Virus record (IMG/VR): IMGVR_UViG_3300023179_004209
Coordinates: 231,832-295,831 of that record
Direction: 5' to 3' (one strand)
DNA from: a virus
Taxonomy: Duplodnaviria; Heunggongvirae; Uroviricota; Caudoviricetes
Length of the DNA: 64,000 nt
The notes beneath the pieces are model-generated. The model had not been told where the DNA came from, did not search any database, and worked only from the letters and a program-made list of their open reading frames with translations. Both the position numbers and the translations under genes were made by a program. Of this stretch, positions 1 to 64,000 are shown in pieces. Positions within the stretch are counted from its first letter, which is position 1; the number at the start of each line of letters is the position of its first letter.

Positions 1-96
1 GGCAAGTGGTATTATAGGAATGTAAATAAGACTGGTTCTACATTTGTTGAGTTGACCGCTCGTGTTTGTAAGTGTGATTGATGAAATATAAAAACA

Positions 97-267
97 ATGA
101 ATGTATTTAATCAACTTGAGATAGAGGGAGAACCTTTGTTAGAGAGTTGTGATGAGTGTAATGCGTTGATTGTGAATTGGGAAACTTTGACCAATAGTTT
201 CTTGACATTTGACAATCGTGTGGTGTGTAAAAAATGTTTGAAAGAAGAATTGGATGGGCAATTATGA
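97..267 (+). CDS. small Cys-rich (CxxC...CxxC) protein, 56 aa
   Basis: ATG..TGA ORF below the 60-aa cutoff of the track; two Cys pairs; no clear promoter. Confidence 0.3.
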   Translation: MNVFNQLEIEGEPLLESCDECNALIVNWETLTNSFLTFDNRVVCKKCLKEELDGQL

Positions 268-324
268 TGAATCTATTGATTTGTTTGATTTTGTGGTTGG
301 AAGAGAAAAAGTTAAAAAAAGTTG

Positions 325-353
325 TTGACTTCCCCGAAGAAATCCTGTAAAGT
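325..353 (+). promoter_or_regulatory. early promoter TTGACT-N17-TAAAGT
   Basis: -35 TTGACT 325-330, -10 TAAAGT 348-353, ATG at 363; member of repeated promoter family. Confidence 0.7.
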
Positions 354-362
354 ATAACCACG

Positions 363-629
363 ATGAAGATCAAATTGCTTGTTCTGGTTTCTCTGGTTCT
401 GGTTGGTGCTGGTTGTGATGGTAACACCGCTGCTAAAAGCTTTGGTGGTACTATGACGGTTGACTTGGAGAAGAACCAGAAGTTGGTGAATGTAACTTGG
501 AAGGATGGTGATACTCTGTGGTATCTTACTCGTCCTGCTCGTAGTGGTGAAACTCCTGAAACTTATACTTTCAAGGAAAAGTCTTCACTTGGTATTCTTG
601 ATGGTCAGGTGATTTTGATTGAACATTGA
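363..629 (+). CDS. small lipoprotein (signal peptide + lipobox-like VGAGC)
   Basis: ORF starts 9 nt after -10; MKIKLLVLVSLVLVGAGC. Confidence 0.6.
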   Translation: MKIKLLVLVSLVLVGAGCDGNTAAKSFGGTMTVDLEKNQKLVNVTWKDGDTLWYLTRPARSGETPETYTFKEKSSLGILDGQVILIEH

Positions 630-645
630 TAAAATATTACCCACG

Positions 646-861
646 ATGAAACTTTACGCTTTTGTTGTTTTTGAAACTGGTGGCTCTGGCGGTCTTGGCC
701 ATTATGGTAATCTTGTTAAGACTGGTTATGTTACCAAGAGTATTCTTGCTAGTAATGCTAATAAGTTTAGAAACAAACGAGTTAAAGTGATGTGTTCTGG
801 TGGTTATGTTTGTTATCCCAAGCGTAAACAAATTACTACTATTATTCCATTTTCAGTTTAA
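646..861 (+). CDS. hypothetical small protein (start moved to 646)
   Basis: ATG preceded by TAAAATATTACCCACG resembling the family -10/leader; in frame with track ORF 619..861. Confidence 0.5.
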   Translation: MKLYAFVVFETGGSGGLGHYGNLVKTGYVTKSILASNANKFRNKRVKVMCSGGYVCYPKRKQITTIIPFSV

Positions 862-881
862 TAATTTTTTGAAAAAAGTTG

Positions 882-910
882 TTGACTTCCCAGAAGAACT
901 CCTGTAGGAT
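882..910 (+). promoter_or_regulatory. early promoter TTGACT-N17-TAGGAT
   Basis: TTGACT 882-887, TAGGAT 905-910, ATG at 920. Confidence 0.7.
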
Positions 911-919
911 ATATCCACG

Positions 920-1045
920 ATGAACGCCGTCATTATTATTGTTACTTTGACATTTTCAGTTTTGTATTATCTTTCAGAGCTTGAAAGTGAAAGCTTTCTT
1001 CGTGATGTGGAGAGTGCAAAACGTGATTTGCGTGACTCTAACTAA
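920..1045 (+). CDS. 41-aa hydrophobic peptide
   Basis: ATG directly after promoter in the same ATATCCACG-ATG context as other family members; membrane-like. Confidence 0.45.
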   Translation: MNAVIIIVTLTFSVLYYLSELESESFLRDVESAKRDLRDSN

Positions 1046-1049
1046 AAAA

Positions 1050-1220
1050 ATGAAAATTAATCGTGAAGAACTTGTTATCGGATATATCGCTACTTTGGTT
1101 GCGGGTGTTTTATTTGCGCTCGGTCCACTTGGAAATGATCTAACAAAAGAAATGGCTTTGTTCTTTTTTAAACTGAGCGTTATTCTGTTTGTTATCTTTA
1201 GGGTAACAAAAGAAAAATAA
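1050..1220 (+). CDS. 56-aa membrane peptide
   Basis: internal ATG of track ORF 981..1220 after the stop of the previous peptide; hydrophobic. Confidence 0.35.
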   Translation: MKINREELVIGYIATLVAGVLFALGPLGNDLTKEMALFFFKLSVILFVIFRVTKEK

Positions 1221-1241
1221 AAAAACTAAATTATTTCCACT

Positions 1242-1484
1242 ATGATTGAAGAACCGGAATTGTCAATGAAGCTTAAGACATACACGGTGGTGTTGCGTAT
1301 AAATACGCTTGAGGATGAAAATACTGAGGGTGACCCTATTATTAGTGAATATTTTCAAAGTGAGTTAGAGAAGAAAATTAGAGAAGAACATATGTTTACT
1401 GATCAAAAAGGTGGAGCTTTGTTTCTTATTTCTAGAAATGTTGAGAATATTACGATGGTTCGGTCAATCTCAGCTTTCAAATAA
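1242..1484 (+). CDS. hypothetical acidic small protein
   Basis: ORF; ATG preceded by TATTTCCACT. Confidence 0.5.
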   Translation: MIEEPELSMKLKTYTVVLRINTLEDENTEGDPIISEYFQSELEKKIREEHMFTDQKGGALFLISRNVENITMVRSISAFK

Positions 1485-1501
1485 TTTTTGAAAAAAGTTG
1501 T

Positions 1502-1529
1502 TGACTTTTTGAATGGGGTGGTGTAAAGT
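1502..1529 (+). promoter_or_regulatory. early promoter TTGACT-N16-TAAAGT
   Basis: ATG at 1539 after ATTTCCACG. Confidence 0.7.
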
Positions 1530-1538
1530 ATTTCCACG

Positions 1539-1721
1539 ATGAAACTGATTGATGTTGATAACGCCGAGGTTGAAGTGGAAGATAGTTGGCAAGAGGAATG
1601 TCCCCAATGTGGTGACACGAATGTTCAATGCCACTACATCCCAAACTGGGATGCAACTCGTTGTTATGACTGCCTGGTTAACGAAGCGATCAAGTTTCAT
1701 TATCGGGTTGAAGAAAAGTAA
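1539..1721 (+). CDS. zinc-ribbon-like small protein (CPQC...CYDC)
   Basis: ORF; 4 Cys in two pairs. Confidence 0.55.
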   Translation: MKLIDVDNAEVEVEDSWQEECPQCGDTNVQCHYIPNWDATRCYDCLVNEAIKFHYRVEEK

Positions 1722-1730
1722 AAAAAGCGG

Positions 1731-1759
1731 TTGACTTCCCAGAGGAAAACCTGTAAAGT
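1731..1759 (+). promoter_or_regulatory. early promoter TTGACT-N17-TAAAGT
   Basis: ATG at 1769 after ATTTCCACG. Confidence 0.7.
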
Positions 1760-1768
1760 ATTTCCACG

Positions 1769-2002
1769 ATGAAGAACATCAATAAGTATAACGAGCGTAT
1801 TACCAAGTATAACGAGCGTATTACCAAGAACTGGAACGACTATTGTGATAAGCTTGAAGACTATTGCCGCCGTCGGCAAACCAAGAACCGCATCGCTGCC
1901 ATCCGCAAGACCATCAAGTATGTCAAGACGGGTGAGGCTGACAAGGAACTGGCTCTTCTCCTCAACCACCAGACAAGTATGCCTAAAAAAAGTTCACGAT
2001 AA
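1769..2002 (+). CDS. basic small protein with tandem KYNERIT repeat, GC-rich 3' half
   Basis: ORF behind promoter. Confidence 0.55.
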   Translation: MKNINKYNERITKYNERITKNWNDYCDKLEDYCRRRQTKNRIAAIRKTIKYVKTGEADKELALLLNHQTSMPKKSSR

Positions 2003-2005
2003 GGC

Positions 2006-2034
2006 TTGACTTTCGGGTGTGGTGATGGTAAAGT
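2006..2034 (+). promoter_or_regulatory. early promoter TTGACT-N17-TAAAGT driving a non-coding transcript
   Basis: No ORF downstream; transcript would start near 2041 (CAGTTGATCG). Confidence 0.55.
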
Positions 2035-2040
2035 ATTTTC

Positions 2041-2200
2041 AGTTGATCGTTAGATTCTAAAAGAATTGAAAATCAACTTCAGCTAACTCAAAGAGTGCCA
2101 GTCTATGAACCTTCGGGTGCCGAGCATGGGGCGACTGGTAATGTGTTGAGGAAATGGGAACCGGACCTGCTGACCAAACAATCAAAACCGGACGATTTTT
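2041..2200 (+). ncRNA. putative small RNA 1 (unknown function)
   Basis: promoter without ORF; GC-rich hairpins (CCTTCGGGTGCCGAGCATGGGGCG); T-run near 2196. Confidence 0.3.
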
Positions 2201-2211
2201 AGAAAAAGTTC

Positions 2212-2240
2212 TTTACAAGTCGGATAGTTCGTGGTAAATT
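2212..2240 (+). promoter_or_regulatory. promoter TTTACA-N17-TAAATT (copy 1 of a duplicated 40-nt promoter)
   Basis: identical 35-nt core repeated at 2497-2525. Confidence 0.5.
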
Positions 2241-2256
2241 AAATAATAAATAAATT

Positions 2257-2463
2257 ATGAATACCCGTGGATTCTACAAAACTACTATTACGTTTGAAGT
2301 GCTCAGTTTGGAACCTATTCCTGATGGAATGAGTTTGGAAGCAATTTCAACCATCGGTCATCCTATGAGTAATCCAAAACTTTCCCGTCTACAGATGAGT
2401 GAACGGGAGATGCGTGAAGAGCTCATAAAGATGGGTCACAATCCTGATTTCTTCAAATCGTAA
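2257..2463 (+). CDS. hypothetical small protein
   Basis: ORF. Confidence 0.45.
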   Translation: MNTRGFYKTTITFEVLSLEPIPDGMSLEAISTIGHPMSNPKLSRLQMSEREMREELIKMGHNPDFFKS

Positions 2464-2496
2464 TAGTGTTAGTCGTCTGATAAGTAAAAAAAGTTC

Positions 2497-2525
2497 TTTA
2501 CAAGTCGGATAGTTCGTGGTAAGAT
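2497..2525 (+). promoter_or_regulatory. promoter TTTACA-N17-TAAGAT (copy 2) driving a non-coding transcript
   Basis: followed by TTTTCAGTTGATGG as in small RNA 1; no ORF for about 950 nt. Confidence 0.5.
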
Positions 2526-2531
2526 ATTTTC

Positions 2532-3470
2532 AGTTGATGGGACCGGAAGGAATACGACTGGAAACCCTGAAACTAAAAGATTGACGGCATAACAACTTGG
2601 GAGAATGTAAGTTAACTTCATATTGCCCACAATGATTAAACGATTGCAATTCCGTGGAAGCAAGGAGCAGTCCGGTTAACTTTAATTCGACCAATGTAGC
2701 CATCCGGTTTCAATCCGGAGAACCAAGAAATAGAGGGCAGTGGGTTACGATTCACTGATAAATACTTGGATGTCAATCAACAATTTGTTAGTTATAGATG
2801 GTATTATATGAGTAGACGGAGAATGATGCCGACACGATTGTCGGTAATCGAACAGTAGGGGTATAATACAGGCAGTTATATGCGGACATTGAAGCTAACA
2901 AACCAATTTTTTAAGTTCTTTTTATAATTTGATTGAATATCTGATATTAGCTTAATTAGAGCCGTCTGTTAATTCAGCGAGGTGTAGTATCCAATCTACA
3001 TATCAGTAAAAATCAAATTGGTTGATGAGGTTCTAGACCAATCCAACATCTATAAAGCAGAGAAATTTGGGACTCTGCCATCAACCAAATGTTTTTTAAC
3101 CAAGCAATAGAGTTAGCTATCTTGACAAAGAATCAAATGACTCTGATAACAGCGTTGGGTGCTAGCAGTAACAACAAAGATCCCAAACGGAAACAGATAA
3201 TACGATTTTTTGCTTGGTTAATTCAATTTTTGAATAATATATACAGGCGGTCATTCTAAACTGATCTGATCAATTAGTGGTGAATGGGAGGTTCAAATCC
3301 TCTGTATGTTATTCAATAGCAAGTAACAGATAGACTATAGGTGTAGCATTCGGGCAATGCGCCGGTAATTACAGGAGACTAGGTTCAATTCCTAGACACT
3401 TACAACTTGGAACAAACGGGCGTTCTTAATTGAATATCCGGTGAAATCCTGAAAACTTGTTATTTTTTTC
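2532..3470 (+). ncRNA. ORF-free region with multiple hairpins, terminator-like elements and T-arm-like motifs (one or more sRNAs)
   Basis: no ORF >60 aa on + strand. 10-bp inverted repeats at 3016-3025/3078-3087 and 3097-3106/3209-3218. T-arm-like GGAGGTTCAAATCCTC (about 3287-3302) and CTAGGTTCAATTCCTAG (about 3375-3391). Confidence 0.3.
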
Positions 3471-3479
3471 ACTTTCCCC

Positions 3480-3508
3480 TTGACTTTTTTCCACGGGTAA
3501 CTTAATAT
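3480..3508 (+). promoter_or_regulatory. promoter TTGACT-N17-TAATAT
   Basis: ATG at 3518. Confidence 0.6.
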
Positions 3509-3517
3509 ATTTTTACA

Positions 3518-3691
3518 ATGAAATACAAGATGTTTGTTCTCCTTGAAGGCAAAAAGAAATTGATTGCTAGCACCAATAATTTCAGTGATTTTCAAACTCT
3601 TATGACTGAATTTGAAAAGTTTGAAATTCAATGGGAAGTTACTGAAAATGGTGATACTGTGTTTTCTACCTTTGCTTCTGTTTTGAACTAA
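3518..3691 (+). CDS. 57-aa hypothetical protein
   Basis: ORF below track cutoff, directly behind promoter. Confidence 0.45.
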   Translation: MKYKMFVLLEGKKKLIASTNNFSDFQTLMTEFEKFEIQWEVTENGDTVFSTFASVLN

Positions 3692-3700
3692 TATAATAAT

Positions 3701-4078
3701 ATGAATTACGCTAACTTTTTTGAACTTAAGGGTAAGACTATCACTTCAATTCAAGGTAGTAACTCTGATGATGGTGATACTATTATCACTACCAGTGATG
3801 GTTCTAGTTATACTCTAACGCATATACAAGATTGTTGTGAACATGTTAGAGTGTATGGTACTGTTGGTAATATTGATGATGTACTGAATGTAGAAGTAAT
3901 TGCTGCTGAGGATACTAATCCTATGGATAATCCTAATGCACCTGACTATAAGGCTTATGATTCTTCTACTTGGACTCAATTCAGAATTGTAACCAACAAA
4001 GGAACTTTTGAAATTTGGTGGTTGGGTGAATCAAATGGATATTACAGTGAAACTGTTTCCGTAATTAAGAACTCATAA
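3701..4078 (+). CDS. hypothetical protein
   Basis: ORF. Confidence 0.55.
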   Translation: MNYANFFELKGKTITSIQGSNSDDGDTIITTSDGSSYTLTHIQDCCEHVRVYGTVGNIDDVLNVEVIAAEDTNPMDNPNAPDYKAYDSSTWTQFRIVTNKGTFEIWWLGESNGYYSETVSVIKNS

Positions 4079-4082
4079 TAAT

Positions 4083-4274
4083 ATGAAAACTGAATATGAT
4101 TATTTAATTCTAGATGCAATGTCACAGTACGGTGGTAGTTTTGTAAAGCAATTGTCTAACCTTGCTAGGGTTGCGGATGCTACAAACTTTGCAAAGCTCA
4201 AGGTTACCTTTGCAAACTATTGGGAAGAATATGACCGTTTTCTTCCTGAATCTAACCAGAAACAGACGGTTTAA
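4083..4274 (+). CDS. hypothetical small protein
   Basis: ORF. Confidence 0.45.
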   Translation: MKTEYDYLILDAMSQYGGSFVKQLSNLARVADATNFAKLKVTFANYWEEYDRFLPESNQKQTV

Positions 4275-4286
4275 ACCGTGCCAGAA

Positions 4287-4318
4287 CCGCCCAGGATCCC
4301 TTATGGGCGGTTTTGTTT
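4287..4318 (+). terminator. Rho-independent terminator CCGCCCAGG..TGGGCGG + TTTT
   Basis: GC stem 4287-4293/4304-4310 and T-run. Confidence 0.65.
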
Positions 4319-4380
4319 GTCTGGCCAGGTGTCCAGATGGTTCCCACAAACCATGACCAAAAAAAAGTTTAAAAAAAGTT

Positions 4381-4409
4381 TTGACGGAACCATTGGCGGC
4401 TAGTATCTT
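4381..4409 (+). promoter_or_regulatory. promoter TTGACG-N17-TATCTT
   Basis: ATG at 4416. Confidence 0.5.
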
Positions 4410-4415
4410 CTTTCC

Positions 4416-4718
4416 ATGGTTAATGACTCTGTTCCCTTTGTTCCCACCCGTGATGACCTGATCAGCTACATCTCTGACACCTACAAGGAGATCAACGGTT
4501 TCCGTCCCCGGCCTGTTTGGTCTGAGTTGACCTACGAGCAGCTGGACAAGTGGGGTCGTGAGTTGGCGGCTGAGGTGGTCACCTACCGTAAGCAAGAGGT
4601 TGTCCGTAACCGTATTGCCCGTGGTCTCCGCCGTGCTCAGCAACGGGCTTGGGTTGAGAAGAAACGCAGTTACTTCACTGGTTCCACTTTCACCATTGGA
4701 AATGTTGTTAACTTCTAA
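4416..4718 (+). CDS. hypothetical protein encoded by an anomalously GC-rich (about 52%) gene
   Basis: ORF; composition contrasts with the 35% GC surroundings. Confidence 0.55.
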   Translation: MVNDSVPFVPTRDDLISYISDTYKEINGFRPRPVWSELTYEQLDKWGRELAAEVVTYRKQEVVRNRIARGLRRAQQRAWVEKKRSYFTGSTFTIGNVVNF

Positions 4719-4726
4719 AAAAGTTG

Positions 4727-4755
4727 TTGACATTGGTTTGGTCATATACTAATAT
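4727..4755 (+). promoter_or_regulatory. promoter TTGACA-N17-TAATAT
   Basis: ATG at 4767. Confidence 0.55.
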
Positions 4756-4766
4756 TTAAAAACAAT

Positions 4767-5129
4767 ATGAAAAACATTGTTCATGTGATTTATCCTGATG
4801 AAGCCGTTCATTCTTTTGTGATGGAGACTGATATGGTTGTTAGTGATATTCTGGAACGGGTATTTGCTGAATGGAATCACGGTTCTGGTATGGAATCTGA
4901 ATTGTTTATCAGGTCCAAGAAACGTTCATTGAGTGTCAATGATATTGTTTGTGTTAATGGTAAATATTATTTGTGTGAGTCTTTTGGATGGAATGAAGTG
5001 ACTCCACAATTTGTTAATGAACTGGAGGAGGAAGTTAGCAATCATCCTAATAGGATTCATGGTGCTTGGTTTGCATTGAATGATGTTATGTGGGACCGTA
5101 AGAGTAAGAACAATTTGGAACTTGTATAA
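4767..5129 (+). CDS. hypothetical protein
   Basis: ORF. Confidence 0.55.
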   Translation: MKNIVHVIYPDEAVHSFVMETDMVVSDILERVFAEWNHGSGMESELFIRSKKRSLSVNDIVCVNGKYYLCESFGWNEVTPQFVNELEEEVSNHPNRIHGAWFALNDVMWDRKSKNNLELV

Positions 5130-5135
5130 AAATTT

Positions 5136-5654
5136 ATGACTATTGAAAAGACTTATAAACTGACGATTAAAGACACTGCATATTTTCTAACTGAAGAAGA
5201 AGTAACAAAACTGTATGAACAGTGTCGTAAGGCATTGAATATTGATAATGCCCCTCCATACTTTCCTAATTATCCGCCGGGTGTAAGAAAGTTTGATGAT
5301 GATAAAACCAAACCATTAAATCCTACAACACCTAGTATTCCATATCCATATGATACTTATCCGTGGTATACGCCCAAGCATCCAAATGACACAGGTCATC
5401 CATATTGGACAGGACCTACTACAACTTGTGGCACAATTAACGCAGGTTCACCTGCTACAACTTGTGGCACAATTAAAGCCGGTGAAGGCATTTGTGTGAT
5501 GGATACAAATTGGCAAACCAATCTTTGTAATACTGTAAAGTCATCTAATGATATTAATTTTATATCAGATGACATGGCGGTTCATGAAGATAATCAAAAG
5601 TGGCGTTCTTCTGTAGAAAAAGCACTAGATAAGATTAATGCTGATAAAAAGTAA
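5136..5654 (+). CDS. hypothetical protein with tandem TTCGTI(N/K)AG repeat
   Basis: ORF; internal duplication. Confidence 0.55.
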   Translation: MTIEKTYKLTIKDTAYFLTEEEVTKLYEQCRKALNIDNAPPYFPNYPPGVRKFDDDKTKPLNPTTPSIPYPYDTYPWYTPKHPNDTGHPYWTGPTTTCGTINAGSPATTCGTIKAGEGICVMDTNWQTNLCNTVKSSNDINFISDDMAVHEDNQKWRSSVEKALDKINADKK

Positions 5655-5658
5655 TAAT

Positions 5659-5955
5659 ATGAAGAAGATTTATATTGAGAAGTTGGCAGAAGTACCCGGT
5701 GGATTACCTGCTAGAAATATGGATGAACATATTATGGGTAAACCTAATTATGATAACTACAGTAGCATTCCAATTGAATACAATTTGGAGGGTGTATTGA
5801 GTTATGATATTGAGGTGGGTAAACCTGTTGTTGTAGGTAGAACCAAGCGTAATGGTGTAGAAGCTTATGGCGTGTTTAGTACATCAAGGGTAACTGAGGT
5901 GGGTAACAACTATTTCAAAACACAGAATAGTGTATATAGTTATAAGTTTTTATGA
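5659..5955 (+). CDS. hypothetical protein
   Basis: internal ATG avoiding overlap with previous gene. Confidence 0.5.
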   Translation: MKKIYIEKLAEVPGGLPARNMDEHIMGKPNYDNYSSIPIEYNLEGVLSYDIEVGKPVVVGRTKRNGVEAYGVFSTSRVTEVGNNYFKTQNSVYSYKFL

Positions 5956-6134
5956 GGGCTATTAAGATTAAAGATTTACCGGATGGACCGTGGCGTGAAT
6001 ATGCGTTAGAAGCGCAACGGCGTGGAATTGAAATAGTTGGAGATGATATATTAAATGGGACTGATATAACGCTTATTGGTGCTATTGATATGATTAGAGA
6101 GTTGACGGAGAAGATTGAAAAGAAAACTGAATAA
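5952..6134 (+). CDS. hypothetical small protein
   Basis: ORF, 4-nt overlap with neighbour. Confidence 0.45.
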   Translation: MRAIKIKDLPDGPWREYALEAQRRGIEIVGDDILNGTDITLIGAIDMIRELTEKIEKKTE

Positions 6135-6140
6135 GTTTTT

Positions 6141-6488
6141 ATGAATATTACCGCTGCTAAAGATGTTCCTAATGTAGATCAAACTAGTATTTGGAAGGGA
6201 TTTTATGAGGCGCACTTTATGAGTGGTGAAGAAATAAACCAAAAGTATCCTATATTAAATACCAAGTGGAAATATTCAAATCATAAGCCAGTAACAGGTG
6301 GTAGTGAATATGGATACTACTATTCTTATTATAGGGATTGGAGTACTGAAGTAGTGACTGATCCGTGGTATAGAAATCTTATTAATAATGGTAATCCGAT
6401 TAATAAAAGTGAAATGGAAACTGTGTTTTCTACAACCGTGGAAGGCAACAAAGTTATATTAGTAATTTATCTAAATACATACGTATGA
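6141..6488 (+). CDS. hypothetical protein
   Basis: ORF. Confidence 0.5.
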   Translation: MNITAAKDVPNVDQTSIWKGFYEAHFMSGEEINQKYPILNTKWKYSNHKPVTGGSEYGYYYSYYRDWSTEVVTDPWYRNLINNGNPINKSEMETVFSTTVEGNKVILVIYLNTYV

Positions 6489-7048
6489 TTAACTATAAAC
6501 AACATTTGATTGACCGAGCAAATAATTTGGGTGTATATGATATTGCTTCTGTGGTAATTACAGATCCACGATTTGAATTGTGGAGTGGTAGTAGCAAAGA
6601 ACATCAACATCACTATGGTATGGGTGGTTTGATACAACATACATATGAAGTAGTTGAATTGTGTATTTCTAATTATATTTTATTAAAATTAGATGTTGAC
6701 CGAACTGAATTGTATTTGAGTGCGTTATTTCACGATTGTGGCAAAATGTGGGATTATGAACCAGTTAATGAAGAATATACAAAATGGCAAGGAACTGAAC
6801 ACAAACGAACTATTCATCATATCAGTCGTAGTGCAATTACTTGGAATCAGGCGTGTGCATTTCATAATTTCAAGTATGGTAAATATGCTGATAGTGTTAC
6901 CCACAACATTTTGTCACATCACGGACATCGTGAGTGGGGAAGTCCAGTGATGCCAAAGACTAAAGCTGCGTGGTTGTTGCATTTGTGTGATGGTATCAGT
7001 GCGAGAATGAATGATGCTGACAAGTGGGATTTTGTAAAAAAGGATTAA
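6485..7048 (+). CDS. HD-domain metal-dependent phosphohydrolase
   Basis: H..HD..H..H..D series: QHTYEV, FHDCGK, SHHGHREWG, HLCDGIS. Confidence 0.7.
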   Translation: MINYKQHLIDRANNLGVYDIASVVITDPRFELWSGSSKEHQHHYGMGGLIQHTYEVVELCISNYILLKLDVDRTELYLSALFHDCGKMWDYEPVNEEYTKWQGTEHKRTIHHISRSAITWNQACAFHNFKYGKYADSVTHNILSHHGHREWGSPVMPKTKAAWLLHLCDGISARMNDADKWDFVKKD

Positions 7049-7053
7049 AACAT

Positions 7054-7512
7054 ATGATTATACATAAAGATTGTAATATTTTTGATGGTGGTGCTCAAGG
7101 CATTATACATCAGGCGAATTGTCAAAACACTATGGGTAGTGGCATTGCTAGAGAAATTCGTGCTAGATATCCGGAGGCTTATGAAGTGGATTGTCTGACA
7201 ATTGCTGGTGACTATAAGAAGTTGGGTACATTTAGTAGTGTAAAGACTAATGATGGTAAATTTGTAATTTATAATTGTTATAGTCAGTATCGTTATGGGC
7301 GTGAAAAACGTCATACCAATTATGAAGCAGTTTATACTGGATTGAGTAGTATTGAACAAAATGCAAGAGAATTGGGATTAACTACACTTAGTTTGCCATA
7401 CAATATGGGATGTATGTTGGGTGGTGGTAGTTGGCGAATTGTTAGTGTGATCATTGATGAAGTTTTCAAAGATTCCCCAATAGATTTATATATTTGCAGG
7501 TATACCCCGTAA
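7054..7512 (+). CDS. Macro domain protein (ADP-ribose binding/processing)
   Basis: IFDGGAQGIIHQANCQNTMGSGIAREIRARYPE matches the Macro-domain N-terminal signature. Confidence 0.65.
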   Translation: MIIHKDCNIFDGGAQGIIHQANCQNTMGSGIAREIRARYPEAYEVDCLTIAGDYKKLGTFSSVKTNDGKFVIYNCYSQYRYGREKRHTNYEAVYTGLSSIEQNARELGLTTLSLPYNMGCMLGGGSWRIVSVIIDEVFKDSPIDLYICRYTP

Positions 7513-7519
7513 AAAAAGG

Positions 7520-7548
7520 TTGACTTGTTTTAAACTCCGTGGTAAAGT
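7520..7548 (+). promoter_or_regulatory. promoter TTGACT-N17-TAAAGT
   Basis: consensus family member; 30-nt leader to ATG 7586. Confidence 0.65.
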
Positions 7549-7585
7549 AGTGGAGTAATAAGAAACAACTAAAAAATAAAAAATT

Positions 7586-8197
7586 ATGGGATGTGACATT
7601 CATTTGTATATTGAGTATAAGTCTAAAGATGGATATGATCCTGCATGGCAAGGTTTTGGGGGAAATATTAATCCCGGCCGTAATTACGCAATGTTTGCAT
7701 TGATGGCAGATGTTCGTAACTATTATAGTGACGGAAAATTGCCTGTTTTGGTTGAACGCCGTGGTATGCCTGATGATGCGGGTTATACTGCAACGGATGA
7801 TAACCGAATCTATATTAGTGAAACTAAAAGTGAGGACTATGTTTCTATGGAAACTGCTAAGCGTTGGGTTAAGTCAGGCAGTAGCAAGTTCATCAACGAT
7901 AAGGATGGAAATCCAATTTGGGTTACTAATCCTGATGCACATAGTCATAGTTGGTTGACAACCAGTGAGTTTGAGAGTGTTATCAACAAGTATCTTGAAT
8001 TGGAAGCTGGTTGGCATAAAGTGCGTGTTGAGGAACATAACAAAATGGTTAAGGAAGAGAATATTCAGCCTGATAGTTGGGCTTATGCTCCTCCCTCTAT
8101 GGTTGATGAACCAGAGTATCAAGTTGTATTGGCTAGTTTGAAACGGTTTGAGGAACTTGGATATGATGCTCGTATTGTGTTTTGGTTTGACAACTGA
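7586..8197 (+). CDS. hypothetical protein
   Basis: ORF. Confidence 0.55.
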   Translation: MGCDIHLYIEYKSKDGYDPAWQGFGGNINPGRNYAMFALMADVRNYYSDGKLPVLVERRGMPDDAGYTATDDNRIYISETKSEDYVSMETAKRWVKSGSSKFINDKDGNPIWVTNPDAHSHSWLTTSEFESVINKYLELEAGWHKVRVEEHNKMVKEENIQPDSWAYAPPSMVDEPEYQVVLASLKRFEELGYDARIVFWFDN

Positions 8198-8339
8198 TTT
8201 ATATGAATCTAAAATGGGTGGAAGAAATACAACCAGTATTGGAAGAACAAGAGTTTATTTCTGGTATGCTTGAAATTGCTGAACAAAATGGCATCCGTTG
8301 TTGGGAATGGTGGTTAGAAGAAAAAGAAGAAGAATAATT

Positions 8340-8612
8340 ATGAAATTCAAAGTAAGTTATTACGATTATGACACTGATAAATATGTAACGAAGGATTGTG
8401 ATAGGATGGATTTTTCTAATGGAGAATTTTATTTTTATCCTGTAGATAATCCTGTTAAGATTTATAAGGGTATAGGTATTGACCATCCTAAAGTTAGTAT
8501 TCATCAAAACAATGATCGTATAAAAATTCATATTACAGGGTATCAATATATTATGGGAGAAGGTGGTTACGAAAGAACTGAAACTATTATTGAAAATGTA
8601 AGGGAAGATTGA
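8340..8612 (+). CDS. hypothetical protein
   Basis: internal ATG of track ORF 8298..8612. Confidence 0.5.
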   Translation: MKFKVSYYDYDTDKYVTKDCDRMDFSNGEFYFYPVDNPVKIYKGIGIDHPKVSIHQNNDRIKIHITGYQYIMGEGGYERTETIIENVRED

Positions 8613-8613
8613 T

Positions 8614-8892
8614 ATGAATAAAAAATTAGAATTAATGGTAGAATTAATGTATGTAATGGGACAATTTGGCAAAAACTTGACCGCAGAAAAAACTGCGGAA
8701 ATTATAGAACGAGATGGTAGTGTTGTTACAGGTTTTGTTGTGACTGACAAATATGGTAATGTTGGCATCATTGACAAAGGTGCGGTAAAATGGATTGACA
8801 AAGCTAAATTTTATGGTATGATGCATAATGAAATTGAATTTAACGGAGATGATTTGGTGAAGAGTGTAGAATCATTTGCTAAGACTATATGA
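8614..8892 (+). CDS. hypothetical protein; C-terminal 20 aa paralogous to N-terminus of 11442..11786
   Basis: ORF; EIEFNGDDLVKSVESFAKTI. Confidence 0.5.
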   Translation: MNKKLELMVELMYVMGQFGKNLTAEKTAEIIERDGSVVTGFVVTDKYGNVGIIDKGAVKWIDKAKFYGMMHNEIEFNGDDLVKSVESFAKTI

Positions 8893-9065
8893 AGTATCAA
8901 ATTATAGAAAGATTTGCGTGGTATTTTCCAGATAATGATATTGAAGTAAGCGTTTATCGTAAACAAAGTTATTTTCGTAGATTTATTATGTGGTTGTTTT
9001 TTGATGCTGAACTACGGACCTACTACAAGACACTTGACACTTGTAAGGTAAAAAAAGGTTGATAT
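8889..9065 (+). CDS. 58-aa hypothetical protein
   Basis: ORF below track cutoff, ATGA overlap. Confidence 0.3.
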
Positions 9066-9293
9066 ATGACTAAGAATGAGTTATTGAGTGCTTATAACAA
9101 GGTGTTGGCTGAGAATGTTGAATTACAGAATCAATTGGATTGGTATAAAAATTATGCTGATAGGTTGGTAGAACATAAGGATATGGTATGTTTACCGGCG
9201 GATTTGAAGAATTTGCGTGAAAGCAATCTAAAGTTGGCAACTGAGAATGAAGAGTTGAAGAAACTTATTATGGATAAGTGGTATGAAGATTAA
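9066..9293 (+). CDS. coiled-coil small protein
   Basis: ORF. Confidence 0.5.
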   Translation: MTKNELLSAYNKVLAENVELQNQLDWYKNYADRLVEHKDMVCLPADLKNLRESNLKLATENEELKKLIMDKWYED

Positions 9294-9558
9294 AGTTAAG
9301 AATATTAAGATTCCCAAATGTTTTCCGTATAAGGACTATACTTGTAAAGTTGATCGCCATAAATTTCACGCTAATTTATTTGAAGATAATGGTGGAGAGT
9401 TATCTGCAAAGATTGGTAGAGAGTTATATCTTGTCAAAGAAAATGGTAAATTGGAAGATTGGATTGATGAGGCTATGGAGATGAGTGATTTTTATCATAA
9501 TCTGGTTGACTTTCTAAAAGAAGTAAAGTATATTCATAACCAAGAGAAAAATGACTAA
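9283..9558 (+). CDS. hypothetical protein
   Basis: ORF. Confidence 0.5.
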   Translation: MKIKVKNIKIPKCFPYKDYTCKVDRHKFHANLFEDNGGELSAKIGRELYLVKENGKLEDWIDEAMEMSDFYHNLVDFLKEVKYIHNQEKND

Positions 9559-9913
9559 CGAAGAAATCAATAAAATTATTGCTGAATTTCGTGGGTGGGT
9601 GGAATATCATCCAACTCCAGAAAGCATATCCAAAGGATATCCTAGTTATTCTTATTGGACACCTCCGAGGGATTCAAAACAATTTGCTGAAAACTGGGGT
9701 AAATTAGAAATGGATTATCCGCCAGATTATTGTAATGATTTGAATGCAATGCATGACGCAGAAAATACACTAAATGATGATCAACAATATGAGTATGCTT
9801 ATGTGCTTGATGATTTGATTAAAAATCGTTCTTGTGAATTTGATTTGATTCACGCTTCTGCACGAATGCGAGCAGAAACTTTTGTAAGAACAATTAGTAA
9901 ATGGAAAGAATAG
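9551..9913 (+). CDS. hypothetical protein
   Basis: ORF. Confidence 0.5.
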   Translation: MTNEEINKIIAEFRGWVEYHPTPESISKGYPSYSYWTPPRDSKQFAENWGKLEMDYPPDYCNDLNAMHDAENTLNDDQQYEYAYVLDDLIKNRSCEFDLIHASARMRAETFVRTISKWKE

Positions 9914-10041
9914 TATGATTAAACAAACAAAAAAACATAGATTTTATGCGTGGTTACTTAAACATTTGATTTTGCCAAAATGTCTAAGAATGAGGCTTAT
10001 TAAAAAAGTAAGTGACACTGCTCAATATTGAATGTCAACAA

Positions 10042-10064
10042 CCCCTAGGATAAAGCCATAGGGG
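10042..10064. repeat. IS end hairpin CCCCTAGG-ATAAAG-CCATAGGGG (right end, overlaps tnpB stop)
   Basis: 8-bp stem with A bulge; near-identical copy at 11323-11345. Confidence 0.6.
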
Positions 10065-11211
10065 CTTGTAATGCTGTTGCTTTCACAACAGGCTTACATA
10101 CATTTGGCTGGTTGACGACAGCCTGCCCGTAAGTCAGGTAATTAGTCTGTGATACGGGAAGTTTGGACAATTTAGCAATATTGATTGCCGCATTAATGTC
10201 CGCATCATAAATAAGTCCATTCTTAGAGTAAAATCTACAACCTCTTCTTTCTCCATCACGATTTCCAGTTACACTATCAATCTGTGATGTATAATAAGGG
10301 CGAACTAGTAGAACCAATTTACCTTGATTCTCTGCCTTATAGCTTATTACTCTACGAAGTTCAAATATTGGAACTTGTCCAATTGAACGCTTATTTTGAT
10401 ATTTATTTTTTTTCTTTTTTATACCGACAAGATTTTCAAGCACGATTGTATCTGCTTCTGTGTTTAAAACTTCATTAGCAATCAAATGTGTTTGATTTCT
10501 ATTTTTGTTAGATTCTTTATGTTTTAACTTACGAAGATGTCTTCTGGCACTTTTAGTGCTTTTGGATTTGAGACTATCTTTTAAATGTCTCAATCTACGC
10601 TTATCTCCATTAAACTTTCTATCAATAATTATTCTACCATCACTACAAGCTGCATTACGACGAATGCCGATATCTACTCCTAAAGCGAGTTTTTGTTTTA
10701 ATGGTTCTTTAGGTTTATTATCAAATGTAAATGATATAAATAATTTACCATCATTTTCATAAATTAGAGGATCTGTATATTCATATTTGTCCAATAATTC
10801 CTTTAGTTTAGGATACACTACAAATTTAAATGATTGTCTTCCAGAAGTAGTAGTTATACGGATTGAATATTTATCAGTTTTGTTTTTTGAATAAAGTCTT
10901 TTATCTAAACGCATGGAAAGGTTTTTCTTTTCAATTGATTTTTTTAATCTGTGTTTATTTGACTTTGTAGATTTATAACTTGATAAACATTCTTGTTCTG
11001 CTTTAATAATAACTTGTGATGGTATATTTGGATATTGTTTTCTAATGTTATTATAAACTTTAGAATGTAAAACTAACAAACTATTTTTTGTTTCATTGAA
11101 TTGATGTTGTGAAGCAAAATTAAATACAACTTTATGCATTTCAAGAATTGACTTTAAACTATCAAAGTCTTCTTGATTTTTCATTAAAAGTTGTGTATTA
11201 TATGATATCAC
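10045..11211 (-). CDS. tnpB: TnpB (OrfB) RuvC-like RNA-guided nuclease family protein
   Basis: RuvC-I GVDIGIRRNAA, RuvC-II IVLENLVG, RuvC-III YDADINAAINIAK; zinc-finger Cys mostly lost. Confidence 0.75.
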   Translation of the reverse strand: MISYNTQLLMKNQEDFDSLKSILEMHKVVFNFASQHQFNETKNSLLVLHSKVYNNIRKQYPNIPSQVIIKAEQECLSSYKSTKSNKHRLKKSIEKKNLSMRLDKRLYSKNKTDKYSIRITTTSGRQSFKFVVYPKLKELLDKYEYTDPLIYENDGKLFISFTFDNKPKEPLKQKLALGVDIGIRRNAACSDGRIIIDRKFNGDKRRLRHLKDSLKSKSTKSARRHLRKLKHKESNKNRNQTHLIANEVLNTEADTIVLENLVGIKKKKNKYQNKRSIGQVPIFELRRVISYKAENQGKLVLLVRPYYTSQIDSVTGNRDGERRGCRFYSKNGLIYDADINAAINIAKLSKLPVSQTNYLTYGQAVVNQPNVCKPVVKATALQAPMALS

Positions 11212-11322
11212 TTCATATAAATATACACTATAAATACAAAAAGTGAAAAATAATGAAAAATATTTTTGTGGTTGACAAAATCAAGCGGTCAATGTATATT
11301 GATTACATAGTCGGAATTCCTC

Positions 11323-11345
11323 CCCCTAGGCTAAAGCCATAGGGG
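11323..11345. repeat. IS end hairpin CCCCTAGG-CTAAAG-CCATAGGGG (left end)
   Basis: same palindrome as 10042-10064. Confidence 0.6.
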
Positions 11346-11441
11346 TTTCCTTCCTCCAAAAAATATGAAGAAGAATGGTGGTGGATTGGATATAGTGATG
11401 GTGTGGATGATTATTCCAGAACTTTACATTTATAAAATAAT

Positions 11442-11786
11442 ATGAACAATAAAGAAATAGAATTTAATGTTGATGATTTAGTAAAAAGCGTTGAATCACT
11501 TGCTCAACATATAAAAAATGTACATTACGAAATGTATTATTTAAAAGAAGATTTGAACGAATATAAAAAAATAAACGAACTACAGCATAGGCTTATGAAA
11601 AACGCTGAAGAACGAGGTATAAAAAAAGGACTTCAAGAATCTCAAGAAGAATTACAAAAATATAAATCATTTGTAAATTCATTGCTTAGTCCCGAAGAAT
11701 ATGGTTATGCTGTTAGTGCTGAAGTGCGTGATCAAGCACGAATTTTGCTGGGTATGAAGCCAGTTGAAAGTAAATTAAAGAAATAA
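11442..11786 (+). CDS. coiled-coil protein; N-terminal EIEFNVDDLVKSVES motif
   Basis: ORF. Confidence 0.5.
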   Translation: MNNKEIEFNVDDLVKSVESLAQHIKNVHYEMYYLKEDLNEYKKINELQHRLMKNAEERGIKKGLQESQEELQKYKSFVNSLLSPEEYGYAVSAEVRDQARILLGMKPVESKLKK

Positions 11787-11787
11787 T

Positions 11788-12006
11788 ATGAATACAAAGT
11801 ATATAAGTATATATCCGCAATGGCATTGTAGAAATGGTGGTGGATTATTTGTTGGAATACGATTTCAATTTCCAGTGACTAACTATGATAGTGAAGCATT
11901 TGCTTCTAACCATACTTATAGTTGTTTACGCTTGACATTGGGACTATTAGTGTTTAGTATCAATGTAGAGGTAAAATACAATTATATTAAAATGTTACCC
12001 CAATGA
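11788..12006 (+). CDS. hypothetical small protein
   Basis: ORF. Confidence 0.4.
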   Translation: MNTKYISIYPQWHCRNGGGLFVGIRFQFPVTNYDSEAFASNHTYSCLRLTLGLLVFSINVEVKYNYIKMLPQ

Positions 12007-12350
12007 AATATGTTAAACTAATTGCCAAGCCTGATACTTGGTTTAAGGCGGGAACAGAAGCGTTTGATTACGACTGCTTTGGCAAACGAATTACGCTTGA
12101 GTCATACAATAAATGGCTCAAATCAGGCAGTATCTTGGCTAGAGGTATTCATATCTATGAAGATGGTGTTGAAGCTGAAGATGGTGAATTGTGCGGTATT
12201 GATGAATTTGATGTTGAAGTAGTTGAAGAAGAAAGGTTGATACAGACTAATCAAGTTGATGTTATGATTGAAATGGCAAAAGATTCTGACAAATTAGAGA
12301 GTGAGAATTTTATTGCAAAAGCAGCATTAAAAAATAATAACGAGGAATAA
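12003..12350 (+). CDS. acidic hypothetical protein
   Basis: ORF. Confidence 0.5.
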   Translation: MKYVKLIAKPDTWFKAGTEAFDYDCFGKRITLESYNKWLKSGSILARGIHIYEDGVEAEDGELCGIDEFDVEVVEEERLIQTNQVDVMIEMAKDSDKLESENFIAKAALKNNNEE

Positions 12351-12355
12351 TTAAT

Positions 12356-12688
12356 ATGATTTGTACCGCTAAACATCCTAATGATTATCATTTATTGACT
12401 CGACCAAAGATGAATGTTAAAATCTATGATTGTCAATGCAATGTGGTAGCGAATATAGAGGGAAATCTATCGTTAGATCTAATAGAGGACATTTATTCTA
12501 AAGAAGGACCACAGGCTGCAAAAGATGTTTGGTGGGAAACCTATTTGTGGATAAAAGAACAAGAGGCGATACAATATAAAGAAAAAGATATTCCGTGGCC
12601 TAAGCCATTAGATCCTCCAACTACTACTGCTGAGGCAGAAGCCAGACAAAGAAGGTTTGAAGATAATATCAGGTATATTCAAGGTTAA
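12356..12688 (+). CDS. hypothetical protein
   Basis: ORF. Confidence 0.5.
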   Translation: MICTAKHPNDYHLLTRPKMNVKIYDCQCNVVANIEGNLSLDLIEDIYSKEGPQAAKDVWWETYLWIKEQEAIQYKEKDIPWPKPLDPPTTTAEAEARQRRFEDNIRYIQG

Positions 12689-12695
12689 TATTCAA

Positions 12696-12932
12696 ATGAA
12701 AAATAGTTGTAAGCATCAGAGACTAGTAGAAGTAAAAACTCCCGTATATAATCATTATACTGGTGATGAATCTGTTGATATAAGTTGGGAATGGGAAGAT
12801 ACTTTTAAAGATATAGATTTGCATAGGTATAAATGCACACAATGTGGTGAAATTGGTTATTACTCAGGTGCTGCTGAAAATTACTATACCAAAGGAATCA
12901 AAAATCCTATGTTGGGACCAAGTTATGAATGA
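12696..12932 (+). CDS. zinc-ribbon small protein (CxxC)
   Basis: internal ATG of track ORF. Confidence 0.45.
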   Translation: MKNSCKHQRLVEVKTPVYNHYTGDESVDISWEWEDTFKDIDLHRYKCTQCGEIGYYSGAAENYYTKGIKNPMLGPSYE

Positions 12933-13299
12933 AGAAGAATTTGATATAAAGGACGATAGACGGACATACTATTACAACATTTTTGGCAAGATGGAACCAG
13001 ACTATGAAAGTATGTGTGCTTATTTATTGGATGAAGGTGTATTGTTTGTAAGTTCAGCAATCAGTAAACACAATGGTAAAGATTGTTTGGCATTGTATGT
13101 ATTAATTAATGATTATTTTGTACCCGCTTCAGATGGTGAAGAAGTAACATACGATGAATTGCCAAAGTTGTATGAATTGTATAAAGAAAAACAATGGGAT
13201 GGCGTGTCTCAATTTGTAGCAGATAAACGAGGTATTCCAAACATTTACTGGAAAGATAAAGGTAGCGCATTTCAGAAAAAAGTTGGGAATGAAAAATAA
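12925..13299 (+). CDS. hypothetical protein
   Basis: ATGAATGA overlap start. Confidence 0.5.
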   Translation: MNEEEFDIKDDRRTYYYNIFGKMEPDYESMCAYLLDEGVLFVSSAISKHNGKDCLALYVLINDYFVPASDGEEVTYDELPKLYELYKEKQWDGVSQFVADKRGIPNIYWKDKGSAFQKKVGNEK

Positions 13300-13338
13300 G
13301 TCTTGACTTAGTAATATATCAGTGATATATGTATTGAT

Positions 13339-13803
13339 ATGAACCGAAGAAAATTTATTACATCAACCGCACTTGCATTGCCATCCGTAGCAGTGTTTGG
13401 TGCAATATCAACGCAACCAGAAATGAATATGCTTTATAGAAAGCGTGATTTCATTTTTAATAGTGAAACCACGACTTATAGAAGTGCTACCAGTCTTTAT
13501 TCTAATGAGGATATGACGGAGTGGTGTAATAAGAATGGTTTGTATTATGCTAAAAATGATGAACTAAATAAACAACTTTTTAAACATCAAATAAATGACG
13601 ACTTAGTTTTTATGGATAAACATTTGTTTGATAGAGATAAGTCACTTAGTTATATAAAGTGTTATATAAATGGAAATGAACGCCAATTCTGGCATAAAGG
13701 TTATAAGCGTGTAGTAATAGACATTTTTACAACAGATGATAAAGAAATTTATTATTGGCCACAAAATAGTGTTGTGATTAGTTGTGTCTTTGGTGAAGCA
13801 TAA
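13339..13803 (+). CDS. secreted protein with Tat-like signal (RRKFITSTALALPSVAVFGA)
   Basis: twin-Arg motif and hydrophobic core. Confidence 0.55.
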   Translation: MNRRKFITSTALALPSVAVFGAISTQPEMNMLYRKRDFIFNSETTTYRSATSLYSNEDMTEWCNKNGLYYAKNDELNKQLFKHQINDDLVFMDKHLFDRDKSLSYIKCYINGNERQFWHKGYKRVVIDIFTTDDKEIYYWPQNSVVISCVFGEA

Positions 13804-13819
13804 TTTTTCAAAAAAGCTG

Positions 13820-13848
13820 TTGACTTCTGCGGAGGATTGGTGTAGGAT
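13820..13848 (+). promoter_or_regulatory. promoter TTGACT-N17-TAGGAT
   Basis: ATG at 13858 after ATATCCAAG. Confidence 0.65.
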
Positions 13849-13857
13849 ATATCCAAG

Positions 13858-13944
13858 ATGAATATTGAATTCCTAGCGGAAAATGCGGCGATGTTGGGAA
13901 TGATTCTGGGGATTGTTCTCATTTTGTGGATTGAAAATATTTAA
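13858..13944 (+). CDS. 28-aa hydrophobic peptide
   Basis: ATG in canonical position behind promoter. Confidence 0.3.
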   Translation: MNIEFLAENAAMLGMILGIVLILWIENI

Positions 13945-13953
13945 CAAAAGCTG

Positions 13954-13982
13954 TTGACTGATTAAGTAAAAAACAAATAAAA
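13954..13982 (+). promoter_or_regulatory. promoter TTGACT with weak -10
   Basis: GCTGTTGACT as in 13815-13825. Confidence 0.35.
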
Positions 13983-13984
13983 TT

Positions 13985-14114
13985 GTATCTTTTGTTAAGT
14001 TGTATATAGTTAATATTACAGGCTTCATTTCCTGTTCTAAAATTTAGCAGCCCTACTGCTAATATTAAAAAAGCCCCCAAGCTTTCCCTGATAGGCCCAC
14101 TATCAGGGTTTTTC
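13985..14114 (+). ncRNA. putative small RNA ending in a terminator
   Basis: hairpin AGCAGCCCTACTGCT, then terminator; no ORF. Confidence 0.3.
14086..14114 (+). terminator. Rho-independent terminator CCCTGATAG..TATCAGGG + TTTTT
   Basis: 8-bp stem and T-run. Confidence 0.65.
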
Positions 14115-14722
14115 ATTTTTATTTCAAATATATTTTTGTTTTTGTTGACGGCTAGATATTTATATACATAGCAATTTTGATTATCTCAATGTGGGCCATT
14201 GTATATGAGTCAAAATTCAATTGGAGCGGTAGAATAAAAAATGACCTGTATCTTGCTAACCGGAGATACTTGAATCAGACCGACCAGTCCAAAGCTCACG
14301 CAACAGAGCATAAAAATAAGAAAGTTAATTACTTTTCCTGAATACAATTTACCGGCCGTGATTAGAAATAATCAGAATATACTATTGTTGGTGTAAAATG
14401 TCTTTCATTATTTATGAATTGACGCACCGTGGAGTTTTGAGGTAGGCGTTCTCCCGCATATAGATGTAATAGATAGTATTGAGTTGCATAGCATCAGCTA
14501 TGGTTAATAGACTCTGTTATGTTGCGCATAGAACCTGTGTAGGACAGGGATCATATCCTACAGACGGCAGATATACATTATTGCAAACTACTATGATACA
14601 TATTTATACCTAGCAATAGGTGAATTGTATTCAGTAGTTTGCAAATCCGGCAGATGGAAGTTTGCCTAGCGGTTCAAATATAAATAAAGCGCTGTAACTT
14701 AATAAAATACTTATAGCATATT

Positions 14723-14983
14723 ATGACGCAGCAATTTAAAACATATACCAATAGTATTACCACTTTAATTGACGCAAACAATTATATACAACAAAAATAC
14801 GGAACTAATGCAATGTTAGAAGAAGTTGTTGTTGATGGTAAAACTAAATATCAATTTTGTAATATCCCCTCCGTCAAAAATTATCCCCATAAATTAAAAA
14901 ATGTTACATCTGCAATGAATGTATTGTTTGCGCATGAAAGAGGTTGGATTGCTTATAACAAAAATCTCAAAAATTCCAATTGA
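14723..14983 (+). CDS. hypothetical protein
   Basis: ORF; stop lies in the next -35. Confidence 0.5.
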   Translation: MTQQFKTYTNSITTLIDANNYIQQKYGTNAMLEEVVVDGKTKYQFCNIPSVKNYPHKLKNVTSAMNVLFAHERGWIAYNKNLKNSN

Positions 14984-15008
14984 CTTTCTATAAATTTGGT
15001 GGTAAACT
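14980..15008 (+). promoter_or_regulatory. promoter TTGACT-N17-TAAACT
   Basis: family member, repeated at 15211 and 15458. Confidence 0.6.
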
Positions 15009-15031
15009 TAAAAAGTAAAGTAAGTTAAACT

Positions 15032-15214
15032 ATGAACAATTGTAGAGTAATTTTGTTGCTTTTTGGTGGAGTTTATGTTCGTGTGGAATTCGGACCAAAA
15101 GATTTTGAAATTCAAGCGTTCAAAGAATTTCAAGACAAAGAAGAACAATTGTTCTTTTATCAGTGTGTATTGAACTATCTCAATGCCGAATGGATTAGTC
15201 TAAAAAGTTGTTGA
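15032..15214 (+). CDS. hypothetical small protein
   Basis: ORF; stop codon is the TGA inside the next TTGACT. Confidence 0.45.
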   Translation: MNNCRVILLLFGGVYVRVEFGPKDFEIQAFKEFQDKEEQLFFYQCVLNYLNAEWISLKSC

Positions 15215-15239
15215 CTTCTTATAAAGTGTGTGGTAAACT
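15211..15239 (+). promoter_or_regulatory. promoter TTGACT-N17-TAAACT
   Basis: near-identical to 14980 and 15458 copies. Confidence 0.6.
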
Positions 15240-15257
15240 TAAAAAGTAAATTAAACT

Positions 15258-15449
15258 ATGAATAAGAAATATCTTCTGTTCGCTGGCAATAGTCGCACTA
15301 CTGGGTGGGATGGGTTTATTGGAAAATTTGATTCTGAAAATGATGCCTACAAATTTCTTATCAGTCAGGATAACTTTGATTATGATTGGGCTGAAATTGT
15401 TGATATTGAACAGCTGAAGGTGGTTTGGACCGAAAGTGGAATGGACTAA
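15258..15449 (+). CDS. hypothetical small protein
   Basis: ORF. Confidence 0.5.
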   Translation: MNKKYLLFAGNSRTTGWDGFIGKFDSENDAYKFLISQDNFDYDWAEIVDIEQLKVVWTESGMD

Positions 15450-15457
15450 AAGATCAT

Positions 15458-15486
15458 TTGACTTGTTATAAAGTGTGTGGTAAAGT
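15458..15486 (+). promoter_or_regulatory. promoter TTGACT-N17-TAAAGT
   Basis: family member. Confidence 0.6.
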
Positions 15487-15492
15487 AGAGTT

Positions 15493-15624
15493 ATGTTAAA
15501 ATTCAAACTTACATTAATTTCAGGCTTGGTTGTTGAACATTTTTCAGATACTATGATTCAAGCAATTAAGTATGTGGAACATAGATTTGAAACAAGTGTG
15601 GTAAAAGCTGAAAAGGTAAACTAA
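15493..15624 (+). CDS. 43-aa hypothetical peptide
   Basis: first ATG after promoter, below track cutoff. Confidence 0.25.
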   Translation: MLKFKLTLISGLVVEHFSDTMIQAIKYVEHRFETSVVKAEKVN

Positions 15625-15625
15625 T

Positions 15626-15997
15626 ATGACACGGCAAATTAAATTTAGAGTATACAATAACAAACAAAACAAATGGGTTCACGGACCTGGCAATGAAGTG
15701 AATTTGTTTGGAGAAACAATTTTGTTTGGGGCATTTATGAATAATGTTCCTACAGAAGAATTGAATGATTGCGTTGCACTAGAATACACTGGCTTAACTG
15801 ATAAAAATGGTAAAGAAATTTACGAGGGTGATATTATTCATTTAAAATTTGGTGAGTTAAATGCCAACCTTGTGGTAAAGTGGGATAAATATATGGGCTT
15901 GAAATACCATAATGGAGGATGGACTTCTATGGTGCATGTTAATACCCACGGAGAAGTAATTGGCAATATTTTTGAACATAGTGAACTATTAAACTAA
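15626..15997 (+). CDS. YopX-like phage protein (paralog 1)
   Basis: YTGLTDKNGKEIYEGDII motif typical of the YopX family. Confidence 0.45.
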   Translation: MTRQIKFRVYNNKQNKWVHGPGNEVNLFGETILFGAFMNNVPTEELNDCVALEYTGLTDKNGKEIYEGDIIHLKFGELNANLVVKWDKYMGLKYHNGGWTSMVHVNTHGEVIGNIFEHSELLN

Positions 15998-15998
15998 T

Positions 15999-16430
15999 AT
16001 GAACAGACCAATTAAATTTAGAGTTTGGCTACCGTCACTAAATAAATTTGGTAGTGACAATAGTGTTTTTATGGATTGTTATGGTAAACTATATGGCGTT
16101 ACCAGACCCAGTTTAGTTGATGATTCACGAAGTATTGTCAACATTGGCCAATTCAAAGAATTTAGCGGACATACAATTCAATGGTATACTGGCTTAACTG
16201 ATAGCAACGATAAAGAAATTTACGAAGGTGATATTCTAATGTATAAGTCTGGTTCTATACCTACAACAGGTGTAATAGGACAAGTATTATATGAAGCTGA
16301 TGAAGGCGGTTATATCTTTCAATGGGAACGAAAAGGACCAAATCAACATCATATCAACCTAAATTGTGATGTAGCATTTGAGTCCGTCATTGTTGGCAAT
16401 ATTTTTGAACAAAGTGAACTATTAAAATGA
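15999..16430 (+). CDS. YopX-like phage protein (paralog 2)
   Basis: YTGLTDSNDKEIYEGDIL; shared C-terminal GNIFE(H/Q)SELL. Confidence 0.45.
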   Translation: MNRPIKFRVWLPSLNKFGSDNSVFMDCYGKLYGVTRPSLVDDSRSIVNIGQFKEFSGHTIQWYTGLTDSNDKEIYEGDILMYKSGSIPTTGVIGQVLYEADEGGYIFQWERKGPNQHHINLNCDVAFESVIVGNIFEQSELLK

Positions 16431-16629
16431 TTGTTTTAATTACTTATCTTGATAAAGAAACAAATACCAAAATGGTGAGTCACGGATACAATACAGAAAC
16501 CGATGAACTTGTTGTTTTGCCAAATTCTCCACTGCGTGAATTTGATTATTCATTTGATTCAGTGCATAGAGAGTATATACTAAACTAATCTTACGATAAT
16601 CTTCTGATAAACAAACACAATCTACCGAT

Positions 16630-17085
16630 ATGAATAAAAATATTAAAACCTGCCCAAATTGTGACGCATATGAAGTAAAAGGTGAATATCATTCTCTTTT
16701 TGGATGCGGTTCTTACTACTCTGATATGCGAATGGGAACGCCTACAATTACAGAGAAACGAGAAGGTTATAGATTTCACGAAACACTACAGTGCGCTCAT
16801 AACAGAATCGCAGTCTTAAATATTAGACTGCGTAAAGTTGAAGAATATGTTAAAAAACAAACAGAAGTTCCAGAAGTTCCAAAACAAACACTAAAAAGTC
16901 TTGAGGAACATAATAACAAAGCATATAACACTTTTGCCGCAGTCAATAACCTCAACTCTGGCTTTGCTTGTCCAAAGTGTGGAGAAGAATTGTATTATTC
17001 TAATCCCAATGTTATGTTGACAACATATCCTCCTAAACGAGGTGTGCAGTGTAACAAGTGCAATCATACAGATTATGTATACTAA
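16630..17085 (+). CDS. Cys-rich (multiple CxxC) protein
   Basis: ORF with 4 CxxC pairs. Confidence 0.5.
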   Translation: MNKNIKTCPNCDAYEVKGEYHSLFGCGSYYSDMRMGTPTITEKREGYRFHETLQCAHNRIAVLNIRLRKVEEYVKKQTEVPEVPKQTLKSLEEHNNKAYNTFAAVNNLNSGFACPKCGEELYYSNPNVMLTTYPPKRGVQCNKCNHTDYVY

Positions 17086-17087
17086 TT

Positions 17088-17468
17088 ATGAATGAAGCAT
17101 ATATATTTACCATCATTTTAATTGCTGTAGCAGTAATAGCAGTTATTGCATTTATTGTCGGCGTAATAGTAAAATACAAACAAAATAAAGATAACGCAAA
17201 CAAAAAGAAAGTATATATCAGTGATCTAGTAATCACATACTGCGGTGTAGGCACTGCACTAATGAACAAAAGAACAATCTCTTATAGAGATGTAACTGCT
17301 GAAGGTGCTCTAAAATCCAGACAAAAACAACAAGAGATGGCTAATAAAGCACATCAAACATTAGCAACATTATCAGATACAGATATTTTCAATTTTGAAG
17401 GTATTGTTGTAATTCACAAAAATCAATTCATTGCAATTGAACAAGGAACACATACTGAATATGAGTGA
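17088..17468 (+). CDS. membrane protein (N-terminal TM helix)
   Basis: internal ATG; hydrophobic IFTIILIAVAVIAVIAFIVGVIV. Confidence 0.5.
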   Translation: MNEAYIFTIILIAVAVIAVIAFIVGVIVKYKQNKDNANKKKVYISDLVITYCGVGTALMNKRTISYRDVTAEGALKSRQKQQEMANKAHQTLATLSDTDIFNFEGIVVIHKNQFIAIEQGTHTEYE

Positions 17469-17757
17469 TGAGATTAAATCAAGTTGGATTATTATTGAAA
17501 ATGATGATGTTTCTGTTTCAACTATTACACATCTTGCCAAATTATCTGGTTTAGCTAAATCATATTCTGAAGCAAAAAGTTTAATAAAAAGTGGGGGGTT
17601 ATACCTGAATAATAAAAAAATATCTGATATTAATAGAGAAATATCTACAGATGACTTATTATATAATAAATACATTTTGTTACGAAAAGGAAAATCAAAC
17701 TATTTTATATTCAAATTAAATCAAGATGAAACCTCAATGGCCAACACTGCAAGATAG
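17461..17757 (+). CDS. hypothetical protein
   Basis: internal ATG of track ORF. Confidence 0.45.
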   Translation: MSDEIKSSWIIIENDDVSVSTITHLAKLSGLAKSYSEAKSLIKSGGLYLNNKKISDINREISTDDLLYNKYILLRKGKSNYFIFKLNQDETSMANTAR

Positions 17758-17911
17758 ACTAAATCATCCATTAAAAGATGAACTTACAGCTTTACATCAA
17801 CTAAAACAAGTGTTACCATTGTCAAAACAAGCACAAAAATTATATGATAAACTATCTAAAAAATCTATTCAAGAAACCAGAAACAACGCCGGTAGAACAA
17901 CCGAAGAATAA
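17726..17911 (+). CDS. hypothetical small protein (overlaps neighbours)
   Basis: ORF only. Confidence 0.25.
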   Translation: MKPQWPTLQDRLNHPLKDELTALHQLKQVLPLSKQAQKLYDKLSKKSIQETRNNAGRTTEE

Positions 17912-18218
17912 ATATTATTTAGCTAAATATAGATCCAATGTATCTTTACATATTACCTACAATCAACTAGATACAGATGGTTATCACGAATACCGACAAT
18001 ATGAAAATATTGAAAGTGACGATAATGTGGTTTTTCTTGAACAAAAAAATAAATCAATTAAAGCATATCAAGAGGTAATTTCAAATATTAATGAACAACT
18101 AAAAGACAATTCAAGTGAATATATTATGGTGCAAAAAGTATTTCTTTTCAAAAAATCTGACTTTGTTAATGCAAAAATTATAATCAAAGATAATGACCTA
18201 TATGAATCTACCAACTAA
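17844..18218 (+). CDS. hypothetical protein
   Basis: ORF only. Confidence 0.35.
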   Translation: MINYLKNLFKKPETTPVEQPKNKYYLAKYRSNVSLHITYNQLDTDGYHEYRQYENIESDDNVVFLEQKNKSIKAYQEVISNINEQLKDNSSEYIMVQKVFLFKKSDFVNAKIIIKDNDLYESTN

Positions 18219-18873
18219 ACAACCTATTGATTCAGATAAAAAAGAAAAGTTAATTATCTTAAAAAAAGAGATAATTGATTGTTTACAGAAATCAAAGAAT
18301 TTTAAATTGATAAAAGAATATAAGAAAAAATTGACAGAACAATTCTTGTTAGAAGAAGGAGAGGAATTATTAAACAAACTTAAAAAATTAAGAGAACCAA
18401 AACCAAAAAAAGTTGGGTATGGCGTTATTGGTTCTTCAAAGTTAATTATATTAGAAAATAATCCTAAAAAAGGATATAAACTTAATGTTGGAGACAGATA
18501 TAAAGGTGAATATATTGGTAGAATTGGTGATATAGAATATCTGTGTAGTATTTCCGATCATTTAGACAAAATTTCTCGCACAGAAGAAAAATCTACAGAA
18601 AATCAAGTAATTGAAGGACAGATATTTTATCTTGCTAAATTATCAGATACAAATAGTGAAATATACAACATCGTTCAACGATATGTAAACTTTACAAGTA
18701 CATATGGATACGATAAAGATGAAGCCAAAAAAATAAAAGCGGAATGTATAAAAGAAATCAAAGAAATTTATGTGGCTAAAATTGTTAAAAATTATGATGT
18801 TACAAGAATTTCTGAATGGAATCAATACTCAAGAGTAGCTCAAAGAACTACAAAAAATAGATACAGAGGATAA
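18202..18873 (+). CDS. K/E-rich hypothetical protein, N-terminus MNLPTKQP
   Basis: start moved to MNLPTKQP, which is also the N-terminus of the next gene. Confidence 0.5.
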   Translation: MNLPTKQPIDSDKKEKLIILKKEIIDCLQKSKNFKLIKEYKKKLTEQFLLEEGEELLNKLKKLREPKPKKVGYGVIGSSKLIILENNPKKGYKLNVGDRYKGEYIGRIGDIEYLCSISDHLDKISRTEEKSTENQVIEGQIFYLAKLSDTNSEIYNIVQRYVNFTSTYGYDKDEAKKIKAECIKEIKEIYVAKIVKNYDVTRISEWNQYSRVAQRTTKNRYRG

Positions 18874-18878
18874 TTAGT

Positions 18879-19061
18879 ATGAATCTACCAACTAAACAAC
18901 CAGATGTAATTGAACTAACCAAGTCAATCAGAGAAATACACTATCAACTACAATTAGACTACCAAGCTCTAATGTTGAAAGCCACTACTCTACAAGCAGA
19001 AAATGAAGAACTAAAAGAAAGATTGGCTAAAATTGCAGAGAAAATCCAACTTGACATCTAA
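18879..19061 (+). CDS. coiled-coil small protein, N-terminus MNLPTKQP
   Basis: ORF. Confidence 0.45.
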   Translation: MNLPTKQPDVIELTKSIREIHYQLQLDYQALMLKATTLQAENEELKERLAKIAEKIQLDI

Positions 19062-19084
19062 AAAAGTTGTGGTATATTCATAAT

Positions 19085-19327
19085 ATGAAATTATATTCCA
19101 AAAAGAATAAAGAAGATCTATTTGATAGATTTGACATTGATATCCATTTTCCAATATTCAAATGGGGAACAAATTCAGGAAATGAATGGGTAAACGATTT
19201 TCCAACTAAATACATTGATATCAAATTTGATACACAATTAGTCTATAGAAAAGATGTTACCTGGACTTATTTTGAATTGTTGTTTTTAGGATTTGGCTTT
19301 ACTATCACTAAACAAAATAGTTACTAA
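19085..19327 (+). CDS. hypothetical protein
   Basis: internal ATG. Confidence 0.45.
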   Translation: MKLYSKKNKEDLFDRFDIDIHFPIFKWGTNSGNEWVNDFPTKYIDIKFDTQLVYRKDVTWTYFELLFLGFGFTITKQNSY

Positions 19328-19451
19328 AAAATATATGAATAAAAACAAATTAAATCTTAGAGAATTGTTAACAGATTGCTTGAGTGGATTCTTCTGTGGT
19401 GTTCTACTTTATAGCATAATTCTCTGGTTAAAACGATAATACAAACAATAT

Positions 19452-19898
19452 ATGAAATACAGAATTTGGAGCAAAAACGCACAGTGTTATACTCACGAAC
19501 CCTGTTACCCAGGTTCATCACTACATTGTGCATCAAACTATTACCTAGATAGTGATGGTAACATTGTTGACTTTGTAACAACTATTGGTGGTAATCAAGA
19601 CGATGCATCAAAATGTGATGTAGACCAAGAAGCTTATACTATTGAACTATGTACAGGCTTCAAAGCCACTAATGGTGAATATCTGTATGTAAATGATTTG
19701 GTAGAATTTCCGTTGGGTATTAAGACAAGTAAAGGTAAGATAATTTACGACCACTTTTGCTTTTGGATAGTTGAAAAACAAGGCGGCGTACTTAAGTTTG
19801 ACCAAAAGCCGTATACTTATTTGGGTAATTACAACAAGAATCCAGAAATCATCAATGCTCCAATCAAAATTGATAATGGTAATATAGGAGGACATTAA
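19452..19898 (+). CDS. hypothetical protein (possible distant YopX-like)
   Basis: ORF; TNGEYLYVNDLVEF. Confidence 0.45.
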   Translation: MKYRIWSKNAQCYTHEPCYPGSSLHCASNYYLDSDGNIVDFVTTIGGNQDDASKCDVDQEAYTIELCTGFKATNGEYLYVNDLVEFPLGIKTSKGKIIYDHFCFWIVEKQGGVLKFDQKPYTYLGNYNKNPEIINAPIKIDNGNIGGH

Positions 19899-19901
19899 TA
19901 T

Positions 19902-20132
19902 ATGAAATGTATCAAACGAGGAAGACCACCTGAACATAGAATTTGGCACGGAGAATGTCATAATTGTAATTCTGTATTTGAGGCACTTGAAGGTGAACTA
20001 ACTAACATAGAAAACGATTTTAGTTTATGCAAAGAAAATGCCAGATTTGCAAGAGCTATGTGTGAAATATGTAAGAGTAACTTTGTTCTTTATCCAGTAA
20101 AAGCAAACGCACGAGATTTCTATAATAAATGA
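19902..20132 (+). CDS. zinc-finger small protein (CxxC/HxxC)
   Basis: ORF. Confidence 0.45.
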   Translation: MKCIKRGRPPEHRIWHGECHNCNSVFEALEGELTNIENDFSLCKENARFARAMCEICKSNFVLYPVKANARDFYNK

Positions 20133-20232
20133 ATACCAACATTAAATCTGAACAACCCTATACCAGATACTTTTTAACCAACTCAAAAACAAAAGTAGCT
20201 AAAGTAAGAATTGTTCTATTATATAAAACAAA

Positions 20233-20679
20233 ATGAGAGACTTCATTTACAGAATTTGGGACATCAAACAAAAGAAGTATACTATGACCGCTTCACTATA
20301 TGGATGTGAAGGTCTTAGTCATCTTACTCAATGCTTTAACCGCAATGAATCTATCATTGAACAATACACTGGTTTACATGATAGTAAAGGTAACAGAATC
20401 TTTGAGGGAGATATTTTATACTTTGTTGGTAGATATATTTACACAGAACCAGTAGAAGTTATCTATTATGGATCTTCATATGGATGTATAACACATGATG
20501 AACGTGGTGTTCTAAAAGAATATACAGAACTAAATCACATAGTTCAACAATATCATCCAGAAGTTATTGGTAATAGACATCAACTGCCTTGTAAACCAGA
20601 CCACAACGGCGAGTGTATCCATTGCGACTGCTGGTTGTCCGATTGTCCACTTTTGAAAAAAAGTTCCGAAAGCCATTGA
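20233..20679 (+). CDS. YopX-like phage protein (paralog 3) with Cys-rich tail
   Basis: YTGLHDSKGNRIFEGDILYF. Confidence 0.45.
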   Translation: MRDFIYRIWDIKQKKYTMTASLYGCEGLSHLTQCFNRNESIIEQYTGLHDSKGNRIFEGDILYFVGRYIYTEPVEVIYYGSSYGCITHDERGVLKEYTELNHIVQQYHPEVIGNRHQLPCKPDHNGECIHCDCWLSDCPLLKKSSESH

Positions 20680-20704
20680 CTTTTTAGAAAAAGTCTGCGA
20701 TACT
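20676..20704 (+). promoter_or_regulatory. promoter TTGACT-N17-GATACT
   Basis: ATG at 20714; -35 overlaps the previous stop codon. Confidence 0.5.
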
Positions 20705-20713
20705 CTTATCAAG

Positions 20714-20899
20714 ATGAAACACGAAGGTAAGACGATTGAACCGAGGGATATCGTTAAGGCCAACGCTGAAATCTATCGTAACAACGAGTTGATTCGGATG
20801 GAAAAAGAAAACTACAATCGTTGGCTTGCTGTCCATACTGATGAAAAGACCAAGAAAAATCATCCCGACAAAAATGACTTTTTTAATTATGAAAACTGA
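20714..20899 (+). CDS. hypothetical small protein
   Basis: ORF. Confidence 0.45.
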   Translation: MKHEGKTIEPRDIVKANAEIYRNNELIRMEKENYNRWLAVHTDEKTKKNHPDKNDFFNYEN

Positions 20900-21071
20900 T
20901 GAATTTGTTCCGTTCAAGGTTTCAGAAAATATTGACAATTCAACCCCATTCATTGCTCTGAGTGATACTTATCCAAACGACAAGTTTGAACTTTGGACCA
21001 AGGAAAATTGGGAAGAAATGAAAGAAAAAAATTCTGAAAAAAGCGTTGACAGTTTCAAGTCTCTCTGGTAA
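20889..21071 (+). CDS. hypothetical small protein
   Basis: internal ATG; stop inside next promoter spacer. Confidence 0.4.
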   Translation: MKTDEFVPFKVSENIDNSTPFIALSDTYPNDKFELWTKENWEEMKEKNSEKSVDSFKSLW

Positions 21072-21074
21072 AGT
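21046..21074 (+). promoter_or_regulatory. promoter TTGACA-N17-TAAAGT
   Basis: family member; about 45-nt leader. Confidence 0.6.
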
Positions 21075-21120
21075 ATAAAAACAATAAGTTAAACAACAAA
21101 ACATAAAAAATAAAACAAAT

Positions 21121-21402
21121 ATGAAGGATACTACACTCAAGCAGCTCGTTCGTGACCGCAATGGCGATCCCCGTGGTATGGTGATTGCAACCGTGATTAA
21201 TAACACTGTCCGGTTTGGTTGGAGTTATACCAATACCAAGGCGGGTGACCGATTCAATAAGCAAAAGGCATTTGTTATTGCAACTGGTCGTGCTGAAAAG
21301 GGTTGGGGTGTTAATGTTAATGTTCCTCATCGTGTTGGTAAGGTTCTCGGTGAGATGGCTGACCGTTCCGTTCGTTATTACAAGGGTGTTCCCCTCGCTT
21401 AA
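21121..21402 (+). CDS. hypothetical protein, relatively GC-rich
   Basis: ORF. Confidence 0.55.
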   Translation: MKDTTLKQLVRDRNGDPRGMVIATVINNTVRFGWSYTNTKAGDRFNKQKAFVIATGRAEKGWGVNVNVPHRVGKVLGEMADRSVRYYKGVPLA

Positions 21403-21468
21403 TTATTCATCATAAAAAGGTTTAGGGTAATCCTTCCTTTCACAAAACCCCATTTAATTTATACTATT

Positions 21469-21657
21469 ATGGTTGATCTACTAAAATATATATCCGAAGG
21501 AATTACAAATTATCTAATCTTCATATTCACTATTCTGTTTCTATATATCTTTATAGTTGCAATTATCAATGTGTTTTTCAATAAGTTGATTGTAGCCATC
21601 GTTGCGGCCGCAGAAGTGATCAAGTCCAAGAACAAAAAATCTTCCAACGAAGACTGA
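21469..21657 (+). CDS. small membrane protein
   Basis: ORF with long hydrophobic stretch. Confidence 0.45.
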   Translation: MVDLLKYISEGITNYLIFIFTILFLYIFIVAIINVFFNKLIVAIVAAAEVIKSKNKKSSNED

Positions 21658-21677
21658 AAAAAAGTTTGCAGAGAGGC

Positions 21678-21706
21678 TTGACTCTACCCCCACCTTCCCC
21701 TATACT
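21678..21706 (+). promoter_or_regulatory. promoter TTGACT-N17-TATACT
   Basis: ATG at 21716 after CTGTTCCTACG. Confidence 0.6.
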
Positions 21707-21715
21707 GTTCCTACG

Positions 21716-23092
21716 ATGAATTTGAACTTTGAAGGTCTCCTTGAACCGCAGAAAAATCACTGCCTCAACCTCCTCTCCAGTCTCTTCACCAACGGATTTG
21801 CATTCGATGCAAGTCCCACTGGCACCGGCAAAACCTACTGTGCGTCATGGGTCGCCAAGAACTACGGTGCTTCCGTTGTAGTTCTCTGTCCCAAGAGTGT
21901 TCAAAAGAACTGGTTTGACACTCTCAAGAGCTTTGGTGTAGATAATCCTATCGTTATGACTTTTGAACGATTGGTTCGTGGTAATACTGAGTATTACAGT
22001 TTCAATATGAGTGATTATCTTAATCGTAAGACTATTTGGAAGTCTGAAGGTATTGAAGTTAACTTCCCCAAGAATAGTCTGGTTATTCTGGATGAAGTAC
22101 ATAAGTGTAAAGGTAAAAAGAGTCTTGCCGGTGAATGTCTTATTGCACTTAAGAATGCTGGATACAAGTTGTTGATGCTTAGTGCCAGTGCTGCTACCAA
22201 TGTTACTGAAATGAAGGCATTTGGTTATGCCACTCTTCTTCATAATGGTTATGGATATTTTGATTTCTGTAAGGATAACGGTGTTGATTTCAACCGTTTT
22301 GGTGCAATGAGTTGGGATGCAGATGCTCGTAAGTGTAAGGATGGTATGCTTCGTATCCATAACACTCTGTATAACACTGTTAATTGTGCCAGCCGAATGA
22401 ATCGTAAGGATTTTGGTGATATCTTCCCAGATAACCAAGTTATTGCCGATTCTTTTGATCTTGGTTCCAATACTTCTAAGTTGAAGTCTGTTTATGCCGA
22501 AATGGAATATGAGTTGATGAATTTGGAGGAGGATTCCAAGGAATATAGTGAACACGTTTTCGCTATTATTATGAAAGCTCGTCGTAATAGTGAAATTCTC
22601 AAGGTTCCTTCTATGGTCAACTGGATTATTGATATGTACCGTGAGGGTATTAGTCCTGTCGTGTTTGTTAATTTCACTGAAACTTTGGAAGCTATTGAAA
22701 AGCGTCTCATTGAATCTGGTGAGTTTACTGGTAAGATCAGTAAGATTGTTGGTGGTCAGTCTCCTAAGACTCGTAATAATGAGATTGAAAACTTCCAGAA
22801 GGATATTACCCGTGTTTGTTTGGTGATGATTCCCGCTGGTGCTGCTAGTGTTAGTCTTCATGACTTGAATGGTAATTATCCCCGTCATACACTGATTAAT
22901 CCTAGTTACAGTGCTATTAACACTCTTCAATCACTTGGTCGTTGTCATCGTGTTAATGGTAAGACTCCGGTGATTCAACGATTCTTCTTTGCTGAAGGTG
23001 TTGAAATTGAACAAAAGATGCGTCAACGAGTTAGTTTGCGTCTGACCAATCTGGATTGTTTGAATGATGGTGATTTTGCTATTAACAATTAA
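21716..23092 (+). CDS. SF2 DExH-box helicase
   Basis: motif I SPTGTGKT, II ILDEVHK, III SASAAT, VI QSLGRCHR. Confidence 0.75.
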   Translation: MNLNFEGLLEPQKNHCLNLLSSLFTNGFAFDASPTGTGKTYCASWVAKNYGASVVVLCPKSVQKNWFDTLKSFGVDNPIVMTFERLVRGNTEYYSFNMSDYLNRKTIWKSEGIEVNFPKNSLVILDEVHKCKGKKSLAGECLIALKNAGYKLLMLSASAATNVTEMKAFGYATLLHNGYGYFDFCKDNGVDFNRFGAMSWDADARKCKDGMLRIHNTLYNTVNCASRMNRKDFGDIFPDNQVIADSFDLGSNTSKLKSVYAEMEYELMNLEEDSKEYSEHVFAIIMKARRNSEILKVPSMVNWIIDMYREGISPVVFVNFTETLEAIEKRLIESGEFTGKISKIVGGQSPKTRNNEIENFQKDITRVCLVMIPAGAASVSLHDLNGNYPRHTLINPSYSAINTLQSLGRCHRVNGKTPVIQRFFFAEGVEIEQKMRQRVSLRLTNLDCLNDGDFAINN

Positions 23093-23105
23093 TTTATAAA
23101 ATAAC

Positions 23106-23372
23106 ATGAATACCACTCTGATTCCTGTCCGATACAACACTAACCGAAATGTCGCTGTTAATCGGTTGGTTGAAAATAATATCGTTGTCAATCTTGAAAA
23201 CAAAGACGACATTAAATCCAATATTGATCATTATCTGTTTAATGAGTTTTACACTTATGTACTTGTGAAGTTCAATAATACCATGTATATTTGTGAACCT
23301 ATTTCTGTTGAAAACAGGGAATATAGTCGTCGTACAATTAACTGGCATCCTTATGCCGATAAACTTAAATAA
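23106..23372 (+). CDS. hypothetical protein
   Basis: ORF. Confidence 0.5.
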   Translation: MNTTLIPVRYNTNRNVAVNRLVENNIVVNLENKDDIKSNIDHYLFNEFYTYVLVKFNNTMYICEPISVENREYSRRTINWHPYADKLK

Positions 23373-23377
23373 ACATT

Positions 23378-23566
23378 ATGGGAAGAGAAACAATTAAAGA
23401 TGGTAAGATGAATGTAGTTGGTTATGTAGATAAGACCTGTCACGGTACACGAATCAGTGACCGTAACAACAACTACAAAGGGTCATACTACACTAAATCC
23501 AATACCACGGTAGATAAAAGTGGTAAGATTGTAGGTAAAGGCAATCAAACGTTCAGACTCATCTAG
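23378..23566 (+). CDS. hypothetical small protein
   Basis: ORF. Confidence 0.45.
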   Translation: MGRETIKDGKMNVVGYVDKTCHGTRISDRNNNYKGSYYTKSNTTVDKSGKIVGKGNQTFRLI

Positions 23567-23573
23567 TAACACC

Positions 23574-23604
23574 CCCTCAATAATTAACCTTATTGAGGGT
23601 TTTC
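23574..23604 (+). terminator. Rho-independent terminator CCCTCAATA..TATTGAGGG + TTTT
   Basis: 9-bp stem and T-run. Confidence 0.65.
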
Positions 23605-23688
23605 ATTTATAGGGGGGGAGGGGTACCCCCAATAAATAAATAATAAAAAATTAATTGGTTAGATTGTTTGCTTATATTTATAAGCAAT

Positions 23689-24033
23689 ATGACTAAAGAA
23701 CAATTAAAATCATTGATTAGAGAATGTGTTTGCGAAATCCAACAATCATTGGAAGAAAAGAAACAAAAGAAAAAGGAAGCTCCTAAAGCACCAGAACCAA
23801 AAGCTGCAGCAAAACCAGCTCCAGTAAAGAAATTGGTAAAGAAACCAGTTAAAAAGAATTTGGCAAAGGTAGCACCACCAAAGGATAAATTGACCACATT
23901 TGACGCAGTTCAATTGGCAAGAAGAGCAGCTGATGCAGAAAAGAGAGGCAACAAACAAGCTGCTAAGGATTTGAACTTGGCTAAGCAAGCAGCTAACTAT
24001 ATGTTAAAGACTGGTAAGACCAAGGTAGATTAA
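23689..24033 (+). CDS. histone-H1-like Lys/Ala/Pro-rich DNA-binding protein with propeptide-like N-terminus MTKEQLKSLIRE
   Basis: KAPEPKAAAKPAPVKKLVKKPVKK low-complexity basic region; start adjusted to ATG after TATATTTATA. Confidence 0.55.
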   Translation: MTKEQLKSLIRECVCEIQQSLEEKKQKKKEAPKAPEPKAAAKPAPVKKLVKKPVKKNLAKVAPPKDKLTTFDAVQLARRAADAEKRGNKQAAKDLNLAKQAANYMLKTGKTKVD

Positions 24034-24057
24034 TTTCGTTTATATTCATATTGTTTA

Positions 24058-24089
24058 CCGCTTAGATTTAAAAGTCTAAGCGGTTTTTT
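24058..24089 (+). terminator. Rho-independent terminator
   Basis: CCGCTTAGA..TCTAAGCGG + TTTTTT. Confidence 0.7.
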
Positions 24090-24215
24090 ATTATTTATAA
24101 TAAGTCCTGTTTTTATTACTATATTTATATAAACTAAAAATTGACATTGTTCTGTTTCCATAATTTGTTATTAATTTTAATTGTCAATAAATGTAACAAT
24201 AAAAGGAAATAAATT

Positions 24216-25991
24216 ATGGCAATCAATATTTTTACACATATACGTAGAGGTTTATATGATAATGTTTACAATTGTATAGAAAAAGAAAAGGTGGATGTCA
24301 ATCAAAGAGATGATGACACTGGCAATCCACCACTGGTTGTTGCGGTAGAAGAAAACCAAATAGAAATAGTCAGATTACTATTAAACCACGGTGCTGATGC
24401 CAATTGTAAAGATTGGACCAGTAAAAATACCGCATTGGATGTAGCTGAACAAAAAGGTTTCAAAAATATTGCAGAAGTATTACAACAAAGAGGTGCAAAA
24501 TACAGTAGTGGTAGTAGTTTCCATTTAGCTGCAAAGAATGGTGATATCGTTTCTATCGAAGAAATGTTGAATAAAGGATGTGATATCAATGAAGTTGACG
24601 CAGGTAAAGGTTGGACTGCTCTACATTACGCTGTTAATTATGGACAAAAACACTTGGTTGAATATTTGATTATAAGAGGTGCAGATGTCAACAAGAAAGA
24701 TTTCTTGGGTAAAAACAATCCTATTGATGTATTATCCAACACCAATAGAGGTGAAATTGTTAAATTATTGAATAAATACGGTGCTAAATCCGCAGGTGGT
24801 GTTAGTATTCATTTCTGCGCAGAAACTGGTGATTTTGAAGGTGTACAATCATTCTTTGATAAAGATGGTAAAGTTAATGGTAGAGATGAAAAGAATGGAT
24901 GGATGCCATTACATTATGCCGTTAACGCTAACGATGTTGATATGGTGGAGTTTTTGGTACATTTGGGAGCAAATGTTAACGGTGCAGATTTTAAAGGTGA
25001 AATTGCTCCGTTAGACATTGCATTCAAGACTGGGAATGTAGAAATGCAAACATATCTACAATCCAAAGGTGCGCAAAGAAAGAAGAAACATGATACTGGT
25101 GGTGGTGGCAAAGATGTAACCATCTATATTACAGAAGAAGTCAAGAAACAAATTGCAATGTTTATTGAAAAGCGTGAAAAAGAAGAAGCTGCAATAAAGA
25201 AACATGAAGAAGAACAAACTGCAAAAGAACCTAAAAAGAAAGATGCACCAGCTAAGAAAATTAACTGGAAAGATTTCTTGAAACTTAAAGATATTCCAGT
25301 TGTAGAAAAGAAAGAAGAAAAGAAGGTAGAAGTGGTTAAACCCGTCAAACAAATTGTCAAGAAAGTTGAACAAGTTGATATAGAAGTTAAATCCAGTAGA
25401 TTACAATTGGATGTTGAACAAGAAGGTTACATATTCTTCATGGACATTGTTGCTTATAGTAAGAAAACAACTGATGAACAAAAGAAAGCTTGTAAAGATT
25501 TGGGTGCATTGGTTAAGTCTACAATGCAATATAAAACCGCTAATGCTCTTGAAAAGTTAATTATATTACCTACTGGTGACGGTATGGTATTGGGATTCTT
25601 TACTTATTTGGAAGATGCAATGAATTGTGCTATTGCTATAGCTAAAGCAGTAAAGGATAGACCAGATTTACAAATGAGAATGGGTGTACATTGTGGATCA
25701 GTAATTCCAATGGAAGACATCAATGGTAATCTTAACATTAGTGGTGACGGTATTAATTATGCTCAAAGAGTAATGGATGCGGGTGAAAGTAATCATTTAT
25801 TGGTTAGTTCAGCAGTAATGTTAAAGTATGACCGACCACCATATGTTTTGGTAAACGATCTGGGAGATGTAGTTGTAAAACATGGTGTAGTGATGCATTT
25901 GTATAGTTTACATGGTAGTGACTTTGGCAATAAAGCATTTCCATCTAGTAGAGTGAAGAAGGCAGAACCTACTGATTCAATCAAAAAATAG
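24216..25991 (+). CDS. ankyrin-repeat protein fused to class III nucleotidyl cyclase homology domain
   Basis: about 8 ANK repeats (GADANCKD, TALHYAV, PLHYAV...). K/E-rich linker. CHD motifs FFMDIVAYS, PTGDGMV, MRMGVHCGSV, SGDGINYAQRV. Confidence 0.65.
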   Translation: MAINIFTHIRRGLYDNVYNCIEKEKVDVNQRDDDTGNPPLVVAVEENQIEIVRLLLNHGADANCKDWTSKNTALDVAEQKGFKNIAEVLQQRGAKYSSGSSFHLAAKNGDIVSIEEMLNKGCDINEVDAGKGWTALHYAVNYGQKHLVEYLIIRGADVNKKDFLGKNNPIDVLSNTNRGEIVKLLNKYGAKSAGGVSIHFCAETGDFEGVQSFFDKDGKVNGRDEKNGWMPLHYAVNANDVDMVEFLVHLGANVNGADFKGEIAPLDIAFKTGNVEMQTYLQSKGAQRKKKHDTGGGGKDVTIYITEEVKKQIAMFIEKREKEEAAIKKHEEEQTAKEPKKKDAPAKKINWKDFLKLKDIPVVEKKEEKKVEVVKPVKQIVKKVEQVDIEVKSSRLQLDVEQEGYIFFMDIVAYSKKTTDEQKKACKDLGALVKSTMQYKTANALEKLIILPTGDGMVLGFFTYLEDAMNCAIAIAKAVKDRPDLQMRMGVHCGSVIPMEDINGNLNISGDGINYAQRVMDAGESNHLLVSSAVMLKYDRPPYVLVNDLGDVVVKHGVVMHLYSLHGSDFGNKAFPSSRVKKAEPTDSIKK

Positions 25992-26025
25992 TATATATTA
26001 GTAGATACGGTCATATTTATAATGT

Positions 26026-27453
26026 ATGACCGTATCTGAATTAAAATCATTAATAAAAGAAGTATTACTTGAAGCAGTACCATTTGATAAATCAACTGAT
26101 ATTGAATACGGACTAAAAGCCAAGTATGATGAATTGGGCGATTATACATTTGGTGTAGAATTTGAATTTGAACCTGTTGTAGAAGAACAGAATTTATCAA
26201 TGGATCAAATCATAGAAAAGTTGTCAGAGTTGATGGGATCATCATACCGTTATGATAATGGATTAACTGACGCATATAATTCGTGGGTTGAAGAACAAAG
26301 AAAAGAAGCGGCTTGGAAATGGAACCGATATGGAACCATTGATAATATTGATAGATATGATGAAGAATATGGTCCAATGAGTGTAGATACATTTGATAGT
26401 AGTGTTCCAGAACCAGAAAGAAATGATTTTGATAGTGATGATGAATACAATGAAGCATATGAAAAATATGATGAAGTAAGAAATGAAATAGACAGTGAAT
26501 ATGATCGTTGGGAAAGAAGAAATCGAGGTGATTATGTTGATGAATATTTAAGACTTTTAGCAAGAAGTGGAGAATGGACTGATTTTATTCCAGATAGTGA
26601 AATGACTGTAACTGATATGGAAAATGGTATTGATTCTGCGTATAACTTATTAGATAGTTTGGGTGAAGATGTAAGAAAAGATGATAAACCAGATAAAAAT
26701 ACATGGGCAGTAGGAGAAGACGGACCAAATGTTGAAATAAGAAGCAGACATATGAGACAAACTGGTCATGATTTTAATATTATTTCCAAAGTAGGAAATT
26801 GGGTAAGTGATCAAGCAACACACGGTAAAACTGGGATGCATATTCATATAGGAGTTCCAAGTGATTTTGATATGTTTGATGTATTGGCAATGAGTACATT
26901 GGTTGATGAAAAAGCTATTAAATCTGAAGTAGCCATGGATAGAGATTTTAACAGTTTTGCTAAATTGAGAAGAAGTTTGAGTAACGCAATTTATAACAGA
27001 ATTCATGAATACATGCGTAGACAATCTGAAAATGTACCAAAATCTTTTATTCTTACAAACGCACAAATGAAAGAAATATTATCTGGATTTGATCGTAATC
27101 ATGGTACAAATATTGCAGCATTTAGTGAACATAAAACAATTGAATTTAGATATTTGGGATCTGATATGGCAGATCAAGTATTAAAGTGGATATCTTATTT
27201 CTTGTTGTTACCTCGTATTGCTAAGAGTAGAAATCAGATAAAATTGGATACTATTTATAATGAACAAATAGTAGCTACCAGATTACCAGGCAAGATTAAA
27301 TTTGATTTGTTTAAGACTGATGAACCAAGAACTAGTGTTCCAATGCCAAAAGAACCTGCAGATTTAATCAAACAAAAAGCATTTGAATTACCAAGCAAAT
27401 TGGATATTGCGAAACAACAAGCTGCGGTTAAAAAACAATCGGGAACACAATAA
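26026..27453 (+). CDS. acidic protein with propeptide-like N-terminus MTVSELKSLIKE
   Basis: ORF; D/E-rich first half. Confidence 0.55.
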   Translation: MTVSELKSLIKEVLLEAVPFDKSTDIEYGLKAKYDELGDYTFGVEFEFEPVVEEQNLSMDQIIEKLSELMGSSYRYDNGLTDAYNSWVEEQRKEAAWKWNRYGTIDNIDRYDEEYGPMSVDTFDSSVPEPERNDFDSDDEYNEAYEKYDEVRNEIDSEYDRWERRNRGDYVDEYLRLLARSGEWTDFIPDSEMTVTDMENGIDSAYNLLDSLGEDVRKDDKPDKNTWAVGEDGPNVEIRSRHMRQTGHDFNIISKVGNWVSDQATHGKTGMHIHIGVPSDFDMFDVLAMSTLVDEKAIKSEVAMDRDFNSFAKLRRSLSNAIYNRIHEYMRRQSENVPKSFILTNAQMKEILSGFDRNHGTNIAAFSEHKTIEFRYLGSDMADQVLKWISYFLLLPRIAKSRNQIKLDTIYNEQIVATRLPGKIKFDLFKTDEPRTSVPMPKEPADLIKQKAFELPSKLDIAKQQAAVKKQSGTQ

Positions 27454-27472
27454 TTCTTATATTTATAACAAT

Positions 27473-28936
27473 ATGACATTGTTTGAACATATTTTGATTG
27501 AAGGTAGAGTGGATGATTTTAAGAATTTATTAAAAAATAAGTTCAGCATTGATTATGTTCAAAAGATTATCAATAGAGATACCAGCAAAAACCATAAGAA
27601 TTTGTTATGGATTGGTAAGATACTAAAAACAGAACCAGATATCAATGAAGAAGATTTGTTTAAAAATCTGGAAATATTCAACAAAGTAGCATCATCCACT
27701 GATTTGTATAGTTTTAAAGAGTATAGTACATTTTTGAGTTTCTTACAAAAGAAAAGTAAAGAAGTACAAATGGGTAAGATGGCTCAAATCAAAGCTGGTT
27801 CACGTACAATTAAAGATGATAAAAGATGGTTGGTAGTTGCACCAGAAACACATGATGCAAGTAGATATTTTGGTGGTGGTACCAGCTGGTGTATCAGTAC
27901 AAGCAATGATAGATACTGGAAAGATTATTATTATGCACAAACCATAGTAATGATTAAAGATAGAAGTAAGAAACCAGACAATGACTTGTTCAAAGTTGCC
28001 ATTGTTGGTAATGCCTATGAACAACTTTGGGATACTAGTTTTAGTGATAAGATAGATAAAATCAGAGAATTATCAAAACATGTAGATTTATATAATGTCA
28101 ATGACAATAAATTAAGTGGTGACCAAAAAATTAATTATTTAGGACAATTACCAGAAGATTTAATTGAAGACTTGATGAATTATTTTAATGATGATGATGT
28201 CTATGAAAGACAAACCAATCATTATTATGAACTTGCAAGAGAAAGATATGATGAAGGTGGTAAAGAAGAACTTTTGAAATCATTGTTTAATACTACGGTA
28301 GCGTATTTTGATGCGGATGTTGATTTTCATGCAGATGATTTTGGTGATTTAATGAGCAGACAATTTGCAGATGAAATTCAAGACGGTAATTGGGATGAAT
28401 TTTTAAGTGAACTATGGGGTGCATGTATAACTTATCAAGGTGTAGAGGATGATTCTTTTTATGCTGAAGTAAATACAAGAAATTTCAAAAACTTGATAAG
28501 TGATACCAGTTATGATTTAAATACCTATCTTGATTTAGCCAAAGAAGTATTGAAAAATGAGGATATATCAAATATGGATAACATCATAAAAGATGCGTTG
28601 ATTAAAACATCTGATAATGGTGATCCATATACTGTAATTAAAAGACAAGCAAATCAATTAAAAGATACAAATTATAATGATATAATATTATCATCATTAA
28701 ATGCATATAATGCAAAAAATAATCCTACTTTTATTCAAGGTCAGAGATCTTTGGGACCAGAATTTATGGGTATTGTAAATAAATTTAAACCAAAGAACAT
28801 TGAGGATGTAATTAAAGTGTTGAGTATCAATCCTAGAGCAAAGGATATGATTGATCAGATACAAAGATACAGAAGAGATTTGTATGAATCCAAGAAAAAG
28901 CGGACAATTAAATATAGAGATTTTTACAAATTATGA
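27473..28936 (+). CDS. hypothetical protein (N-terminus MTLFEHILIE)
   Basis: start moved to ATG after TATATTTATAACAAT to avoid 70-nt overlap. Confidence 0.5.
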   Translation: MTLFEHILIEGRVDDFKNLLKNKFSIDYVQKIINRDTSKNHKNLLWIGKILKTEPDINEEDLFKNLEIFNKVASSTDLYSFKEYSTFLSFLQKKSKEVQMGKMAQIKAGSRTIKDDKRWLVVAPETHDASRYFGGGTSWCISTSNDRYWKDYYYAQTIVMIKDRSKKPDNDLFKVAIVGNAYEQLWDTSFSDKIDKIRELSKHVDLYNVNDNKLSGDQKINYLGQLPEDLIEDLMNYFNDDDVYERQTNHYYELARERYDEGGKEELLKSLFNTTVAYFDADVDFHADDFGDLMSRQFADEIQDGNWDEFLSELWGACITYQGVEDDSFYAEVNTRNFKNLISDTSYDLNTYLDLAKEVLKNEDISNMDNIIKDALIKTSDNGDPYTVIKRQANQLKDTNYNDIILSSLNAYNAKNNPTFIQGQRSLGPEFMGIVNKFKPKNIEDVIKVLSINPRAKDMIDQIQRYRRDLYESKKKRTIKYRDFYKL

Positions 28937-29874
28937 ATAACGAAGGTATATCATTGATTGATACAAAGAAAGGTATTCCCAGATTAAATTTTAGATTTGA
29001 CAAAGATTATCCTGAAGATTTTATATCAATTGGTTCTGGAAAGTTCATCCAAAAAAGAACTGGTGATATTAATTTAATTTATTTGGCTCATAAATTCATG
29101 AGTGAAAAAGAGGTGATGGATCAATTGTCATTTTATATAAATCAAACAGACATTAATGCAAATCCTACCATTAATGCTAAAATTGCTAGATACCCAGATT
29201 TATTTTTCACATATAAAAAAGAAATAAGAAAAGCAATTAAAAACTTAAGTGCTACTGATTATATATCATTTACTGGTAAAAATATAGAACATGTTAAAAC
29301 AATGATACATAGAGGTATACTTGATTTTAACAATAGAATAAACTATGTTAAAGATTATGATTTGATTATTACTGTTCCTAGTCAAGCTCCGTTAAATCAA
29401 ATGATAATTAATGAATTTAAGAGTTATATAAATCCAGAAAAAACTTTGGTAATAGATGACTTTTTATTAAAAAACCGTGTTAAAGATATTAGATGGGATA
29501 ACAATGAATATTTGGAAGTAGAAGAAAGAGAAGGAAAAAATCCTGATCAAATTGCCAAAGTAAGAAAAATGAGAGATATTATGTTGAAAAGTATATATTC
29601 AAAAGGCAATCTAAATAAAGACTTTCAAGTAAAGATGGTAACCAAATCCAGTTTAAGAAGATATTTTCATAAGTTCATGCACATTAATGATAAACTAGAT
29701 GAACAATTATTTTTAAAGATTAACAATGGTAAAATACTAATTATTGATGATAGCTTTGGTTCAGGAGTAACTATGAAAGAATCATCAAGAGCGATTAAAC
29801 ATTTAAATCCTAAAACAGTTGACGCATTCATTCTGCTCCACGATTACGCACCAACAGCTAAAAAAACTGGTTGA
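28933..29874 (+). CDS. hypothetical protein
   Basis: ORF. Confidence 0.55.
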   Translation: MNNEGISLIDTKKGIPRLNFRFDKDYPEDFISIGSGKFIQKRTGDINLIYLAHKFMSEKEVMDQLSFYINQTDINANPTINAKIARYPDLFFTYKKEIRKAIKNLSATDYISFTGKNIEHVKTMIHRGILDFNNRINYVKDYDLIITVPSQAPLNQMIINEFKSYINPEKTLVIDDFLLKNRVKDIRWDNNEYLEVEEREGKNPDQIAKVRKMRDIMLKSIYSKGNLNKDFQVKMVTKSSLRRYFHKFMHINDKLDEQLFLKINNGKILIIDDSFGSGVTMKESSRAIKHLNPKTVDAFILLHDYAPTAKKTG

Positions 29875-29898
29875 CTTTTAAAAAAAGTATGTTAAAGT
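29871..29898 (+). promoter_or_regulatory. promoter TTGACT-N16-TAAAGT
   Basis: -35 overlaps stop of previous gene. Confidence 0.5.
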
Positions 29899-29906
29899 AA
29901 AAAAGT

Positions 29907-30086
29907 ATGAAGAACACTACAAATACATTGATTGAAAATCTAAAGAAACAAATCAAACTCCGTAAAGAAACACATACAGAATATGGTTATTTATATGCAA
30001 TTAAAACAGTCGCTGATGCAATTCTGCCATATGATGCTAGCAAATCTATTAAGCCAGCTATTATTCCTTCAGAATTTAACTTCTAA
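29907..30086 (+). CDS. 59-aa hypothetical protein
   Basis: first ATG after promoter; below track cutoff. Confidence 0.3.
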   Translation: MKNTTNTLIENLKKQIKLRKETHTEYGYLYAIKTVADAILPYDASKSIKPAIIPSEFNF

Positions 30087-30185
30087 ACTTTTCTGAATTA
30101 AAATTAACAGGAAGATTTTATAAAAACTAATTATTAAGCGCAACAAGCGCATTGAATAATTTTAAATATAATATTAATATAGAAT

Positions 30186-30329
30186 ATGGGAAAGAGCTAT
30201 AAAGACAAGTATAAGCGCAACAATAGTTTTGATAAACGCAGCAAGCGCATTAAGCAGGGAAAATCTAAATTTAAGTTTTCTGTAGAAGATGTTGGTAAGA
30301 AGCCAGTTTGGGATGATGAACAGGAGTAA
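30186..30329 (+). CDS. 47-aa highly basic (K/R-rich) peptide
   Basis: ORF below cutoff; flanked by AAGCGCAACAA repeats. Confidence 0.25.
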   Translation: MGKSYKDKYKRNNSFDKRSKRIKQGKSKFKFSVEDVGKKPVWDDEQE

Positions 30330-30402
30330 TTATATACTTGACAACTTACTAATTTTGTTATAGTATTGTAACGTAATATAAACTTAATATACAGAAATTA
30401 AA

Positions 30403-30717
30403 ATGGATACATTTACAGGATCGGTTGATGCGTTATTAGACCATTGTTCAAAACTAGATATCAAAGAAGTTGAAGAACAAATTAAATTAGATGAAAAACA
30501 AGAATGTCTCTCTATTATTATGAGAGATTGTGATTGTTCCCTTGAGGAAGCGGAACAAATTTATAATGATATTGCGTTAAATGAAGTAAAAGATACAATT
30601 GATCAATTGGTAAAAGAAGGAATTGTAGAAGTATCTGGATATAATGATGATGGTGAACCGTTGTTTACATTAACAGAACTTGGACGACAAATTCAAAAAG
30701 AACTAGGAAATAAGTAA
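30403..30717 (+). CDS. acidic hypothetical protein
   Basis: ORF followed by terminator. Confidence 0.5.
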   Translation: MDTFTGSVDALLDHCSKLDIKEVEEQIKLDEKQECLSIIMRDCDCSLEEAEQIYNDIALNEVKDTIDQLVKEGIVEVSGYNDDGEPLFTLTELGRQIQKELGNK

Positions 30718-30723
30718 ACTTTA

Positions 30724-30751
30724 ACCCGCTTAATATTAAGCGGGTTTTTTA
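30724..30751 (+). terminator. Rho-independent terminator ACCCGCTTAAT..ATTAAGCGGGT + TTTTTT
   Basis: perfect 11-bp palindrome and T-run. Confidence 0.75.
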
Positions 30752-30776
30752 TTATATTCATAATATTTATACAGAT

Positions 30777-32114
30777 ATGGATAAGAACTTAAAGAATGTA
30801 ATTTTAAAATTGGTCGAAGAAGTAATGACTGAAGCTCCTGCACCAGTTATTGAACCACCAACCAAACCAGCAGAAAGACCACCTGCTCCATCCAAGCCAG
30901 ATAAAAGACCCAATCCATTAAAACCAACAAAACCTGGCATTGCACCAAGACCAAAGGCTTTAAGTCACGATGTACAAGCATTCTTAAATCAAAGAAAGGG
31001 TTTAACTGAAAAAATTGATACGGGTGAGGATATACCAGATTTTATTGATCCAAGCAAAAGAGCCAAAATTGAAAATGAAAAGGACTATGTAGAACAAATT
31101 CTACCAGATTTAGGTCCAGAAGCAGATAGATATTTAGAAATTATTACCAGTGAAAGTTATCAACAAAATGTAAAAAGAGTAGCTTACTATCTTGGTATTA
31201 GTGTAGGTGAAATTCAATCCAAGTTTCCAAACTATCCAACAATGGTTATGTTGGCATTTAAAACACTAAATGATATCAAAAGAGCAGAATCTAGTTTAAA
31301 GAAACAATTAGAACAAATTGCAGTAGATGTAGTATTAGATTTACCAGAAAATAAGTTTATTAAACAATTAGTAGAAGATGGTGACATTATCGTTGATGCC
31401 AAATTAGGCAATGCTGACTTAACAAAAGCAGTTACCGCAGACAAAATGGATGAAGAAATGGATAATGGTCTAACAGTTGCAGAAAATCTTAATATGCAAC
31501 TGAACACTATGTTGAGTGGTGACACTGATGGTAAATTAAGAAGAACATTGGCTAACTATATGACACAAGGTGATGCAGTAAATAAATTATTCTTATTTAA
31601 TACTGTTTCAGATAAGTTAGATACAATGAGTCCAAATCTATCAAAAAAATACGGTGTATTAGCCGCAATTACACAAATAGGATATTATTTAACGCCGGAT
31701 TTTCCAATTACAAGTGATATCGTAAATATGGCTGCTGTAGGCAGTGAACAAGTGGTTCCAACTGGTGATAAATATACAATCAAAGCCAGAGCAATGACAT
31801 TTCCTTATCTAGTACATGAATTGGTAAAAGGAATTGGTGATTATATCAGTATGGATGTTGCTTCACAAGAAGAATTGGATACTGAAACAATGGACGATGA
31901 AATCAAACAGATTATGGCAGGTCCAGCATTGGAAATGAAGTTGAGAAAGTTGATTCCAGCCGATAAAATTGAATATTTGCCTATAATCAAGAAACTATTT
32001 TATAAGTTGCCAATTGAAACCATCAAGGATATATTACTTGGAGGTATGAAAGCTCAATCTTTCATGAACGGTTTGATAAAACAAGCCGAAGAAAGCATGG
32101 AAGATGTAGATTAA
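30777..32114 (+). CDS. protein with propeptide-like N-terminus (MDKNLKNVILKLVEE) and Pro-rich linker
   Basis: ORF; PAPVIEPPTKPAERPPAPSKPDKRPNPLKPTKPGIAPRPK. Confidence 0.55.
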   Translation: MDKNLKNVILKLVEEVMTEAPAPVIEPPTKPAERPPAPSKPDKRPNPLKPTKPGIAPRPKALSHDVQAFLNQRKGLTEKIDTGEDIPDFIDPSKRAKIENEKDYVEQILPDLGPEADRYLEIITSESYQQNVKRVAYYLGISVGEIQSKFPNYPTMVMLAFKTLNDIKRAESSLKKQLEQIAVDVVLDLPENKFIKQLVEDGDIIVDAKLGNADLTKAVTADKMDEEMDNGLTVAENLNMQLNTMLSGDTDGKLRRTLANYMTQGDAVNKLFLFNTVSDKLDTMSPNLSKKYGVLAAITQIGYYLTPDFPITSDIVNMAAVGSEQVVPTGDKYTIKARAMTFPYLVHELVKGIGDYISMDVASQEELDTETMDDEIKQIMAGPALEMKLRKLIPADKIEYLPIIKKLFYKLPIETIKDILLGGMKAQSFMNGLIKQAEESMEDVD

Positions 32115-32119
32115 AATGA

Positions 32120-32419
32120 ATGAAATTCAATCATCAATATTTGGGATATGAATCAGAAGAACAAAGAGATTTATATTCTTGTAATATATTAGATGATTAT
32201 GGAGTTCATGTTGGGTTTTGTAAGTATTATAAACCGTTGTTAGAGTTTGAAACGGTTTATATTGAATTCATTAATATAACTTATGAACACCGTAGAAGAG
32301 GTCATGCAACCGCAATGGTTAAAGAACTTCAACGAATGTATTATTTGAAATGGGATGGTAGATTAAGTGTAGACGGTAGGAAGTGGTATAATTCATTGAT
32401 GGAAAGACAAATAGTATAA
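32120..32419 (+). CDS. small GNAT-like acetyltransferase (tentative)
   Basis: HRRRGHATAMVKEL resembles GNAT motif A. Confidence 0.35.
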   Translation: MKFNHQYLGYESEEQRDLYSCNILDDYGVHVGFCKYYKPLLEFETVYIEFINITYEHRRRGHATAMVKELQRMYYLKWDGRLSVDGRKWYNSLMERQIV

Positions 32420-32431
32420 TATTTATACTAC

Positions 32432-33199
32432 ATGAAAGTCATCAAAGGAGACGTAAACTTAGATTGTTTAAATTTGAGAGAAATACCGGAAATTATCAAG
32501 GATGTTTCAATTGAAGGATCATTAAGTTTATATAATAACAATTTGCGTAGTCTTAAAAATTGTCCTAAAAAAATTATACGTCATTTAAATGTGGCTAATA
32601 ATAGAAGTTTACGTTCATTGGTTGGTGGACCAGAAGAAGTAGGTGCTATTGATGTACATAATTGTAATCTAACAAGTTTAGAAGGATTTCCAAAGATAGT
32701 TAAATCTGGCAATTTTTTAGGTGGTCGTGTAGATGTTAGTGGTAACAAATTGACTTCATTGGTTGGTTTACCAGAAGAATTGTCGGAGTTAGTGATATAT
32801 AATAATCCTGGTCTTAAAACATTGCAGGGTTGTCCTAAAATTATCCGTGGTGGTTTTGAAGCATTATGGTTACCAATTACCAATATGATTGGCGGTCCAA
32901 CTGTAATATATGATGATTTGTTGTTGTATGATACAGAAATAAATTCGTTGGAAGGATTTCCAAAAAAAGTTGGTGGCAACATTTTTCTAGGCAATACACC
33001 ACTTGGTAGTATATTATTTCCTAACAGAGTAACACCAGAAACAAAGAAAAAATCTGAGGAATTAATAAATAAAATACACAGTATATGTGATATTGGAGGT
33101 GGTATATACAGAACTGCAGATGATATTGAAGAAGAAAATCCAGAAATAGAAATGGATGATTATGAACCAGATGAATATGGAGGATTTCGCAGAGTATGA
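32432..33199 (+). CDS. LRR protein paralog 1 (LPX-type 20-22-aa repeats NxLTSLxGxP)
   Basis: about 9 repeats, e.g. NNLRSLKNCPKKI, CNLTSLEGFPKIV, NKLTSLVGLPEEL. Confidence 0.6.
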   Translation: MKVIKGDVNLDCLNLREIPEIIKDVSIEGSLSLYNNNLRSLKNCPKKIIRHLNVANNRSLRSLVGGPEEVGAIDVHNCNLTSLEGFPKIVKSGNFLGGRVDVSGNKLTSLVGLPEELSELVIYNNPGLKTLQGCPKIIRGGFEALWLPITNMIGGPTVIYDDLLLYDTEINSLEGFPKKVGGNIFLGNTPLGSILFPNRVTPETKKKSEELINKIHSICDIGGGIYRTADDIEEENPEIEMDDYEPDEYGGFRRV

Positions 33200-33921
33200 A
33201 ACGCAAACATTTTTATGATAATGTAGAATTAGATCATCTATTTCTAAAAGAAATACCAGATAATATTGCAATGTATGCGTGTCATGGTTTATATGATATA
33301 TCTGATAATAAACTTACATCATTAAAAAATTGTCCGTCATTTGTAAAAGATAATTTTAATTGCAGCCTTAATAACTTAACATCATTAAGAGATGGTCCAC
33401 AAGAAGTTCAAGGAAGTTATAATTGTGCTGATAATAAAATAACATCATTGGATGGTATTGCAAAAATTATTGGAGGAGGTGTAGATGTATCATATAATCA
33501 ATTGTCATCATTACAAGGTATTCCAACACTAAAATCTAATAGATTATTAAAAGTGAGTGATAATAAAATTACAAGTTTGATTGGATATGGATTTGAGTCA
33601 ATTGAATTTAGTTCATTTGATGTAACCTCAAATAAATTAACATCATTGGCAGGTAGTCCATATAGAGTGAATGCAAATTATGAATGTGATGCTAATCCAA
33701 TTGAAAACTTTGTGGGTGGTCCTAAATTTGTTGGAAGAAATTTTTATGCAACAAGTTTACGAAGTTTAAAATCAATTGAAGGATTACCACATGTAATTGA
33801 AGGTAGATTATTTATCAGTATGATTGATATGCGTAGAATATTTCCTGGTCTTGCTGACGGAAACATAATAAAAGAAATTAGATCTATCAGCAACATTATT
33901 GGTGGTATAGCTACAATATAA
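33196..33921 (+). CDS. LRR protein paralog 2
   Basis: NKLTSLKNCPSFV, NNLTSLRDGPQEV, NKITSLDGIAKII... Confidence 0.6.
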   Translation: MKRKHFYDNVELDHLFLKEIPDNIAMYACHGLYDISDNKLTSLKNCPSFVKDNFNCSLNNLTSLRDGPQEVQGSYNCADNKITSLDGIAKIIGGGVDVSYNQLSSLQGIPTLKSNRLLKVSDNKITSLIGYGFESIEFSSFDVTSNKLTSLAGSPYRVNANYECDANPIENFVGGPKFVGRNFYATSLRSLKSIEGLPHVIEGRLFISMIDMRRIFPGLADGNIIKEIRSISNIIGGIATI

Positions 33922-33925
33922 AATT

Positions 33926-34657
33926 ATGAAAAAAATAGAAGGATATGTAGATTTAAGTGATTATGACTTCAAAGAAGTACCGTCAATATTAAATGATGTT
34001 AGTATTGAAGGTATTCTAAATATAGCTGATAATCGCATAAAAAATTTAAACAACTTTCCTTTAAATTGTGAATCTGTTTATTTGTCAGGAAATCCATTAA
34101 CTAGTTTAGTTGGTATAAAACAAAAGTATATAAGGGATTTGGAAGCAAGTAGAACAAAGATTCAAAATTTGGAAGGATGTCCTGAAATTGTATCACAACT
34201 TTTAATAAAAAACTGTGCATCATTTAATAGTTTAAAAGGAACTTTAAAAGAAATCTCAGGTCAACCCGCATATTTGACTATAAGAGGTACTTCATTACAA
34301 ACATTAGAATATTGTCCAAAAACAAATAATAATGTTAGTTTTCGTCTTGATTTTAATAAAATAACATCATTAGTTGGTCTGCCAAATAAATGTCGTGATC
34401 TACATATCAGTGATAATAACTTAACTAGTCTAGTTGGATGTCCTCAACATATCAAGGGTGATTTTTATTGTAATAATAACAATTTGAAAACATTTGACGG
34501 ATTTCCCAAAGTAGTTGAAGGTATCATATATATGACACTTTCACCTATGTATGACAATCCATTGATGATGCAATCATATTATTTTGAAAAAGAAATTAGA
34601 AAAAGATGTAAAGTTTATGGTATATCATTGACTGAACCAAAAAATGTACAAATTTAA
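33926..34657 (+). CDS. LRR protein paralog 3
   Basis: same repeat type; N-terminal DFKEVPSILNDVSIEG shared with paralogs 1 and 4. Confidence 0.6.
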   Translation: MKKIEGYVDLSDYDFKEVPSILNDVSIEGILNIADNRIKNLNNFPLNCESVYLSGNPLTSLVGIKQKYIRDLEASRTKIQNLEGCPEIVSQLLIKNCASFNSLKGTLKEISGQPAYLTIRGTSLQTLEYCPKTNNNVSFRLDFNKITSLVGLPNKCRDLHISDNNLTSLVGCPQHIKGDFYCNNNNLKTFDGFPKVVEGIIYMTLSPMYDNPLMMQSYYFEKEIRKRCKVYGISLTEPKNVQI

Positions 34658-34668
34658 TAACTGATAAT

Positions 34669-35349
34669 ATGGGAAAATATATAAAAGGAGATGTAACATT
34701 ATCTGGACTTCATTTAAAGAAGCTGCCTGAAATATTAAAGGATTTAACAATTGAAGGCAGTATATTTTTGAGTGGAAATCAGCTCACTACATTAGAAAAT
34801 TTCCCGGAACTTGTAACGGAAAATATAATGTTAGGTTCAAATCCATTGGTTAGTTTAAAAGGTATAAAACAAACCGCTGTATCAACATTATCCATAGATA
34901 ACGGTAAATTTAGTAATTTGGAAGGATGTCCATCACACATTAATAAATTAAATATAGTGGGTAATAGTAACTTAAAAAGTCTAAAGGGACTTGCACCTCA
35001 TTTAATATCTTTAAAAATTATAGGTACACCATTGCAAACAATGGAATATTGCAATCAAAATATTCACGGTACATATCATCTTGAATTTAATTTATTAAAA
35101 TCTCTGGTTGGAATGCCAAAACAATGTAGAGAACTAAAAATAGGATTCAATCAATTAGAAAATTTTATTGGTGCTCCTGAAGTTGTACTTGGAGATTTTC
35201 AATGTTATCATAATCCAATACTATCATTGGAAGGATTTCCAAAATATGCAAAAAGAGTGATTATTAATAATTTTATGAAAGACAGAGAACTTACAAGAAG
35301 AGATGTAGCAAGAGTGTGTGAAGCAGAAGAAATTGTCATTTCAGTATAA
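34669..35349 (+). CDS. LRR protein paralog 4
   Basis: LHLKKLPEILKDLTIEGS; NQLTTLENFPELV etc. Confidence 0.6.
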   Translation: MGKYIKGDVTLSGLHLKKLPEILKDLTIEGSIFLSGNQLTTLENFPELVTENIMLGSNPLVSLKGIKQTAVSTLSIDNGKFSNLEGCPSHINKLNIVGNSNLKSLKGLAPHLISLKIIGTPLQTMEYCNQNIHGTYHLEFNLLKSLVGMPKQCRELKIGFNQLENFIGAPEVVLGDFQCYHNPILSLEGFPKYAKRVIINNFMKDRELTRRDVARVCEAEEIVISV

Positions 35350-35380
35350 TAATAAATTTCAAACTAATATTTATAAACAT

Positions 35381-36334
35381 ATGAAACAACTATTGACAGA
35401 AGCCAATCTAACAAATTTTTCAGAATTACTAACTGCCATTAACAAAGTATTGGACAACAAAGACATTCCACAATTTGCTGGTAGTGAAACCAATAAAGTA
35501 AGAGATTGGTTTGTAAAACAATATGTAAAAGCAATCAAAGAAGATGAAGTTGACCTACAATCATCCATCACACCACACAAATATAGTGAAGGTGAACCAG
35601 AATGGATGAATAAATCTGACATCATGGACTTTAGTGGTGAATTACCAGAAGATGTAGTTGATGAAATTGGTCATACAGTAGACTATTTTGCTACACTTGA
35701 CGCAAATGACTTGAGAAAAATCTACAAAGAACCATATAGAGTCATCAAACAAAAGGTACAAGAATGGGACAGAGAATTGGCATCAACATCAACTGATACC
35801 AAGAAGGAAGATAATCTAAAGAAAACCTTAGTCAAGGGTACTGATTATAAGATTATCAAGGAAGTATCTGGATTAAAGTGGGTAAAACTACTTACACCAA
35901 AATCAAAAGATGTTGAAGGTGATGTAATGGGACATTGTGTAGGTGGTGAAGGTTATGAAAACAGAGACATTTATTCATTATGGGATAATAGAGATAGATC
36001 TCATGTGACTATTGAAGCTGATGATAACAGAAAGACTATTCAACAAATCAAGGGTAAACAAAATAGAGAACCAGTTGAAAAATATCAACCAGCTTGTGTT
36101 GAATTCGTGGCTAATGCAATGTTGCAAGGATACAGAGTACAAGGTGACGGTGAAAACATTGGTATGATCAAACATAACAGTGAATATCACTTTGATGAAT
36201 TAAATGTATTACCAGAAAAATTCAGAAACAAAGAAATATTTAGAACTTGGGTAGATAAAATTTTCCCAACTGAAATATTCCCTAAACAACAAAAAGCTAT
36301 TGCTGATATTGCAAAAAGAATTGTTGAAGTATAA
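35381..36334 (+). CDS. hypothetical protein (N-terminus MKQLLTE)
   Basis: start moved to ATG after TAATATTTATAAACAT. Confidence 0.5.
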   Translation: MKQLLTEANLTNFSELLTAINKVLDNKDIPQFAGSETNKVRDWFVKQYVKAIKEDEVDLQSSITPHKYSEGEPEWMNKSDIMDFSGELPEDVVDEIGHTVDYFATLDANDLRKIYKEPYRVIKQKVQEWDRELASTSTDTKKEDNLKKTLVKGTDYKIIKEVSGLKWVKLLTPKSKDVEGDVMGHCVGGEGYENRDIYSLWDNRDRSHVTIEADDNRKTIQQIKGKQNREPVEKYQPACVEFVANAMLQGYRVQGDGENIGMIKHNSEYHFDELNVLPEKFRNKEIFRTWVDKIFPTEIFPKQQKAIADIAKRIVEV

Positions 36335-36378
36335 TATAATTAATTTGTTATGTTTGTATAATAATATATAATATTGTT

Positions 36379-36759
36379 ATGCATATACAATATCAGACCG
36401 TAACATTAGAAGGAATAAAGAAAACCGCAGATATAATGTATGGTATATACGAAATGGAGCATTCTGACAATGCTCCATTTAAGCGTTGGGTATGGACCGA
36501 TAGTGTATTTGGTGGGGTGTTACAAAAAATAGATACTATTGATTTTAGAATCAAGAGTCCTATTGACAATCTTTTAATAGTAAATGATAGTGTAAAGTTT
36601 TATCTTAAAAAGGATATACTCTGTAATTTGAGAATAGTAACTACTAACTATACAGAGTTAAAGATGAAATTGGATGAAAAATATAAAATAGATAATGACC
36701 CGAGAGATTTAGGAATTCTTATATTTGGTGTTAGCATTGGTTCATCTGAATTATTCTAA
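36379..36759 (+). CDS. hypothetical protein
   Basis: ORF. Confidence 0.5.
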   Translation: MHIQYQTVTLEGIKKTADIMYGIYEMEHSDNAPFKRWVWTDSVFGGVLQKIDTIDFRIKSPIDNLLIVNDSVKFYLKKDILCNLRIVTTNYTELKMKLDEKYKIDNDPRDLGILIFGVSIGSSELF

Positions 36760-36791
36760 TTTAATAATAAATCTATCATATTTATATCTAT

Positions 36792-37640
36792 ATGATTAAA
36801 TTGATAGATTTACTAAATGAAACGCCTATAGGTACATATACAACCATAGGTGACTTTGAAAAAGGTGCATCATATAAAGATCCAAGAGATAGAGCATCTG
36901 TTAGTCATCCAGTAACAGTACAAAAAGTCAAGGATATGTTGAAAAATACAATTGTTGACTTTGATTTTTACTTTGTTAACAAGCCTGGATTAAGACAATT
37001 TAGTGAAAAAGGTAAAGTACCATATGAATTCATTTTCAAACCAGTTCCAGAAGGTTTAGGATTGACACACGAAGAATTGGGTGATAGAAGTATAAACAGT
37101 GATAATATCACTGTATTCTTTGTAAGTAATACCGCTGCGGATAAAATTCCAATGACTGCGTGGACTATTGTTCATAGAGTTGGTCACGCAATGAATAGAA
37201 CACCACAGTTTCAAGAATATACAAACTGGTTGGATAAACAATTTGATGAATTACTTGCTTTGTATGGTAAACAAAAAGTAAATACCAGATATAGTTTTGG
37301 TGATAATGATTATAAAAGATCAAGAGTTTATGATTTAGCTAAGGGTAGATTATTCAATCATATAGGTACAATGCGTAGTGCTAGAGAAGGTAGAATACAT
37401 CTTAGACCATATGAATTTTACTATGAATTGTTTGTACAATATTTGAAAGACGGTGAAATTAAATTCAATCCATTGACCAAAAACATTTTGGTTGGTTATG
37501 GACCATATGGTAGTAAAAGTATTGCTTATACACAAAATTTAGCTGACGCACAAGAACATTTAAATATGATTGCAAATACAATACCATATTATGTTGAAGA
37601 TGTATTGAGAGCGAATGCTGGTGATATATTTGTAATGTAA
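36792..37640 (+). CDS. protein with N-terminal decapeptide MIKLIDLLNE (propeptide candidate 1)
   Basis: ORF; shares only the first 10 aa with the next three genes. Confidence 0.6.
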   Translation: MIKLIDLLNETPIGTYTTIGDFEKGASYKDPRDRASVSHPVTVQKVKDMLKNTIVDFDFYFVNKPGLRQFSEKGKVPYEFIFKPVPEGLGLTHEELGDRSINSDNITVFFVSNTAADKIPMTAWTIVHRVGHAMNRTPQFQEYTNWLDKQFDELLALYGKQKVNTRYSFGDNDYKRSRVYDLAKGRLFNHIGTMRSAREGRIHLRPYEFYYELFVQYLKDGEIKFNPLTKNILVGYGPYGSKSIAYTQNLADAQEHLNMIANTIPYYVEDVLRANAGDIFVM

Positions 37641-37641
37641 T

Positions 37642-37983
37642 ATGATTAAATTGATTGACATATTATTTGAAAATAAGGGTAACTATGTTTATCATTTGAC
37701 TAAGTTATCTAATTTAGACAGTATTAAAAAACACGGATTAAGACCTGCTATACCTGTCGATATGGATACTGAAGAAGAAGGTGTTTATTTATTTAAAACT
37801 GAAGAAGATGCGGAAGATGCATTACAAAATTGGTATGGTGATAGATACGATGATACAGAAGAGTTTGCAATATTGACCATAAAGACAGATGGTTTGAGAT
37901 TATTTTCAACATTAGCAGACTATGAATATGTTTCTTATGAAACAATACCGTCGTCAAATATAGTTAATATGGAAAAAATATGA
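37642..37983 (+). CDS. protein with N-terminal MIKLIDILFE (propeptide candidate 2)
   Basis: ORF. Confidence 0.6.
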   Translation: MIKLIDILFENKGNYVYHLTKLSNLDSIKKHGLRPAIPVDMDTEEEGVYLFKTEEDAEDALQNWYGDRYDDTEEFAILTIKTDGLRLFSTLADYEYVSYETIPSSNIVNMEKI

Positions 37984-38519
37984 TTAAACTCAAAGACATA
38001 TTGAAAGAGACAATCAATGATAGTATTGATTATGGATATCATTATACCAGCAAGAAAAATTATGAAAAGATAAAGACTGAAGGGTTGAAAATAAATCAGT
38101 CTATGCATATGACACTCAGAAATAATGAATGGATGTTAGATGCTTATGGTAAGATTCCTATATTTTTGGGTACAAAACCTCTTACACAATATGGTCCAAG
38201 AATACCAGTAGGTAGTGAATATGATTGGGTTTTATTAAAAGTAGATGTAAATGGTCTTGATATTTCTGCGGATATTGGTACAATGATTGACTTTGGTGCA
38301 TATATTGAAAAGGATGGTTTTTGGTTCAAACAAAAACCTTTTTGGTTAAATGATACTGAATTTAATTATGATGATTTGCAAGGCAGTGATAAATTGGATT
38401 TATATAAAGTAATAAGACAAACAAAATCGTTTGTAGTATTAGAAGATATAAGTTTGGATAGAATAAAACAGATAGATTATAAAGGAAAACTTTCAATCAA
38501 AAACTTTTTTAATATATAA
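37980..38519 (+). CDS. protein with N-terminal MIKLKDILKE (propeptide candidate 3)
   Basis: ORF. Confidence 0.6.
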   Translation: MIKLKDILKETINDSIDYGYHYTSKKNYEKIKTEGLKINQSMHMTLRNNEWMLDAYGKIPIFLGTKPLTQYGPRIPVGSEYDWVLLKVDVNGLDISADIGTMIDFGAYIEKDGFWFKQKPFWLNDTEFNYDDLQGSDKLDLYKVIRQTKSFVVLEDISLDRIKQIDYKGKLSIKNFFNI

Positions 38520-39019
38520 TGATTAAATTATCTCAATTAATAAATGAATTAAAATTGACAAATGATATGCGTATTCATATGTCAAAGAATCCATTTGAAT
38601 TGGAACAAAGAACATTCAAACAAAACATTGGAATGAAACCATTTGGATTTTGGTATGGTTTTGGTAGTGAATGGATTGACTGGACACGAAGTGAAGTGCC
38701 GGATTGGGTTGGTAAATACATTTATAGTGTTGATATTGGAAATTCCAATGTATTACAGATAAATACCCATATGGAATTGATGCAATTTAACCGTGAATAT
38801 CAATCCAATATAAGTGGTATTGGACATAGAAGACTAGAAGGTGAAGTAATTGACTGGAAAAAAGTTGCTGATAAGTATGATGGTATAGAAATCAATCCAT
38901 ATCAATTTGAAGCTAGATATCAATATTTATGGTATTATGGTTGGGATATTGCAAGTGGGTGTATATGGAATTTAAAGAATGTTAAACTAAAGTTGTTAAC
39001 TGATAAAGGAATAGAATGA
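38519..39019 (+). CDS. protein with N-terminal MIKLSQLINE (propeptide candidate 4)
   Basis: ORF. Confidence 0.6.
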   Translation: MIKLSQLINELKLTNDMRIHMSKNPFELEQRTFKQNIGMKPFGFWYGFGSEWIDWTRSEVPDWVGKYIYSVDIGNSNVLQINTHMELMQFNREYQSNISGIGHRRLEGEVIDWKKVADKYDGIEINPYQFEARYQYLWYYGWDIASGCIWNLKNVKLKLLTDKGIE

Positions 39020-39537
39020 ACTTGATTACAGAAAATAGACACAGTGAATTTGGTTGTTTAATGGCTATAGTTGAACCAACCAGAGGACCACACATCATTA
39101 AATTTGGTAAAACAATAGTACCACCACAAATTCTTTATACTGATCCAAATGATAGTAGCTATGGTTATGATGATGAACCACACATTACAGCTAAGTATGG
39201 TTATTCTCCTGACTTAACAAGAGCTAATTTAGCCACCATTCTACAAGGTATCAAACCATTTATTGTTAAACTTACTGGTTTAACCCAATTTCAAAATGAA
39301 AAGTATGATGTAGTCAAGTTTGATGTAGAAAAGAATGAGATATTATCTGAAATAAGACGAAGATGCGATTGTTATAAGAATGAGGATAAATACCCAGATT
39401 ACAAACCACATATGACATTGGCTTATGTACAAAAAGGTAAGTTTCCTCATATTAAAGAAGGATTAAACATATCTGTACCAGTCACCAGATTCAAATATAG
39501 TGGTCAAGACGGTAAAAAATTATACATCAATTTGTAA
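39016..39537 (+). CDS. 2H phosphoesterase superfamily protein (LigT / cyclic phosphodiesterase-like)
   Basis: two H-x-T-x motifs (EPHITAKY and KPHMTLAY) about 85 aa apart. Confidence 0.6.
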   Translation: MNLITENRHSEFGCLMAIVEPTRGPHIIKFGKTIVPPQILYTDPNDSSYGYDDEPHITAKYGYSPDLTRANLATILQGIKPFIVKLTGLTQFQNEKYDVVKFDVEKNEILSEIRRRCDCYKNEDKYPDYKPHMTLAYVQKGKFPHIKEGLNISVPVTRFKYSGQDGKKLYINL

Positions 39538-39586
39538 TATATAAAAAGTGCTCGTTTTAATTATAAAAAGTATATTTATAATTACT

Positions 39587-40543
39587 ATGAGCAAGTTTCT
39601 ATCACTAATTGTATTTTCGTTGTTTTTGATTGGTTGTACGACAACAATTAAGCCAGGACAACAAGTGAGCACTGCGCAAGATGCGGTTGCCAAACAAGAA
39701 AAGAAAATTGATCAAACATATGATGATTTGGTCAAGAATGACAAGCATAAAAGAGTACAAACATCTGTATTAGCTCAAGGTATTCAATATTCGTTACAAC
39801 AAGTAACCAATGCACCAATTCAAGTAGAAACTGCTAAGAATCTTAATGAAAGAGTTATCAGTATAGTTGGTTCACCACATTTAGACGAAATCAAAAGAAT
39901 CAAAGCTACAATCGACTTATTAAATTCATCATTGGCCGAAGAAAGAAAGAAGGGTGAAGAATTGTTGGGTCAAAGAGATGTTATCATTGATAAGTTACAG
40001 AAGGAAAAGAATGAATTAAAAGACAAATATGATGACCAACTTTGGCAAATGACTGATAAAGCCAAAGAAGTTGCAAAAGAATCTGATGCAAAACAAGCTA
40101 CTATTGATAGTATGAGTGGTATGTTTGGTCTTAATGCAGTTTTCTGGGGTCTTAAAAAGTTTTTCTTTAGTTGTTTAACCGCAATCATTATATTTGTTGT
40201 AGTATTTGCTTTATTAAGAATACTAGCAAGTGTACATCCAGCAGCTGGTGCAGCATTTAGTATATTCAACATGCTTGGTTCTGGAATCTTGAGTTTGGTT
40301 AAAGGATTAACACCAAAAGCATTTGAATTGGCTAATTTTGCATCAAAAGATAAGGTTGATGAATATAAGTCACCACTTACTAAGATAGTTGATGTAATTC
40401 AAGAACTCAAGGAAAAACAAAAAGAATCTCCTGAAAGAGTATATCCATTGACCGAAGTATTAAAGAGATTTGACAAAGAAATGGATAGCACTGAAAAAGA
40501 CTTGATTGATGATATTCTAAAAGAACAAAAATGGATTAAATAA
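39587..40543 (+). CDS. lipoprotein / membrane protein with coiled-coil region
   Basis: MSKFLSLIVFSLFLIGC lipobox; internal TM segments. Confidence 0.55.
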   Translation: MSKFLSLIVFSLFLIGCTTTIKPGQQVSTAQDAVAKQEKKIDQTYDDLVKNDKHKRVQTSVLAQGIQYSLQQVTNAPIQVETAKNLNERVISIVGSPHLDEIKRIKATIDLLNSSLAEERKKGEELLGQRDVIIDKLQKEKNELKDKYDDQLWQMTDKAKEVAKESDAKQATIDSMSGMFGLNAVFWGLKKFFFSCLTAIIIFVVVFALLRILASVHPAAGAAFSIFNMLGSGILSLVKGLTPKAFELANFASKDKVDEYKSPLTKIVDVIQELKEKQKESPERVYPLTEVLKRFDKEMDSTEKDLIDDILKEQKWIK

Positions 40544-40546
40544 TTT

Positions 40547-40927
40547 ATGGACACTAATACTATACACACTATTTCGCAACAAGTTTTGGAAAACACTGCT
40601 CAAGATATGACAGGCAAATATGTCTGGATGTTCTTGGCTGGTTTAGTTGTATTGATGTTTAAATCAAGCATTGAAAAGTTAGCCGCAGCATTATTTATGT
40701 TTATTGGTTCTGACTATAAAGAAGATGATGTTGTATATGTTGACGGCAAGCCTGGCAGAATTGTTCGTGTAGGACTAACTAAAACAGTTTTCTTTATTTA
40801 TGATGTCGTAGACGGCAAAGTTGTTAGCGGTAATAAATTGGTAGTTCAAAACGAAAGACTCGCAGGTCTTAATATTGAAAAACCTTTACCTAACTTGGAC
40901 CTTAGTAGGTTCAAGAAAAATGACTAA
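40547..40927 (+). CDS. membrane protein (1 TM)
   Basis: YVWMFLAGLVVLMF hydrophobic helix. Confidence 0.5.
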   Translation: MDTNTIHTISQQVLENTAQDMTGKYVWMFLAGLVVLMFKSSIEKLAAALFMFIGSDYKEDDVVYVDGKPGRIVRVGLTKTVFFIYDVVDGKVVSGNKLVVQNERLAGLNIEKPLPNLDLSRFKKND

Positions 40928-40929
40928 CA

Positions 40930-41571
40930 ATGTTAAAATCATTATTATCACTACTATTAACTACAACAATATTTGCAGCGGAATTTGAATCGGTAAATTA
41001 TTATACAAAGAATTACCTATTTGACGCTCAAATATATTCTGTCAATACTTTCGTATCCGAAAACACACTTAGCCATCAACTAGGTGATTTTACGCCGCAT
41101 CTTGACTATGTACAATACCAAGGTTTGGATAAATATAAAGAAAGTGACTTTGGATTTGGTAGTGAATATAAACTAACAGATAAACTAAATTTGGATGTAG
41201 GTAGTTGGTATTACTATTATTACAGTGCAGGTGACCATTATTTTGAACCATACGCATCATTAACTTATGATTGGATAGTATCACCAACATTATATTTTAG
41301 TATGATAACATACAATAATACACCTAGAGCAACAATAAGCTTTGATTATAACAAAGATTTTAATGAAAAGCTGCATTTGAATGTAAGACCAGTGATTGGT
41401 ACTGCAGACTATGATGTAAGATATGGTTATTATGGTATAGTATTTGGTTTGGATTACAATGTAAATAAGAATTTTACATTGTTTACTGTTACAGAAGTTG
41501 ATAAACCTTTTAGTTCACCTGACGATAGTATCGTATACACTTATTCATTTGGAATCAAATTATCCCTATGA
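40930..41571 (+). CDS. secreted Tyr-rich beta-rich protein (possible outer-membrane protein)
   Basis: signal peptide MLKSLLSLLLTTTIFAA; alternating aromatic pattern. Confidence 0.5.
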   Translation: MLKSLLSLLLTTTIFAAEFESVNYYTKNYLFDAQIYSVNTFVSENTLSHQLGDFTPHLDYVQYQGLDKYKESDFGFGSEYKLTDKLNLDVGSWYYYYYSAGDHYFEPYASLTYDWIVSPTLYFSMITYNNTPRATISFDYNKDFNEKLHLNVRPVIGTADYDVRYGYYGIVFGLDYNVNKNFTLFTVTEVDKPFSSPDDSIVYTYSFGIKLSL

Positions 41572-43007
41572 AATTTCTTAAATTCAATTTGAGATTCGCA
41601 TTATCTACCAGCACACTATTCATTTTAGTGTTGGTAAGTATGGTATATTTCTTTTTGTTAATATTTGCAATTGAAGATATTGCAAAGAATAGTTTGAAAA
41701 GAAGTTTAAATACCTCGGTGAATATTTGTAGCAGTATTCTTGACCCAAATGAAATTGAAAAGTTAACTGAATATGAACAAGAAAAAAGCGAAGTATTTAT
41801 CAATTACAGAAAGTCTATCAAAGAAATAAAGAAAGAAGTAGAAGATATTAAATTTGTTTATATTGTAAGACAAACGGGTACAAATATCACTTATATAATA
41901 GATTGTGGTGATGATGTATCCGAACAAGCTAAATTGGGTGAAATATATGATGATGCGGGTGATGGATTGAAAGAATTATTTAACAATCCAGTTGAAGGTG
42001 TAACATTTGAGAAAGAATATTATACAGACAAGTGGGGTACATTTTTATCCGCATATAAACCAATATTTAAAAACGGTAAAATCATATATGCAGTTTGCAG
42101 TGATATCAAGTCAGTTGATGTTGAAAAGTATATATCAAATTATAAAAAGAAGTTTACTTGTGCATTTTTTACATTGTTAATTGTTATATTTCCAATCATA
42201 TGTTGGATAACAAATATGATTAGAAGACCACTTAATAAGTTAAGAGATGAAATTCTCAAGTTAAAAGATTTGGATGTAGATGAACATATTGATTTTAAGA
42301 GTAGTATCAGTGAAGTAAATGATATGATTGACGCAACTGATAAGGTAAAAACTGGTTTAAGATCATTTTCAAAGTATGTACCTGACAAGGTTGTAAAACA
42401 ATTGATAAGTCAAGGTAAGGATGCAAAAATTGGTGGGGAAAAAGAATATGTAACAATACTATTTAGTGACATTGAAGGATTTACAAGTATATCTGAAAAC
42501 AATGATACTCAAGAAGTTGTAACTGCATTAAATGAATATTTTGATATCTATGTACATTGTTTGGAAGAAAGTGGTGCAACTGTTGATAAATTCATTGGTG
42601 ACGCTGTAATGTCATTTTGGAATGCACCAAGTAAAGTTGAAAACCATGAATTTATTGCGGTCAAAACTGCAATGGAAATTGTCAAAGAAATTAATAAATT
42701 GAATCAAAAATGGAAAACTGAAGGTAAGAAATTTACATTCAAAACCAGAATAGGTATCAATTCTGGTGAAGTTATTGTCGGTAATATTGGTTCGACAAAC
42801 CGTATCAATTATACTGTTACTGGTGATCCTGTTAATTTGGCATCAAGATTAGAAGCGTCAAATAAACAATACAATACAACAATTTTAGTAAGTGAATCTG
42901 TTTATAATAAAACAAAAGAGTCAATTGATTATAATTATATTGACACAGTGAAGGTAAAAGGAAAAGAAATATATGTAAAAGTATATCAACCCGTTAAACT
43001 CAAGTAA
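41568..43007 (+). CDS. transmembrane sensor class III adenylyl/guanylyl cyclase
   Basis: TM1, about 150-aa extracytoplasmic domain, TM2, linker, then CHD. CHD motifs FSDIEGFTSISE, KFIGDAVMSFWNAP, RIGINSGEVIVGNIGS, TVTGDPVNLASRLE. Confidence 0.75.
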   Translation: MKFLKFNLRFALSTSTLFILVLVSMVYFFLLIFAIEDIAKNSLKRSLNTSVNICSSILDPNEIEKLTEYEQEKSEVFINYRKSIKEIKKEVEDIKFVYIVRQTGTNITYIIDCGDDVSEQAKLGEIYDDAGDGLKELFNNPVEGVTFEKEYYTDKWGTFLSAYKPIFKNGKIIYAVCSDIKSVDVEKYISNYKKKFTCAFFTLLIVIFPIICWITNMIRRPLNKLRDEILKLKDLDVDEHIDFKSSISEVNDMIDATDKVKTGLRSFSKYVPDKVVKQLISQGKDAKIGGEKEYVTILFSDIEGFTSISENNDTQEVVTALNEYFDIYVHCLEESGATVDKFIGDAVMSFWNAPSKVENHEFIAVKTAMEIVKEINKLNQKWKTEGKKFTFKTRIGINSGEVIVGNIGSTNRINYTVTGDPVNLASRLEASNKQYNTTILVSESVYNKTKESIDYNYIDTVKVKGKEIYVKVYQPVKLK

Positions 43008-43013
43008 CAAATT

Positions 43014-43790
43014 ATGAAATTCGCAACACCAAGAAGTATTAAAAATACATCATTACAACTATTCAACAAACACGATGAAAGATTATTAGTACTTTACGAT
43101 TACTTGATTAACATTTGTAATTATGGTGATGACAAATATCATAGACTAGAAACAAAATATCACGATTTGTATCATTTTTTAACGAGTACATCTGTATTTC
43201 TTGATGTATATGTTAGTATTGTCAATAAAAATATCATTAAATTAAATGAACAAGATTTCTTTTGCGGTGTTGTTGCTACAATGTATCATGATATAGGATT
43301 TTTAAAGTTAAAAGAAGATGAAAATGGAACGGGGGCACAATATATTAATACACATGTAGAAAGAGGATGTCACTTTATAGGTAATAATTTTGACGGTATA
43401 TTAACTGAAGAAGAAAAGAGTAGAATTTGTAATTTAATAATGGTAACGGATTATTTTAAAAAGGTAGAGAATTTAGAAATAGACCATGTTGGTGCTTGTG
43501 TTGCTTTGGGTGATTGGTTGAGTCAAATGGGTGATGAACAATATGTAGAAAAATTAAGTAAATTGTATCAAGAATTTGATGAATTTCAGAAATATCACAA
43601 TTTGAATATGTACAATGGATTGCAAGATTTGATAAGCAAAACACCAGGATTTTGGTATAAATTGGTTAAACCATTGCTTGATAGTAAATTTTATGCGTTA
43701 TATGAGTACACATCCAGTAACTATATTGTAATGATTGAAAATAATATCAACCGATTAGTTAAAGAATATAACTTAAATTATGTAATCTAA
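43014..43790 (+). CDS. HD-domain phosphohydrolase
   Basis: LYHFLTS..MYHDIGF HD motif; downstream His/Asp. Confidence 0.55.
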   Translation: MKFATPRSIKNTSLQLFNKHDERLLVLYDYLINICNYGDDKYHRLETKYHDLYHFLTSTSVFLDVYVSIVNKNIIKLNEQDFFCGVVATMYHDIGFLKLKEDENGTGAQYINTHVERGCHFIGNNFDGILTEEEKSRICNLIMVTDYFKKVENLEIDHVGACVALGDWLSQMGDEQYVEKLSKLYQEFDEFQKYHNLNMYNGLQDLISKTPGFWYKLVKPLLDSKFYALYEYTSSNYIVMIENNINRLVKEYNLNYVI

Positions 43791-44105
43791 GTTCTCATCA
43801 CATCTTTCAAACACACATTTAATATTTTCAGGCTTTCTTCTAAATCTACCCAATTTAGGGTGTTCACTACTATACACAGTCAATCGTTGACAAGATAGTG
43901 CATATCCTATCAAATCTCTGCTCAATCCATTTCTTTCGTGGGTTACTATCATATAGTTTTCATCTGGTACATCCAATTCAAATGTAGTTACTATTCTATA
44001 TGTCTTTTTAACGCTTTTGGGTTGTAACGGTTGATTTTCCATACTCAAATATATAATATTAAATTTAGTATAAAAACAATTATAAATCCTATTTATGTAT
44101 AACAA
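43773..44105 (-). CDS. hypothetical protein on minus strand
   Basis: ORF convergent with HD gene; start may be at internal MENQ. Confidence 0.45.
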   Translation of the reverse strand: MLYINRIYNCFYTKFNIIYLSMENQPLQPKSVKKTYRIVTTFELDVPDENYMIVTHERNGLSRDLIGYALSCQRLTVYSSEHPKLGRFRRKPENIKCVFERCDENLDYII

Positions 44106-44116
44106 AGGAATATTAT

Positions 44117-44347
44117 ATGAGACAAATCGGAGGAATTGTTAGTTTGAAACCAATCGGAGTTATGTCAAATAACCCAGGCATGAGTGCAGGTCAAATTGAA
44201 GCAAATCAACTTGCTGCAGAACAAAGACAAGCACAACAACAAGCCAGAGTTGACGCATTGGTTGATAAATTGGCACAACAACATCAAGCCAATCAAATGA
44301 AACCAATTGATCCAGGCGCAACAAAAAGATGGTCTGTAAAATATTAA
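44117..44347 (+). CDS. Gln/Ala-rich small protein
   Basis: ORF. Confidence 0.45.
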   Translation: MRQIGGIVSLKPIGVMSNNPGMSAGQIEANQLAAEQRQAQQQARVDALVDKLAQQHQANQMKPIDPGATKRWSVKY

Positions 44348-44369
44348 TTTATAAAATAGTAACTGTTAT

Positions 44370-44795
44370 ATGGGCAAAGTATCTTTAAGTAATAAAATTG
44401 CAGAAGAGCCACCACCAGTAAAAAAGAAAATAATGTTGCCTGTTCTTACTAAAAAAGAATGGATTACATTCATATCATATAGCATTTGTTTGCCAACTAT
44501 TGGTATTTTTATTGGTTATCTTTTATTCAAAGATATAAAAACAGACAATTCTCTTAATATATTACAAAACGAATTGAATGTAAAACTACAAACAACATCC
44601 AAACAATTAAACAAAATTGACGACGAAGATTTATATAAAGTTGTAATGGAAAAAAAAGGTAAGAAAATAGAAGAATTAAAAGAACAGTTAAACGATATAG
44701 AACAATTCAAGATTAAACAATCAAACGAAGTAGTACAATTCGTAAATAATAAAAAAGATGAATTAAAAAAGAAAGAAATCTTATATCACAGATAA
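44370..44795 (+). CDS. membrane-anchored coiled-coil protein
   Basis: TM CLPTIGIFIGYLLF. Confidence 0.5.
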   Translation: MGKVSLSNKIAEEPPPVKKKIMLPVLTKKEWITFISYSICLPTIGIFIGYLLFKDIKTDNSLNILQNELNVKLQTTSKQLNKIDDEDLYKVVMEKKGKKIEELKEQLNDIEQFKIKQSNEVVQFVNNKKDELKKKEILYHR

Positions 44796-44804
44796 TTATA
44801 GTAT

Positions 44805-45170
44805 ATGGACTTAATAACTAAATTCTTAACTCTACATAATCAATTGAAGGTTTACCATTGGCAAACTGACAGCTATGCACAACACCAAGCTTTCGGTGGT
44901 GCTTATGATGAATTCACAGGATTGATTGACCAATTCATTGAAGAATTCATGGGTAAATATTCAAGAATAATGAATAAAGAAGGATTCAAAGCAGTATCAT
45001 CTAACATCACTGATAAAGATCCAGAGAAATTCATTGAAGAATATATAACATTCCTCATTGTTGAATTGCCTAAAGGTCTAAGTGAAAAAGACACAAACTT
45101 ATTAAACATAAGAGATGAAATGTTGGGCGAATTACAAAAACTCAAATACCTACTCACACTAAATAAATAA
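44805..45170 (+). CDS. hypothetical protein
   Basis: ORF followed by terminator. Confidence 0.5.
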   Translation: MDLITKFLTLHNQLKVYHWQTDSYAQHQAFGGAYDEFTGLIDQFIEEFMGKYSRIMNKEGFKAVSSNITDKDPEKFIEEYITFLIVELPKGLSEKDTNLLNIRDEMLGELQKLKYLLTLNK

Positions 45171-45196
45171 CACTAGAATACAATAAAAAATTTCTA

Positions 45197-45232
45197 AGTC
45201 TGAGTAGGATAAAACTTACTCAGACTTTTTTA
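45197..45232 (+). terminator. Rho-independent terminator AGTCTGAGTA..TACTCAGACT + TTTTT
   Basis: 10-bp stem. Confidence 0.75.
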
Positions 45233-45266
45233 TTGACAAAATTAACCGTCAAACTATCATAACCAT

Positions 45267-45470
45267 ATGAAAATCAAAATGTTAAAAAATATTGATGTAG
45301 ACATTGACAAAACCAAACTCCAAGAAGTTTGGCCAAAATATCTCCACCGCAATGATGTTTTTAATGTTGACAAAATTGAAACCATCTGCGAAGATAAAGT
45401 CAATCTGGTACTAGACAACGGAGATGTCCTACTTGAAGTACCAAACAAGTCATTCACTCCAGTTTTTTAA
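45267..45470 (+). CDS. hypothetical small protein
   Basis: ORF. Confidence 0.45.
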   Translation: MKIKMLKNIDVDIDKTKLQEVWPKYLHRNDVFNVDKIETICEDKVNLVLDNGDVLLEVPNKSFTPVF

Positions 45471-45478
45471 AAAAAGTG

Positions 45479-45507
45479 TTGACTACGATCAGTTTCAATG
45501 GTAAATT
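45479..45507 (+). promoter_or_regulatory. promoter TTGACT-N17-TAAATT for tRNA-Arg
   Basis: immediately upstream of tRNA. Confidence 0.55.
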
Positions 45508-45530
45508 GATCATGTTCTTTAAATCATAAT

Positions 45531-45606
45531 GTCCCTATAGCTCAAACGGATAGAGCATCTGCCTTCTAAGCAGATGATCCAGGTTCGATTCCTGGTGGGG
45601 ATACCA
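45531..45606 (+). tRNA. tRNA-Arg (anticodon TCT)
   Basis: hand-folded cloverleaf. Acceptor GTCCCTA/TGGGGAT with wobbles; D-stem GCTC/GAGC; anticodon arm TCTGC-CTTCTAA-GCAGA; T-arm CCAGG-TTCGATT-CCTGG; A+CCA. Confidence 0.7.
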
Positions 45607-45668
45607 TTTTTTGAACATATTTATAAATTTGTATATATTTATATGTTCAAACTTCTCTAAAAAAGAAG

Positions 45669-45696
45669 TTGATTCTTTGAAAATTTGCGGTAAGAT
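45669..45696 (+). promoter_or_regulatory. promoter TTGATT-N17-TAAGAT followed by the AGTAGTAAGT..GTTCTTT motif
   Basis: one of four promoters in the RNA cluster followed by GTAGTAAGT. Confidence 0.45.
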
Positions 45697-45823
45697 AAAG
45701 AAGTAGTAAGTAATTTGTTCTTTCAGCATGGTGGGAGAAGCACTCCTCTAGAACATCTTCGTATGGCGGAACTGCCTTGACCTTTAATCAAAGGGGGTCA
45801 CCAACGAAAGAAACAAATTACTG

Positions 45824-45852
45824 TTGACAAAAGAATAAATCGTGGTAAGATA
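45824..45852 (+). promoter_or_regulatory. promoter TTGACA-N17-TAAGAT followed by AGTAGTAAGTTCTTTAAAA
   Basis: as above. Confidence 0.5.
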
Positions 45853-45936
45853 AAAAAGTAGTAAGTTCTTTAAAATAAAAATATGAAAGTAAAGGATTAC
45901 TAATCTTTTGCTTATAATGTATAATATATATTCTAT

Positions 45937-46368
45937 ATGGAACATAGTAAACAAAAAGGCAATTTAGGATTTTCTGCAACTCTCAAAGAATTACATAAAC
46001 TTGGATATAATGTATTTACTGAAGTTGGAGATTACTCTAAAATAGATATGATAGTTGAGGTAAAGAATAAATTAATTAAACTTCAAGTTAAATACATTAC
46101 GGATTCAAATGGAAAAGTAACTTTAAACTTACAAAAAAGTGGACCAAATGGGTATAGATACAAGTATACAGAACTTGATATAGATTTGTTCAGTATTTAC
46201 TTACCTACTTTAGATAAAGTAATTTTTGTACCTGCTAAATTAGCTTGTAAGAATACTAAAGCATTTAGCATTAGATTTAATGAAAGTAAAAATCATCAAA
46301 GTAAACATATTAATTATATAAGTGAATTTGAAGATTTAAATAAAACACTAAACAATTTAGTTCTTTAA
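45937..46368 (+). CDS. hypothetical protein embedded in the tRNA cluster
   Basis: ORF; stop codon lies within the GTTCTTTAAAA motif. Confidence 0.5.
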   Translation: MEHSKQKGNLGFSATLKELHKLGYNVFTEVGDYSKIDMIVEVKNKLIKLQVKYITDSNGKVTLNLQKSGPNGYRYKYTELDIDLFSIYLPTLDKVIFVPAKLACKNTKAFSIRFNESKNHQSKHINYISEFEDLNKTLNNLVL

Positions 46369-46375
46369 AATTTAT

Positions 46376-46451
46376 GGGATTGTAGCTCAATTGGCAGAGC
46401 AGTTCGCTTTTAACGAATTGGTTGACGGTTCAAGTCCGTCCGGTCCCACCA
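46376..46451 (+). tRNA. tRNA-Lys (anticodon TTT)
   Basis: GGGATTG..CGGTCCC acceptor; anticodon loop CTTTTAA; T-arm GACGG-TTCAAGT-CCGTC; A+CCA. Confidence 0.7.
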
Positions 46452-46457
46452 TTTAAT

Positions 46458-46532
46458 GGCGTTATCGTCTATCGGCTAGGACACTGGACTTTCACTCCGG
46501 TAAGAGGGGTTCGATTCCCCTTAACGCTACCA
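46458..46532 (+). tRNA. tRNA-Glu (anticodon TTC)
   Basis: GGCGTTA..TAACGCT acceptor; anticodon loop CTTTCAC; T-arm GGGG-TTCGATT-CCCC. Confidence 0.65.
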
Positions 46533-46721
46533 TTTTGTTTGTCCGTTGCTTAAAAGAAACGGAATGGTGGAGGGTAAATAACCAAAACACCCCTAGAGTT
46601 GGAAGTTCTCTTAAAAAACTTCTTGGTTGCGGGGATGAGTCATGGTATACTTTGTTTGTTGGGTGGACAAAGTATTCAATAAACACACCCAACACAATTT
46701 ATATAGTTCTTTAAAATTCAA

Positions 46722-46878
46722 TAGCTGGCGGCAGGTTAGATCTGGGGGTGGCTCATAACCATTCATTAAGTAGGTGCGATTCCTATGCTTCAGCAACCAT
46801 TTGAATGGCTGGGGTTTCAGCAAACGACGAATCCTCATAAGGTTTGTTAAGTGGGGGCAGCACCCATACCAGCTACCA
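46722..46878 (+). ncRNA. tRNA-like / mini tmRNA-like element (acceptor-like stem + T-like arm + CCA; internal GCA AAC GAC GAA TCC TCA TAA)
   Basis: 5' TAGCTGG pairs with 3' CCAGCTA followed by CCA; hairpin GTGGG-GGCAGCA-CCCAT; exact 12-mer of canonical tmRNA tag start at 46820. Confidence 0.3.
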
Positions 46879-46970
46879 TTTACGCCCGGAGAATATCCGA
46901 TCAATACGCAACACGGAAAGAAACCTCCTCTAAAGGGAAACTTGCTAGTAGCGGGCGACGATTTTAGATG

Positions 46971-46998
46971 TTGACAAAACATCAATGTGTGATAAGAT
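46971..46998 (+). promoter_or_regulatory. promoter TTGACA-N16-TAAGAT
   Basis: drives short RNA ending at terminator 47109-47141. Confidence 0.5.
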
Positions 46999-47004
46999 GA
47001 TTTT

Positions 47005-47141
47005 AAGGTTAGTTGAGTCCGTTACCTTAGATTAAAAACTCAACAGTGTTTGATCAGAGCTTCTATAATAAATGATCTCTCGACCAGTAGATAGCTGGTT
47101 ACATTTTCAGTGGTTTTGAAGATAAAACCACTCGGATTTTT
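47005..47141 (+). ncRNA. putative small RNA between promoter and terminator
   Basis: hairpin GTTGAGT..ACTCAAC and terminator hairpin AGTGGTTTT..AAAACCACT + TTTTT; no ORF. Confidence 0.4.
47109..47141 (+). terminator. Rho-independent terminator
   Basis: 9-bp stem + CGGATTTTT. Confidence 0.6.
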
Positions 47142-47166
47142 AGTTAGTTCTTTAACAAAACAATTT

Positions 47167-47252
47167 GCGGGGTGTCAGAAGTCTGGTATCTGGCTACGCT
47201 CATAACGTAGTGCCATTTGGCCTCGGAGGTTCAAATCCTCCCCCCGCTACCA
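47167..47252 (+). tRNA. long-variable-arm tRNA with anticodon CAT (identity uncertain)
   Basis: D-stem CAGA/TCTG; anticodon arm CTACG-CTCATAA-CGTAG; 14-nt variable arm; T-arm GGAGG-TTCAAAT-CCTCC; 6-bp acceptor GCGGGG/CCCCGC; ends ..TACCA. Confidence 0.5.
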
Positions 47253-47258
47253 TTTAGT

Positions 47259-47350
47259 GGCCTCAAGATGTAAGGTGCATGGGGAGACTTATAATCTCTA
47301 TAATCGCTCGATTGGCGTTCTGGGCAGTTCGATTCTGCATGAGGCTACCA
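47259..47350 (+). tRNA. type II tRNA, Leu/Tyr-like body with anticodon loop CTTATAA (apparent anticodon TAT)
   Basis: acceptor GGCCTCA/TGAGGCT; anticodon stem GGAGA/TCTCT; long variable arm; T-loop TTCGATT; A+CCA. Confidence 0.5.
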
Positions 47351-47529
47351 TTTTTGATCGTGTAATGGAATTAGACATACGGATGATGGGTAGCACAAAG
47401 TTACGTTACTTGGAGTGGTTTCCAAGTGTAGTTGAAGCAAATTGTGTCCATCAGACGGGTGCTAGATATAGTCTAACCAACCTTGAAACTAGTTGTGGGT
47501 ATTCCAGTCCCACCACGATCACATTTTAC

Positions 47530-47613
47530 GGGTGTGTGATGTAATGGCAGCCATGCAGCACTCAAAATGCTGTGGAGAAATCCGTGGGGGTTCAAGTCCC
47601 TCCATACCCACCA
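47530..47613 (+). tRNA. tRNA-Leu (anticodon CAA)
   Basis: acceptor GGGTGTG/CATACCC; anticodon arm CAGCA-CTCAAAA-TGCTG; long variable arm; T-loop TTCAAGT; A+CCA. Confidence 0.6.
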
Positions 47614-47660
47614 TTTTTATTGTTCATTGAAAATTAGTAGACGCAAAGTAATTTGTATTT

Positions 47661-48350
47661 ATGTCTTCCAAAATACTACTTATTAGTATGAAAAAGATAG
47701 ATATACAAGAGTTAACAATTGCAACAAAAACATCTATATCATACGCTGAAGTTTTAAAAAAGTTAAGACTGAAGCAAAGTGGTTCAATGCAAAGTCGTAT
47801 TAAGAACGAGATTAAAAATCTTGGACTAGATATTAGTCACTTTACTGGACAAGCGTGGTGTAGAGGTAAAAATTCTTATCAAGACAAAAGAATAAGAAAC
47901 AAATATTCTGATGAAATTATTTTTACTGAAAATAGTAATGTTTCAAACGTTGTAGTAAAAAACAGATTGAAGTCAAATCCAAATTATATACATAAATGTG
48001 AATTATGTTCTATTAAAGAGTGGTATGACCCGTTTGAAAACAAAATCAAACCAGTAAATTTAGAACTTGACCATATAAATGGCAATGAAAGAGATAACAG
48101 AAAAGAAAATTTAAGATTGATTTGTTCTAATTGTCATAGTTTTACTCCTACATATAAAGGGAGAAACATTAATAAAACTTTTAGAAATGGTGAAAAGAAA
48201 ATATCTGATGATGTTTTGATAGAACAATTAAAAACAAAAAACATAAGACAAACTTTAATTTCAGTTGGAATGTCTGCTTCTGGTGAAAATTATGAAAGAT
48301 GTAAAATTTTGAAAAACCAGTTGACAACAAAGAATGATGTGGTAAGATGA
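47661..48350 (+). CDS. HNH homing endonuclease inserted between tRNA genes
   Basis: ELDHINGNERDNRKENLRLICSNCHSF HNH motif. Confidence 0.7.
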   Translation: MSSKILLISMKKIDIQELTIATKTSISYAEVLKKLRLKQSGSMQSRIKNEIKNLGLDISHFTGQAWCRGKNSYQDKRIRNKYSDEIIFTENSNVSNVVVKNRLKSNPNYIHKCELCSIKEWYDPFENKIKPVNLELDHINGNERDNRKENLRLICSNCHSFTPTYKGRNINKTFRNGEKKISDDVLIEQLKTKNIRQTLISVGMSASGENYERCKILKNQLTTKNDVVR

Positions 48351-48351
48351 A
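48323..48351 (+). promoter_or_regulatory. promoter TTGACA-N17-TAAGAT inside the 3' end of the HNH gene, followed by AGTAGTAAGT..GTTCTTTAAAA
   Basis: same architecture as 45824 promoter. Confidence 0.5.
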
Positions 48352-48387
48352 AGAGTAGTAAGTGATGGTTCTTTAAAAACTTTTAGT

Positions 48388-48476
48388 GGGCAAGTGGCGA
48401 AATTGGAGAACCGCAAGGGACTTAAAATCCCTTACATTAGAAACGCTGTGGGTTCGAATCCCACCTTGCCTACCAT
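48388..48476 (+). tRNA. tRNA-Leu (anticodon TAA)
   Basis: acceptor GGGCAAG/CTTGCCT; anticodon arm AGGGA-CTTAAAA-TCCCT; long variable arm; T-arm GTGGG-TTCGAAT-CCCAC; A+CCA. Confidence 0.65.
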
Positions 48477-48499
48477 TTTTTGATAGTTCTTTAACAATT

Positions 48500-48810
48500 T
48501 AAGATAGTGGCGGAACAACAATTAGTTTAGTTGTAACGCACAATATATGGCGTTGAAAAACGTTGTATATTGGTTGGAGTAAGAATCATGGAGGGTAAGT
48601 CTATGGAGAATTTGAGGTCGTTCAACCTCAAATTTGAGCGTATCGGGACCGTAGCTAAAATTTAAATGATAAATCGTAGCCCGTTGTGGGGAAAACAAAA
48701 TCCCATCAGTCATCAACACAAGGAGTAATTACCCGTGTGGACTGTGGATGAATAACCAGTCATGATTAAGAAACTTGGAGGTAATCATTAGTCCTTCCTA
48801 TTTTGATTTA
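48500..48810 (+). ncRNA. uncharacterized structured non-coding segment
   Basis: no ORF; hairpins GAGGTCGTTCAACCTC, CGTTGAAAAACG; preceded by GTTCTTTAACA motif. Confidence 0.25.
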
Positions 48811-48814
48811 ATAT

Positions 48815-48887
48815 GCGGGTCAAGTGTAAAGAGAGCACGTTAGTCTACCAGACTAAAAGGCGAAATGCAAAGTTCGGACCCGCTCCA
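48815..48887 (+). ncRNA. tRNA-like RNA lacking an anticodon loop
   Basis: 7-bp acceptor GCGGGTC/GACCCGC + T + CCA. D-like hairpin GTG/CAC. Middle arm is 6-7-bp stem TTAGTCT/AGACTAA with 3-5-nt loop. T-like hairpin CGAA/TTCG. Confidence 0.35.
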
Positions 48888-48897
48888 TTTTAGTAAT

Positions 48898-48990
48898 GGC
48901 TCTGTGATGTATGGTGCATGGGCAGACTTATAATCTGTATAATCCCTAGATTTGGGTGCTGATAGGGTTCAATTCCCTACGGAGCCACCA
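48898..48990 (+). tRNA. type II tRNA paralog of 47259..47350, anticodon loop CTTATAA (apparent anticodon TAT)
   Basis: acceptor GGCTCTG/CGGAGCC; anticodon stem GCAGA/TCTGT; about 24-nt variable region; T-arm TAGGG-TTCAATT-CCCTA; A+CCA. Confidence 0.5.
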
Positions 48991-49000
48991 TTTTAAATAT

Positions 49001-49112
49001 GGATCAATAGCTCAATTGGTTAGAGCGAAGAACTCTTTCTCTGCTTATAAACTAAAAGTATAAGTAGGAAATAATTCTTGGGTTATCGGTTCAAGTCCGG
49101 TTTGATCCACCA
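49001..49112 (+). tRNA. tRNA gene with about 35-nt insertion in the anticodon loop (possibly CAT anticodon after removal)
   Basis: acceptor GGATCAA/TTGATCC + A + CCA. D-arm GCTC-AATTGGTTA-GAGC. Anticodon stem AAGAA/TTCTT encloses 42 nt beginning CT and ending AA. T-arm ATCGG-TTCAAGT-CCGGT. Confidence 0.5.
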
Positions 49113-49115
49113 TCT

Positions 49116-49655
49116 TTAAAGATTAATTAATCCACCGTGTAATTCTCCATGACAGTTTCTGCATACAAGAATACACTTGTCAAGTTCAGTTTTTAATTTG
49201 TCAAAAGAATATGTTCTTAAATCGGAAATAGAATATTCTTTTTCGTTTGGATTGGTATGATGAAAATCCAATGATCCTATGTATTTATTATAACCACAAA
49301 AAACACATTTACCGCCTTTCATATCAACACATTTTTCCTTTAATTCTTTTTGCTTTTTATAAGCAATTTCATCATTACATTTTTTACACCAACTATGTAT
49401 TTTTCCATTTGAACTTATATAGAAATTATTTTTGTTTAATTCTTTTTGAGATTTACATTTTGGACATATTTTCAATTCAATTCCATTTTCATTTTTAATA
49501 ATTTCTTTTTTTCTAGTTTTATATATTGGTTTTGTTTTTAATCCAAATTTTTTCAACCAATGCCTGACTGTGGTTTGTCCTTTTCCTATACTTTTTGCAA
49601 TTTGATGCGTTGATAGTCCTTGTTCAATCATTAATGTCAAATCAGATTCATTCAT
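49116..49655 (-). CDS. HNH endonuclease with N-terminal HTH
   Basis: CRNCHGELHGG, FHHTNPNEKE, multiple CxxC; HTH QIAKSIGKGQTTVRHWLKKFG. Confidence 0.65.
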   Translation of the reverse strand: MNESDLTLMIEQGLSTHQIAKSIGKGQTTVRHWLKKFGLKTKPIYKTRKKEIIKNENGIELKICPKCKSQKELNKNNFYISSNGKIHSWCKKCNDEIAYKKQKELKEKCVDMKGGKCVFCGYNKYIGSLDFHHTNPNEKEYSISDLRTYSFDKLKTELDKCILVCRNCHGELHGGLINL

Positions 49656-49730
49656 AGTTCAATAAAGTTATATTTTACATTTATAAATATAAATGAACTA
49701 ATTGAAAATCGTTAAAATTATTCAATAAAA

Positions 49731-49760
49731 AACCCCGTCATTAATTTGACGGGGTTTATT
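49731..49760 (-). terminator. Rho-independent terminator (strong on minus strand)
   Basis: CCCCGTCA..TGACGGGG with A-run before and T-run on complement. Confidence 0.65.
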
Positions 49761-49771
49761 GCTTTATATGA

Positions 49772-50395
49772 TTAAGGATTGATTGGATCTGGTGGTGTAG
49801 GAGACATGATTGTTAATGTTGCTGGATTGCTTGTTACGGTTTGACCGTTGTTTCCAGAAACGATAACTGTATAAGAACCTGCGTCACTTTCTTGAACACT
49901 TGCAATTGTATAAGTTGAATTAGTAGCATCAACTATATTTGTACCATCTTTAGTCCATTGGTAAGATAGATCTGATGGACCACTTGCAACCACAGTAAAT
50001 GTTAATGATGAACCAGTTGGAACTGCTTGATTAGCTGGTTGTTGTACAATTGAAGGTGGCAACCAAGGTAGAGGTAGAATTACTACTGGTGGATTGATTT
50101 GATTATCAATTTGATTTTGAACATTGGTTTCGTAACTATTTTTTTGTTCAGTACCCATCGAATCCCAAACCCATCCAAGAACTTGATCTTGAGTTAATTG
50201 GTTATAAGGAGTAAATTGTGAACCAGAATGATATGTTACTCCTGTTGCGCCATAAACTCTACCATTATATGTGATATTATTTACTGTTTCGGAACCAACG
50301 CAGTCCCAATGAACTGTAAATACTACATCTGTGTTTTGTTCATATGTAGGATAACATTCTAATGTTCCCACTCTCCAATTAATTGTTGCGCTCAT
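49772..50395 (-). CDS. protein with C-terminal Ig-like domain (N-terminal domain paralogous to next gene)
   Basis: TGSSLTFTVVASGPSDLSYQWTKDG..DAGSYTVIVSGNNG I-set-like pattern. Confidence 0.55.
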   Translation of the reverse strand: MSATINWRVGTLECYPTYEQNTDVVFTVHWDCVGSETVNNITYNGRVYGATGVTYHSGSQFTPYNQLTQDQVLGWVWDSMGTEQKNSYETNVQNQIDNQINPPVVILPLPWLPPSIVQQPANQAVPTGSSLTFTVVASGPSDLSYQWTKDGTNIVDATNSTYTIASVQESDAGSYTVIVSGNNGQTVTSNPATLTIMSPTPPDPINP

Positions 50396-50409
50396 ATTAT
50401 TTTATTAAA

Positions 50410-50793
50410 TTAAGGTTGTACACTACCAGTTGATTGCCATGGTAGAGGTAAGTTTACGATTGTAGGATTGATCATTTGTTGAACTTGATCGGTAACATAA
50501 TTATCGATTGCATCTTTTTGAGATCCGATTTGTCCAAATACCCATCCCATAACAATTTGATTTGTTAGTTGGCTGAATGGAACAAAGCTACCACTATCCC
50601 ATGATCCACTATTTAATGTTAATTCTGTAGTATTTGGGTAGTATGTTTTTACTTCGCTTCCACTTTGTGGTCCTACTTGAGCTATACCAGAACCGATACA
50701 ACTCCATCCTACTTTAACTACTACATCTGTATATTGATCGTATTGAGTATAACATTGTATACTGTCAACATTGTAATTGATTGTTACTGCCAT
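50410..50793 (-). CDS. paralog of N-terminal domain of 49772..50395
   Basis: MAVTINYNVDSIQCY vs MSATINWRVGTLECY; shared VILPLPW motif. Confidence 0.5.
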   Translation of the reverse strand: MAVTINYNVDSIQCYTQYDQYTDVVVKVGWSCIGSGIAQVGPQSGSEVKTYYPNTTELTLNSGSWDSGSFVPFSQLTNQIVMGWVFGQIGSQKDAIDNYVTDQVQQMINPTIVNLPLPWQSTGSVQP

Positions 50794-50880
50794 AAATTAT
50801 AAAATTCCTTTCGGCATATAAATATTGACAAAAGTTCAAATCGTGTTAGTATTTAATAACAATTAATAAATATAAACTAT

Positions 50881-51120
50881 ATGGCACACTTTGTAAAACT
50901 ATCGGTATTGGATCCTGGTCATGATGATATGGAAAATCAGAACAATAGAAAATATAATCCACAATTAATTAATTTGGATATGGTAATTAATGTAGAACAA
51001 TCTAAAGTTCACAGTTTAATTTTTACCAAGAATAATTTGACGCATCCGATTAGAGTGAGAGAGAGTCTTGATGAGATTCTTTCTTTGTCACGGGGATGTA
51101 ATAAAGTTTTGAATGGATAA
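50881..51120 (+). CDS. hypothetical small protein
   Basis: ORF; divergent promoter region 50800-50880. Confidence 0.45.
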   Translation: MAHFVKLSVLDPGHDDMENQNNRKYNPQLINLDMVINVEQSKVHSLIFTKNNLTHPIRVRESLDEILSLSRGCNKVLNG

Positions 51121-51129
51121 ATACTATAT

Positions 51130-51444
51130 ATGAGTATGATAAAAAAGTTTTTTAAAACAGTTATTAATAAGTTTGGTTGTGATGAGTGTCATAATAAGGA
51201 ATTATTGATGGCTGTTTTGGAGAGTAATAAACAACAAATTGAAAGGTTAAATAATATTATGTCAGCACTAACTAATCTACAAGACGCATTGAATCGTTTG
51301 ACTACCGCAACTGATACTGCAGTAACAGTATTGAACACTCCACATCCAACCGAAGAAGCACTACAAGCTGCTGCTGATTTGGTAAATTCACAAGCTGCTC
51401 GTTTGGAAGCTGCTAGTGATAACGATCCAACTACTGTAGCCTAA
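51130..51444 (+). CDS. hypothetical protein
   Basis: ORF. Confidence 0.5.
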   Translation: MSMIKKFFKTVINKFGCDECHNKELLMAVLESNKQQIERLNNIMSALTNLQDALNRLTTATDTAVTVLNTPHPTEEALQAAADLVNSQAARLEAASDNDPTTVA

Positions 51445-51453
51445 TTTATAGTT

Positions 51454-51705
51454 ATGTTTGGATCAACAGAAGGACAGAGACCGCAACAGAAACTAAGTGT
51501 AAAAGACACCAGTGAAGTTGTATGTGATACTTGTAAAGGTAATGTGTTTAGTGAAGGAATGTTTTTACGAAAGGTAAGTGCTTTACTTACTGGACAACCA
51601 AAAGATTCATATCTTCCTATTGCTACATTTTACTGTGTCAAGTGTCATACAGTTAATGATTGTTTTATTCCAGAGGAATTGAAGAATAAGATTCAATTGA
51701 TTTAA
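51454..51705 (+). CDS. zinc-ribbon small protein
   Basis: CDTCKG..CVKCH. Confidence 0.5.
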   Translation: MFGSTEGQRPQQKLSVKDTSEVVCDTCKGNVFSEGMFLRKVSALLTGQPKDSYLPIATFYCVKCHTVNDCFIPEELKNKIQLI

Positions 51706-51726
51706 TTGTAATATAAGTAGAGTATA

Positions 51727-51760
51727 ACCCCTACAGATTTTAATGTCTGTGGGGTTTTTT
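51727..51760 (+). terminator. Rho-independent terminator
   Basis: CCCCTACAGA..TCTGTGGGG + TTTTTT. Confidence 0.7.
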
Positions 51761-51776
51761 ATTTATATTTATAGAT

Positions 51777-52172
51777 ATGGATGCTGATATAAAGAAAGAA
51801 TTTATGACATTGTTACCCGAATTATTTGCGGTAATAAAGAATAAATTGAATTTGCAAACAACCCCTAAGATAATCTTGAAAAAAGATCAAGACAATTCAA
51901 ACAATATCTTGGGTAAAACTGCTTACTACAATCCAGCAGACAAAAGTATTACTTTATTCATTCTAGATCGTCATCCAAAAGATATACTTAGATCATTTGC
52001 ACATGAATGTGTTCATTTGTATCAACATGAAAACAATATGTATGGTATTGGTGAAAATGAATCTGGTGATACTCATTATGCTCAAAATGATACTGAATTG
52101 AGAAAAGCTGAAAAACAAGCATATCTCCTTGGAAATATGATGTTTCGTGATTGGGAAGACAGTAAGAAGTAA
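51777..52172 (+). CDS. HExxH-motif protein (putative small metallopeptidase-like)
   Basis: FAHECVHLYQH. Confidence 0.35.
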   Translation: MDADIKKEFMTLLPELFAVIKNKLNLQTTPKIILKKDQDNSNNILGKTAYYNPADKSITLFILDRHPKDILRSFAHECVHLYQHENNMYGIGENESGDTHYAQNDTELRKAEKQAYLLGNMMFRDWEDSKK

Positions 52173-52379
52173 TTAATACATTATTACTTTTACCATTGGA
52201 ATTAAATCTTTTACAAAACCTTCGTCAATTAAGTATTGTGCAATTCTGTCAATTTGAGGTTTGATATCCTTGAATTTGGTACCGTCTCTGTTATGAACCT
52301 TAATTAACTTTTCATCTTCAATTGTAACTTCAATTCCATAAAAGATTCCGTCCACAATTTTAGATTTTTGCTTTTTCAT
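52173..52379 (-). CDS. hypothetical small protein on minus strand
   Basis: ORF. Confidence 0.4.
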   Translation of the reverse strand: MKKQKSKIVDGIFYGIEVTIEDEKLIKVHNRDGTKFKDIKPQIDRIAQYLIDEGFVKDLIPMVKVIMY

Positions 52380-52470
52380 AGGTTTTAGTTCACTTATATA
52401 AATATCAAATGTAATCTTTAATAGTTCTTTTAATTTGACATTTTAATATTTTATAGTATAGTCTAAATAT

Positions 52471-53037
52471 ATGGATCTTGACGCTAAAAAAATCAACGAA
52501 AGCTTAGAAAAAGCTGAAGCTACTGAATTGAAACCTTGGTACAGAACCAATAAGTATGGTGATTGGATATTGGACCACCTTGCCTATGGATGGCGTATCT
52601 ATTACAGATATTATGATGTAAAACGATGGATTATTAGTACCTATCAACGAATTCGTTATGGTGTAAGTGATAGTGAATGTTGGAGTTTGGACTGGACATT
52701 TACGAATTTTATTCTACCCAGACTAAAACATTTCAAGAAAATCAATGTTCATACACATCCACCTGATATTACATATGAACAGTGGCACCAAATCTTGGAT
52801 GAACTGATTTGGACATTTGAATATATGCATGATGAAGAAAAGTTCAATCCAATGCCTCCGGTTATGTATGTGCGTCTTGGTAACATGGATGATTACTTTA
52901 AAAATATTAACCGTGAAAAAACACCAGAACAAAAACAAGCTTGGGCTGAATATCTGAAGAAAAATGAAGAACTAGAAGAACGTCGTAAAAAAGGAATGCA
53001 ATTGTTCGTAAAATATTATCAACAACTATGGGATTAA
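52471..53037 (+). CDS. hypothetical protein
   Basis: ORF. Confidence 0.5.
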   Translation: MDLDAKKINESLEKAEATELKPWYRTNKYGDWILDHLAYGWRIYYRYYDVKRWIISTYQRIRYGVSDSECWSLDWTFTNFILPRLKHFKKINVHTHPPDITYEQWHQILDELIWTFEYMHDEEKFNPMPPVMYVRLGNMDDYFKNINREKTPEQKQAWAEYLKKNEELEERRKKGMQLFVKYYQQLWD

Positions 53038-53546
53038 ATTATACACCTCCAGATTGGAACGAATGGTTTTTGCAAGGAGTTTATTGGGTTGCAAGTAAAT
53101 CCAAAGATCCCAAAACTAAGATTGGTGCTCTTATTGTAAAAGATAAACGAATCATTTCAACAGGATACAATGGTATTCCTATTGGAGTAGATGATAAAAA
53201 TGAATTACGACATGAAAGACCAGAAAAATACAAATGGTATGAACACGGTGAACGCAATGCGATTTATGCTGCTGCTAAATATGGCATTGATACAAACGGA
53301 TCGATATTATACACCAATGCTTTGCCATGTGCTGATTGTGCTAGGGGTATAATTCAAAGTGGTATCAAATGTGTTTATATACACCAACAATTCAATGATT
53401 TGTGTAATTCAACACAAAGAGAACAATGGAAAGGACATGACAATGCTACTTTCACAATGTTCAATGAATCTGGAATAGAAATTCATACAATTGATAGAAT
53501 TTTGGGATGTAAAGCATATTTTGACGGAAAAGTGTTTGACATTTAA
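53028..53546 (+). CDS. dCMP deaminase (cytidine/deoxycytidylate deaminase family)
   Basis: HGERNA and PCADCA zinc-binding motifs. Confidence 0.75.
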   Translation: MGLNYTPPDWNEWFLQGVYWVASKSKDPKTKIGALIVKDKRIISTGYNGIPIGVDDKNELRHERPEKYKWYEHGERNAIYAAAKYGIDTNGSILYTNALPCADCARGIIQSGIKCVYIHQQFNDLCNSTQREQWKGHDNATFTMFNESGIEIHTIDRILGCKAYFDGKVFDI

Positions 53547-53569
53547 AAAAAGTGTGATAGTCTGTTCAT

Positions 53570-53782
53570 ATGATCAACAATAACGAACTGTTCGCTAAGG
53601 TACTGGCTGAAAATCCTCTTCCTTATCGTTTTGGCGACAAGGTAAACACTAACCGTGGTATTGGTTATATCAGTGGTTATAATTTCAAGGACCGTGAAAA
53701 GACTTGGAAGTTTACTATTCGTCCTTATGGATTGCCTAATTATTATATTGATGTTGAAACCGTATATGGAAAGGTAGACTAA
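53570..53782 (+). CDS. hypothetical small protein
   Basis: ORF. Confidence 0.45.
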   Translation: MINNNELFAKVLAENPLPYRFGDKVNTNRGIGYISGYNFKDREKTWKFTIRPYGLPNYYIDVETVYGKVD

Positions 53783-53786
53783 GTTT

Positions 53787-53948
53787 ATGGAATTTGAATC
53801 AAATACAGATATTCTAAGAGATTTAATGGATCAACTTCACACTTTACACAAAGAAAATGCTAGGTTGATGCAAAAGATTGAAGCGTTAGAAAAACATAAT
53901 GAGGAATTGAATCGTAAGTTGAAGAGTATTCAAGCATTATTTCTATGA
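53787..53948 (+). CDS. 53-aa coiled-coil peptide
   Basis: ORF below cutoff. Confidence 0.3.
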   Translation: MEFESNTDILRDLMDQLHTLHKENARLMQKIEALEKHNEELNRKLKSIQALFL

Positions 53949-54115
53949 AATTATTTTTAGTATTTTTTATTAATTTGGCACTATCGTTGGGTACAAGTAT
54001 ATTGCTTTATAAGTCATTTAAAGTGGATGTATCACCTACAATTATTTCTATTGGATTGATTGTTGCGTATATGTTTTTACCACAACGATTTCATGATTGG
54101 ATTGCTGAAAAATGA
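53945..54115 (+). CDS. 56-aa membrane peptide
   Basis: ORF below cutoff, ATGA overlaps. Confidence 0.3.
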   Translation: MKLFLVFFINLALSLGTSILLYKSFKVDVSPTIISIGLIVAYMFLPQRFHDWIAEK

Positions 54116-54357
54116 ATATTAGACCATCACAATGTTTTGAATGTGAGACTGGTACATACAAAGATGTAAATGTCAATTATTTCTCACAATTAAGCGGGGG
54201 AAGAAGTCTTGTAACTAAAGATGTAACAATTCAACGGTGTGATACTTGTGGTGCTGAAATCTTAGATTCTAAAGCGTCTAAGATAATTGAATCAAATATT
54301 GAACGTAATTTTCCAGGTTATTATGAACGTACACGTTCCAGAAGAGTTGAAAAATAA
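54112..54357 (+). CDS. zinc-ribbon small protein
   Basis: CFECETG..CDTCGAE. Confidence 0.5.
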   Translation: MNIRPSQCFECETGTYKDVNVNYFSQLSGGRSLVTKDVTIQRCDTCGAEILDSKASKIIESNIERNFPGYYERTRSRRVEK

Positions 54358-54367
54358 ATATCCATAT

Positions 54368-54523
54368 ATGGAATTTAGGGGTAAACAGCGTCAATTAAAT
54401 GATAGAACAGTGATTGAAACGTACAATCCTGCAACTAATCAGACATTTTTCTATAGCTTTGATGAAGACTTTTTTTGGTTTCCCGGTCAAATTCCAGACT
54501 ACAAACTTCCAAAAGTGTCTTGA
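54368..54523 (+). CDS. hypothetical small protein
   Basis: internal ATG. Confidence 0.35.
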   Translation: MEFRGKQRQLNDRTVIETYNPATNQTFFYSFDEDFFWFPGQIPDYKLPKVS

Positions 54524-54548
54524 CTTGTTATAAAGTGTGTGGTAATCT
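54520..54548 (+). promoter_or_regulatory. promoter TTGACT-N17-TAATCT
   Basis: CTTGACTTGTTATAAAGTGTGTGGTAA identical core to 15458 promoter. Confidence 0.6.
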
Positions 54549-54554
54549 AGACTT

Positions 54555-55076
54555 ATGAATGAACAAACCTATATGAAGCTTGGTGATGTCGTGAAACGTC
54601 CTGTTTTTGATGTAAAAAACATCAACCGTGAAAATCCTCGTTTCAAACATCTGGTGGATAGTTACCAGAAGTGGAATAGTGATAATGATATTGATGAACC
54701 TCGTTCAACATATGAAAATGATATTATTGAATGTCTTGGTCAATATGATTTGGATGGATTTGCACTTGCTCAACATTTGAAGGACTATGTGTATGTTGAG
54801 CCTGATAGTGAACTTGTCCATATTCTGGATGATGTTCTTTTTGTCAAGAGTTCACTTGAACGAGAAATGTTGAGTCAATGGGTTAAGGAAAACTTCTTGA
54901 CCATTCCAGATGATGTAGTTGGTAAGAAGGTTAATGCAAAACAAGGTTTTCGTAAGTATGAGAATCACTACATTACTGGAATTAAGCCAGAAACTTATCA
55001 AGTAACTGTTAGTGATAATCCTAAGAAATACGGTGGTTATATTGTTGGGTTTGAAAATGTAACTTTTGTTGACTAA
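54555..55076 (+). CDS. hypothetical protein
   Basis: ORF behind promoter. Confidence 0.55.
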   Translation: MNEQTYMKLGDVVKRPVFDVKNINRENPRFKHLVDSYQKWNSDNDIDEPRSTYENDIIECLGQYDLDGFALAQHLKDYVYVEPDSELVHILDDVLFVKSSLEREMLSQWVKENFLTIPDDVVGKKVNAKQGFRKYENHYITGIKPETYQVTVSDNPKKYGGYIVGFENVTFVD

Positions 55077-55302
55077 TATGAATGTAGGACAATTGATTGA
55101 ACAATTAAAGAATTACCCGCAGGATTTACGGGTGGTTGTTCGTGGTTATGAAGGTGGATACAATGATGTAGACACATTTGAAACGCTCAATCTTGTGCTT
55201 AACTACTATGATGAATGGTACTATGGTAAACATGAGGATGTTTCATCCATCTTTAATGAAGAAGTTAAAGCTAATGCTGTTGATGCATTACAAATTGGAT
55301 AG
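55066..55302 (+). CDS. hypothetical small protein
   Basis: ORF. Confidence 0.45.
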   Translation: MLTNMNVGQLIEQLKNYPQDLRVVVRGYEGGYNDVDTFETLNLVLNYYDEWYYGKHEDVSSIFNEEVKANAVDALQIG

Positions 55303-55303
55303 A

Positions 55304-55642
55304 ATGAACGTTAAGGATACATCCATAATTCCCAATGGAGATTATTGTTATACTTGGATTGAAGTTCCAAGTGAAAGTAACAACTATCGTGGTAAGGTAA
55401 AACAATGTCCTTATTATGATTGTAAGAACATCAATGGTGTAGAATTTCCTTGGTGTAATTATTTAGAATTGGGTGGCACTCCCGGTGATAAAAAATGGAA
55501 GGGTTGGGAAGATCATAACAAAGCAGATGAAGTTCTTACAGAACACTTTGGAAGCAAAGAAAAAATGGAAGAAAAACTGCCTTTGTTTCTACTATTTGAT
55601 AGTTGCAAAGAATGTGGCGTAAATGCTGAAGATGAACCTTGA
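55304..55642 (+). CDS. Cys-rich hypothetical protein
   Basis: internal ATG. Confidence 0.45.
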   Translation: MNVKDTSIIPNGDYCYTWIEVPSESNNYRGKVKQCPYYDCKNINGVEFPWCNYLELGGTPGDKKWKGWEDHNKADEVLTEHFGSKEKMEEKLPLFLLFDSCKECGVNAEDEP

Positions 55643-55666
55643 CTTTCTTTAAAGTCATGGTAAATT
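55639..55666 (+). promoter_or_regulatory. promoter TTGACT-N16-TAAATT
   Basis: ATG at 55673. Confidence 0.55.
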
Positions 55667-55672
55667 GATTGT

Positions 55673-56764
55673 ATGAAGATTGACATTCAAAAGGTTGACC
55701 TCACCCAATTTATGGTGCATGAACATTCACTTAATGGTGAAATTGTCCAGTTGATTCAGCCCCAACATATTGGCACTAAATGGCATCAAGACAACAAGCA
55801 TATGCGTAGTGTAATTGTGAATTATGCAGGTGAAGTTATCAGTGCAGGTTTTCCTAAGTTTACCAACTGGGGTGAGAATCCTGATCACTTTCCTGTTCCT
55901 AATTCATTGAAGCATTGCACCGTTGTTGAAAAGCTTGATGGTTCATTGTTGATTGTTAGTAAGTATAATGGTCAATATATTCTACGTACCCGTGGAACTG
56001 TTGATGCTTCTACTATGGCTAATGGTCATGAACTTGAAATTTTCAAGAACACTATTTTATCCAAGTTGGCTGATAACAATGATACTTGGGATTATTCAGT
56101 GCTTTTTGAGTGGTTGTCTCCTATCAACAAGATTGTTTTGAACTACGGTGATGAACCTTCTTGGAGATTGATTGGGTTTATTAACCACATCAACTATTCA
56201 CTTGCACAACAAGATATGTTGGACGCTATGGCTAAGAAGTATGGATTTGATCGTCCTCCTACCTATACTTTTTCTGATGTTCAAGATCTGTTAAAGGATG
56301 TTGACCAATGGAGAGGTAAGGAAGGTGTAGTTGTTTATTCAAAGAATGACCAAATGCTTCACAAGGTAAAGGGTGCTTGGTATCTTGCTCTACATCATAT
56401 GAAGAGCGAGTTGTCAAACATTGAGAAGGTTATAGATGTATGGTTGGAACAGAGTATGCCTGACTATCAGACTTTCTATAGTTATATCTTTACCACCTTT
56501 GATTACGAATTGGCTGAACAGTGCCGTGGTATGATTAGCCGTATTTGTGATGCTAAGAAGGAAGTGGATATGATTGTGGTTGGTATGAATGAATTTGTGA
56601 ATAACAGACTCAAGACTCTACCTACTCGTAAGTTACAGGCTGAACAAGTAATTTCAGCTTATGGTAATACTAATAGAGCTTCATTTTTGTTCAAGTTGCT
56701 TGATGGTAAGTCGTTAGGCAAAGAAGAATATAAGAAGTTACTATTTCAAGTATTGAAAAACTAA
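55673..56764 (+). CDS. ATP-dependent RNA ligase, T4 Rnl1-like
   Basis: motif I EKLDGSLL (KxDGS as in T4 RnlA KEDGSL); later EGVVVYSK and HKVKGAWY. Confidence 0.6.
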   Translation: MKIDIQKVDLTQFMVHEHSLNGEIVQLIQPQHIGTKWHQDNKHMRSVIVNYAGEVISAGFPKFTNWGENPDHFPVPNSLKHCTVVEKLDGSLLIVSKYNGQYILRTRGTVDASTMANGHELEIFKNTILSKLADNNDTWDYSVLFEWLSPINKIVLNYGDEPSWRLIGFINHINYSLAQQDMLDAMAKKYGFDRPPTYTFSDVQDLLKDVDQWRGKEGVVVYSKNDQMLHKVKGAWYLALHHMKSELSNIEKVIDVWLEQSMPDYQTFYSYIFTTFDYELAEQCRGMISRICDAKKEVDMIVVGMNEFVNNRLKTLPTRKLQAEQVISAYGNTNRASFLFKLLDGKSLGKEEYKKLLFQVLKN

Positions 56765-56771
56765 AACAATA

Positions 56772-56805
56772 CCCTACTAATTAAAATAAATTGGTAGGGT
56801 TTTTT
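56772..56805 (+). terminator. Rho-independent terminator
   Basis: CCCTAC..GTAGGG + TTTTTT. Confidence 0.65.
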
Positions 56806-56868
56806 CTTGCATATGTATGTATGATAGTCAATAGTGGCTATCATAACACACAAACACAAAGGAAAAAT

Positions 56869-57084
56869 ATGGCAGATAATAATAAAACTCCCTACGAATT
56901 GCGTTGGGAAATTCTAAAAGAAATGATCGGTATTACCAGAGAAGAGTGGGCTACCAAAAAAGAGTTAGCTCAATACAACGCCGAAAAAAGTGGTAAATCA
57001 CTTGAATATATCGGTGATATTCCATTACACGATGCGTTGCAGCGTGCAGAAAATGTATATACATCGTTTATTTGTAAGAAGTAA
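56869..57084 (+). CDS. hypothetical small protein
   Basis: ATG behind SD-like AAAGGAAAAAT. Confidence 0.45.
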   Translation: MADNNKTPYELRWEILKEMIGITREEWATKKELAQYNAEKSGKSLEYIGDIPLHDALQRAENVYTSFICKK

Positions 57085-57106
57085 TCATTTAAAGAACTAA
57101 CAATGA

Positions 57107-57137
57107 CCCCCACTATTAATTTAGTGGGGGTTTTTTA
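57107..57137 (+). terminator. Rho-independent terminator CCCCCACTA..TAGTGGGGG (copy 1 of 3)
   Basis: near-identical copies at 58312 and 59206. Confidence 0.75.
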
Positions 57138-57161
57138 TTTTTTGTATATATTTATAATGAT

Positions 57162-58283
57162 ATGAGTAAACTACTTAATGAAACATTTCAAAAACATTTA
57201 GGACTTCTTAAAAAGAAACTTAATGAAGCAGGTCAATATGAATTACCTTTAAGTGGTGATACACAGTCAACTAATGATCTTAGTTCTGAAGTCAAGGATG
57301 AGTTTTGGAATAATTTTCAAAAGATGTCAGTTAAAGATTTCGTAGATAAATATGGAAAAAAATTTTCAGATCCTAAATTTCATGCATTTATAAGTGCAGG
57401 ATTGGGTGATAAAATAAATGATGAAGGTTTTGAAGTAACACAAGTTTCGCCATTGGTTACCACATTATCACCTACACAGAGGGAAATTGGATTTGGTAAT
57501 AGTTTAAATGATTTGATAAAAGCAACATACAATGAAAGTGTTCAATTAGAAGAACTTGATAATATGTTAAAAGGCAAAAATGTCAAATTAAAAGCAAAAA
57601 CAGGTGAAGTACCAATAGTAATTTTTAATAATAAATATATAATAGATGGACATCATAGATGGAGTAAAATTTATTGTGCTAACAAAACCGCAACAGTATT
57701 TTGTTTGAATTTTGAATGTCCGGCTTTAAAAAATGATCCTTCAATGGCATTAAAAGCGTTTCATTTAGCAATTGCTAAAATGTTAAAAAATTCTCCAACT
57801 GAAAATAAATCCGGTAAAAATTTATTTGAATCAAATAGAAATGAAGTATATCAATATATTTATGAAATATTAGTTTTACCACATAACAAAGCATTTTTAG
57901 ATGTATACAAAAAACATAGTAATCTTATAAATCCAAACTTAAATGAAGCGGAACAACTAGATTTGATTGATCCAGAAACAACATTAAATTCAAAAACATT
58001 GAAGTATGTAGATCCATTTGCAAAAACAGTTTCATTGTATATTTCTGATAATGCTGCAGCTTTAATAGGTAATAGTAAGCCTGCTACTGATACACCAAGA
58101 AGTCATATGCCTCAAACTGATAAAGCACCAGGATATGAAGATGCATTAGAAAAAGGTGAAATTAATTTCTTACCTGATAAAGTTACTGAAAAAATGGTCA
58201 ATGAAACATTTCAAAGACATTTGACTCTTCTTCACAAGAAGTTGAATTTAAATGAAAATGTAGACATCAATAACATACAATAA
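57162..58283 (+). CDS. protein with N-terminal MSKLLNETFQKHLGLLKKKLNE motif repeated near its own C-terminus
   Basis: ORF; C-terminal KMVNETFQRHLTLLHKKLNLNE. Confidence 0.55.
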   Translation: MSKLLNETFQKHLGLLKKKLNEAGQYELPLSGDTQSTNDLSSEVKDEFWNNFQKMSVKDFVDKYGKKFSDPKFHAFISAGLGDKINDEGFEVTQVSPLVTTLSPTQREIGFGNSLNDLIKATYNESVQLEELDNMLKGKNVKLKAKTGEVPIVIFNNKYIIDGHHRWSKIYCANKTATVFCLNFECPALKNDPSMALKAFHLAIAKMLKNSPTENKSGKNLFESNRNEVYQYIYEILVLPHNKAFLDVYKKHSNLINPNLNEAEQLDLIDPETTLNSKTLKYVDPFAKTVSLYISDNAAALIGNSKPATDTPRSHMPQTDKAPGYEDALEKGEINFLPDKVTEKMVNETFQRHLTLLHKKLNLNENVDINNIQ

Positions 58284-58311
58284 ATTGTAATTTAAAATAT
58301 TAATCAATAAC

Positions 58312-58340
58312 CCCCACTATTAATTTAGTGGGGTTTTTAT
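58312..58340 (+). terminator. Rho-independent terminator (copy 2)
   Basis: CCCCACTA..TAGTGGGG + TTTTT. Confidence 0.75.
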
Positions 58341-58386
58341 TTTTTGTATATATTTATATTTAACACAAAGGAAAAATTTTAAACAT

Positions 58387-59181
58387 ATGAGTGATAAACT
58401 AAACGAAACATTTCAAAAGCATCTTAAATTGCTTCACGAACACTTAAATATAAATGAAGCATATGGTGACCCTGCGCATCTTGATTGGGCTATGAGAGAT
58501 CCAGGTGAAAGACCTGATTGGGATCCTGATGGACTAACAGGAATAAAACAACCATCATCATATAGACCTGCACGAAATTACGATCCCGAAGAAGAAAAAA
58601 GAAATCAATTCAATAAAACTGTAGCAGGTGTTGCTAGAAATATGGGAGTTAACGGTTATGATTTAGTAAGATATTTAAATCAAATTAAACAAGACGGTAA
58701 AAAAGATTGGGAAACAACGGATGAATTAAATCCAGATAAGGATAGACAAATTTACGGACACGATAATTTTGACAAAGCTGCGTTTAAAAGATGGTTAGAG
58801 AGAGATAAAGAAGAATCAGAAAGAAATTATAAAGCCCGACAAGAAAAAGATAAACTAGAAGCACCATCCAGAGAAATTAATTCTGCAGCTGAAGCTATTA
58901 GTTCAGATATGACTCAGTTAATACATAGTATAGGTTTAATTAAATGGCAAGTATTTAAATTAAAAAGTTACGAAGGAAAACTTAAGTATTTAAGTGATCA
59001 TTTTGAAAAAAATGAAGATAAACTAAAAAATGATACATTCAAATACACAAGCGGCTATGAAGATCTTAAACCATACTTTGATAAGTATTCTGAAAACGAT
59101 CAAAAAGCTAAACTTATATTACTCGCAGCAATTAAAAAGAGTGAAAAATCATGGGCTGCTAGAGGATTTTTTGAACAATAA
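58387..59181 (+). CDS. protein with N-terminal MSDKLNETFQKHLKLLHEHLN motif
   Basis: ORF. Confidence 0.55.
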   Translation: MSDKLNETFQKHLKLLHEHLNINEAYGDPAHLDWAMRDPGERPDWDPDGLTGIKQPSSYRPARNYDPEEEKRNQFNKTVAGVARNMGVNGYDLVRYLNQIKQDGKKDWETTDELNPDKDRQIYGHDNFDKAAFKRWLERDKEESERNYKARQEKDKLEAPSREINSAAEAISSDMTQLIHSIGLIKWQVFKLKSYEGKLKYLSDHFEKNEDKLKNDTFKYTSGYEDLKPYFDKYSENDQKAKLILLAAIKKSEKSWAARGFFEQ

Positions 59182-59205
59182 ACTTATAAAATATTGAATC
59201 AATAA

Positions 59206-59232
59206 CCCCGCTATTAATTTAGTGGGGTTTTT
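59206..59232 (+). terminator. Rho-independent terminator (copy 3)
   Basis: CCCCGCTA..TAGTGGGG + TTTTTT. Confidence 0.75.
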
Positions 59233-59258
59233 TATTTTAAGTGGATATTTATATTGAT

Positions 59259-59645
59259 ATGACCAAGACACAATTGAAACAATTGATAAAAGAGTGTTTA
59301 AATGAAATTGATTTTGCACCTGGTTTTAGACCAACACATGATTTAACCATAGTTTCAACTGTTACTGGTAGTGATGTAGATGATTTAAAAACTTATATAT
59401 TAGAATTACATAGAGTTTTAAAAGCTAATTTTGGTAATGATGTACAGTTTGAAGAAAAATTAAAAATGTCTATGTTGTCAAACGGAGATAAAAAAATTGA
59501 AACCACATTCACTATTATTGATATAATTGATGATTTAATGTCAAAAACAGTAAGAGAAAATCTACAATATATACATGAACAATTAACAATGTGGTCAATA
59601 AATCAAGATTTAGTAATAGACTTTACTTTCAAGATTAAAAAATAG
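59259..59645 (+). CDS. protein with propeptide-like N-terminus MTKTQLKQLIKE
   Basis: start adjusted to ATG after TATTTATATTGAT. Confidence 0.5.
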   Translation: MTKTQLKQLIKECLNEIDFAPGFRPTHDLTIVSTVTGSDVDDLKTYILELHRVLKANFGNDVQFEEKLKMSMLSNGDKKIETTFTIIDIIDDLMSKTVRENLQYIHEQLTMWSINQDLVIDFTFKIKK

Positions 59646-59650
59646 ATAAG

Positions 59651-59686
59651 AAAAAACCCCACCGTTAAAAGTGGGGTTATTTGTTT
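59651..59686. terminator. bidirectional Rho-independent terminator
   Basis: AAAAAA-CCCCAC..GTGGGG-TTATTTGTTTG between convergent genes. Confidence 0.65.
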
Positions 59687-59687
59687 G

Positions 59688-60005
59688 TTAGTTCTTCTTT
59701 GGTTTTGTTGGTCTATCACCATCTTTTGATGGACCATCATGTTTTGGACCTCTTGGACCACCTGGTGGTGGACCAAAACTTCTCAAAGTCTTACGATCAT
59801 CATCACTGACCTTGGTGCGTTCTTCCTTGTCCAACTTACCGTCTTTGTTTGCGTCATATTTAGCAATTAATTCAGCACGTTGCTTCTTTTGTTCCTCAGT
59901 CAACTTTGGACGGGGAGGACGGCCTTCACCTGGAGGTGGACCTTTTGGACCTTCTTGAGCATTTAGGGTAAATGCTGCGGCTAATACTAATAGATACTTA
60001 TACAT
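59688..60005 (-). CDS. secreted EF-hand calcium-binding protein
   Basis: signal peptide MYKYLLVLAAAFTLNA; canonical 12-residue loop DANKDGKLDKEE; Pro/Gly-rich flanks. Confidence 0.6.
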   Translation of the reverse strand: MYKYLLVLAAAFTLNAQEGPKGPPPGEGRPPRPKLTEEQKKQRAELIAKYDANKDGKLDKEERTKVSDDDRKTLRSFGPPPGGPRGPKHDGPSKDGDRPTKPKKN

Positions 60006-60140
60006 ATATTTTCCTTTCGTTTAGTAACCACCATAGATTACACTCTATACATAACATATTACATACCCATAACAAACATCTTTTACACCTCCTTTACAAT
60101 TTTCTATTGACTTTATAACAACTTATGTTACAGTAACAAC

Positions 60141-60596
60141 ATGAGTACAATTTATATCGCCGTTGGATTGCCTGGAAGCGGTAAATCCACATACGCAAAG
60201 AACTTTATTAAAGGAAAAGACATTGAATACCTAAGTAGTGATGAATTACGAGCTGTATTTGGTAAAAGTGAAGAAGATCAAACGGTGACTCCACTTGTTT
60301 TTGGTCACATCAAAAGAAAGGTTGACGAATTTCTAAAAGATGGTAAAAATGTATTGGTTGATGCAACCAGTGTAAACCGTAGAGAACGATCTGATTACAT
60401 CAACACCGCAAAGAAATATGGCGCAAAAGTAATTGCTCTTGTTTTCAAGATGGATCGTGCTGGTTTGATTACACGAAATCAAAAGAGAGGTCAAGAAGGT
60501 GGCAGAGTTGTACCTGATTGGGTTATTGATAAGATGTTAACAAAGTATGAAGAACCTTCTACCAGTGAAGGTATTGATGAAATAATTTATGTTTGA
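60141..60596 (+). CDS. P-loop polynucleotide 5'-kinase (Pnkp kinase-domain-like)
   Basis: Walker A GLPGSGKST; size and context with phosphoesterase and RNA ligase. Confidence 0.6.
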   Translation: MSTIYIAVGLPGSGKSTYAKNFIKGKDIEYLSSDELRAVFGKSEEDQTVTPLVFGHIKRKVDEFLKDGKNVLVDATSVNRRERSDYINTAKKYGAKVIALVFKMDRAGLITRNQKRGQEGGRVVPDWVIDKMLTKYEEPSTSEGIDEIIYV

Positions 60597-61233
60597 AAGA
60601 CCACTAAAACTTATTCATAATGATGATCACCGTGTGTATTTCACCAGTGATACTCATTTTAACCATGATAAGGCTTTTATTTATGAAGCCCGTGGTTATA
60701 AAAACCGTTATGAACACAATGATGCTTTGATTGCAAAGATCAATGAAGTGGTGCGTCCAGAAGATACACTGTTTCATCTTGGTGATTTTTGTCTGAATAT
60801 TACTCCGCCTGAATTTGAATCGATTCTTAGTAGAATTAACTGCAATAACATTGCTTATATTTGGGGCAACCATAATAGTTGTATTCGTAGAGTCTATGAA
60901 GATTCGGTAACAACTCAATATGGTAGGGATGTGGAAGTATATCCATATGCAATTGGTAAACTCACTTATCTGGGTTATTACAAGGAAGTGATCGTAAATG
61001 GTCATATGATTGTTATACATCATTTTCCCCACCAAATTTGGAATCAAATGCAAAAGAATGCTTGGCAATTGAGTGGACATAGCCACTACACCAATCCAAC
61101 CACTCAAGTAGAATATCCAGACAATAAAATTCTGGATGTTGGTTGGGATGGTCACGGTAAACCGTTGTCATTTCCAGAGATTCAGAAGATAATGATGAAT
61201 AAAAATCATATCAAGCATGATAAACATCATTAA
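60589..61233 (+). CDS. calcineurin-like metallophosphoesterase (Pnkp phosphatase-domain-like)
   Basis: SDTHFNHD, HLGDF, WGNHN, HH, GHSH motif series. Confidence 0.6.
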   Translation: MFERPLKLIHNDDHRVYFTSDTHFNHDKAFIYEARGYKNRYEHNDALIAKINEVVRPEDTLFHLGDFCLNITPPEFESILSRINCNNIAYIWGNHNSCIRRVYEDSVTTQYGRDVEVYPYAIGKLTYLGYYKEVIVNGHMIVIHHFPHQIWNQMQKNAWQLSGHSHYTNPTTQVEYPDNKILDVGWDGHGKPLSFPEIQKIMMNKNHIKHDKHH

Positions 61234-61241
61234 AAATACAA

Positions 61242-61270
61242 ATCCTCTCCGTAAAAAGAGAGGATTTTTT
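61242..61270 (+). terminator. Rho-independent terminator
   Basis: ATCCTCTC..GAGAGGAT + TTTTTT. Confidence 0.75.
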
Positions 61271-61272
61271 GT

Positions 61273-61300
61273 TGACTTTCTATAAAACCCGTGGTAGATT
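61273..61300 (+). promoter_or_regulatory. promoter TTGACT-N16-TAGATT
   Basis: TTGACTTTCTATAAAACCCGTGGTAGATT; ATG 61310. Confidence 0.6.
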
Positions 61301-61309
61301 GAGTTCGTT

Positions 61310-61786
61310 ATGTCAAAACCATACATTCACGCTCAAAGTTCCGTCCGTAAATTCGGCGGTAAACCAGAAGATTATGAACCCATACACGCTTTTATGGATT
61401 GTAGTAAGGGTGCAATTGCGGATAACCGACATCGTGCTCTAACACACAATAGTTGGTTTCTTAGTAATATTCTGGAACGAGTAAAATTTGCCAATAGTGG
61501 ACCAGAAACCAGTGATCATCGTTTTCCTACCATTATCAATAGTGATGGACGTAGTGTGAGTGTACGGGACATTGGTGAACAACATTGTTTGGAAGACTTT
61601 GCTAATAAGTTTATTCCTTCAGCACAAGATTATCTGGCTGAAATGGAGTTCAAGAGTTGGATGCAGAATGGCATTTCACATCCTCCTAGCTTTGTCAAGA
61701 TTGATGAAGGTCGTAAATCCCGTGCTAAAAATGGTTTGACTTCTAAAACTTTCGGTGGTAGTATCAAAAATGTAATTGGAGATTAA
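61310..61786 (+). CDS. hypothetical protein
   Basis: ORF behind promoter. Confidence 0.55.
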   Translation: MSKPYIHAQSSVRKFGGKPEDYEPIHAFMDCSKGAIADNRHRALTHNSWFLSNILERVKFANSGPETSDHRFPTIINSDGRSVSVRDIGEQHCLEDFANKFIPSAQDYLAEMEFKSWMQNGISHPPSFVKIDEGRKSRAKNGLTSKTFGGSIKNVIGD

Positions 61787-61799
61787 TAAAACAAAACAT

Positions 61800-62186
61800 A
61801 TGAAAGAATCACTTAAGAAAATTGAAGAGCTAAAGAATCAACTCAACACAGTTAAGTCAGAACTCCAGAATGAGTTTAAGGCTGAACTAAAGAAGATCTT
61901 TGTTGATAATCCTACACTGGACAGCATTGAGATGTATCTTAATAACCACGAATTTAACGATGGTGGCGCAACCTCATTCTATATTGGATATGAAGATCTC
62001 AAGATTGTAGTAGAAGGTGAAGAAGTTGAACGTGAGTGGGATAATGCAACGAAGGAATATAAACCAAATCCAGTGCTTGAATCACTAATTGAACTTTTTG
62101 GTGATGTTCAGTGTATCCATGAAGACCTATATGGTGATGAATATGAACATCTATCTATTACCCGTGAGGACGTTCTAAACTATTAA
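61800..62186 (+). CDS. hypothetical protein
   Basis: internal ATG. Confidence 0.5.
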   Translation: MKESLKKIEELKNQLNTVKSELQNEFKAELKKIFVDNPTLDSIEMYLNNHEFNDGGATSFYIGYEDLKIVVEGEEVEREWDNATKEYKPNPVLESLIELFGDVQCIHEDLYGDEYEHLSITREDVLNY

Positions 62187-62189
62187 TAT

Positions 62190-62579
62190 ATGAGTACATA
62201 TCGTAGAGCCACATTACAGGATTTAGCCAAACTTGGTTATGTTCCTAATGCACAAAAGTATAGTGAACATATTGCGTTTGCCAAGAAGTATTATCCTCCT
62301 GAGGCAACCACAATGGTTATGGTAGTTCATAGTGAGTACAATGATAGTACCTATGATAATAGTTTTCAGTATATCATTGTATATGACACGGAGGGTAATG
62401 AACTTCCTCCATTGAAGAAGACTGCCAAGGAATGTCGTGAACATTGGACTACTGAGTATCTGCCTATTCCAAACACAAGCCACGGTCATTATGGTGCATC
62501 TGAATCAGATGAACCTTTGGAAGATGTAGTTATTCCATTAACCTCAGAAGTTCCAGAACTTTATATCAAGGAGAATTAA
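62190..62579 (+). CDS. hypothetical protein
   Basis: ORF. Confidence 0.5.
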   Translation: MSTYRRATLQDLAKLGYVPNAQKYSEHIAFAKKYYPPEATTMVMVVHSEYNDSTYDNSFQYIIVYDTEGNELPPLKKTAKECREHWTTEYLPIPNTSHGHYGASESDEPLEDVVIPLTSEVPELYIKEN

Positions 62580-62582
62580 TAT

Positions 62583-62819
62583 ATGTTTAGTAATAAAAAT
62601 ATTGTAAAGTATTGTGCAAAGTATTTTGTTCTTTTGACGGTGGGTGCTTACGTTTTTAACACATCCGTAATATTCATTAATCAAAAGAGTGACGTTGCAA
62701 ATCTTATCGGGTCCGCACTTTTTGCTGGACTTTTCGTTGGGACGCTGTTAATCTTAAAAAGTGATGTGACCAAGTTGGTCAAGAACATCAACAAAACTGA
62801 AAATAAAGAAAATGAATAA
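62583..62819 (+). CDS. small membrane protein (2 TM)
   Basis: hydrophobic segments. Confidence 0.45.
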   Translation: MFSNKNIVKYCAKYFVLLTVGAYVFNTSVIFINQKSDVANLIGSALFAGLFVGTLLILKSDVTKLVKNINKTENKENE

Positions 62820-63717
62820 GAAAATCGTTAGTCTGATTGCTAGTGTCGTCGCCATCGCCGCCTTTACTGGTTGTGATCGGGTTGAACCGGGATATGTTGG
62901 TATTAAGGTGAACCAGTGGGGTAGTCAGAAAGGAGTCAATGATTTTCCGTTGGTTACTGGTGGTGTGTTCTACAACCCCATCACTGAGGACATCTACAAG
63001 TTCCCAACCTTTATGCAAAATGCTGTGTGGGATCGTGAACGTGGTAGTAAGGAAAGTCCCGGTGATGACAGTGTGACCTTTAATAGTATTGAAGGTGCTG
63101 TTGTTAATGCTGACATTGCTCTTGCTTATACGTTTGTGGCAGAGAAAGTTCCTCAGATCTTTGTTGAATTCCGTCAGTCACCAGAGATTATTACTCATGG
63201 ATTTATGCGAAATGAGATTAATAACGCATTCAACCGTGTTGCTAGTACCATGAAGGCTAGTGATATCTTTGGTGAGAGAAAGCAGTACCTTCTTGACAAT
63301 GTTAAGAGTAATCTTAACGCACAACTTGGTCCCAAGGGATTTAGGTTTGAATTGATCAGTTTCCATGGTGGTCTTCGTGTTGATCAGAGTGTTCAGACCC
63401 GTATCAACGCAGTCCTAGAGGCTAGTCAAAAGGCTATTGAAGCTGAAACCAAGGTTCGTCAAAGTAAGGCTGAGGCGGATCAAGTGATTGAAAAGGCCCG
63501 TGGTGAGAAGGAAAGTAACATTGCTAAGGCAGAGGGTGAAGCACGTAGTATTGCTCTTAAGGCAGAAGCACAGTCCAAGGCTAACTTGGTTTTGGCTCAG
63601 TCTCTAACCCCGGCACTGGTTCAGTATGAAGCTCTTCAGAGGTGGGATGGTAAGTTGCCGGTATATAATGGAGGTGGTGTTGTACCGTTCGTTAACATTG
63701 GAAACACCAACCGATAA
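62812..63717 (+). CDS. SPFH/band-7 domain lipoprotein (HflK/C-prohibitin-like)
   Basis: lipobox AAFTGC; C-terminal Ala/Glu/Lys-rich coiled coil QVIEKARGEKESNIAKAEGEARSIALKAEAQSKANLVLAQ. Confidence 0.55.
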   Translation: MNKKIVSLIASVVAIAAFTGCDRVEPGYVGIKVNQWGSQKGVNDFPLVTGGVFYNPITEDIYKFPTFMQNAVWDRERGSKESPGDDSVTFNSIEGAVVNADIALAYTFVAEKVPQIFVEFRQSPEIITHGFMRNEINNAFNRVASTMKASDIFGERKQYLLDNVKSNLNAQLGPKGFRFELISFHGGLRVDQSVQTRINAVLEASQKAIEAETKVRQSKAEADQVIEKARGEKESNIAKAEGEARSIALKAEAQSKANLVLAQSLTPALVQYEALQRWDGKLPVYNGGGVVPFVNIGNTNR

Positions 63718-63738
63718 GTGGTAGGAAAAGTGGAGAAA

Positions 63739-63766
63739 CCCGTCAGAGAAATCTGTCGGGTTTTTT
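63739..63766 (+). terminator. Rho-independent terminator
   Basis: CCCGTCAGA..TCTGTCGGG + TTTTTT. Confidence 0.7.
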
Positions 63767-63796
63767 GTTGACTTCGTATAAACCGTATGGTAGATT
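63767..63796 (+). promoter_or_regulatory. promoter TTGACT-N17-TAGATT
   Basis: same core as 61273 promoter; SD-like AAGGAG in leader. Confidence 0.6.
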
Positions 63797-63819
63797 TAAG
63801 GAGTAATTGAAAGGATAAA

Positions 63820-64000
63820 ATGACTACTGAACGTAAATTGGCTAGTGTTGTTAAGATTGTTGACATTCAACCTATTCCGGGTGCTGATGCTATTGTAGTG
63901 GCTACCGTTAAGGGTTGGAAGGTTGTAGTAAAGGTTAATGAATACAAGGTGGGTGATTTGGCTGTTTATTATGAGATTGACAGCTTTTTGCCTATTCGTC
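63820..64000 (+). CDS. partial gene; N-terminal OB-fold tRNA-binding (Myf/EMAP-II/CsaA-like) domain
   Basis: LASVVKIVDIQPIPGADAIVVATVKGWKVVVKVNEYKVGDLAVYYEIDS pattern; runs off window. Confidence 0.4.
   Translation, partial: MTTERKLASVVKIVDIQPIPGADAIVVATVKGWKVVVKVNEYKVGDLAVYYEIDSFLPIR

Follow-up and report, generated by a model that had tools for sequence, protein, structure and literature searches.

Why proteins with no other detectable similarity should begin with almost the same dozen residues is the question raised by this locus. The window, i.e., the whole stretch of 64,000 nucleotides analysed here, belongs to an AT-rich freshwater phage that is abundant, uncultured and equipped with T4-type head machinery; its lineage is represented by contigs of up to 273-305 kb and its host group is probably Bacteroidota. 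Three of its genes, named here by their first nucleotide (23689, 26026 and 59259), encode the start M-T-x-x-(Q/E)-L-K-x-L-I-(K/R)-E (family B), and the coordinates and translations reported for them in the first-pass annotation were confirmed, together with the similar starts of 27473, 30777 and 35381 (Table 1). In all-against-all BLASTP, the three proteins were 56-71% identical over residues 1-16/17 and not at all past that point, and because the similarity is confined to these residues they are not paralogs. The reading preferred here, at a probability of about 0.73, is that the shared 12-residue N-termini are capsid targeting propeptides of the T4 style, which would load unrelated proteins into the assembling head and would then be cleaved off by the head protease.

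Table 1. Leader-bearing genes and promoter-like motifs of the window
Positions	Strand	Feature	N-terminus	Promoter-like motif
9551..9913	+	120-aa protein; lower-confidence candidate outside the 23.6-39.6 kb cluster	MTNEEINKIIAE	none
23674..23682	+	promoter-like ATATTTATA; ATG of 23689 6 nt downstream
23689..24033	+	114-aa protein	MTKEQLKSLIRE, residues 1-12 (23689-23724)	23674..23682
26013..26021	+	promoter-like ATATTTATA; ATG of 26026 4 nt downstream
26026..27453	+	475-aa protein; Amidoligase_2 domain at C-terminus (Pfam)	MTVSELKSLIKE (to E12) and VLLE extension (to E16; 26026-26073)	26013..26021
27473..28936	+	487-aa protein	MTLFEHILIE (10 residues)	5 nt 5'
30777..32114	+	445-aa protein	MDKNLKNVILKLVEE, then Pro-rich linker	5 nt 5'
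35381..36334	+	317-aa PcfJ-like protein	MKQLLTE (short)	5 nt 5'
36792..39537	+	family A operon, five overlapping genes	MIKLIDLLNE (282 aa), MIKLIDILFE (113 aa), MIKLKDILKE (179 aa), MIKLSQLINE (166 aa), MNLITE (173 aa, 2H phosphoesterase)	single (36778-36786)
51777..52172	+	131-aa protein; lower-confidence candidate	MDADIKKEFMTLLPE	upstream
57162..58283	+	373-aa ParB-like nuclease (ParBc_2)	MSKLLNE, then TFQKHL	upstream
58387..59181	+	264-aa protein; dialect as in 57162	MSDKLNE, then TFQKHL
59245..59253	+	promoter-like ATATTTATA; ATG of 59259 5 nt downstream; terminator-like GTGGGGTTTTTT precedes motif
59259..59645	+	128-aa acidic protein	MTKTQLKQLIKE; second site CLNE at residue 16	59245..59253

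The leaders of the family A operon (MIKLxDLLxE) and those of family B (MTKxQLKxLIxE) are built on a common register, Phi(-6)-x-x-Phi(-3)-Phi(-2)-x-E(0), family B being family A displaced by two residues, and the T4 capsid targeting sequence (CTS; MKTYQEFIAE) and the gp21 cleavage motif (L/I)-x-E conform to it too. In T4, gp21 cuts after L/I-x-E, the first 10 residues of IPIII are enough for packaging, and targeting depends on residues 4 and 7, processing on residues 8 and 10 (PMC9026906; PMC12991175). The leader of 27473 has exactly the T4 register (F4, I7, L8, E10), and that of 35381 is comparable to MELITE of T4 Alt. In relatives, the same leaders were found on further unrelated proteins, and the orthologs of 30777 carry MAKNLKSSLVKLIKE. 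The third-position GC of the leader codons ranges from 0.17 to 1.0, the peptide being retained across genomes of 29-59% GC, and the leader appears to be conserved by selection at the protein level.

A scan of the N-termini of the window ORFs with the regular expression [LIVMF][LI]xE (Glu at position 6-15) revealed an enrichment. The expression matched 16/118 ORFs, whereas in the interior of these proteins 2.5% of 15-residue windows matched (binomial p = 6e-8), and 15/113 ORFs (13%) versus 67 of the 1,712 ORF N-termini from 80 unrelated IMG/VR loci (3.9%; Fisher p = 9e-5). The expression is not specific, and the control rates predict about four chance matches in the window. Within the cluster at 23.6-39.6 kb, nine of 20 ORFs matched (45%; p = 4e-8). 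The same expression recovers T4 IPII/IPIII (MKTYQEFIAE), gp24 (MAKINELLRE), gp22 (MLKEQLIAE), gp21, gp68 and Alt (MELITE), with known gp21 substrates making up about half of the 19/262 T4 ORFs that it flags. Chance may account for single leader assignments, above all for those of small ORFs away from the cluster.

The window cargo genes have no detectable homologs among GenBank phages. The 166-aa protein of the family A operon aligns with its actinophage homologs, in which the first ~19 residues are missing, from about residue 20 only, and the LNETFQ(K/R)HL motif at the N-terminus of 57162 is repeated at its C-terminus. The low-confidence AF2 model of 59259 has a helix at residues 3-15 that is followed by an alpha/beta domain, the linker between them (18-25) being poorly predicted. 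The match of 51777 to MPTase-PolyVal is weak and sub-threshold. In 23689, CVCE at residue 16 is a possible second site, and the putative mature part is basic (pI 10.0, net charge +16) and rich in Lys, Ala and Pro (37%, 19% and 19% of residues 24-66). The description "histone H1-like" refers to composition only, and the protein has no family match in Pfam, NCBIfam or PHROG. An internal DNA-binding head protein, for which 23689 is a candidate, is plausible; T4 IPI-III are also small and basic. The analogy with adenovirus protein VII adds nothing.

The family of 26026 allows the leader to be followed in diverged proteins. Its orthologs (90-91% identity) stand directly after the gene of the Gp23 capsid protein on the relatives' contigs L277 and L340, in the latter in the order Gp23, 26026 ortholog (91%) and 27473 ortholog (93%), and two genes past it on L234, while on L260 a 68% homolog directly follows Gp23. 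Among 102 diverged homologs, all full-length representatives of the family, 87% contain the loose pattern Phi-x-E within the first 20 residues, as against 40% of internal 20-residue windows (p = 5e-23). The leader sequence is variable in these homologs, and its end lies directly before the conserved VPF(D/E)K (AVPFDK, the conserved mature start, in 26026); in different phages it is of the A-type, B-type or other dialects, all ending in Phi-x-E before the mature start.

The leaders are also associated with T4-type head genes. In a scan of IMG/VR with a leader-B DNA pattern, which itself enforces the peptide, at least 75 clean ORF starts were found among the matches listed, which are a sample; at least 38 of these starts have homologs of gp17, gp18, gp20, gp21 or gp23 in the same locus of up to 15 kb, versus none of the 80 control loci. 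They recur at the same few places: 70 to 87 nt past the protease gene gp21, between the portal gene gp20 and gp21, or 135 to 262 nt past the capsid gene gp23. The contigs that carry the protease, scaffold and Gp23 genes are those of close relatives, with 91-95% identity in the genes shared, and neither the window nor a contig proven to belong to its genome. L337, whose ankyrin-cyclase gene is 94.7% identical to window gene 24216, encodes Peptidase_S77 (E = 7e-19), a scaffold protein and Gp23 (E = 9e-73), and L344 contains a complete head module, in which three genes ahead of TerL, the gene that follows the protease and the scaffold gene all encode leader-type N-termini; the aligned proteases do not vary at the catalytic residues H85 and S140. 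The earlier idea of a propeptide or targeting module, drawn by analogy with the T4 internal proteins, gains support from the T4 CTS/gp21 register, from the prohead-core-position genes adjoining gp21 homologs in many T4-like contigs, and from the gp21-family protease, scaffold and Gp23 capsid protein of close relatives.

Of the 11 window genes preceded by the promoter-like ATATTTATA motif, nine encode a leader (p = 8.5e-7). In relatives and in the cultured Flavobacterium phage immuto, the motif also precedes the portal, TerL, gp13 and fibre genes, and in relatives neck genes as well. It is found upstream of a DNA ligase gene too, and for this reason the label "late" is not proven.

According to the proposed mechanism, the capsid targeting sequences, i.e., family B MT(K/R)x(E/Q/D)LKxLI(K/R)E, family A MIKLxDLLxE and shorter variants such as MKQLLTE, would each form an amphipathic helix whose hydrophobic residues occupy -6, -3 and -2, counted from a Glu. 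This helix would resemble the N-termini of the proteins that make up the core and scaffold of the phage's prohead, and by this mimicry the attached protein is proposed to co-assemble into the prohead scaffolding core, after which a gp21-family serine protease would cut the (L/I/V)-x-E site behind its Glu and the mature cargo would stay in the head to be ejected together with the DNA. Since the ATATTTATA element also heads late structural genes, the cargo may be made at the time of prohead assembly. The predicted cargo includes the basic DNA-binding polypeptide (23689), the amidoligase-like enzyme (26026), PcfJ-like, 2H-phosphoesterase and ParB-nuclease proteins, and several proteins of unknown fold. 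The motif with its modularity and enrichment, its linkage to T4-type head genes and the protease and scaffold of close relatives are observed, whereas the steps of targeting, cleavage, packaging and ejection and their timing are inferred. If the mechanism holds, the leaders would mark a large number of proteins of this uncultured freshwater T4-like phage as probably injected.

Among the alternatives, it is unlikely that families A and B mark separate targeting or processing routes, with, e.g., different core proteins or proteases, as the first-pass annotation had suggested. Two consensus sequences are recognisable within one genome, and the core-position proteins of the lineage head module were seen with A-type leaders, the B-type being seen on cargo only, so that B leaders could have a somewhat different binding partner. 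However, a single register with the ending Phi-Phi-x-E accommodates both families, the A-, B- and other dialects are swapped between phages within the 26026 cargo family, the head module shows one prohead protease gene only, and T4 gp21 alone processes equally diverse N-termini (IPIII, gp24, gp22, Alt), and the suggestion was not upheld. That the N-terminal helix is a tag for another system, such as a degron for phage ClpP with host ClpX/ClpA, or a capsid-unrelated oligomerisation or regulatory helix, is very improbable: Met-basic-hydrophobic motifs at the N-terminus are known ClpXP signals and a gene for a ClpP homolog (PF00574, E = 3e-30) exists in relatives, but that gene is unlinked to the leader genes, the leader stands on scaffold and core-position proteins adjoining a gp21-family protease in many phage loci in which no ClpP was noted, and its invariant feature is the Glu in the (L/I)-x-E context, i.e., the gp21 specificity.

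It is highly improbable that the motif is a by-product of constraints on translation start in an AT-rich genome, where A-rich unstructured first codons of SD-less or leaderless mRNAs would give N-termini rich in Lys, Glu, Thr, Leu and Ile and lacking any protein-level function. Genomes of 50-59% GC encode the conserved peptide by GC-rich codons, and N-terminal matches amount to just 4.3% in AT-rich control loci; moreover, the hydrophobic register and the terminal Glu before the conserved mature start are fixed in homologs 26-91% identical, and the leader position is tied to the gp21, gp20 and gp23 genes, all against the A/T-rich leader codons of the window, the SD-like element in only 17/118 genes, the G-poor upstream regions and the promoter-like motif abutting the ATG. 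Barely credible is the explanation by recent paralogy or a wrong start codon, for which an in-frame TTG 21 nt 5' of the 23689 ATG might be invoked: the similarity ends at about residue 17, the promoter-like motif precedes the ATG and has the TTG upstream of it, and orthologs from many contigs have the same start Met.

The targeting propeptides preferred here are most similar to the T4 CTS of IPI/IPII/IPIII and Alt, processed by gp21 (Peptidase_S77), in the short N-terminal peptide with hydrophobic -6, -3 and -2 positions ending in (L/I)-x-Glu, in its presence on unrelated, non-essential-looking proteins, in scaffold and core N-termini of the same kind, in the gp21-family protease with conserved His and Ser present in the lineage, and in a cargo, here predicted, of one small basic protein besides host-directed enzymes like Alt. 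The consensus sequences, MT+xELKxLI+E (12 aa; a second site, C(L/V)xE, often follows) and MIKLxDLLxE, differ from MKTYQEFIAE, the predicted set is far larger (at least 12-14 window genes versus four in T4), and, unlike in T4, enzymes of 110-490 aa make up most of this predicted cargo. The grouping of unrelated genes that each begin with a conserved 5' leader likewise recalls the hyperplastic loci of T-even phages, in which diverse internal-protein genes share only a CTS (PMC3012670; PMC9026906); the gene content of the window cluster also varies among close relatives, with collapsed or rearranged versions of it in related contigs. In contrast to the T-even loci, window leader genes each also have their own promoter-like ATATTTATA and occupy several sites (23.7-39.5 kb and 57-59.6 kb; in relatives, beside Gp23 and upstream of TerL).

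The giant phages phiKZ, 201phi2-1 and SPN3US resemble the window phage in the large genome, the predicted processing of head-internal proteins at a Glu motif and the gp21-related protease. They use S/A/G-x-E or A-x-E, and their propeptides are mostly long, whereas the window site is the T4-like (L/I/V)-x-E after a leader of 6-16 residues and the lineage capsid protein is a clear Pfam Gp23. In giant phages, many head-internal proteins are cut after the Glu of a three-residue motif by diverged gp21 homologs (PMC9026906), and SPN3US ejection proteins and prohead-protease cleavage are described in two papers (PMC5694885; PMC10052503). The ParB, 2H phosphoesterase and phosphoribosyltransferase domains are listed for the predicted capsid-packaged "polyvalent" proteins (Iyer et al. 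2017, PMC5512222), whose delivery together with the DNA is predicted, as it is for the window cargo, and the repertoires overlap in ParB-like nuclease, 2H phosphoesterase and phosphoribosyltransferase-like proteins, with an SNF2/Sno helicase nearby; the window domains, however, are separate genes with their own leaders and not one giant fused polypeptide. The closest cultured genomes by capsid protein (49-50% identity) are Microcystis phage Mel-JY01 and Flavobacterium phage vB_FspM_immuto (Immutovirus), both smaller (160-190 kb) than the window lineage contigs. The latter has the same head-gene order as the window lineage, TATTTATA before late genes, and leader-type N-termini on gp080 (MKKSQLRQIIKE), gp079, gp078, gp077, gp076, gp072 and the scaffold (MSNKDLLKQAIAE).

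Leaders, i.e., short N-terminal peptides, of two families were found in the window: family A, MIKLxDLLxE, and the 12-residue family B, M-T-x-x-(Q/E)-L-K-x-L-I-(K/R)-E, with several shorter variants (see the table; window genes are named by start coordinate). The three family-B N-termini of 23689, 26026 and 59259 reported in the first-pass annotation were reproduced on translation, residues 9-12 being LIRE once and LIKE twice, while residues 7-10 in family A read LLNE, ILFE, ILKE and LINE. A second C(V/L)xE site is present at residue 16 in 23689 and in 59259. The test motif, N-terminal [LIVMF][LI]xE with the Glu at position 6-15, was present in 16 of the 118 window ORFs, whereas internal windows of these proteins had it at a rate of 2.5% (p = 6e-8); in the cluster at 23.6-39.6 kb, 9 of the 20 ORFs had it (p = 4e-8). 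The control rate was 3.9% among 1,712 ORF N-termini from 80 unrelated IMG/VR loci, brought in by a promiscuous HNH/endonuclease VII-like query, and 4.3% in the AT-rich subset of these loci. Single short leader matches can arise by chance, and about four of those in the window are expected to have done so, probably in small ORFs outside the cluster.

Common descent of the family-B proteins and ordinary secretion were considered as explanations of the shared N-termini. In the all-against-all BLASTP of twelve candidate proteins, the similarity of 23689, 26026 and 59259 was confined to residues 1-16/17, with none beyond, which rules out paralogy and therefore indicates a short N-terminal module on unrelated proteins; such a portable leader was found on otherwise unrelated proteins both in the window and in the relatives. 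A Sec/Tat or lipoprotein signal peptide, for which a hydrophobic h-region of at least about 10 residues after a basic n-region was taken as the criterion, was rejected because the leaders, amphipathic and charged (e.g., MTKEQLKSLIRE), have no hydrophobic core, and the true lipoprotein signals of the window differ in look, such as that of 39587 (MSKFLSLIVFSLFLIGC).

The T4 prohead protease gp21 (Peptidase_S77) cuts C-terminal to the Glu of L/I-x-E, residues 1-10 of IPIII are enough for encapsidation, and residues 4 and 7 of the T4 capsid targeting sequence (CTS) serve targeting, residues 8 and 10 processing (PMC9026906; PMC12991175). The same regex, run on T4 as a positive control, recovered IPII and IPIII (MKTYQEFIAE), gp24 (MAKINELLRE) and gp22 (MLKEQLIAE), as well as gp21 (MNEPQLLIE), gp68 and Alt (MELITE). 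Family A and 27473 (MTLFEHILIE) match the T4 arrangement exactly in the sequence-level comparison, with hydrophobics at 4 (L/F), 7 (L/I) and 8 and the Glu at 10, while in family B the hydrophobics stand at 6, 9 and 10 (L6, L9) and the Glu at 12, the pattern being shifted by two. Since the spacing is the same, both families are dialects of Phi-x-x-Phi-Phi-x-E, where Phi is a hydrophobic residue, and the earlier suggestion that two leader classes mean two routes found no support in this single register. The idea of a propeptide or targeting peptide and the analogy with T4, on the other hand, are now backed by several independent lines of sequence evidence. The leaders are best filed, judging from their sequences, under the known T4 CTS/gp21 system, and the phage as an uncultured T4-like one, probably infecting Bacteroidota, with an unusually large predicted cargo set, i.e., proteins bearing the leader, whose packaging and cleavage are predicted. 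No description of the leader consensus sequences or of metagenome-wide CTS use was found in the literature searched.

Collection scans and homolog searches walking outward from the window reached no head genes; the walk in the relatives gave rml genes, a ClpP gene and a tail-fibre module of ~50 kb, and showed ~70 kb to be inverted as compared with this phage. The head module was reached by the leader-pattern scan and then by protease look-up. A 9-kb locus of a close relative (L337; L-numbers denote IMG/VR contig loci of relatives) carries an ortholog of window gene 24216 (94.7%) together with genes for Peptidase_S77 (E = 7e-19; 68.6 bits, where the cutoff is 27), a Gp23 capsid protein (E = 9e-73), a scaffold and a 143-aa protein whose N-termini read MSDLLKE and MKLKHLLE, respectively, and a 130-aa protein with a B-type leader. 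The protease look-up yielded the complete head module of L344, with a full-length protease of 201 aa at 10001-10606, in the order of three leader-bearing proteins (MISLTDLLLE, MIKFGNILTKIINE, MKNYTQLLWE), TerL, Portal_T4, two proteins, Peptidase_S77, the MKLKHLLE protein, the scaffold and Gp23, with MIRLTDLIE, MKFIDLLTE and gp13 further on. MKNYTQLLWE, 5' of TerL, is strikingly near the T4 CTS MKTYQEFIAE. In L340, Gp23 is followed by the orthologs of 26026 (91%), 27473 (93%) and other window genes; a 26026 homolog lies directly 3' of the capsid gene in L277 (91%) and L260 (68%), and two genes separate them in L234.

The lineage therefore encodes a gp21-family protease, its gene being observed on the loci of close relatives, outside the window. 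The catalytic His85 and Ser140 of gp21 (defined in PMC12991175) are invariant in the alignment of T4, cyanophage S-RIM12, two environmental homologs and the lineage protease. The prohead core/scaffold proteins themselves have leader-type starts (scaffold MSDLLKE/..., post-protease protein MKLKHLLE/...), and the scaffold and the capsid N-terminal region are dense in (L/I/V/M)-x-E sites, as gp22 and gp23 are in T4. ClpP, a homolog of which the relatives encode, was rejected as the leader-processing protease, being unlinked to head or leader genes, while the head module holds the gp21-family enzyme.

The association with head genes was also found in the metagenomes. A degenerate DNA pattern for M-T-x-x-[QEDH]-[L/F]-K-x-[L/F]-I-x-E matched at least 117 IMG/VR loci; among the matches listed, 75 were clean ORF starts, and 38 of these 75 stood in a locus of at most 15 kb with T4-type head genes, counted as homologs of T4 or cyanophage gp17, gp18, gp20, gp21 and gp23, which were absent from all 80 control loci. 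The leader-B gene follows the gp21 homolog directly, at +70 to +87 nt, in at least 7 contigs (proteins of 98-151 aa) and, among the matches listed, lies between portal and protease in more than 10 contigs, sometimes as two in tandem, an interval that holds gp67 and gp68 in T4; the third recurring position among these matches is directly 3' of the Gp23 capsid gene. Altogether, at least 20 T4-like contigs have leader B on genes in the gp22 and gp67/68 positions. Among the matches listed, the peptide is kept while the GC content of the contigs ranges from 29 to 59% and the third-position GC of its codons from 0.17 to 1.0, and therefore selection acts on the peptide and not on the nucleotide sequence.

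Features of the window and of relatives' loci (L-numbers), with their positions and particulars
Feature	Position	Strand	Particulars
Family-B gene	23689-24033		N-terminus MTKEQLKSLIRE...
Family-B gene	26026-27453		N-terminus MTVSELKSLIKE...
Family-B gene	59259-59645		N-terminus MTKTQLKQLIKE...
Family A, four tandem genes	36792-39019		MIKLIDLLNE, MIKLIDILFE, MIKLKDILKE, MIKLSQLINE
Shorter leader variant	35381		MKQLLTE
Shorter leader variant; 2H phosphoesterase, last gene of family-A operon	39016-39537		MNLITE; 2_5_RNA_ligase2, E = 3e-10
Shorter leader variant; ParBc_2 (ParB-like) nuclease	57162-58283		MSKLLNE; N-terminal LNETFQ(K/R)HLxLLxKKLN repeated near C-terminus, residues ~346-365
Copies of ATATTTATA	23674-23682, 26013-26021, 27459-27467, 30763-30771, 32419-32427, 35367-35375, 36778-36786, 39572-39580, 51765-51773, 57148-57156, 59245-59253		
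Adenylate/guanylate cyclase catalytic domains	24216-25991, 41568-43007		Neither with recognisable leader
Four tandem paralogs, ~225-255 aa	32432-35349		Leucine-rich-repeat-like periodicity (...N.LTSL.G.P...)
Eight tRNA genes	45531-48990		Arg-tct, Lys-ttt, Glu-ttc, Met-cat, Ile-tat x2, Leu-caa, Leu-taa
IS-type transposase	10045-11184	-	phrog_506, E = 1e-41
ClpP homolog of relatives	L016:338-937, L223/L224:10001-10600		PF00574, E = 3e-30
MKNYTQLLWE protein of relative	L344:2661-3875

The predicted mature part of 23689 has a pI of 10.0, as compared with 9.0-9.7 for the T4 internal proteins, and a net charge of +16, residues 24-66 being 37% Lys. Its earlier description as histone-like holds for the basic, Lys/Ala/Pro-rich composition, which resembles an H1 tail; membership among histone H1 or H1-like nucleoid proteins was rejected, as Pfam, PHROG and NCBIfam gave no match that would point to a linker-histone globular domain or to homology with H1-like bacterial proteins, and therefore the term describes composition. 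A DNA-associated internal protein is a reasonable guess. Pfam domains were assigned to 26026 (Amidoligase_2) and 35381 (PcfJ), and the 2H phosphoesterase matched Acb1, an anti-CBASS nuclease, weakly and below threshold. The repeated motif of the ParB-like nuclease 57162 suggests propeptides at both ends, which recalls the double-ended processing of T4 Alt (PMC9026906). The cargo proteins had no match in PDB sequence searches or NCBIfam, and the AF2 single-sequence models were unusable for 37980 (pLDDT 30) and weak for 59259 (pLDDT 64).

The full HMMER scan with 26026 gave one representative for each of 140 clusters at 50% identity, with such varied N-termini as MIKLKNILQE, MISLKKLLE, MILLRDLLPE, MTIDELKQFVKQTLDE and MNFKSFLE. 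Phi-x-E occurs in the first 20 residues of 87% of the 102 full-length homologs against 40% of internal windows (p = 5e-23), the commonest Glu position being residue 10, and in most homologs, typically those with (V/I)(V/I)PF(D/E)K, the leader Phi-x-E immediately precedes that start. The alignment places the possible cut in the window protein after E16 (VLLE/AVPF), E12, or both.

The promoter-like motif ATATTTATA stands 3-6 nt 5' of the start codons of eleven window genes, nine of which carry a leader (p = 8.5e-7), the genes of 36792-39537 forming one operon behind a single copy. In the relatives, the word TATTTATA within it also stands 5' of gp13, fibre operons and the post-protease gene; Flavobacterium phage immuto has it before several genes, TerL and the portal gene among them. 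These positions suggest a candidate late promoter of the T4-like clade, although the motif also occurs 5' of a ligase gene. Identity with the T4 late promoter was rejected: TATTTATA is only the reverse complement of T4's TATAAATA, not the same word, so that the late-promoter reading rests on position before structural genes. Because the element abuts the ATG, late mRNAs would be leaderless or near-leaderless. A Shine-Dalgarno-like 4-mer was present in no more than 17 of the 118 window genes, G is depleted upstream of the genes, and T occupies position -1 in 74% of them. This is a Bacteroidota-like signature of translation initiation, in agreement with the closest cultured capsid homologs, those of Flavobacterium phage immuto and Rhodothermus phage RM378.

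The window has ~32% GC and nearly all transcription on the plus strand, and no close relative was found among GenBank phages by megablast and tblastn with window genes. Among cultured phages, the nearest capsid proteins are those of Microcystis phage Mel-JY01 (50%) and of Flavobacterium phage immuto (49%), and the host is plausibly a member of the Bacteroidota. Freshwater metagenomes contain the lineage in great abundance, its longest contigs measuring 273-305 kb. The T4-like accessory genes of the window include RNA ligase 1, dCMP deaminase and a polynucleotide kinase-like gene, while RNA ligase 2, DNA ligase, thymidylate synthase and rIIA are found in addition in the flanks and relatives. 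Several of the tRNA genes are unusually long (84-93 nt). The transposase is among the few minus-strand genes, and other assemblies of the phage break nearby. One cyclase is fused to ankyrin repeats; the other protein has a hydrophobic N-terminal half with probable membrane segments (cyclase domain E = 6e-27). The four tandem paralogs matched no Pfam family, and the first has the promoter-like motif upstream. The ~70 kb segment inverted between this phage and several relatives (L002, L016 and L216 against the window end) extends from a SpoU methylase gene through the ~50 kb module with >20 tail-fibre-like genes, and a four-gene 'virion structural protein' cassette (phrog_1645) also occurs in both orientations. 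The ClpP homolog adjoins T5orf172/HNH genes and a SNF2 helicase, unlinked to the head module.

We give a probability of about 0.45, slightly short of even, to the leader being a 'loading signal' that can be read from the sequence and is used, in phage-specific dialects, throughout a T4-like clade that is very large and mostly uncultured; the protease family has >6,000 close variants in public metagenomes. If so, the capsid-delivered effector complement would be predictable from sequence alone, and in this phage a dozen or more enzymes would be injected with the DNA, far beyond T4's documented set, including the amidoligase, ParB nuclease, 2H phosphoesterase and PcfJ-like proteins. The 2H phosphoesterase may degrade cyclic-nucleotide immune signals. 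Capsid-borne proteins act before phage gene expression and are leading candidates for a part in host takeover and first-strike counter-defence, though seldom predictable from sequence. Were the leaders genuine CTS, injected proteins could be found in thousands of uncultured T4-like phages by a simple N-terminal rule, Phi-x-x-Phi-Phi-x-E within ~16 residues, resembling the N-termini of the phage's own scaffold/core proteins and often behind a late-promoter-like element. Flavobacterium phage immuto is cultured and has the same features, which makes the prediction testable.

The domain types of the cargo overlap with those of the polyvalent proteins, likewise predicted to be capsid-packaged (PMC5512222); however, the latter are defined by two to fifteen effector domains fused per polypeptide (Iyer et al. 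2017, PMC5512222), and with at most one recognisable domain per cargo gene the resemblance is functional and membership was rejected. The finding also connects to bacterial CBASS, which senses the I/L-x-E protease activity of gp21 (PMC12991175), and it extends the conjecture of the T4 review literature that T4-like phages use the CTS generally (PMC9026906).

Follow-up and report, generated by a model that had tools for sequence, protein, structure and literature searches.

Leucine-rich repeat (LRR) proteins are built of tandem 20-30-residue units around a conserved LxxLxLxxN/CxL segment and fold into a curved solenoid whose concave face is a parallel β-sheet. Where targets change, an LRR scaffold with an evolvable concave face is a standard solution; plant NLRs, VLRs and the IpaH/SspH effectors are examples. 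In the LPX (S-type) LRR class the repeat is 20 or 22 residues long and carries the double-proline motif L-P-x-L-P. SspH1, SspH2, SlrP and IpaH, the NEL-family type III effectors of Salmonella and Shigella, combine variable LRRs with a constant catalytic module and use the concave face as the target-binding surface. YopM of Yersinia is a stand-alone LRR protein without a catalytic domain, which binds and bridges host proteins.

Here we analyse a tandem array of four LRR genes, LRR1 to LRR4, in a 64-kb stretch of phage DNA, hereafter the window. The encoded proteins share with the NEL-family effectors short repeats of 20-22 residues, an N-x-L-(T)-S-L...P pattern and a convex side without helices, and they resemble YopM in standing alone. 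The key contextual fact about the array, absent from a preliminary description of this DNA, is a conserved partnership with the PcfJ-like gene downstream.

Results

Four diverged LRR genes in one block

The LRR block (32432-35349) consists of four co-directional ORFs on the + strand, and these are exactly the four consecutive genes of the preliminary description.

32432..33199, + strand: LRR1, 255 aa; R0 start module plus eight ~21-aa LRRs (from ORF, repeats and AF2 model)
33196..33921, + strand: LRR2, 241 aa; nine repeats, degenerate start module (from ORF, repeats and NCBIfam)
33926..34657, + strand: LRR3, 243 aa; nine repeats (from ORF and repeats)
34669..35349, + strand: LRR4, 226 aa; nine repeats (from ORF and repeats)

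LRR1 and LRR2 overlap by 4 nt (ATGA), LRR2 and LRR3 are separated by 4 nt and LRR3 and LRR4 by 11 nt. There is no further LRR gene in the window. A repeat HMM built from the four proteins recovers 7-8 units per protein (best per-unit E-value 5e-12), while manual registration gives nine repeats (R0-R8) in each, of 19-27 residues with a modal length of 21. The consensus of the 36 repeats, (I/V)1-x-G3-x-(L/V/F/Y)5-x-(L/I/V/C)7-x-x-N10-x-(L/I)12-(T/K)13-S14-L15-x-G17-x-P19-x-x, contains the repeat core noted earlier, N-x-L-T-S-L-x-G-x-P-x-x-(I/V). Positions 5, 7, 12 and 15 are hydrophobic, and position 10 is N or C, and position 17 G, in 24/36 repeats each. Of the two prolines of LPxLP, the second (position 19) is present in 24/36 repeats and the first (position 16) in only 4/36. 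LRR2 has the most regular NxLTSL units of the four paralogs. The N-terminal module described for paralogs 1, 3 and 4 is real and represents the first, variant repeat R0, of which LRR2 also has a copy, in degenerate form: VELDHLFLKEIPDNIA.

Pairwise protein identity among the paralogs is 27-39%, LRR3 and LRR4 forming the closest pair (39%), and the longest exact DNA word that any of them have in common is at most 18 nt. They are therefore old paralogs rather than identical duplicates or an assembly artefact, a concern of the preliminary description that is also ruled out by the orthologous arrays in many contigs. Recent gene conversion between the window paralogs was rejected. At another locus, L024, the N-termini of the resident paralogs are near-identical to one another.

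Fold and nearest LRR class

LRR1-4 are soluble, stand-alone LRR solenoids, each a horseshoe of nine repeats of the short kind seen in bacteria, and none of them has a predicted signal peptide or transmembrane segment. The AlphaFold (AF2) model covers LRR1 (pLDDT 92, pTM 0.84); LRR2-4 are evidently its paralogs and share its nine-repeat layout. The model is an LRR solenoid, with strands about every 21 residues and a convex side free of helices, which disposes of the non-LRR fold set out in the preliminary description as the counter-case. Residues 2-10 make up the first strand of the fold, the β-strand itself beginning at residue 2-4 with pLDDT above 90, and neither an N-terminal helical cap nor a secretion or translocation extension is present in the model. 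As the LRR fold runs from about residue 4, there is no N-terminal extension to serve as a capsid-targeting or secretion signal; such an N-terminus was accordingly rejected, and the CTS-like sequence proposed for inspection earlier occurs on none of the paralogs. At the other end, LRR1 closes with a helical cap (aa 202-218), followed by a disordered acidic tail (aa 229-255) whose last residues are GGFRRV. The C-terminal NEL (novel E3 ligase) domain of IpaH and SspH, with its catalytic Cys, was not found in the LRR proteins with Pfam or NCBIfam models; the proteins stop after the short helical cap.

Structural and profile searches agree on the nearest relatives. The top 10 Foldseek matches of the LRR1 model are the LRR domains of SspH1, IpaH1.4, IpaH3 and IpaH9.8 (probability 0.94-1.0, TM up to 0.63), and the strong matches are LRR domains throughout, with YopM at rank 14 (TM 0.31). 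In a profile search of the PDB the top 21 consecutive matches belong to the LPX class (SspH, IpaH, YopM, SlrP; E 6e-14 to 2e-4), led by SspH2 (5.6e-14), YopM (4e-13) and SspH1 (6e-13). NCBIfam models of SspH2 and SlrP match all four paralogs, and LRR2 matches the LRR region of InlJ in addition to those of SspH2 and SlrP. No Pfam LRR model exceeds its gathering threshold (LRR_4 15.8 and 15.1 bits against a cut-off of 27, LRR_9 15.9 against 30.5, LRR4 without a match), which reflects the sensitivity limit of these models for this LRR subtype and is not counter-evidence to the fold. Judged by sequence profiles and the LRR1 model, LRR1-4 are thus placed closer to the LRRs of SspH, IpaH, YopM and SlrP than to other LRR classes, yet outside the T3SS effector family, as they lack the LPxLP motif, any cap or secretion region at the N-terminus, and NEL. 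The LPX resemblance of the preliminary description is borne out to that extent; effector-family membership is not.

Variation on the concave face of an old array

Homologs of LRR1 number 546, and its repeats R5-R8 are invariant. In all four genes the scaffold is conserved and the hypervariable positions lie on the concave face, in agreement with the earlier idea of a diversified binding scaffold. Pooled concave-face pN is 0.233 against 0.100 at other exposed positions (p = 6e-9), with a gene-wide pS of 0.252; codons of the concave face change about 2.3 times as fast as those of other exposed residues, at a roughly neutral rate. LRR3 is the most polymorphic member, with an entropy of 2.09 bits on the concave face and 1.10 bits elsewhere (p = 5e-8), and the window has a divergent allele of it, with about 65% identity to its counterpart in phages that match the window at 91-98% in LRR2 and LRR4. 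Diversifying selection, as first suggested, is plausible, but concave-face omega lies between about 0.5 and 1.2 (pooled ~0.9), without a significant excess over 1, and values near 1 would also be expected under relaxed constraint.

At least 8 independent metagenomic contigs carry these four genes in an unchanged order, and in every related locus all four are intact; orthologs correspond 1:1 even where identity falls to about 54%. Within this phage clade the array is old and stable, so that of the tandem diversification proposed earlier the four diverged paralogs stand and a recent expansion does not. Between clades, LRR copy number varies from 2 to 8. The PcfJ-like protein is far more strongly conserved, being 73% identical where the LRRs are only 54-56%.

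Neighbourhood and phage lineage

The array is flanked by the following features.

30723..30746, + strand: intrinsic-terminator-like hairpin, strong (10 bp stem, 5 GC pairs, T-run)
30777..32114, + strand: 445-aa protein with a proline-rich N-terminal region and no assigned function; first gene of the probable operon
32120..32419, + strand: 99-aa GNAT-like protein (Pfam Acetyltransf_1 1.3e-4, above cut-off), directly upstream of the array
35381..36334, + strand: PcfJ-like gene (PF14284), 317 aa; inferred functional partner of the LRR proteins

The 445-aa gene, the GNAT-like gene, LRR1-4 and the PcfJ-like gene probably form one transcription unit, since the terminator precedes the block and no convincing + strand terminator lies within it or before a point beyond 37 kb. 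The 445-aa and GNAT-like genes are absent beside the arrays of other clades and were rejected as constant parts of a module. Other nearby genes are of RNA-ligase type, tRNA and further accessory genes, and the window also encodes an ankyrin-repeat protein. In related phages, Gad2-like and DruA-like genes lie just upstream in the same variable region. The genes of the block have no match among PADLOC defence models, and a known defence system was rejected on this basis.

The lineage comprises ~200-kb lytic-type phages seen only in environmental metagenomes and IMG/VR. No GenBank phage matched the region in a DNA search at near-identity, and the distance from cultured phages is large, with 25% identity for the helicase and 26% for the RNA ligase.

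Variable binding faces in several paralogs are typical of receptor-binding proteins, and the preliminary description had suggested receptor-binding modules. In that case the LRR proteins would be virion-associated, decorating fibres or forming receptor-binding or adhesin tips, and the paralogs would widen host range; the fibre-like DUF7941 proteins of phage Goslar, with predicted LRR or β-helix domains (bioRxiv 10.64898/2026.04.21.720040), count for such a role. However, there are no structural genes nearby, only the GNAT-like, PcfJ-like, RNA-ligase-type, tRNA and accessory genes, and no structural annotation among the PHROG matches. The proteins themselves are small single-domain, monomer-type LRRs that begin the fold at about residue 4 and have no attachment or oligomerisation domain, and the domain to which they are fused in other genomes resembles an intracellular enzyme, with bacterial fusions in housekeeping contexts. 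We therefore consider a virion role improbable from genomic context and architecture.

Genetic linkage to a PcfJ-like protein

The PcfJ-like family PF14284 takes its name from PcfJ of pCF10. A literature search found neither a published function for PF14284 or PcfJ-like proteins nor a paper linking them to LRR arrays, the term 'PcfJ' being swamped by C. elegans pCFJ plasmids. The true start of the window gene is ATG 35381 rather than GTG 35318, 32 nt downstream of LRR4. Its product scores 29.8 bits against PF14284 (gathering threshold 25) and its orthologs are annotated PF14284, while a tblastn search of cultured phages with the protein gave no match. GNAT acyl-CoA N-acyltransferases have a mixed β-sheet core and a β4-(Q/R-x-x-G-x-G/A)-α3 cofactor loop. 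The core of the PcfJ-like protein is predicted, with moderate support, to be GNAT-like; invariant residues are E179, M183, C186, S199, D202, H208, T210, Q222, G225, K226, P231 and Y235. No signal emerged when the profile of the PcfJ-like family was compared with that of the neighbouring GNAT-like family (probability 0.14).

The linkage to LRRs extends well beyond the window. Across 80 PcfJ-like loci in IMG/VR, LRRs of this subtype accompany 11/12 full-length relatives, which are also the closest loci, and only 2/68 of the others (Fisher p = 9e-11). Those 11 LRR-bearing loci include arrays of 2, 4, 5, at least 5 and 6+2 genes as well as six fusions, and the arrays sit upstream or downstream of the PcfJ-like gene, depending on the locus. 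With an HMM of the window PcfJ-like protein, N-terminal fusions are found in 8 of the best 146 LRR relatives (E 1e-14 to 1e-34). A scan of GTDB genomes with a degenerate DNA pattern finds PcfJ-LRR fusions at 35/61 PcfJ-like loci, a figure inflated by the derivation of the pattern in part from fusion proteins. The fusion order places the PcfJ-like domain N-terminal and the LRR C-terminal; P0335 and a 517-aa ORF at L027 are examples of natural fusions.

The junction of the fusions, '...LPExF|VIKGDLDLSxxxLxxLPDLSxVIVEGxFxC', corresponds to the N-terminus of the window LRR proteins, which begin exactly at this point as free-standing proteins. From these shared features we delineate a PcfJ-associated subfamily of 21-residue LRRs to which, by sequence, LRR1-4 are assigned. 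Its start module, x-I-(K/E)-G-x-V-x-L-x-x-x-x-L-x-x-(I/L)-P-x-x-(I/L)-x-x-V-x-(I/V)-x-G, is followed by V-x-G-x-F-x-(C/L)-x-x-N-x-L-T-S-L-x-G-x-P repeats. The module is clear in LRR1, LRR3 and LRR4 and degenerate in LRR2, opens every array member of loci L022, L023, L024 and L028, and stands directly after the PcfJ-like domain in the fusions.

Our results must be weighed against the possibility that the LRR proteins are autonomous, YopM-like stoichiometric binders or inhibitors of host proteins such as defence or housekeeping factors, the PcfJ-like adjacency being due to gene fission ancestry or shared regulation. Small, distant LRR-only relatives (P0177, P0188 and the bacterial P0184) stand alone in phage-like and bacterial contigs with no PcfJ-like neighbour, and the LRR can therefore function alone, which counts against universal coupling. 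YopM, an LRR-only effector, is among the top sequence matches, the Gad2-like and DruA-like genes of related phages suggest a counter-defence neighbourhood, and hypervariable concave faces would suit binders of this kind. Against such autonomy stand the very strong association with full-length PcfJ-like genes, the conservation of the N-terminal start module as a junction to the PcfJ-like domain, and the survival of the link through rearrangement, whether upstream, downstream, fused or in arrays of 2-8 genes, which is hard to explain without functional coupling. We regard autonomous binding as a credible but rather doubtful explanation.

PcfJ-LRR fusions are abundant in metagenome-assembled genomes of animal-gut Alphaproteobacteria and also occur in housekeeping contexts of bacterial chromosomes. 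The gut fusions would fit effectors aimed at a eukaryotic cell and exported or released by the bacterial host, comparable to prophage-borne T3SS LRR effectors and the ankyrin proteins of symbiont phages; so would the nearest solved relatives, all of them T3SS effectors that bind eukaryotic proteins, and the co-occurrence of an ankyrin-repeat gene in the window. A protein on this route is nevertheless very unlikely here, given LRR proteins without an N-terminal secretion or translocation region, helical cap or NEL domain, an LPxLP signature that is not conserved, and a lytic-type phage lineage of ~200 kb known from environmental metagenomes and IMG/VR alone.

Discussion

Our analysis points to a model of a two-part system that acts on host proteins, with the PcfJ-like protein as its constant component and the LRR proteins as exchangeable modules for target recognition. 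On the evidence of gene linkage, fusion and sequence variation we hold this reading at about even confidence. After infection, the LRR proteins would use their concave faces to engage distinct host proteins, or variants of a single one, and either present them to the PcfJ-like protein or act jointly with it. The PcfJ-like protein may in turn have an acyl-transfer or similar modifying activity, as suggested by its predicted GNAT-like core and its invariant Cys, His, Asp, Glu and Q-x-x-G-K. The four paralogs would then represent four specificities, which recombination and substitution on the concave face could retune. An architectural precedent exists in some targets of diversity generation, where PcfJ-like domains lie N-terminal to DGR-diversified regions (PMC5758913).

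More broadly, though only tentatively, PcfJ-like (PF14284) proteins may be unrecognised GNAT-fold protein-modifying enzymes, which large phages and some gut Alphaproteobacteria aim at multiple targets through interchangeable LRR adaptors. A ~200-kb phage lineage maintains a whole array of LRR scaffolds, and in many phages and bacteria this scaffold is linked genetically to the uncharacterised PcfJ-like domain, either as a neighbouring gene or within one fused protein. This provides a testable handle on two questions, namely the function of PcfJ-like proteins and the targets of the LRR arrays. If the adaptor-plus-enzyme model is true, the locus would represent a new type of machinery by which phages take over their hosts or counter host defences, and a modular system of natural origin for programmable target recognition.

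Several known systems invite comparison. T4-type internal proteins carry a cleavable N-terminal targeting peptide before the mature domain, and the window LRR proteins have no such extension. Internalin J of Listeria has the same 21-residue period and a conserved Cys in place of a core hydrophobic residue, the 'cysteine-ladder'. The wider LRR family consensus, V-G-G-x-F-x-C-x-x-N-x-L-T-S-L-x-G-A-P, has F-x-C in nearly every repeat, and the PcfJ-LRR fusion proteins match InlJ at 6.8e-16; in the four window proteins the ladder Cys is mostly lost, with Cys at position 7 in only 5/36 repeats. InlJ is further distinguished as a secreted, cell-wall-anchored protein with an internalin N-cap and Ig-like domains.

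Polyvalent proteins (Iyer et al. 2017, PMC5512222) offer a second comparison, although neither LRR nor PcfJ domains are mentioned in that work. A relative with such an architecture, P0325 (3311 aa), unites a full PcfJ-like protein, this LRR, a GNAT domain, an ADP-ribosyltransferase and a second GNAT domain in one polypeptide, whereas the window genes are separate ORFs of 99-317 aa. The neighbouring GNAT-like, fourfold LRR and PcfJ-like genes of the window suggest the same conflict-related toolkit.

YopM differs from the window LRRs in its 13-21 repeats with LPxLP, its N-terminal helical hairpin, its secretion signal and its assembly into tetramers. Compared with SspH, IpaH and SlrP, to which identity is only ~22%, the window repeats keep only the second proline of LPxLP (L-x-G-x-P) and are 21 residues long, with one extra residue before the strand, and the proteins are without the N-terminal helical cap, the secretion region and the NEL E3-ligase domain. 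The window genes are encoded by a phage of an environmental lineage, and their partner is a PcfJ-like protein, either from a separate gene or as an N-terminal fusion and hence in the opposite domain order. By analogy, the adaptor-plus-enzyme logic would nonetheless parallel that of IpaH and SspH, in which a constant catalytic domain is combined with variable LRRs, here split between genes and with a different partner. If so, it would represent a 'one enzyme, many adaptors' mode of host manipulation that evolved independently of IpaH/SspH, with the adaptors held in rapidly retunable arrays of 2-8 or more.

The LRR array and its class

The four tandem LRR genes of the preliminary description are confirmed as open reading frames, and lie with their neighbours in the following order:

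30777-32114 (+): 445-aa protein
32120-32419 (+): 99-aa GNAT-like protein
32432-33199 (+): LRR1, 255 aa
33196-33921 (+): LRR2, 241 aa
33926-34657 (+): LRR3, 243 aa
34669-35349 (+): LRR4, 226 aa
35381-36334 (+): PcfJ-like protein (PF14284), 317 aa

LRR1 and LRR2 overlap by ATGA, and the next intergenic gaps are 4 nt and then 11 nt. Seeded with the LRR proteins, a repeat HMM detects 7-8 repeat units per protein (per-unit E-values to 5e-12), while manual registration yields nine repeats in each, R0-R8, of 19-27 residues with a mode of 21. The consensus of the 36 repeats, (I/V)1-x-G3-x-(L/V/F/Y)5-x-(L/I/V/C)7-x-x-N10-x-(L/I)12-(T/K)13-S14-L15-x-G17-x-P19-x-x, contains the core motif originally recognised. 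Pairwise identity among the paralogs is 27-39% and their longest common exact DNA word is at most 18 nt, which excludes duplication by assembly artefact. No fifth LRR copy was found within the 64-kb window.

The AlphaFold2 model of LRR1 (39 sequences in the alignment; pLDDT 92, pTM 0.84) is an LRR fold nearest the short bacterial 'LPX' class, with short strands approximately every 21 residues, no convex-side helices and a C-terminal capping helix (aa 202-218) leading into a disordered acidic tail. LRR domains of SspH1, IpaH1.4, IpaH3 and IpaH9.8 fill the top ten Foldseek matches in the PDB (probability 0.94-1.0, TM up to 0.63, ~22% identity), with other LRR classes below. A family profile run against all PDB sequences ranks SspH2 (5.6e-14), YopM (4e-13), SspH1 (6e-13) and the IpaH proteins (4e-8 to 2e-4) ahead of InlJ and the VLRs, these E-values being inflated as is usual for repeat proteins. 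NCBIfam models of SspH2 and SlrP match all four paralogs in the LRR region, far below family cut-offs. The ranking agrees across all three methods and bears out the proposed likeness to YopM, IpaH and SspH. Membership in the LPX type III secretion effector family is not supported. LPxLP lacks its first proline, that position being P in 4 of 36 repeats, no NEL domain was found in the LRR proteins, and the 21-residue period is a further difference. The fold begins at approximately residue 4 and so leaves no room for a helical cap, a secretion region or a capsid-targeting peptide, the last of which had been suggested as something to look for. That the LRR proteins are eukaryote-directed effectors is the least likely of three alternatives to the adaptor mechanism proposed below.

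The strongly acidic, disordered tail is specific to LRR1 (window 33116-33196, aa 229-255). It closes with a conserved GG(F/Y)RRV and could be a docking peptide or nucleic-acid mimic.

Genomic setting

The source is an uncultured large phage lineage. GenBank phages include no near relative of the window, and every homolog of the LRR proteins comes from metagenomes, on contigs of up to 196-215 kb, several of them IMG/VR viral contigs. The window has a G+C content of ~31% and encodes eight tRNAs, an RNA ligase, a helicase, a transposase and many orphan genes. As a strong terminator lies 5' of the 445-aa gene and no convincing one follows until past the PcfJ-like gene, the block from the former through the latter is probably one transcription unit; solubility is predicted for every product of the block. 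There are no structural genes near the block, which argues against the LRR proteins being virion receptor-binding modules, the second of the three alternatives in likelihood.

Near the N-terminus of the 445-aa protein, aa ~20-60 (APAPVIEPPTKPAERPPAPSKPDKRPNPLKPTKPGIAPRPK) form a low-complexity stretch rich in proline; no domain could be recognised in the protein. At locus L028 a weak homolog precedes the PcfJ-like gene by 4 kb, and in other clades the 445-aa and GNAT-like neighbours are absent beside the module. Related phages carry variable cargo just upstream of the conserved 445-aa/GNAT-like/LRR block (L001 5254-5967; L007 208-921; L011 2144-2737; L006 2376-3779), comprising Gad2-like, DruA-like, carbamoyltransferase or paired 2OG-Fe(II) oxygenase genes, and this region resembles an accessory or counter-defence gene hotspot.

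Elsewhere, the window encodes signalling or eukaryote-like domains that are unusual for a phage: a 591-aa protein (24216-25991, +) with ankyrin repeats (Ank_2 1.7e-38) and a weak C-terminal adenylate/guanylate-cyclase-like match, and a 479-aa protein (41568-43007, +) with a clear class III cyclase catalytic domain (5.8e-27). Two unusually long tRNA-Ile(tat) calls of 92-93 nt (47259-47350 and 48898-48990, +), within the eight-tRNA cluster at 45.5-49 kb, may be intron-containing or atypical tRNAs. A 387-aa transposase-family ORF (10045-11211, -; phrog_506, 9e-42), with nearly all other genes on the opposite strand, is probably an insertion element within the phage genome.

A stable array with a variable concave face

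In this clade the four-gene array is both old and stable: its genes, their order and the flanking genes are shared by contigs whose LRR1 is 95, 88, 86, 82, 76 and 53-56% identical to that of the window, with the LRR copies intact in every compared contig; positional orthologs are at least 54% identical and paralogs at most 39%. Gene-wide dN/dS (Nei-Gojobori) is 0.10-0.74 for the LRR genes and 0.04-0.32 for flanking genes, values complicated by recombination and drawn from pairwise comparisons that are not independent. When codons are partitioned by repeat position, dN over gene-wide dS is 0.5-1.2 for the concave face (strand positions 4, 6, 8 and 9), 0.1-0.5 for other exposed codons and 0.05-0.3 for the core, a pattern shared by all four genes. 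Between the window and related contig L016, with the four genes pooled, pN is 0.233 at concave and 0.100 at other exposed positions (Fisher p = 6e-9), and concave pN does not differ from the gene-wide pS of 0.252 (p = 0.53). Across 30 non-redundant orthologs of LRR3, entropy is 2.09 bits at concave versus 1.10 at other exposed positions (p = 5e-8). The diversified binding scaffold suggested earlier thus stands as a conserved scaffold whose concave face is hypervariable, though omega is not shown to exceed 1.

In LRR1, variability across 40 non-redundant orthologs is confined to R1-R4, with R5-R8 (aa ~117-197) almost invariant, concave positions included, which suggests a partner surface that stays fixed beside a target surface that varies. 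The window LRR3 is a divergent allele: it is 65% identical (dS 0.65) to the LRR3 of phages in which LRR2 and LRR4 match the window's at 91-98% identity (dS 0.04-0.25). LRR3 is mosaic between phages (window; L001, L007-L011, L015-L018), and that of L017 is an intragenic recombinant with a non-repeat part identical to the L001 type and a repeat part nearer the window's. Recombination is thus another contributor to LRR variation.

Linkage to a proposed PcfJ-like partner

Searching 1.84 billion cluster representatives with a profile built from the four paralogs retrieves 15,843 relatives at E <=1e-3 and 581 at <=1e-30, many of 400-3300 aa, with the wider consensus V-G-G-x-F-x-C-x-x-N-x-L-T-S-L-x-G-A-P-x-x. 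PcfJ (PF14284) is the one recurrent extra domain in a Pfam scan of long relatives (6/66), and the gene immediately 3' of the array, on which the preliminary description did not remark, is itself PcfJ-like (29.8 bits, cut-off 25), with its true start at the ATG at 35381. An HMM of its orthologs matches eight of 146 LRR relatives (E 1e-14 to 9e-34). In seven the PcfJ-like domain is N-terminal and the LRR follows; in the eighth, P0325 (3311 aa), it lies mid-protein, where a complete PcfJ-like protein, C-terminal tail included, leads straight into the LRR start module, with GNAT, ADP-ribosyltransferase and GNAT domains after the LRR. In alignment, the fusion junction, Y-x-L-x-x-L-P-E-x-F followed directly by V-I-K-G-D-L-D-L-S-x-x-x-L-x-x-L-P-D-L-S-x-V-I-V-E-G-x-F-x-C, corresponds to the N-terminus of the window LRR proteins.

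Independent loci reproduce the linkage. Of at least 401 confirmed PcfJ-like loci in IMG/VR, 80 were fetched and scored for an LRR in the same ORF or no more than 5 kb away. The LRR subtype is present at 11 of 12 full-length PcfJ-like relatives versus 2 of 68 others (Fisher p = 9e-11; p = 3e-9 with duplicate contigs removed). Six of the linked loci have fusions; arrays, which can precede or follow the PcfJ-like gene, number two (L022), four (L021), five (L024), at least five (L028) and six plus two genes (L023), and a common start module opens every member. One 192.6-kb contig, IMGVR_UViG_3300027534_000002, has two PcfJ-like loci (L025 and L030) and at least ten LRR genes. Five LRR genes are upstream at one locus and at least five downstream at the other, and the near-identical N-terminal modules among these paralogs indicate recent duplication or gene conversion. 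In GTDB genomes, a DNA pattern over two invariant PcfJ-like motifs recovers 61 loci, mostly in gut Alphaproteobacteria MAGs. The HMM confirms every one of them as PcfJ-like, and 35 encode PcfJ-LRR fusions; this share is inflated, since fusion proteins were among the sources of the pattern. Two such fusions in these gut MAGs (L126 3857-6322; L141 3951-7250) lie amid hisS-like, prfA, aroK and mscL housekeeping genes; one adjoins RtcB, and the L126 protein carries ~23 21-residue repeats that scarcely differ from one another. Three small, distantly related LRR proteins lack a PcfJ-like neighbour, which counts against a universal link. That the LRR proteins are autonomous YopM-like binders is the likeliest of the three alternatives.

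Proposed mechanism and relation to known systems

The adaptor mechanism is the best supported, whereby the four LRR proteins would be alternative target-recognition modules of a constant PcfJ-like protein, and both would act on host proteins once infection has begun. The partner is much more conserved, at 73% identity in a lineage where the LRRs are 54-56% identical. The analysis establishes the fold, the genetic linkage and the evolutionary pattern; from these we infer that the two form a complex with enzymatic activity directed at host targets. The PcfJ-like core is predicted to be GNAT-like, with moderate confidence because Pfam and profile searches gave no sequence-level support for this assignment.

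LRR domains are already known from phage-borne genes, including prophage type III effectors such as GogB (PMC3386239), an APSE toxin-module protein (PMC13137986) and fibre-like Goslar proteins with predicted LRR or beta-helix domains (bioRxiv 10.64898/2026.04.21.720040). Database members of the present family are all labelled 'hypothetical protein', and our literature searches turned up no account of LRR arrays or fusions linked to PcfJ. The PcfJ-LRR system is classed as a putative LRR-targeted effector module. Its architecture has a parallel in one survey, in which PcfJ-like domains are likewise N-terminal, there to DGR-diversified regions (PMC5758913).

Follow-up and report, generated by a model that had tools for sequence, protein, structure and literature searches.

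A candidate capsid-targeting propeptide shared by adjacent genes of an uncultured T4-like phage

Four adjacent genes in a 64,000-nt stretch of viral DNA (the window) begin with the same type of ten-residue leader, MIKLxDLLxE, which is probably the version of the T4 capsid-targeting, protease-cleaved propeptide used by this phage lineage. The preliminary description had offered this capsid-targeting reading, and it gains support from a conserved prohead protease, a matching motif in the MCP, the modular use of the tag on many protein families, a disordered leader and one cargo protein that parallels an ADP-ribosyltransferase of T4. Cleavage, packaging and injection of the tagged proteins are what we infer by analogy.

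Four adjacent genes and their leader

The coordinates, the lengths (282, 113, 179 and 166 aa) and the decapeptides of the four genes, here called A282, B113, C179 and D166, are all as first described (Table 1). Each decapeptide ends in (L/I)xE, as initially stated, with Leu or Ile at position 8 and Glu at position 10 in all four ORFs, which is the form of a short N-terminal propeptide. Searching the window in all six frames for M[ILV]K[ILVM]x1-3[ILVM][ILVM]xE gave four sites, all of them at ORF starts and all adjacent, and the same scan found no fifth leader-type ORF. By our own estimate, the chance that a random N-terminus matches the leader pattern is about 1e-6. A secretion signal was rejected as a reading of the leader, which is charged and lacks a hydrophobic core.

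Table 1. Positions of the leader genes, the upstream element and further possible substrates in the window.
Feature	Position	Strand	Remark
ATATTTAT motif	36778..36785	+	6 nt ahead of the A282 ATG
A282, putative cargo protein	36792..37640	+	confident model, no solved relative
A282 leader MIKLIDLLNE	36792..36821	+	predicted cleavage after E10
B113, leader MIKLIDILFE and short body (YHLT motif)	37642..37983	+	remote relative of C179
C179, leader MIKLKDILKE and predicted ADP-ribosyltransferase-fold body, Tpt1/DarT-like clade	37980..38519	+	structure model
D166, leader MIKLSQLINE and phrog_8582 body	38519..39019	+	phrog_8582 E 4.6e-16
2H phosphoesterase, final gene in the operon of overlapping genes	39016..39537	+	Pfam 2_5_RNA_ligase2 E 3.4e-10
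Possible substrate, second leader class MTKEQLKSLIRE|C	23689..24033	+	behind ATATTTAT motif
Possible substrate MTVSELKSLIKE|V, 475-aa body, weak amidoligase match	26026..27453	+	behind ATATTTAT motif
Possible substrate MTKTQLKQLIKE|C	59259..59645	+	behind ATATTTAT motif

The genes are tightly packed, with a gap of 1 nt between A282 and B113 and overlaps of 4 nt (B113/C179), 1 nt (C179/D166) and 4 nt (D166 and the 2H phosphoesterase gene, which was correctly placed directly after the block). The element ATATTTAT is a candidate late promoter or start-associated element of this A-B-C-D-2H operon. ATATTTAT-N6-ATG occurs seven times on the plus strand compared with 0.28 expected, and the 8-mer also stands ahead of terL, sheath, tube, hub and tail-fibre genes, as well as ahead of the leader ORF in Flavobacterium phage vB_FspM_immuto (hereafter immuto). 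The slot flanked by A282 and the 2H gene varies among close relatives.

Beyond the leader, the four proteins had been described as unrelated. This stands for A282 and D166, which belong to separate large families and show no BLAST similarity to each other or to B113 and C179, but it has to be given up for the latter two, which are remote relatives of each other. B113 and C179 have a YHxT...I...GL stretch directly after the leader in common (BLAST E 0.003), and a profile–profile comparison relates them with 95% probability over 85 columns, the ten leader residues included. B113 shows a weak match to DUF7002 in Pfam. In its structure model, the body of C179 adopts an ADP-ribosyltransferase fold. 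Its H21 (in YHYT), Y56 and E110, which are candidates for the His, Tyr and Glu that serve NAD+ binding and catalysis in the H-Y-E clade of this superfamily, are invariant in an alignment of 29 sequences. The parallel drawn with Alt, an ADP-ribosyltransferase of T4, is borne out by the model of this one cargo.

A282 is predicted to form a folded domain of 270 residues, preceded by a leader of which residues 1–9 have a pLDDT below 50 in the AlphaFold model. Its family is widespread (about 800 clusters at 50% identity), with W124, H128, R129, H132, E208 and E212 invariant and E10 invariant or nearly so. Searches of Pfam and PHROGs with A282 gave nothing usable, a tblastn search against cultured phages gave no match, and the family profile found nothing below E 0.28 among PDB sequences. 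Some family members carry N-terminal extensions of 100–900 aa, behind which a phi-x-E|AP junction is kept; such an internal junction fits a cleavage site rather than a start-codon context. When the fusion partners of the long proteins were scanned for MuF-type head domains, none appeared, and the matches were to GNAT, to HD and, weakly, to Hint. The 2H phosphoesterase, which starts with MNLITE and lacks a canonical leader, contains two HxT motifs (PHITAK and PHMTLA) and shows a weak match to Acb1.

A separable tag across uncultured phages

The leader is conserved as a peptide and not as DNA, because synonymous codons vary while the amino acids stay. In the window, the codons for Leu4 are TTG, TTG, CTC and TTA, and a comparison of 26 leader genes found all six Leu codons in use at this position, many codons at positions 7 and 8, and both GAA and GAG for E10. 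The leader is also a modular, separable tag, since both AlphaFold models show it as disordered, since it occurs on many families of bodies and is followed by a sharp drop in conservation past E10, and since the D166 homologues of actinophages cover residues 20–156 only and do without it.

In IMG/VR, our scan showed at least 191 unique ORFs that begin with the tag, and these fall into at least 102 BLAST-unrelated families. Exact DNA matches lie at ORF starts in 141 of 162 cases among the matches listed, and 27 loci have more than one; in a bacterial and archaeal control, only 14 of 120 exact matches were at ORF starts and none were clustered. The leader is therefore virus-specific. MIKL is the most frequent N-terminal tetrapeptide in an unbiased sample centred on the MCP, and in this sample phi-phi-x-E occupies positions 7–10 in 17 of 51 MIKL-type starts versus 22 of 812 other starts. 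A second, looser leader class, MTKxxLKxLIKE, is also common. Within the window, phi-phi-x-E occurs near the N-termini of 18 ORFs (5 expected), an excess to which a generic N-terminal helix could contribute; Table 1 lists three possible additional substrates. The cultured relative immuto has about 1–3 such tagged genes, one of which, ORF 24569–24994, begins MIKLIDLLTE, with a predicted cut at MIKLIDLLTE|S; a second candidate in immuto, ORF 112261–112575, has the putative site MRLLELLRE|A.

The tagged bodies include a Zeta-toxin-type P-loop kinase fused to a 5'-nucleotidase, CCA-adding enzyme, NUDIX, HD, DEDD exonuclease, SET domain, ART-PolyVal, metallopeptidase and lysozyme. Many of them resemble ordinary cytoplasmic enzymes, for which the need for a location in the head is not obvious.

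Head module, protease and capsid site

No head genes lie within the window, so the link to a head module runs via close homologues on other contigs, which we located by local tblastn on leader loci and an MCP-centred scan. In relatives of immuto, homologues of window genes lie beside a T4-type head module of TerL, portal, gp21 protease, scaffold and gp23. Leader-bearing loci contain gp21 in 19 cases, portal in 26, TerL in 30 and gp23 in 15, and leader ORFs adjoin gp21, scaffold and gp23. Genes of the window recur at 78–92% identity beside the MCP in loci L362, L365 and L378. Homologues of B113 and the 2H gene are found 2–9 kb downstream of the MCP, among them a 66% identical B113 homologue at 2 kb (L397 and L435) and 2H homologues that accompany leader ORFs (L367, L368 and L370).

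With immuto and Melnitz themselves, the window has only about five weakly similar genes in common, and a DNA search with positions 36379–40543 found no match among cultured phages. The lineage assignment therefore rests on the homologues that adjoin head genes (A282, B113, 2H, lipoprotein, g126 and cyclase); judged by these sequences, the lineage is T4-like and related to immuto. When IMG/VR was searched with the gp21 of Melnitz, all matches came from close marine relatives of this phage, and the leader contigs were not among them. Melnitz lacks a MIKL leader and has MKTFAELQE and MKKFSEIIE instead, the former at the start of its homologue of a tagged P-loop protein.

The preliminary description had pointed to a prohead protease and to LxE motifs in capsid and scaffold proteins as companions of the leader, and both are present in the lineage. 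A T4 gp21-type protease, absent from the window itself, is encoded in 19 leader-bearing loci and in immuto, with H85 and S140 invariant and a conserved I-x-E-S site at its own N-terminus. The catalytic residues of gp21 are known, and the T4 enzyme cuts after I/LxE (PMC12991175). In 79 MCPs of the lineage, the position homologous to E65|A of T4 gp23 reads LLDE|A, LLNE|A, LIKE|A or LIDE|A. The first three of these align with FLTE65|A of gp23 and ELLRE10|S of gp24, from which T4 removes 65 and 10 residues, respectively (PMC9958956); in immuto, the expected MCP site is QIVSE|A. The capsid sites LLDE|A and LLNE|A match the leader end LLNE|T, and the scaffold proteins start with MSDLLKE|.

Among the closest known counterparts is the capsid-targeting sequence (CTS) of IPI, IPII, IPIII and Alt in T4 (Mullaney and Black 1996; PMC9026906, PMC3012670). 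As here, it is a 10-residue N-terminal propeptide that ends in (L/I)xE on otherwise unrelated proteins, and it goes together with a T4-type head module with gp21, cargo genes in a variable slot and one ADP-ribosyltransferase cargo. The leader resembles several T4 propeptides (gp24 MAKINELLRE, Alt MELITELFDE, IPII/IPIII MKTYQEFIAE). With MKTYQEFIAE, however, MIKLxDLLxE shares a pattern and no sequence homology. Closest in sequence is the gp24 propeptide, which is removed by gp21 (PMC9958956) and is identical to MIKLKDLLNE at five of ten positions (M1, K3, L7, L8 and E10), with the same length and the same LLxE end, although gp24 is a capsid shell protein and not internal cargo. Compared with T4, leader genes here often follow the capsid gene closely, and the cargo is far more diverse, with many enzyme folds and some long proteins with an internal site.

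Ejection or internal-body proteins of the giant phages phiKZ, 201phi2-1 and SPN3US are likewise processed by a prohead protease (PMC5694885, PMC10052503). There, and by our reading also here, many head-internal proteins lose a propeptide at a short motif with a final Glu before they reach the host. The giant-phage propeptides are long and variable, with the motif (S/A/G)-x-E, and are not known to share a decapeptide. A further likeness is to the polyvalent proteins of phages and conjugative elements, reportedly described by Iyer, Burroughs and Aravind in 2017, which also contain ART-PolyVal, Zeta-toxin kinase, metallopeptidase and lysozyme domains. In polyvalent proteins these domains are fused in one giant protein, whereas here most of them stand alone as small proteins that carry individual tags.

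Proposed route, alternatives and implications

We propose that A-B-C-D-2H is cotranscribed, probably late, from ATATTTAT just ahead of the first ATG. By analogy with T4 IPIII, the flexible leader would dock each protein on the scaffolding core while the prohead assembles. In the IPIII leader, residues 4 and 7 serve targeting and residues 8 and 10 direct processing, and an E10D variant of IPIII enters the head without being cut; the same four positions are conserved in the T4 CTS and are the most conserved here, in a family set defined by pattern, which makes logo positions 1–4, 7, 8 and 10 circular. The gp21-type serine protease would then cut after Glu10 at (L/I)-x-E, as expected because the protease is conserved and an identical LL(D/N)E|A occurs in the capsid protein of the lineage; MIKLIDLLNETPIG gives the peptide with the predicted gp21 cut. 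Mature proteins, starting at residue 11, would remain inside the head along with the packaged DNA and pass with it into the next host.

An unlikely alternative accepts cleavage by the prohead protease and takes the tagged proteins for parts of the assembly core, degraded or structural, rather than injected effectors. A conserved ORF of 150–180 aa between gp21 and scaffold does start with MIKLKHLVE|N, the scaffold N-termini look like the leader, and gp22, gp67 and gp68 of T4 are degraded by gp21 (PMC9958956). The window proteins, however, appear enzyme-like or globular in the models (an ADP-ribosyltransferase fold and a 270-residue domain), and their slot varies among close relatives, as internal proteins do in T-even phages. 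We consider it quite unlikely that the leader is a protease-independent tag, such as a docking helix for a common partner or a signal for degradation or localisation. The many cytoplasmic-type enzymes that bear the tag and the frequency of the looser class speak for such a role, but it would leave unexplained the invariant Glu at the junction, the identity of the leader end with the MCP maturation site, the internal junctions of long A-family proteins and the restriction to phages with gp21.

Conservation at the level of nucleic acid, as a translation-initiation region or a cassette recombination boundary, has very little probability, even though ATGATTAAA hardly varies, stop and start codons of neighbouring genes overlap and the A282–2H slot differs between close relatives. 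We rejected such a signal because the codons at positions 4, 7, 8 and 10 vary freely while the amino acids are kept, and E10 is invariant even in families with divergent DNA. Least credible of all is an origin of the four genes as paralogues by tandem duplication. The remote homology of B113 and C179 would agree with it, but plain paralogy was rejected since A282 and D166 are unrelated to the rest and form large families of their own, and the same leader occurs on at least 102 BLAST-unrelated families in the IMG/VR scan.

Returning to the capsid-targeting reading, we see an even chance that the tag, with its 9-residue and MTKxxLKxLIKE variants, marks a large, fast-exchanging set of proteins that are loaded into the head and injected. 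On the same reading, this set may comprise at least 100 unrelated families in abundant uncultured aquatic T4-like phages, and may include ADP-ribosyltransferases, CCA-adding enzymes, NUDIX/HD hydrolases, kinases, lysozymes and the A282 family.

T4 injects the proteins that bear a tag of this type along with its DNA, and they include a restriction-enzyme inhibitor and an enzyme that modifies the host RNA polymerase. The same logic in distant, environmentally abundant and mostly uncultured phages would make this an old mechanism, general to T4-type phages. The tag would supply a sequence rule for picking candidate injected proteins from metagenomes without proteomics, and the presence of a tagged gene in immuto, which is cultured, makes the prediction directly testable. 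If the prediction is true, the injected proteome of these phages would be readable from sequence alone, and the tag would serve as a discovery handle for counter-defence and takeover factors of the first minutes of infection.

Four adjacent genes with a common leader

The preliminary description had reported four consecutive genes whose products begin with a near-identical decapeptide, with a 2H phosphoesterase gene directly behind them, and both observations hold (see table). The four ORFs, named by order and length in amino acids (A282, B113, C179, and D166), and the 2H gene either overlap or abut. When all six frames of the window were scanned with a relaxed version of the leader peptide, four sites came out, all at the starts of these ORFs, and no fifth. 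Since Leu4 is encoded by all six leucine codons among 26 leader genes (window and relatives together), positions 7 and 8 by many codons, and Glu10 by GAA or GAG, the element common to the four genes is a peptide, not a DNA element. The 2H protein itself starts with MNLITE↓N (MILSE↓N or MLLVE↓N in relatives; arrows mark cuts, predicted for the leaders) and has a weak Pfam match to the anti-CBASS protein Acb1 (E 0.001, below threshold).

The four bodies had been described as unrelated. This stands for A282 and D166, which show no similarity to any other of the four once the leader is removed, and does not stand for B113 and C179, which share about 21 similar residues immediately after the leader (YHLTKLSNLDSIKKHGL against YHYTSKKNYEKIKTEGL) and align profile to profile with 95% probability, leader columns included. 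D166 is a member of phrog_8582; the actinobacteriophage homologues lack a leader, and their alignment to D166 begins near residue 20. An ART fold is predicted for C179, and the leader is disordered in predicted models. The A282 family, for which no solved structural relative was found, gives a confident model and has an invariant HRxGH...E...E set. In many homologues (P0156-P0305; L024:9617-10849) the A domain forms the C-terminal part of a longer protein (400-1222 aa), and some of these proteins also carry GNAT and HD domains. A phi-x-E↓(A/M/T)P junction is kept after the 10-residue leader as after N-terminal extensions of 100-900 residues and, because it is kept behind both alike, a cleavage site would fit better than a start-codon context. 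In the long homologues the domain always follows phi-x-E↓(A/M)P, as if it were cut out of a polyprotein.

Features of the window discussed in the text
Feature	Position	Strand	N-terminus or remark
Transposase-like ORF, 388 aa	10045-11211	-	phrog_506, E 7e-42
ORFs with second-class N-termini	23689-24033, 26026-27453, 59259-59645		
Further ORFs with second-class or shorter forms	27473-28936, 35381-36334, 57162-58283, 58387-59181		
ATATTTAT sites	23674, 26013, 27459, 30763, 32419, 35367, 36778, 39572, 51765, 57148, 59245	+	
Four tandem paralogous genes	32432-35349		255, 241, 243, 226 aa
A282	36792-37640	+	MIKLIDLLNE
B113	37642-37983	+	MIKLIDILFE
C179	37980-38519	+	MIKLKDILKE
D166	38519-39019	+	MIKLSQLINE
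2H phosphoesterase	39016-39537	+	runs on directly from D166
Adenylate/guanylate cyclase	41568-43007		Pfam E 5.8e-27
tRNA cluster	45531-48990		8 genes
RNA-repair set	55673-56764, 60141-61233, 63820-64000		

Leader end and prohead protease site

The T4 prohead protease gp21 cuts after the Glu of I/LxE motifs (PMC12991175), taking short N-terminal peptides off the internal proteins IPI-III and Alt, 65 residues off gp23, and 10 off gp24 (PMC9958956). The T4 records read MKTYQEFIAE↓A (IPII and IPIII), MELITELFDE (Alt), MLKEQLIAE (gp22), MNEPQLLIE (gp21), MAKINELLRE↓S (gp24), and ...FLTE65↓A (gp23). In an alignment of major capsid proteins (MCPs, gp23), the residues opposite T4 E65↓A are FLSE↓A in the cultured Methylophilales phage Melnitz, QIVSE↓A in the cultured Flavobacterium phage vB_FspM_immuto (immuto), QLLDE↓A in the IMG/VR loci L008 and L023, and QLVYE↓A in L092; across 79 loci the site is LLDE↓A, LLNE↓A, LIKE↓A, LIDE↓A, LLSE↓S, LISE↓A, or LITE↓A. 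The window leaders end in LLNE↓T (A282), ILFE↓N (B113), ILKE↓T (C179), and LINE↓L (D166). Given that the aligned MCP sites read this way, the leader end of the four proteins is, as judged from sequence, the lineage's own capsid maturation site. Positions 4, 7, 8, and 10 are conserved in the four leaders, matching their weight in the capsid-targeting sequence (CTS) of T4 IPIII, where residues 4 and 7 serve targeting and 8 and 10 processing (PMC9026906).

The preliminary description had proposed looking for a prohead protease and for LxE motifs on capsid and scaffold proteins, and the lineage has both. Its gp21 homologues keep H85 and S140 (T4 numbering), the residues mutated for catalytically dead T4 gp21 (PMC12991175), and carry a conserved I-x-E-S site near residue 20. 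Its scaffolds begin with MSDLLKE, MSKDLLKE, or MSDILKE, in parallel to T4 gp22, whose N-terminus resembles the internal-protein CTS.

Tagged proteins and the head module in related viruses

A tagged P-loop protein led to Melnitz (Kyanoviridae) and immuto (Immutovirus, 160 kb, 34.5% GC), both with a T4-type head module. Local tblastn with Melnitz proteins found gp21 in 19, portal in 26, TerL in 30, and gp23 in 15 leader-bearing loci. Their gene order (TerL, portal, 285-aa protein, gp21, small ORFs, scaffold, gp23) is that of immuto, and leader ORFs often directly adjoin gp21 and scaffold. The 64,000-nt window contains no head genes, gp21 included, and has few genes in common with immuto. An MCP-centred scan of 79 loci links it to the head module through homologues on other contigs: those of its lipoprotein, g126, g213, and adenylate cyclase (78-92% identity) lie within a few kb of MCP in L362, L365, and L378; a B113 homologue (66% identical) lies 2 kb downstream of MCP in L397 and L435; the 2H gene, interspersed with leader ORFs, 3-9 kb downstream of MCP in L367, L368, and L370; and, in L023 and L008, A282 homologues 3-7 kb downstream of scaffold and gp23. 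What lies between A282 and the 2H gene varies among close relatives: one different 350-aa leader gene in L001, only a D166 homologue in L002, and B113, C179, and D166 in the window. The membrane-anchored cyclase, 34% identical to that of Melnitz, is flanked by lipoprotein-like genes, a block that adjoins MCP in relatives.

In 26 IMG/VR loci with A282 homologues, further ORFs (51 to 646 aa) begin with the same leader. Its exact DNA pattern matched at least 120 IMG/VR stretches; among the matches listed, 141 of 162 exact ones mark the start of an ORF, and 27 stretches have two or more. The pattern gave 120 matches in 185,579 bacterial and archaeal genomes, with only 14 at ORF starts and none clustered. 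The leader is thus a modular tag restricted to viruses. At least 191 unique tagged ORFs form at least 102 families whose bodies have no BLAST link between families, and conservation stops abruptly after E10 in this set, in which the search pattern itself fixed positions 1-4, 7, 8, and 10. Family representatives match, in Pfam or PHROGs, phage lysozyme and LysM, poly(A) polymerase/CCA-adding enzyme, NUDIX, HD, RNase T-type exonuclease, a Zeta-toxin-type kinase fused to 5'-deoxyribonucleotidase, SET domain, phosphoribosyltransferase, ART-PolyVal, and a putative metallopeptidase.

The leader played no part in choosing the loci of the MCP-centred sample (79 loci, 960 kb). The N-terminal tetrapeptide found most often there is MIKL (41/863 unique ORF products), and phi-phi-x-E occupies positions 7-10 in 17 of 51 MIKL-type starts against 22 of 812 others. 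Many other MIKL-type starts have a 9-residue form, MIKLxxL(V/I)E↓, and a conserved gene between gp21 and scaffold encodes a MIKLKHLVE↓N protein (150-180 aa). A canonical leader ORF is present in just 11 of the 79 loci; tagged genes probably number a handful per genome, as in T4.

Further candidate substrates and the proposed mechanism

The motif ATATTTAT lies on the plus strand 12-15 nt before the ATG of 11 window ORFs; with N6 spacing it has 7 matches in the window against 0.28 expected. This 8-mer also stands before the terL, sheath, tube, hub, and tail-fibre genes of immuto, whose coding strand has 31 copies and the opposite strand 4. As a candidate late promoter so close to the ATG, it would give nearly leaderless mRNAs. 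It also lies upstream of most members of a second class of recurring N-termini, MT(K)xxLKxLIKE↓, with the shorter forms MKQLLTE↓, MSKLLNE↓, and MTLFEHILIE↓. The class pattern matched 47 unique ORFs of the window and the loci analysed, about 31 of this class and the others MIKL-type leaders. Of 127 window ORFs, 18 have an N-terminal phi-phi-x-E, where 5 would be expected. The block from 23.6 to 40.5 kb may encode protease substrates beyond the four.

Elsewhere in the window, the transposase-like ORF matches phage transposase families and, as it opposes almost all other genes, resembles a mobile element that sits within the phage genome. The four tandem paralogues have a leucine-rich repeat look. 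Two tRNA-Ile(TAT) calls in the tRNA cluster are unusually long (92-93 nt), and a tRNA-Met has 87 nt; introns or mis-calls may be the reason. The RNA-repair set comprises an RnlA-like RNA ligase (phrog_562, E 3.8e-38), a P-loop kinase then phosphoesterase, and a second RNA-ligase-like gene beginning at the window's end; together with the 2H enzyme and the Tpt1-like C179, it gives the region an RNA-repair flavour.

The best explanation, by analogy, is that the leader is a T4-type capsid-targeting propeptide taken off by the prohead protease and that the four proteins are head-internal cargo entering the next host. The leader would dock each protein to the scaffold core and be cut after E10; the proteins would stay in the head, be injected with the DNA, and might act against host defences. 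The chief doubt comes from the many tagged bodies that resemble ordinary cytoplasmic enzymes. Publications mentioning immuto deal with DNA modification and with polymerases.

The system resembles the CTS and internal-protein system of T4 in every sequence-testable membership feature but one; it differs in that the window leader is not homologous to MKTYQEFIAE. Melnitz has no MIKL leader, and two of its proteins (L148-L150, 65855 and 14914) start with MKTFAELQE and MKKFSEIIE, close to the T4 sequence. The idea that T4-like phages use CTS-like sequences to load varied proteins has been published for T-even phages (PMC9026906, PMC3012670); new here are the lineage, the leader sequence, the breadth of cargo, and a testable sequence rule. 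The CTS may differ in dialect from one T4-like lineage to the next.
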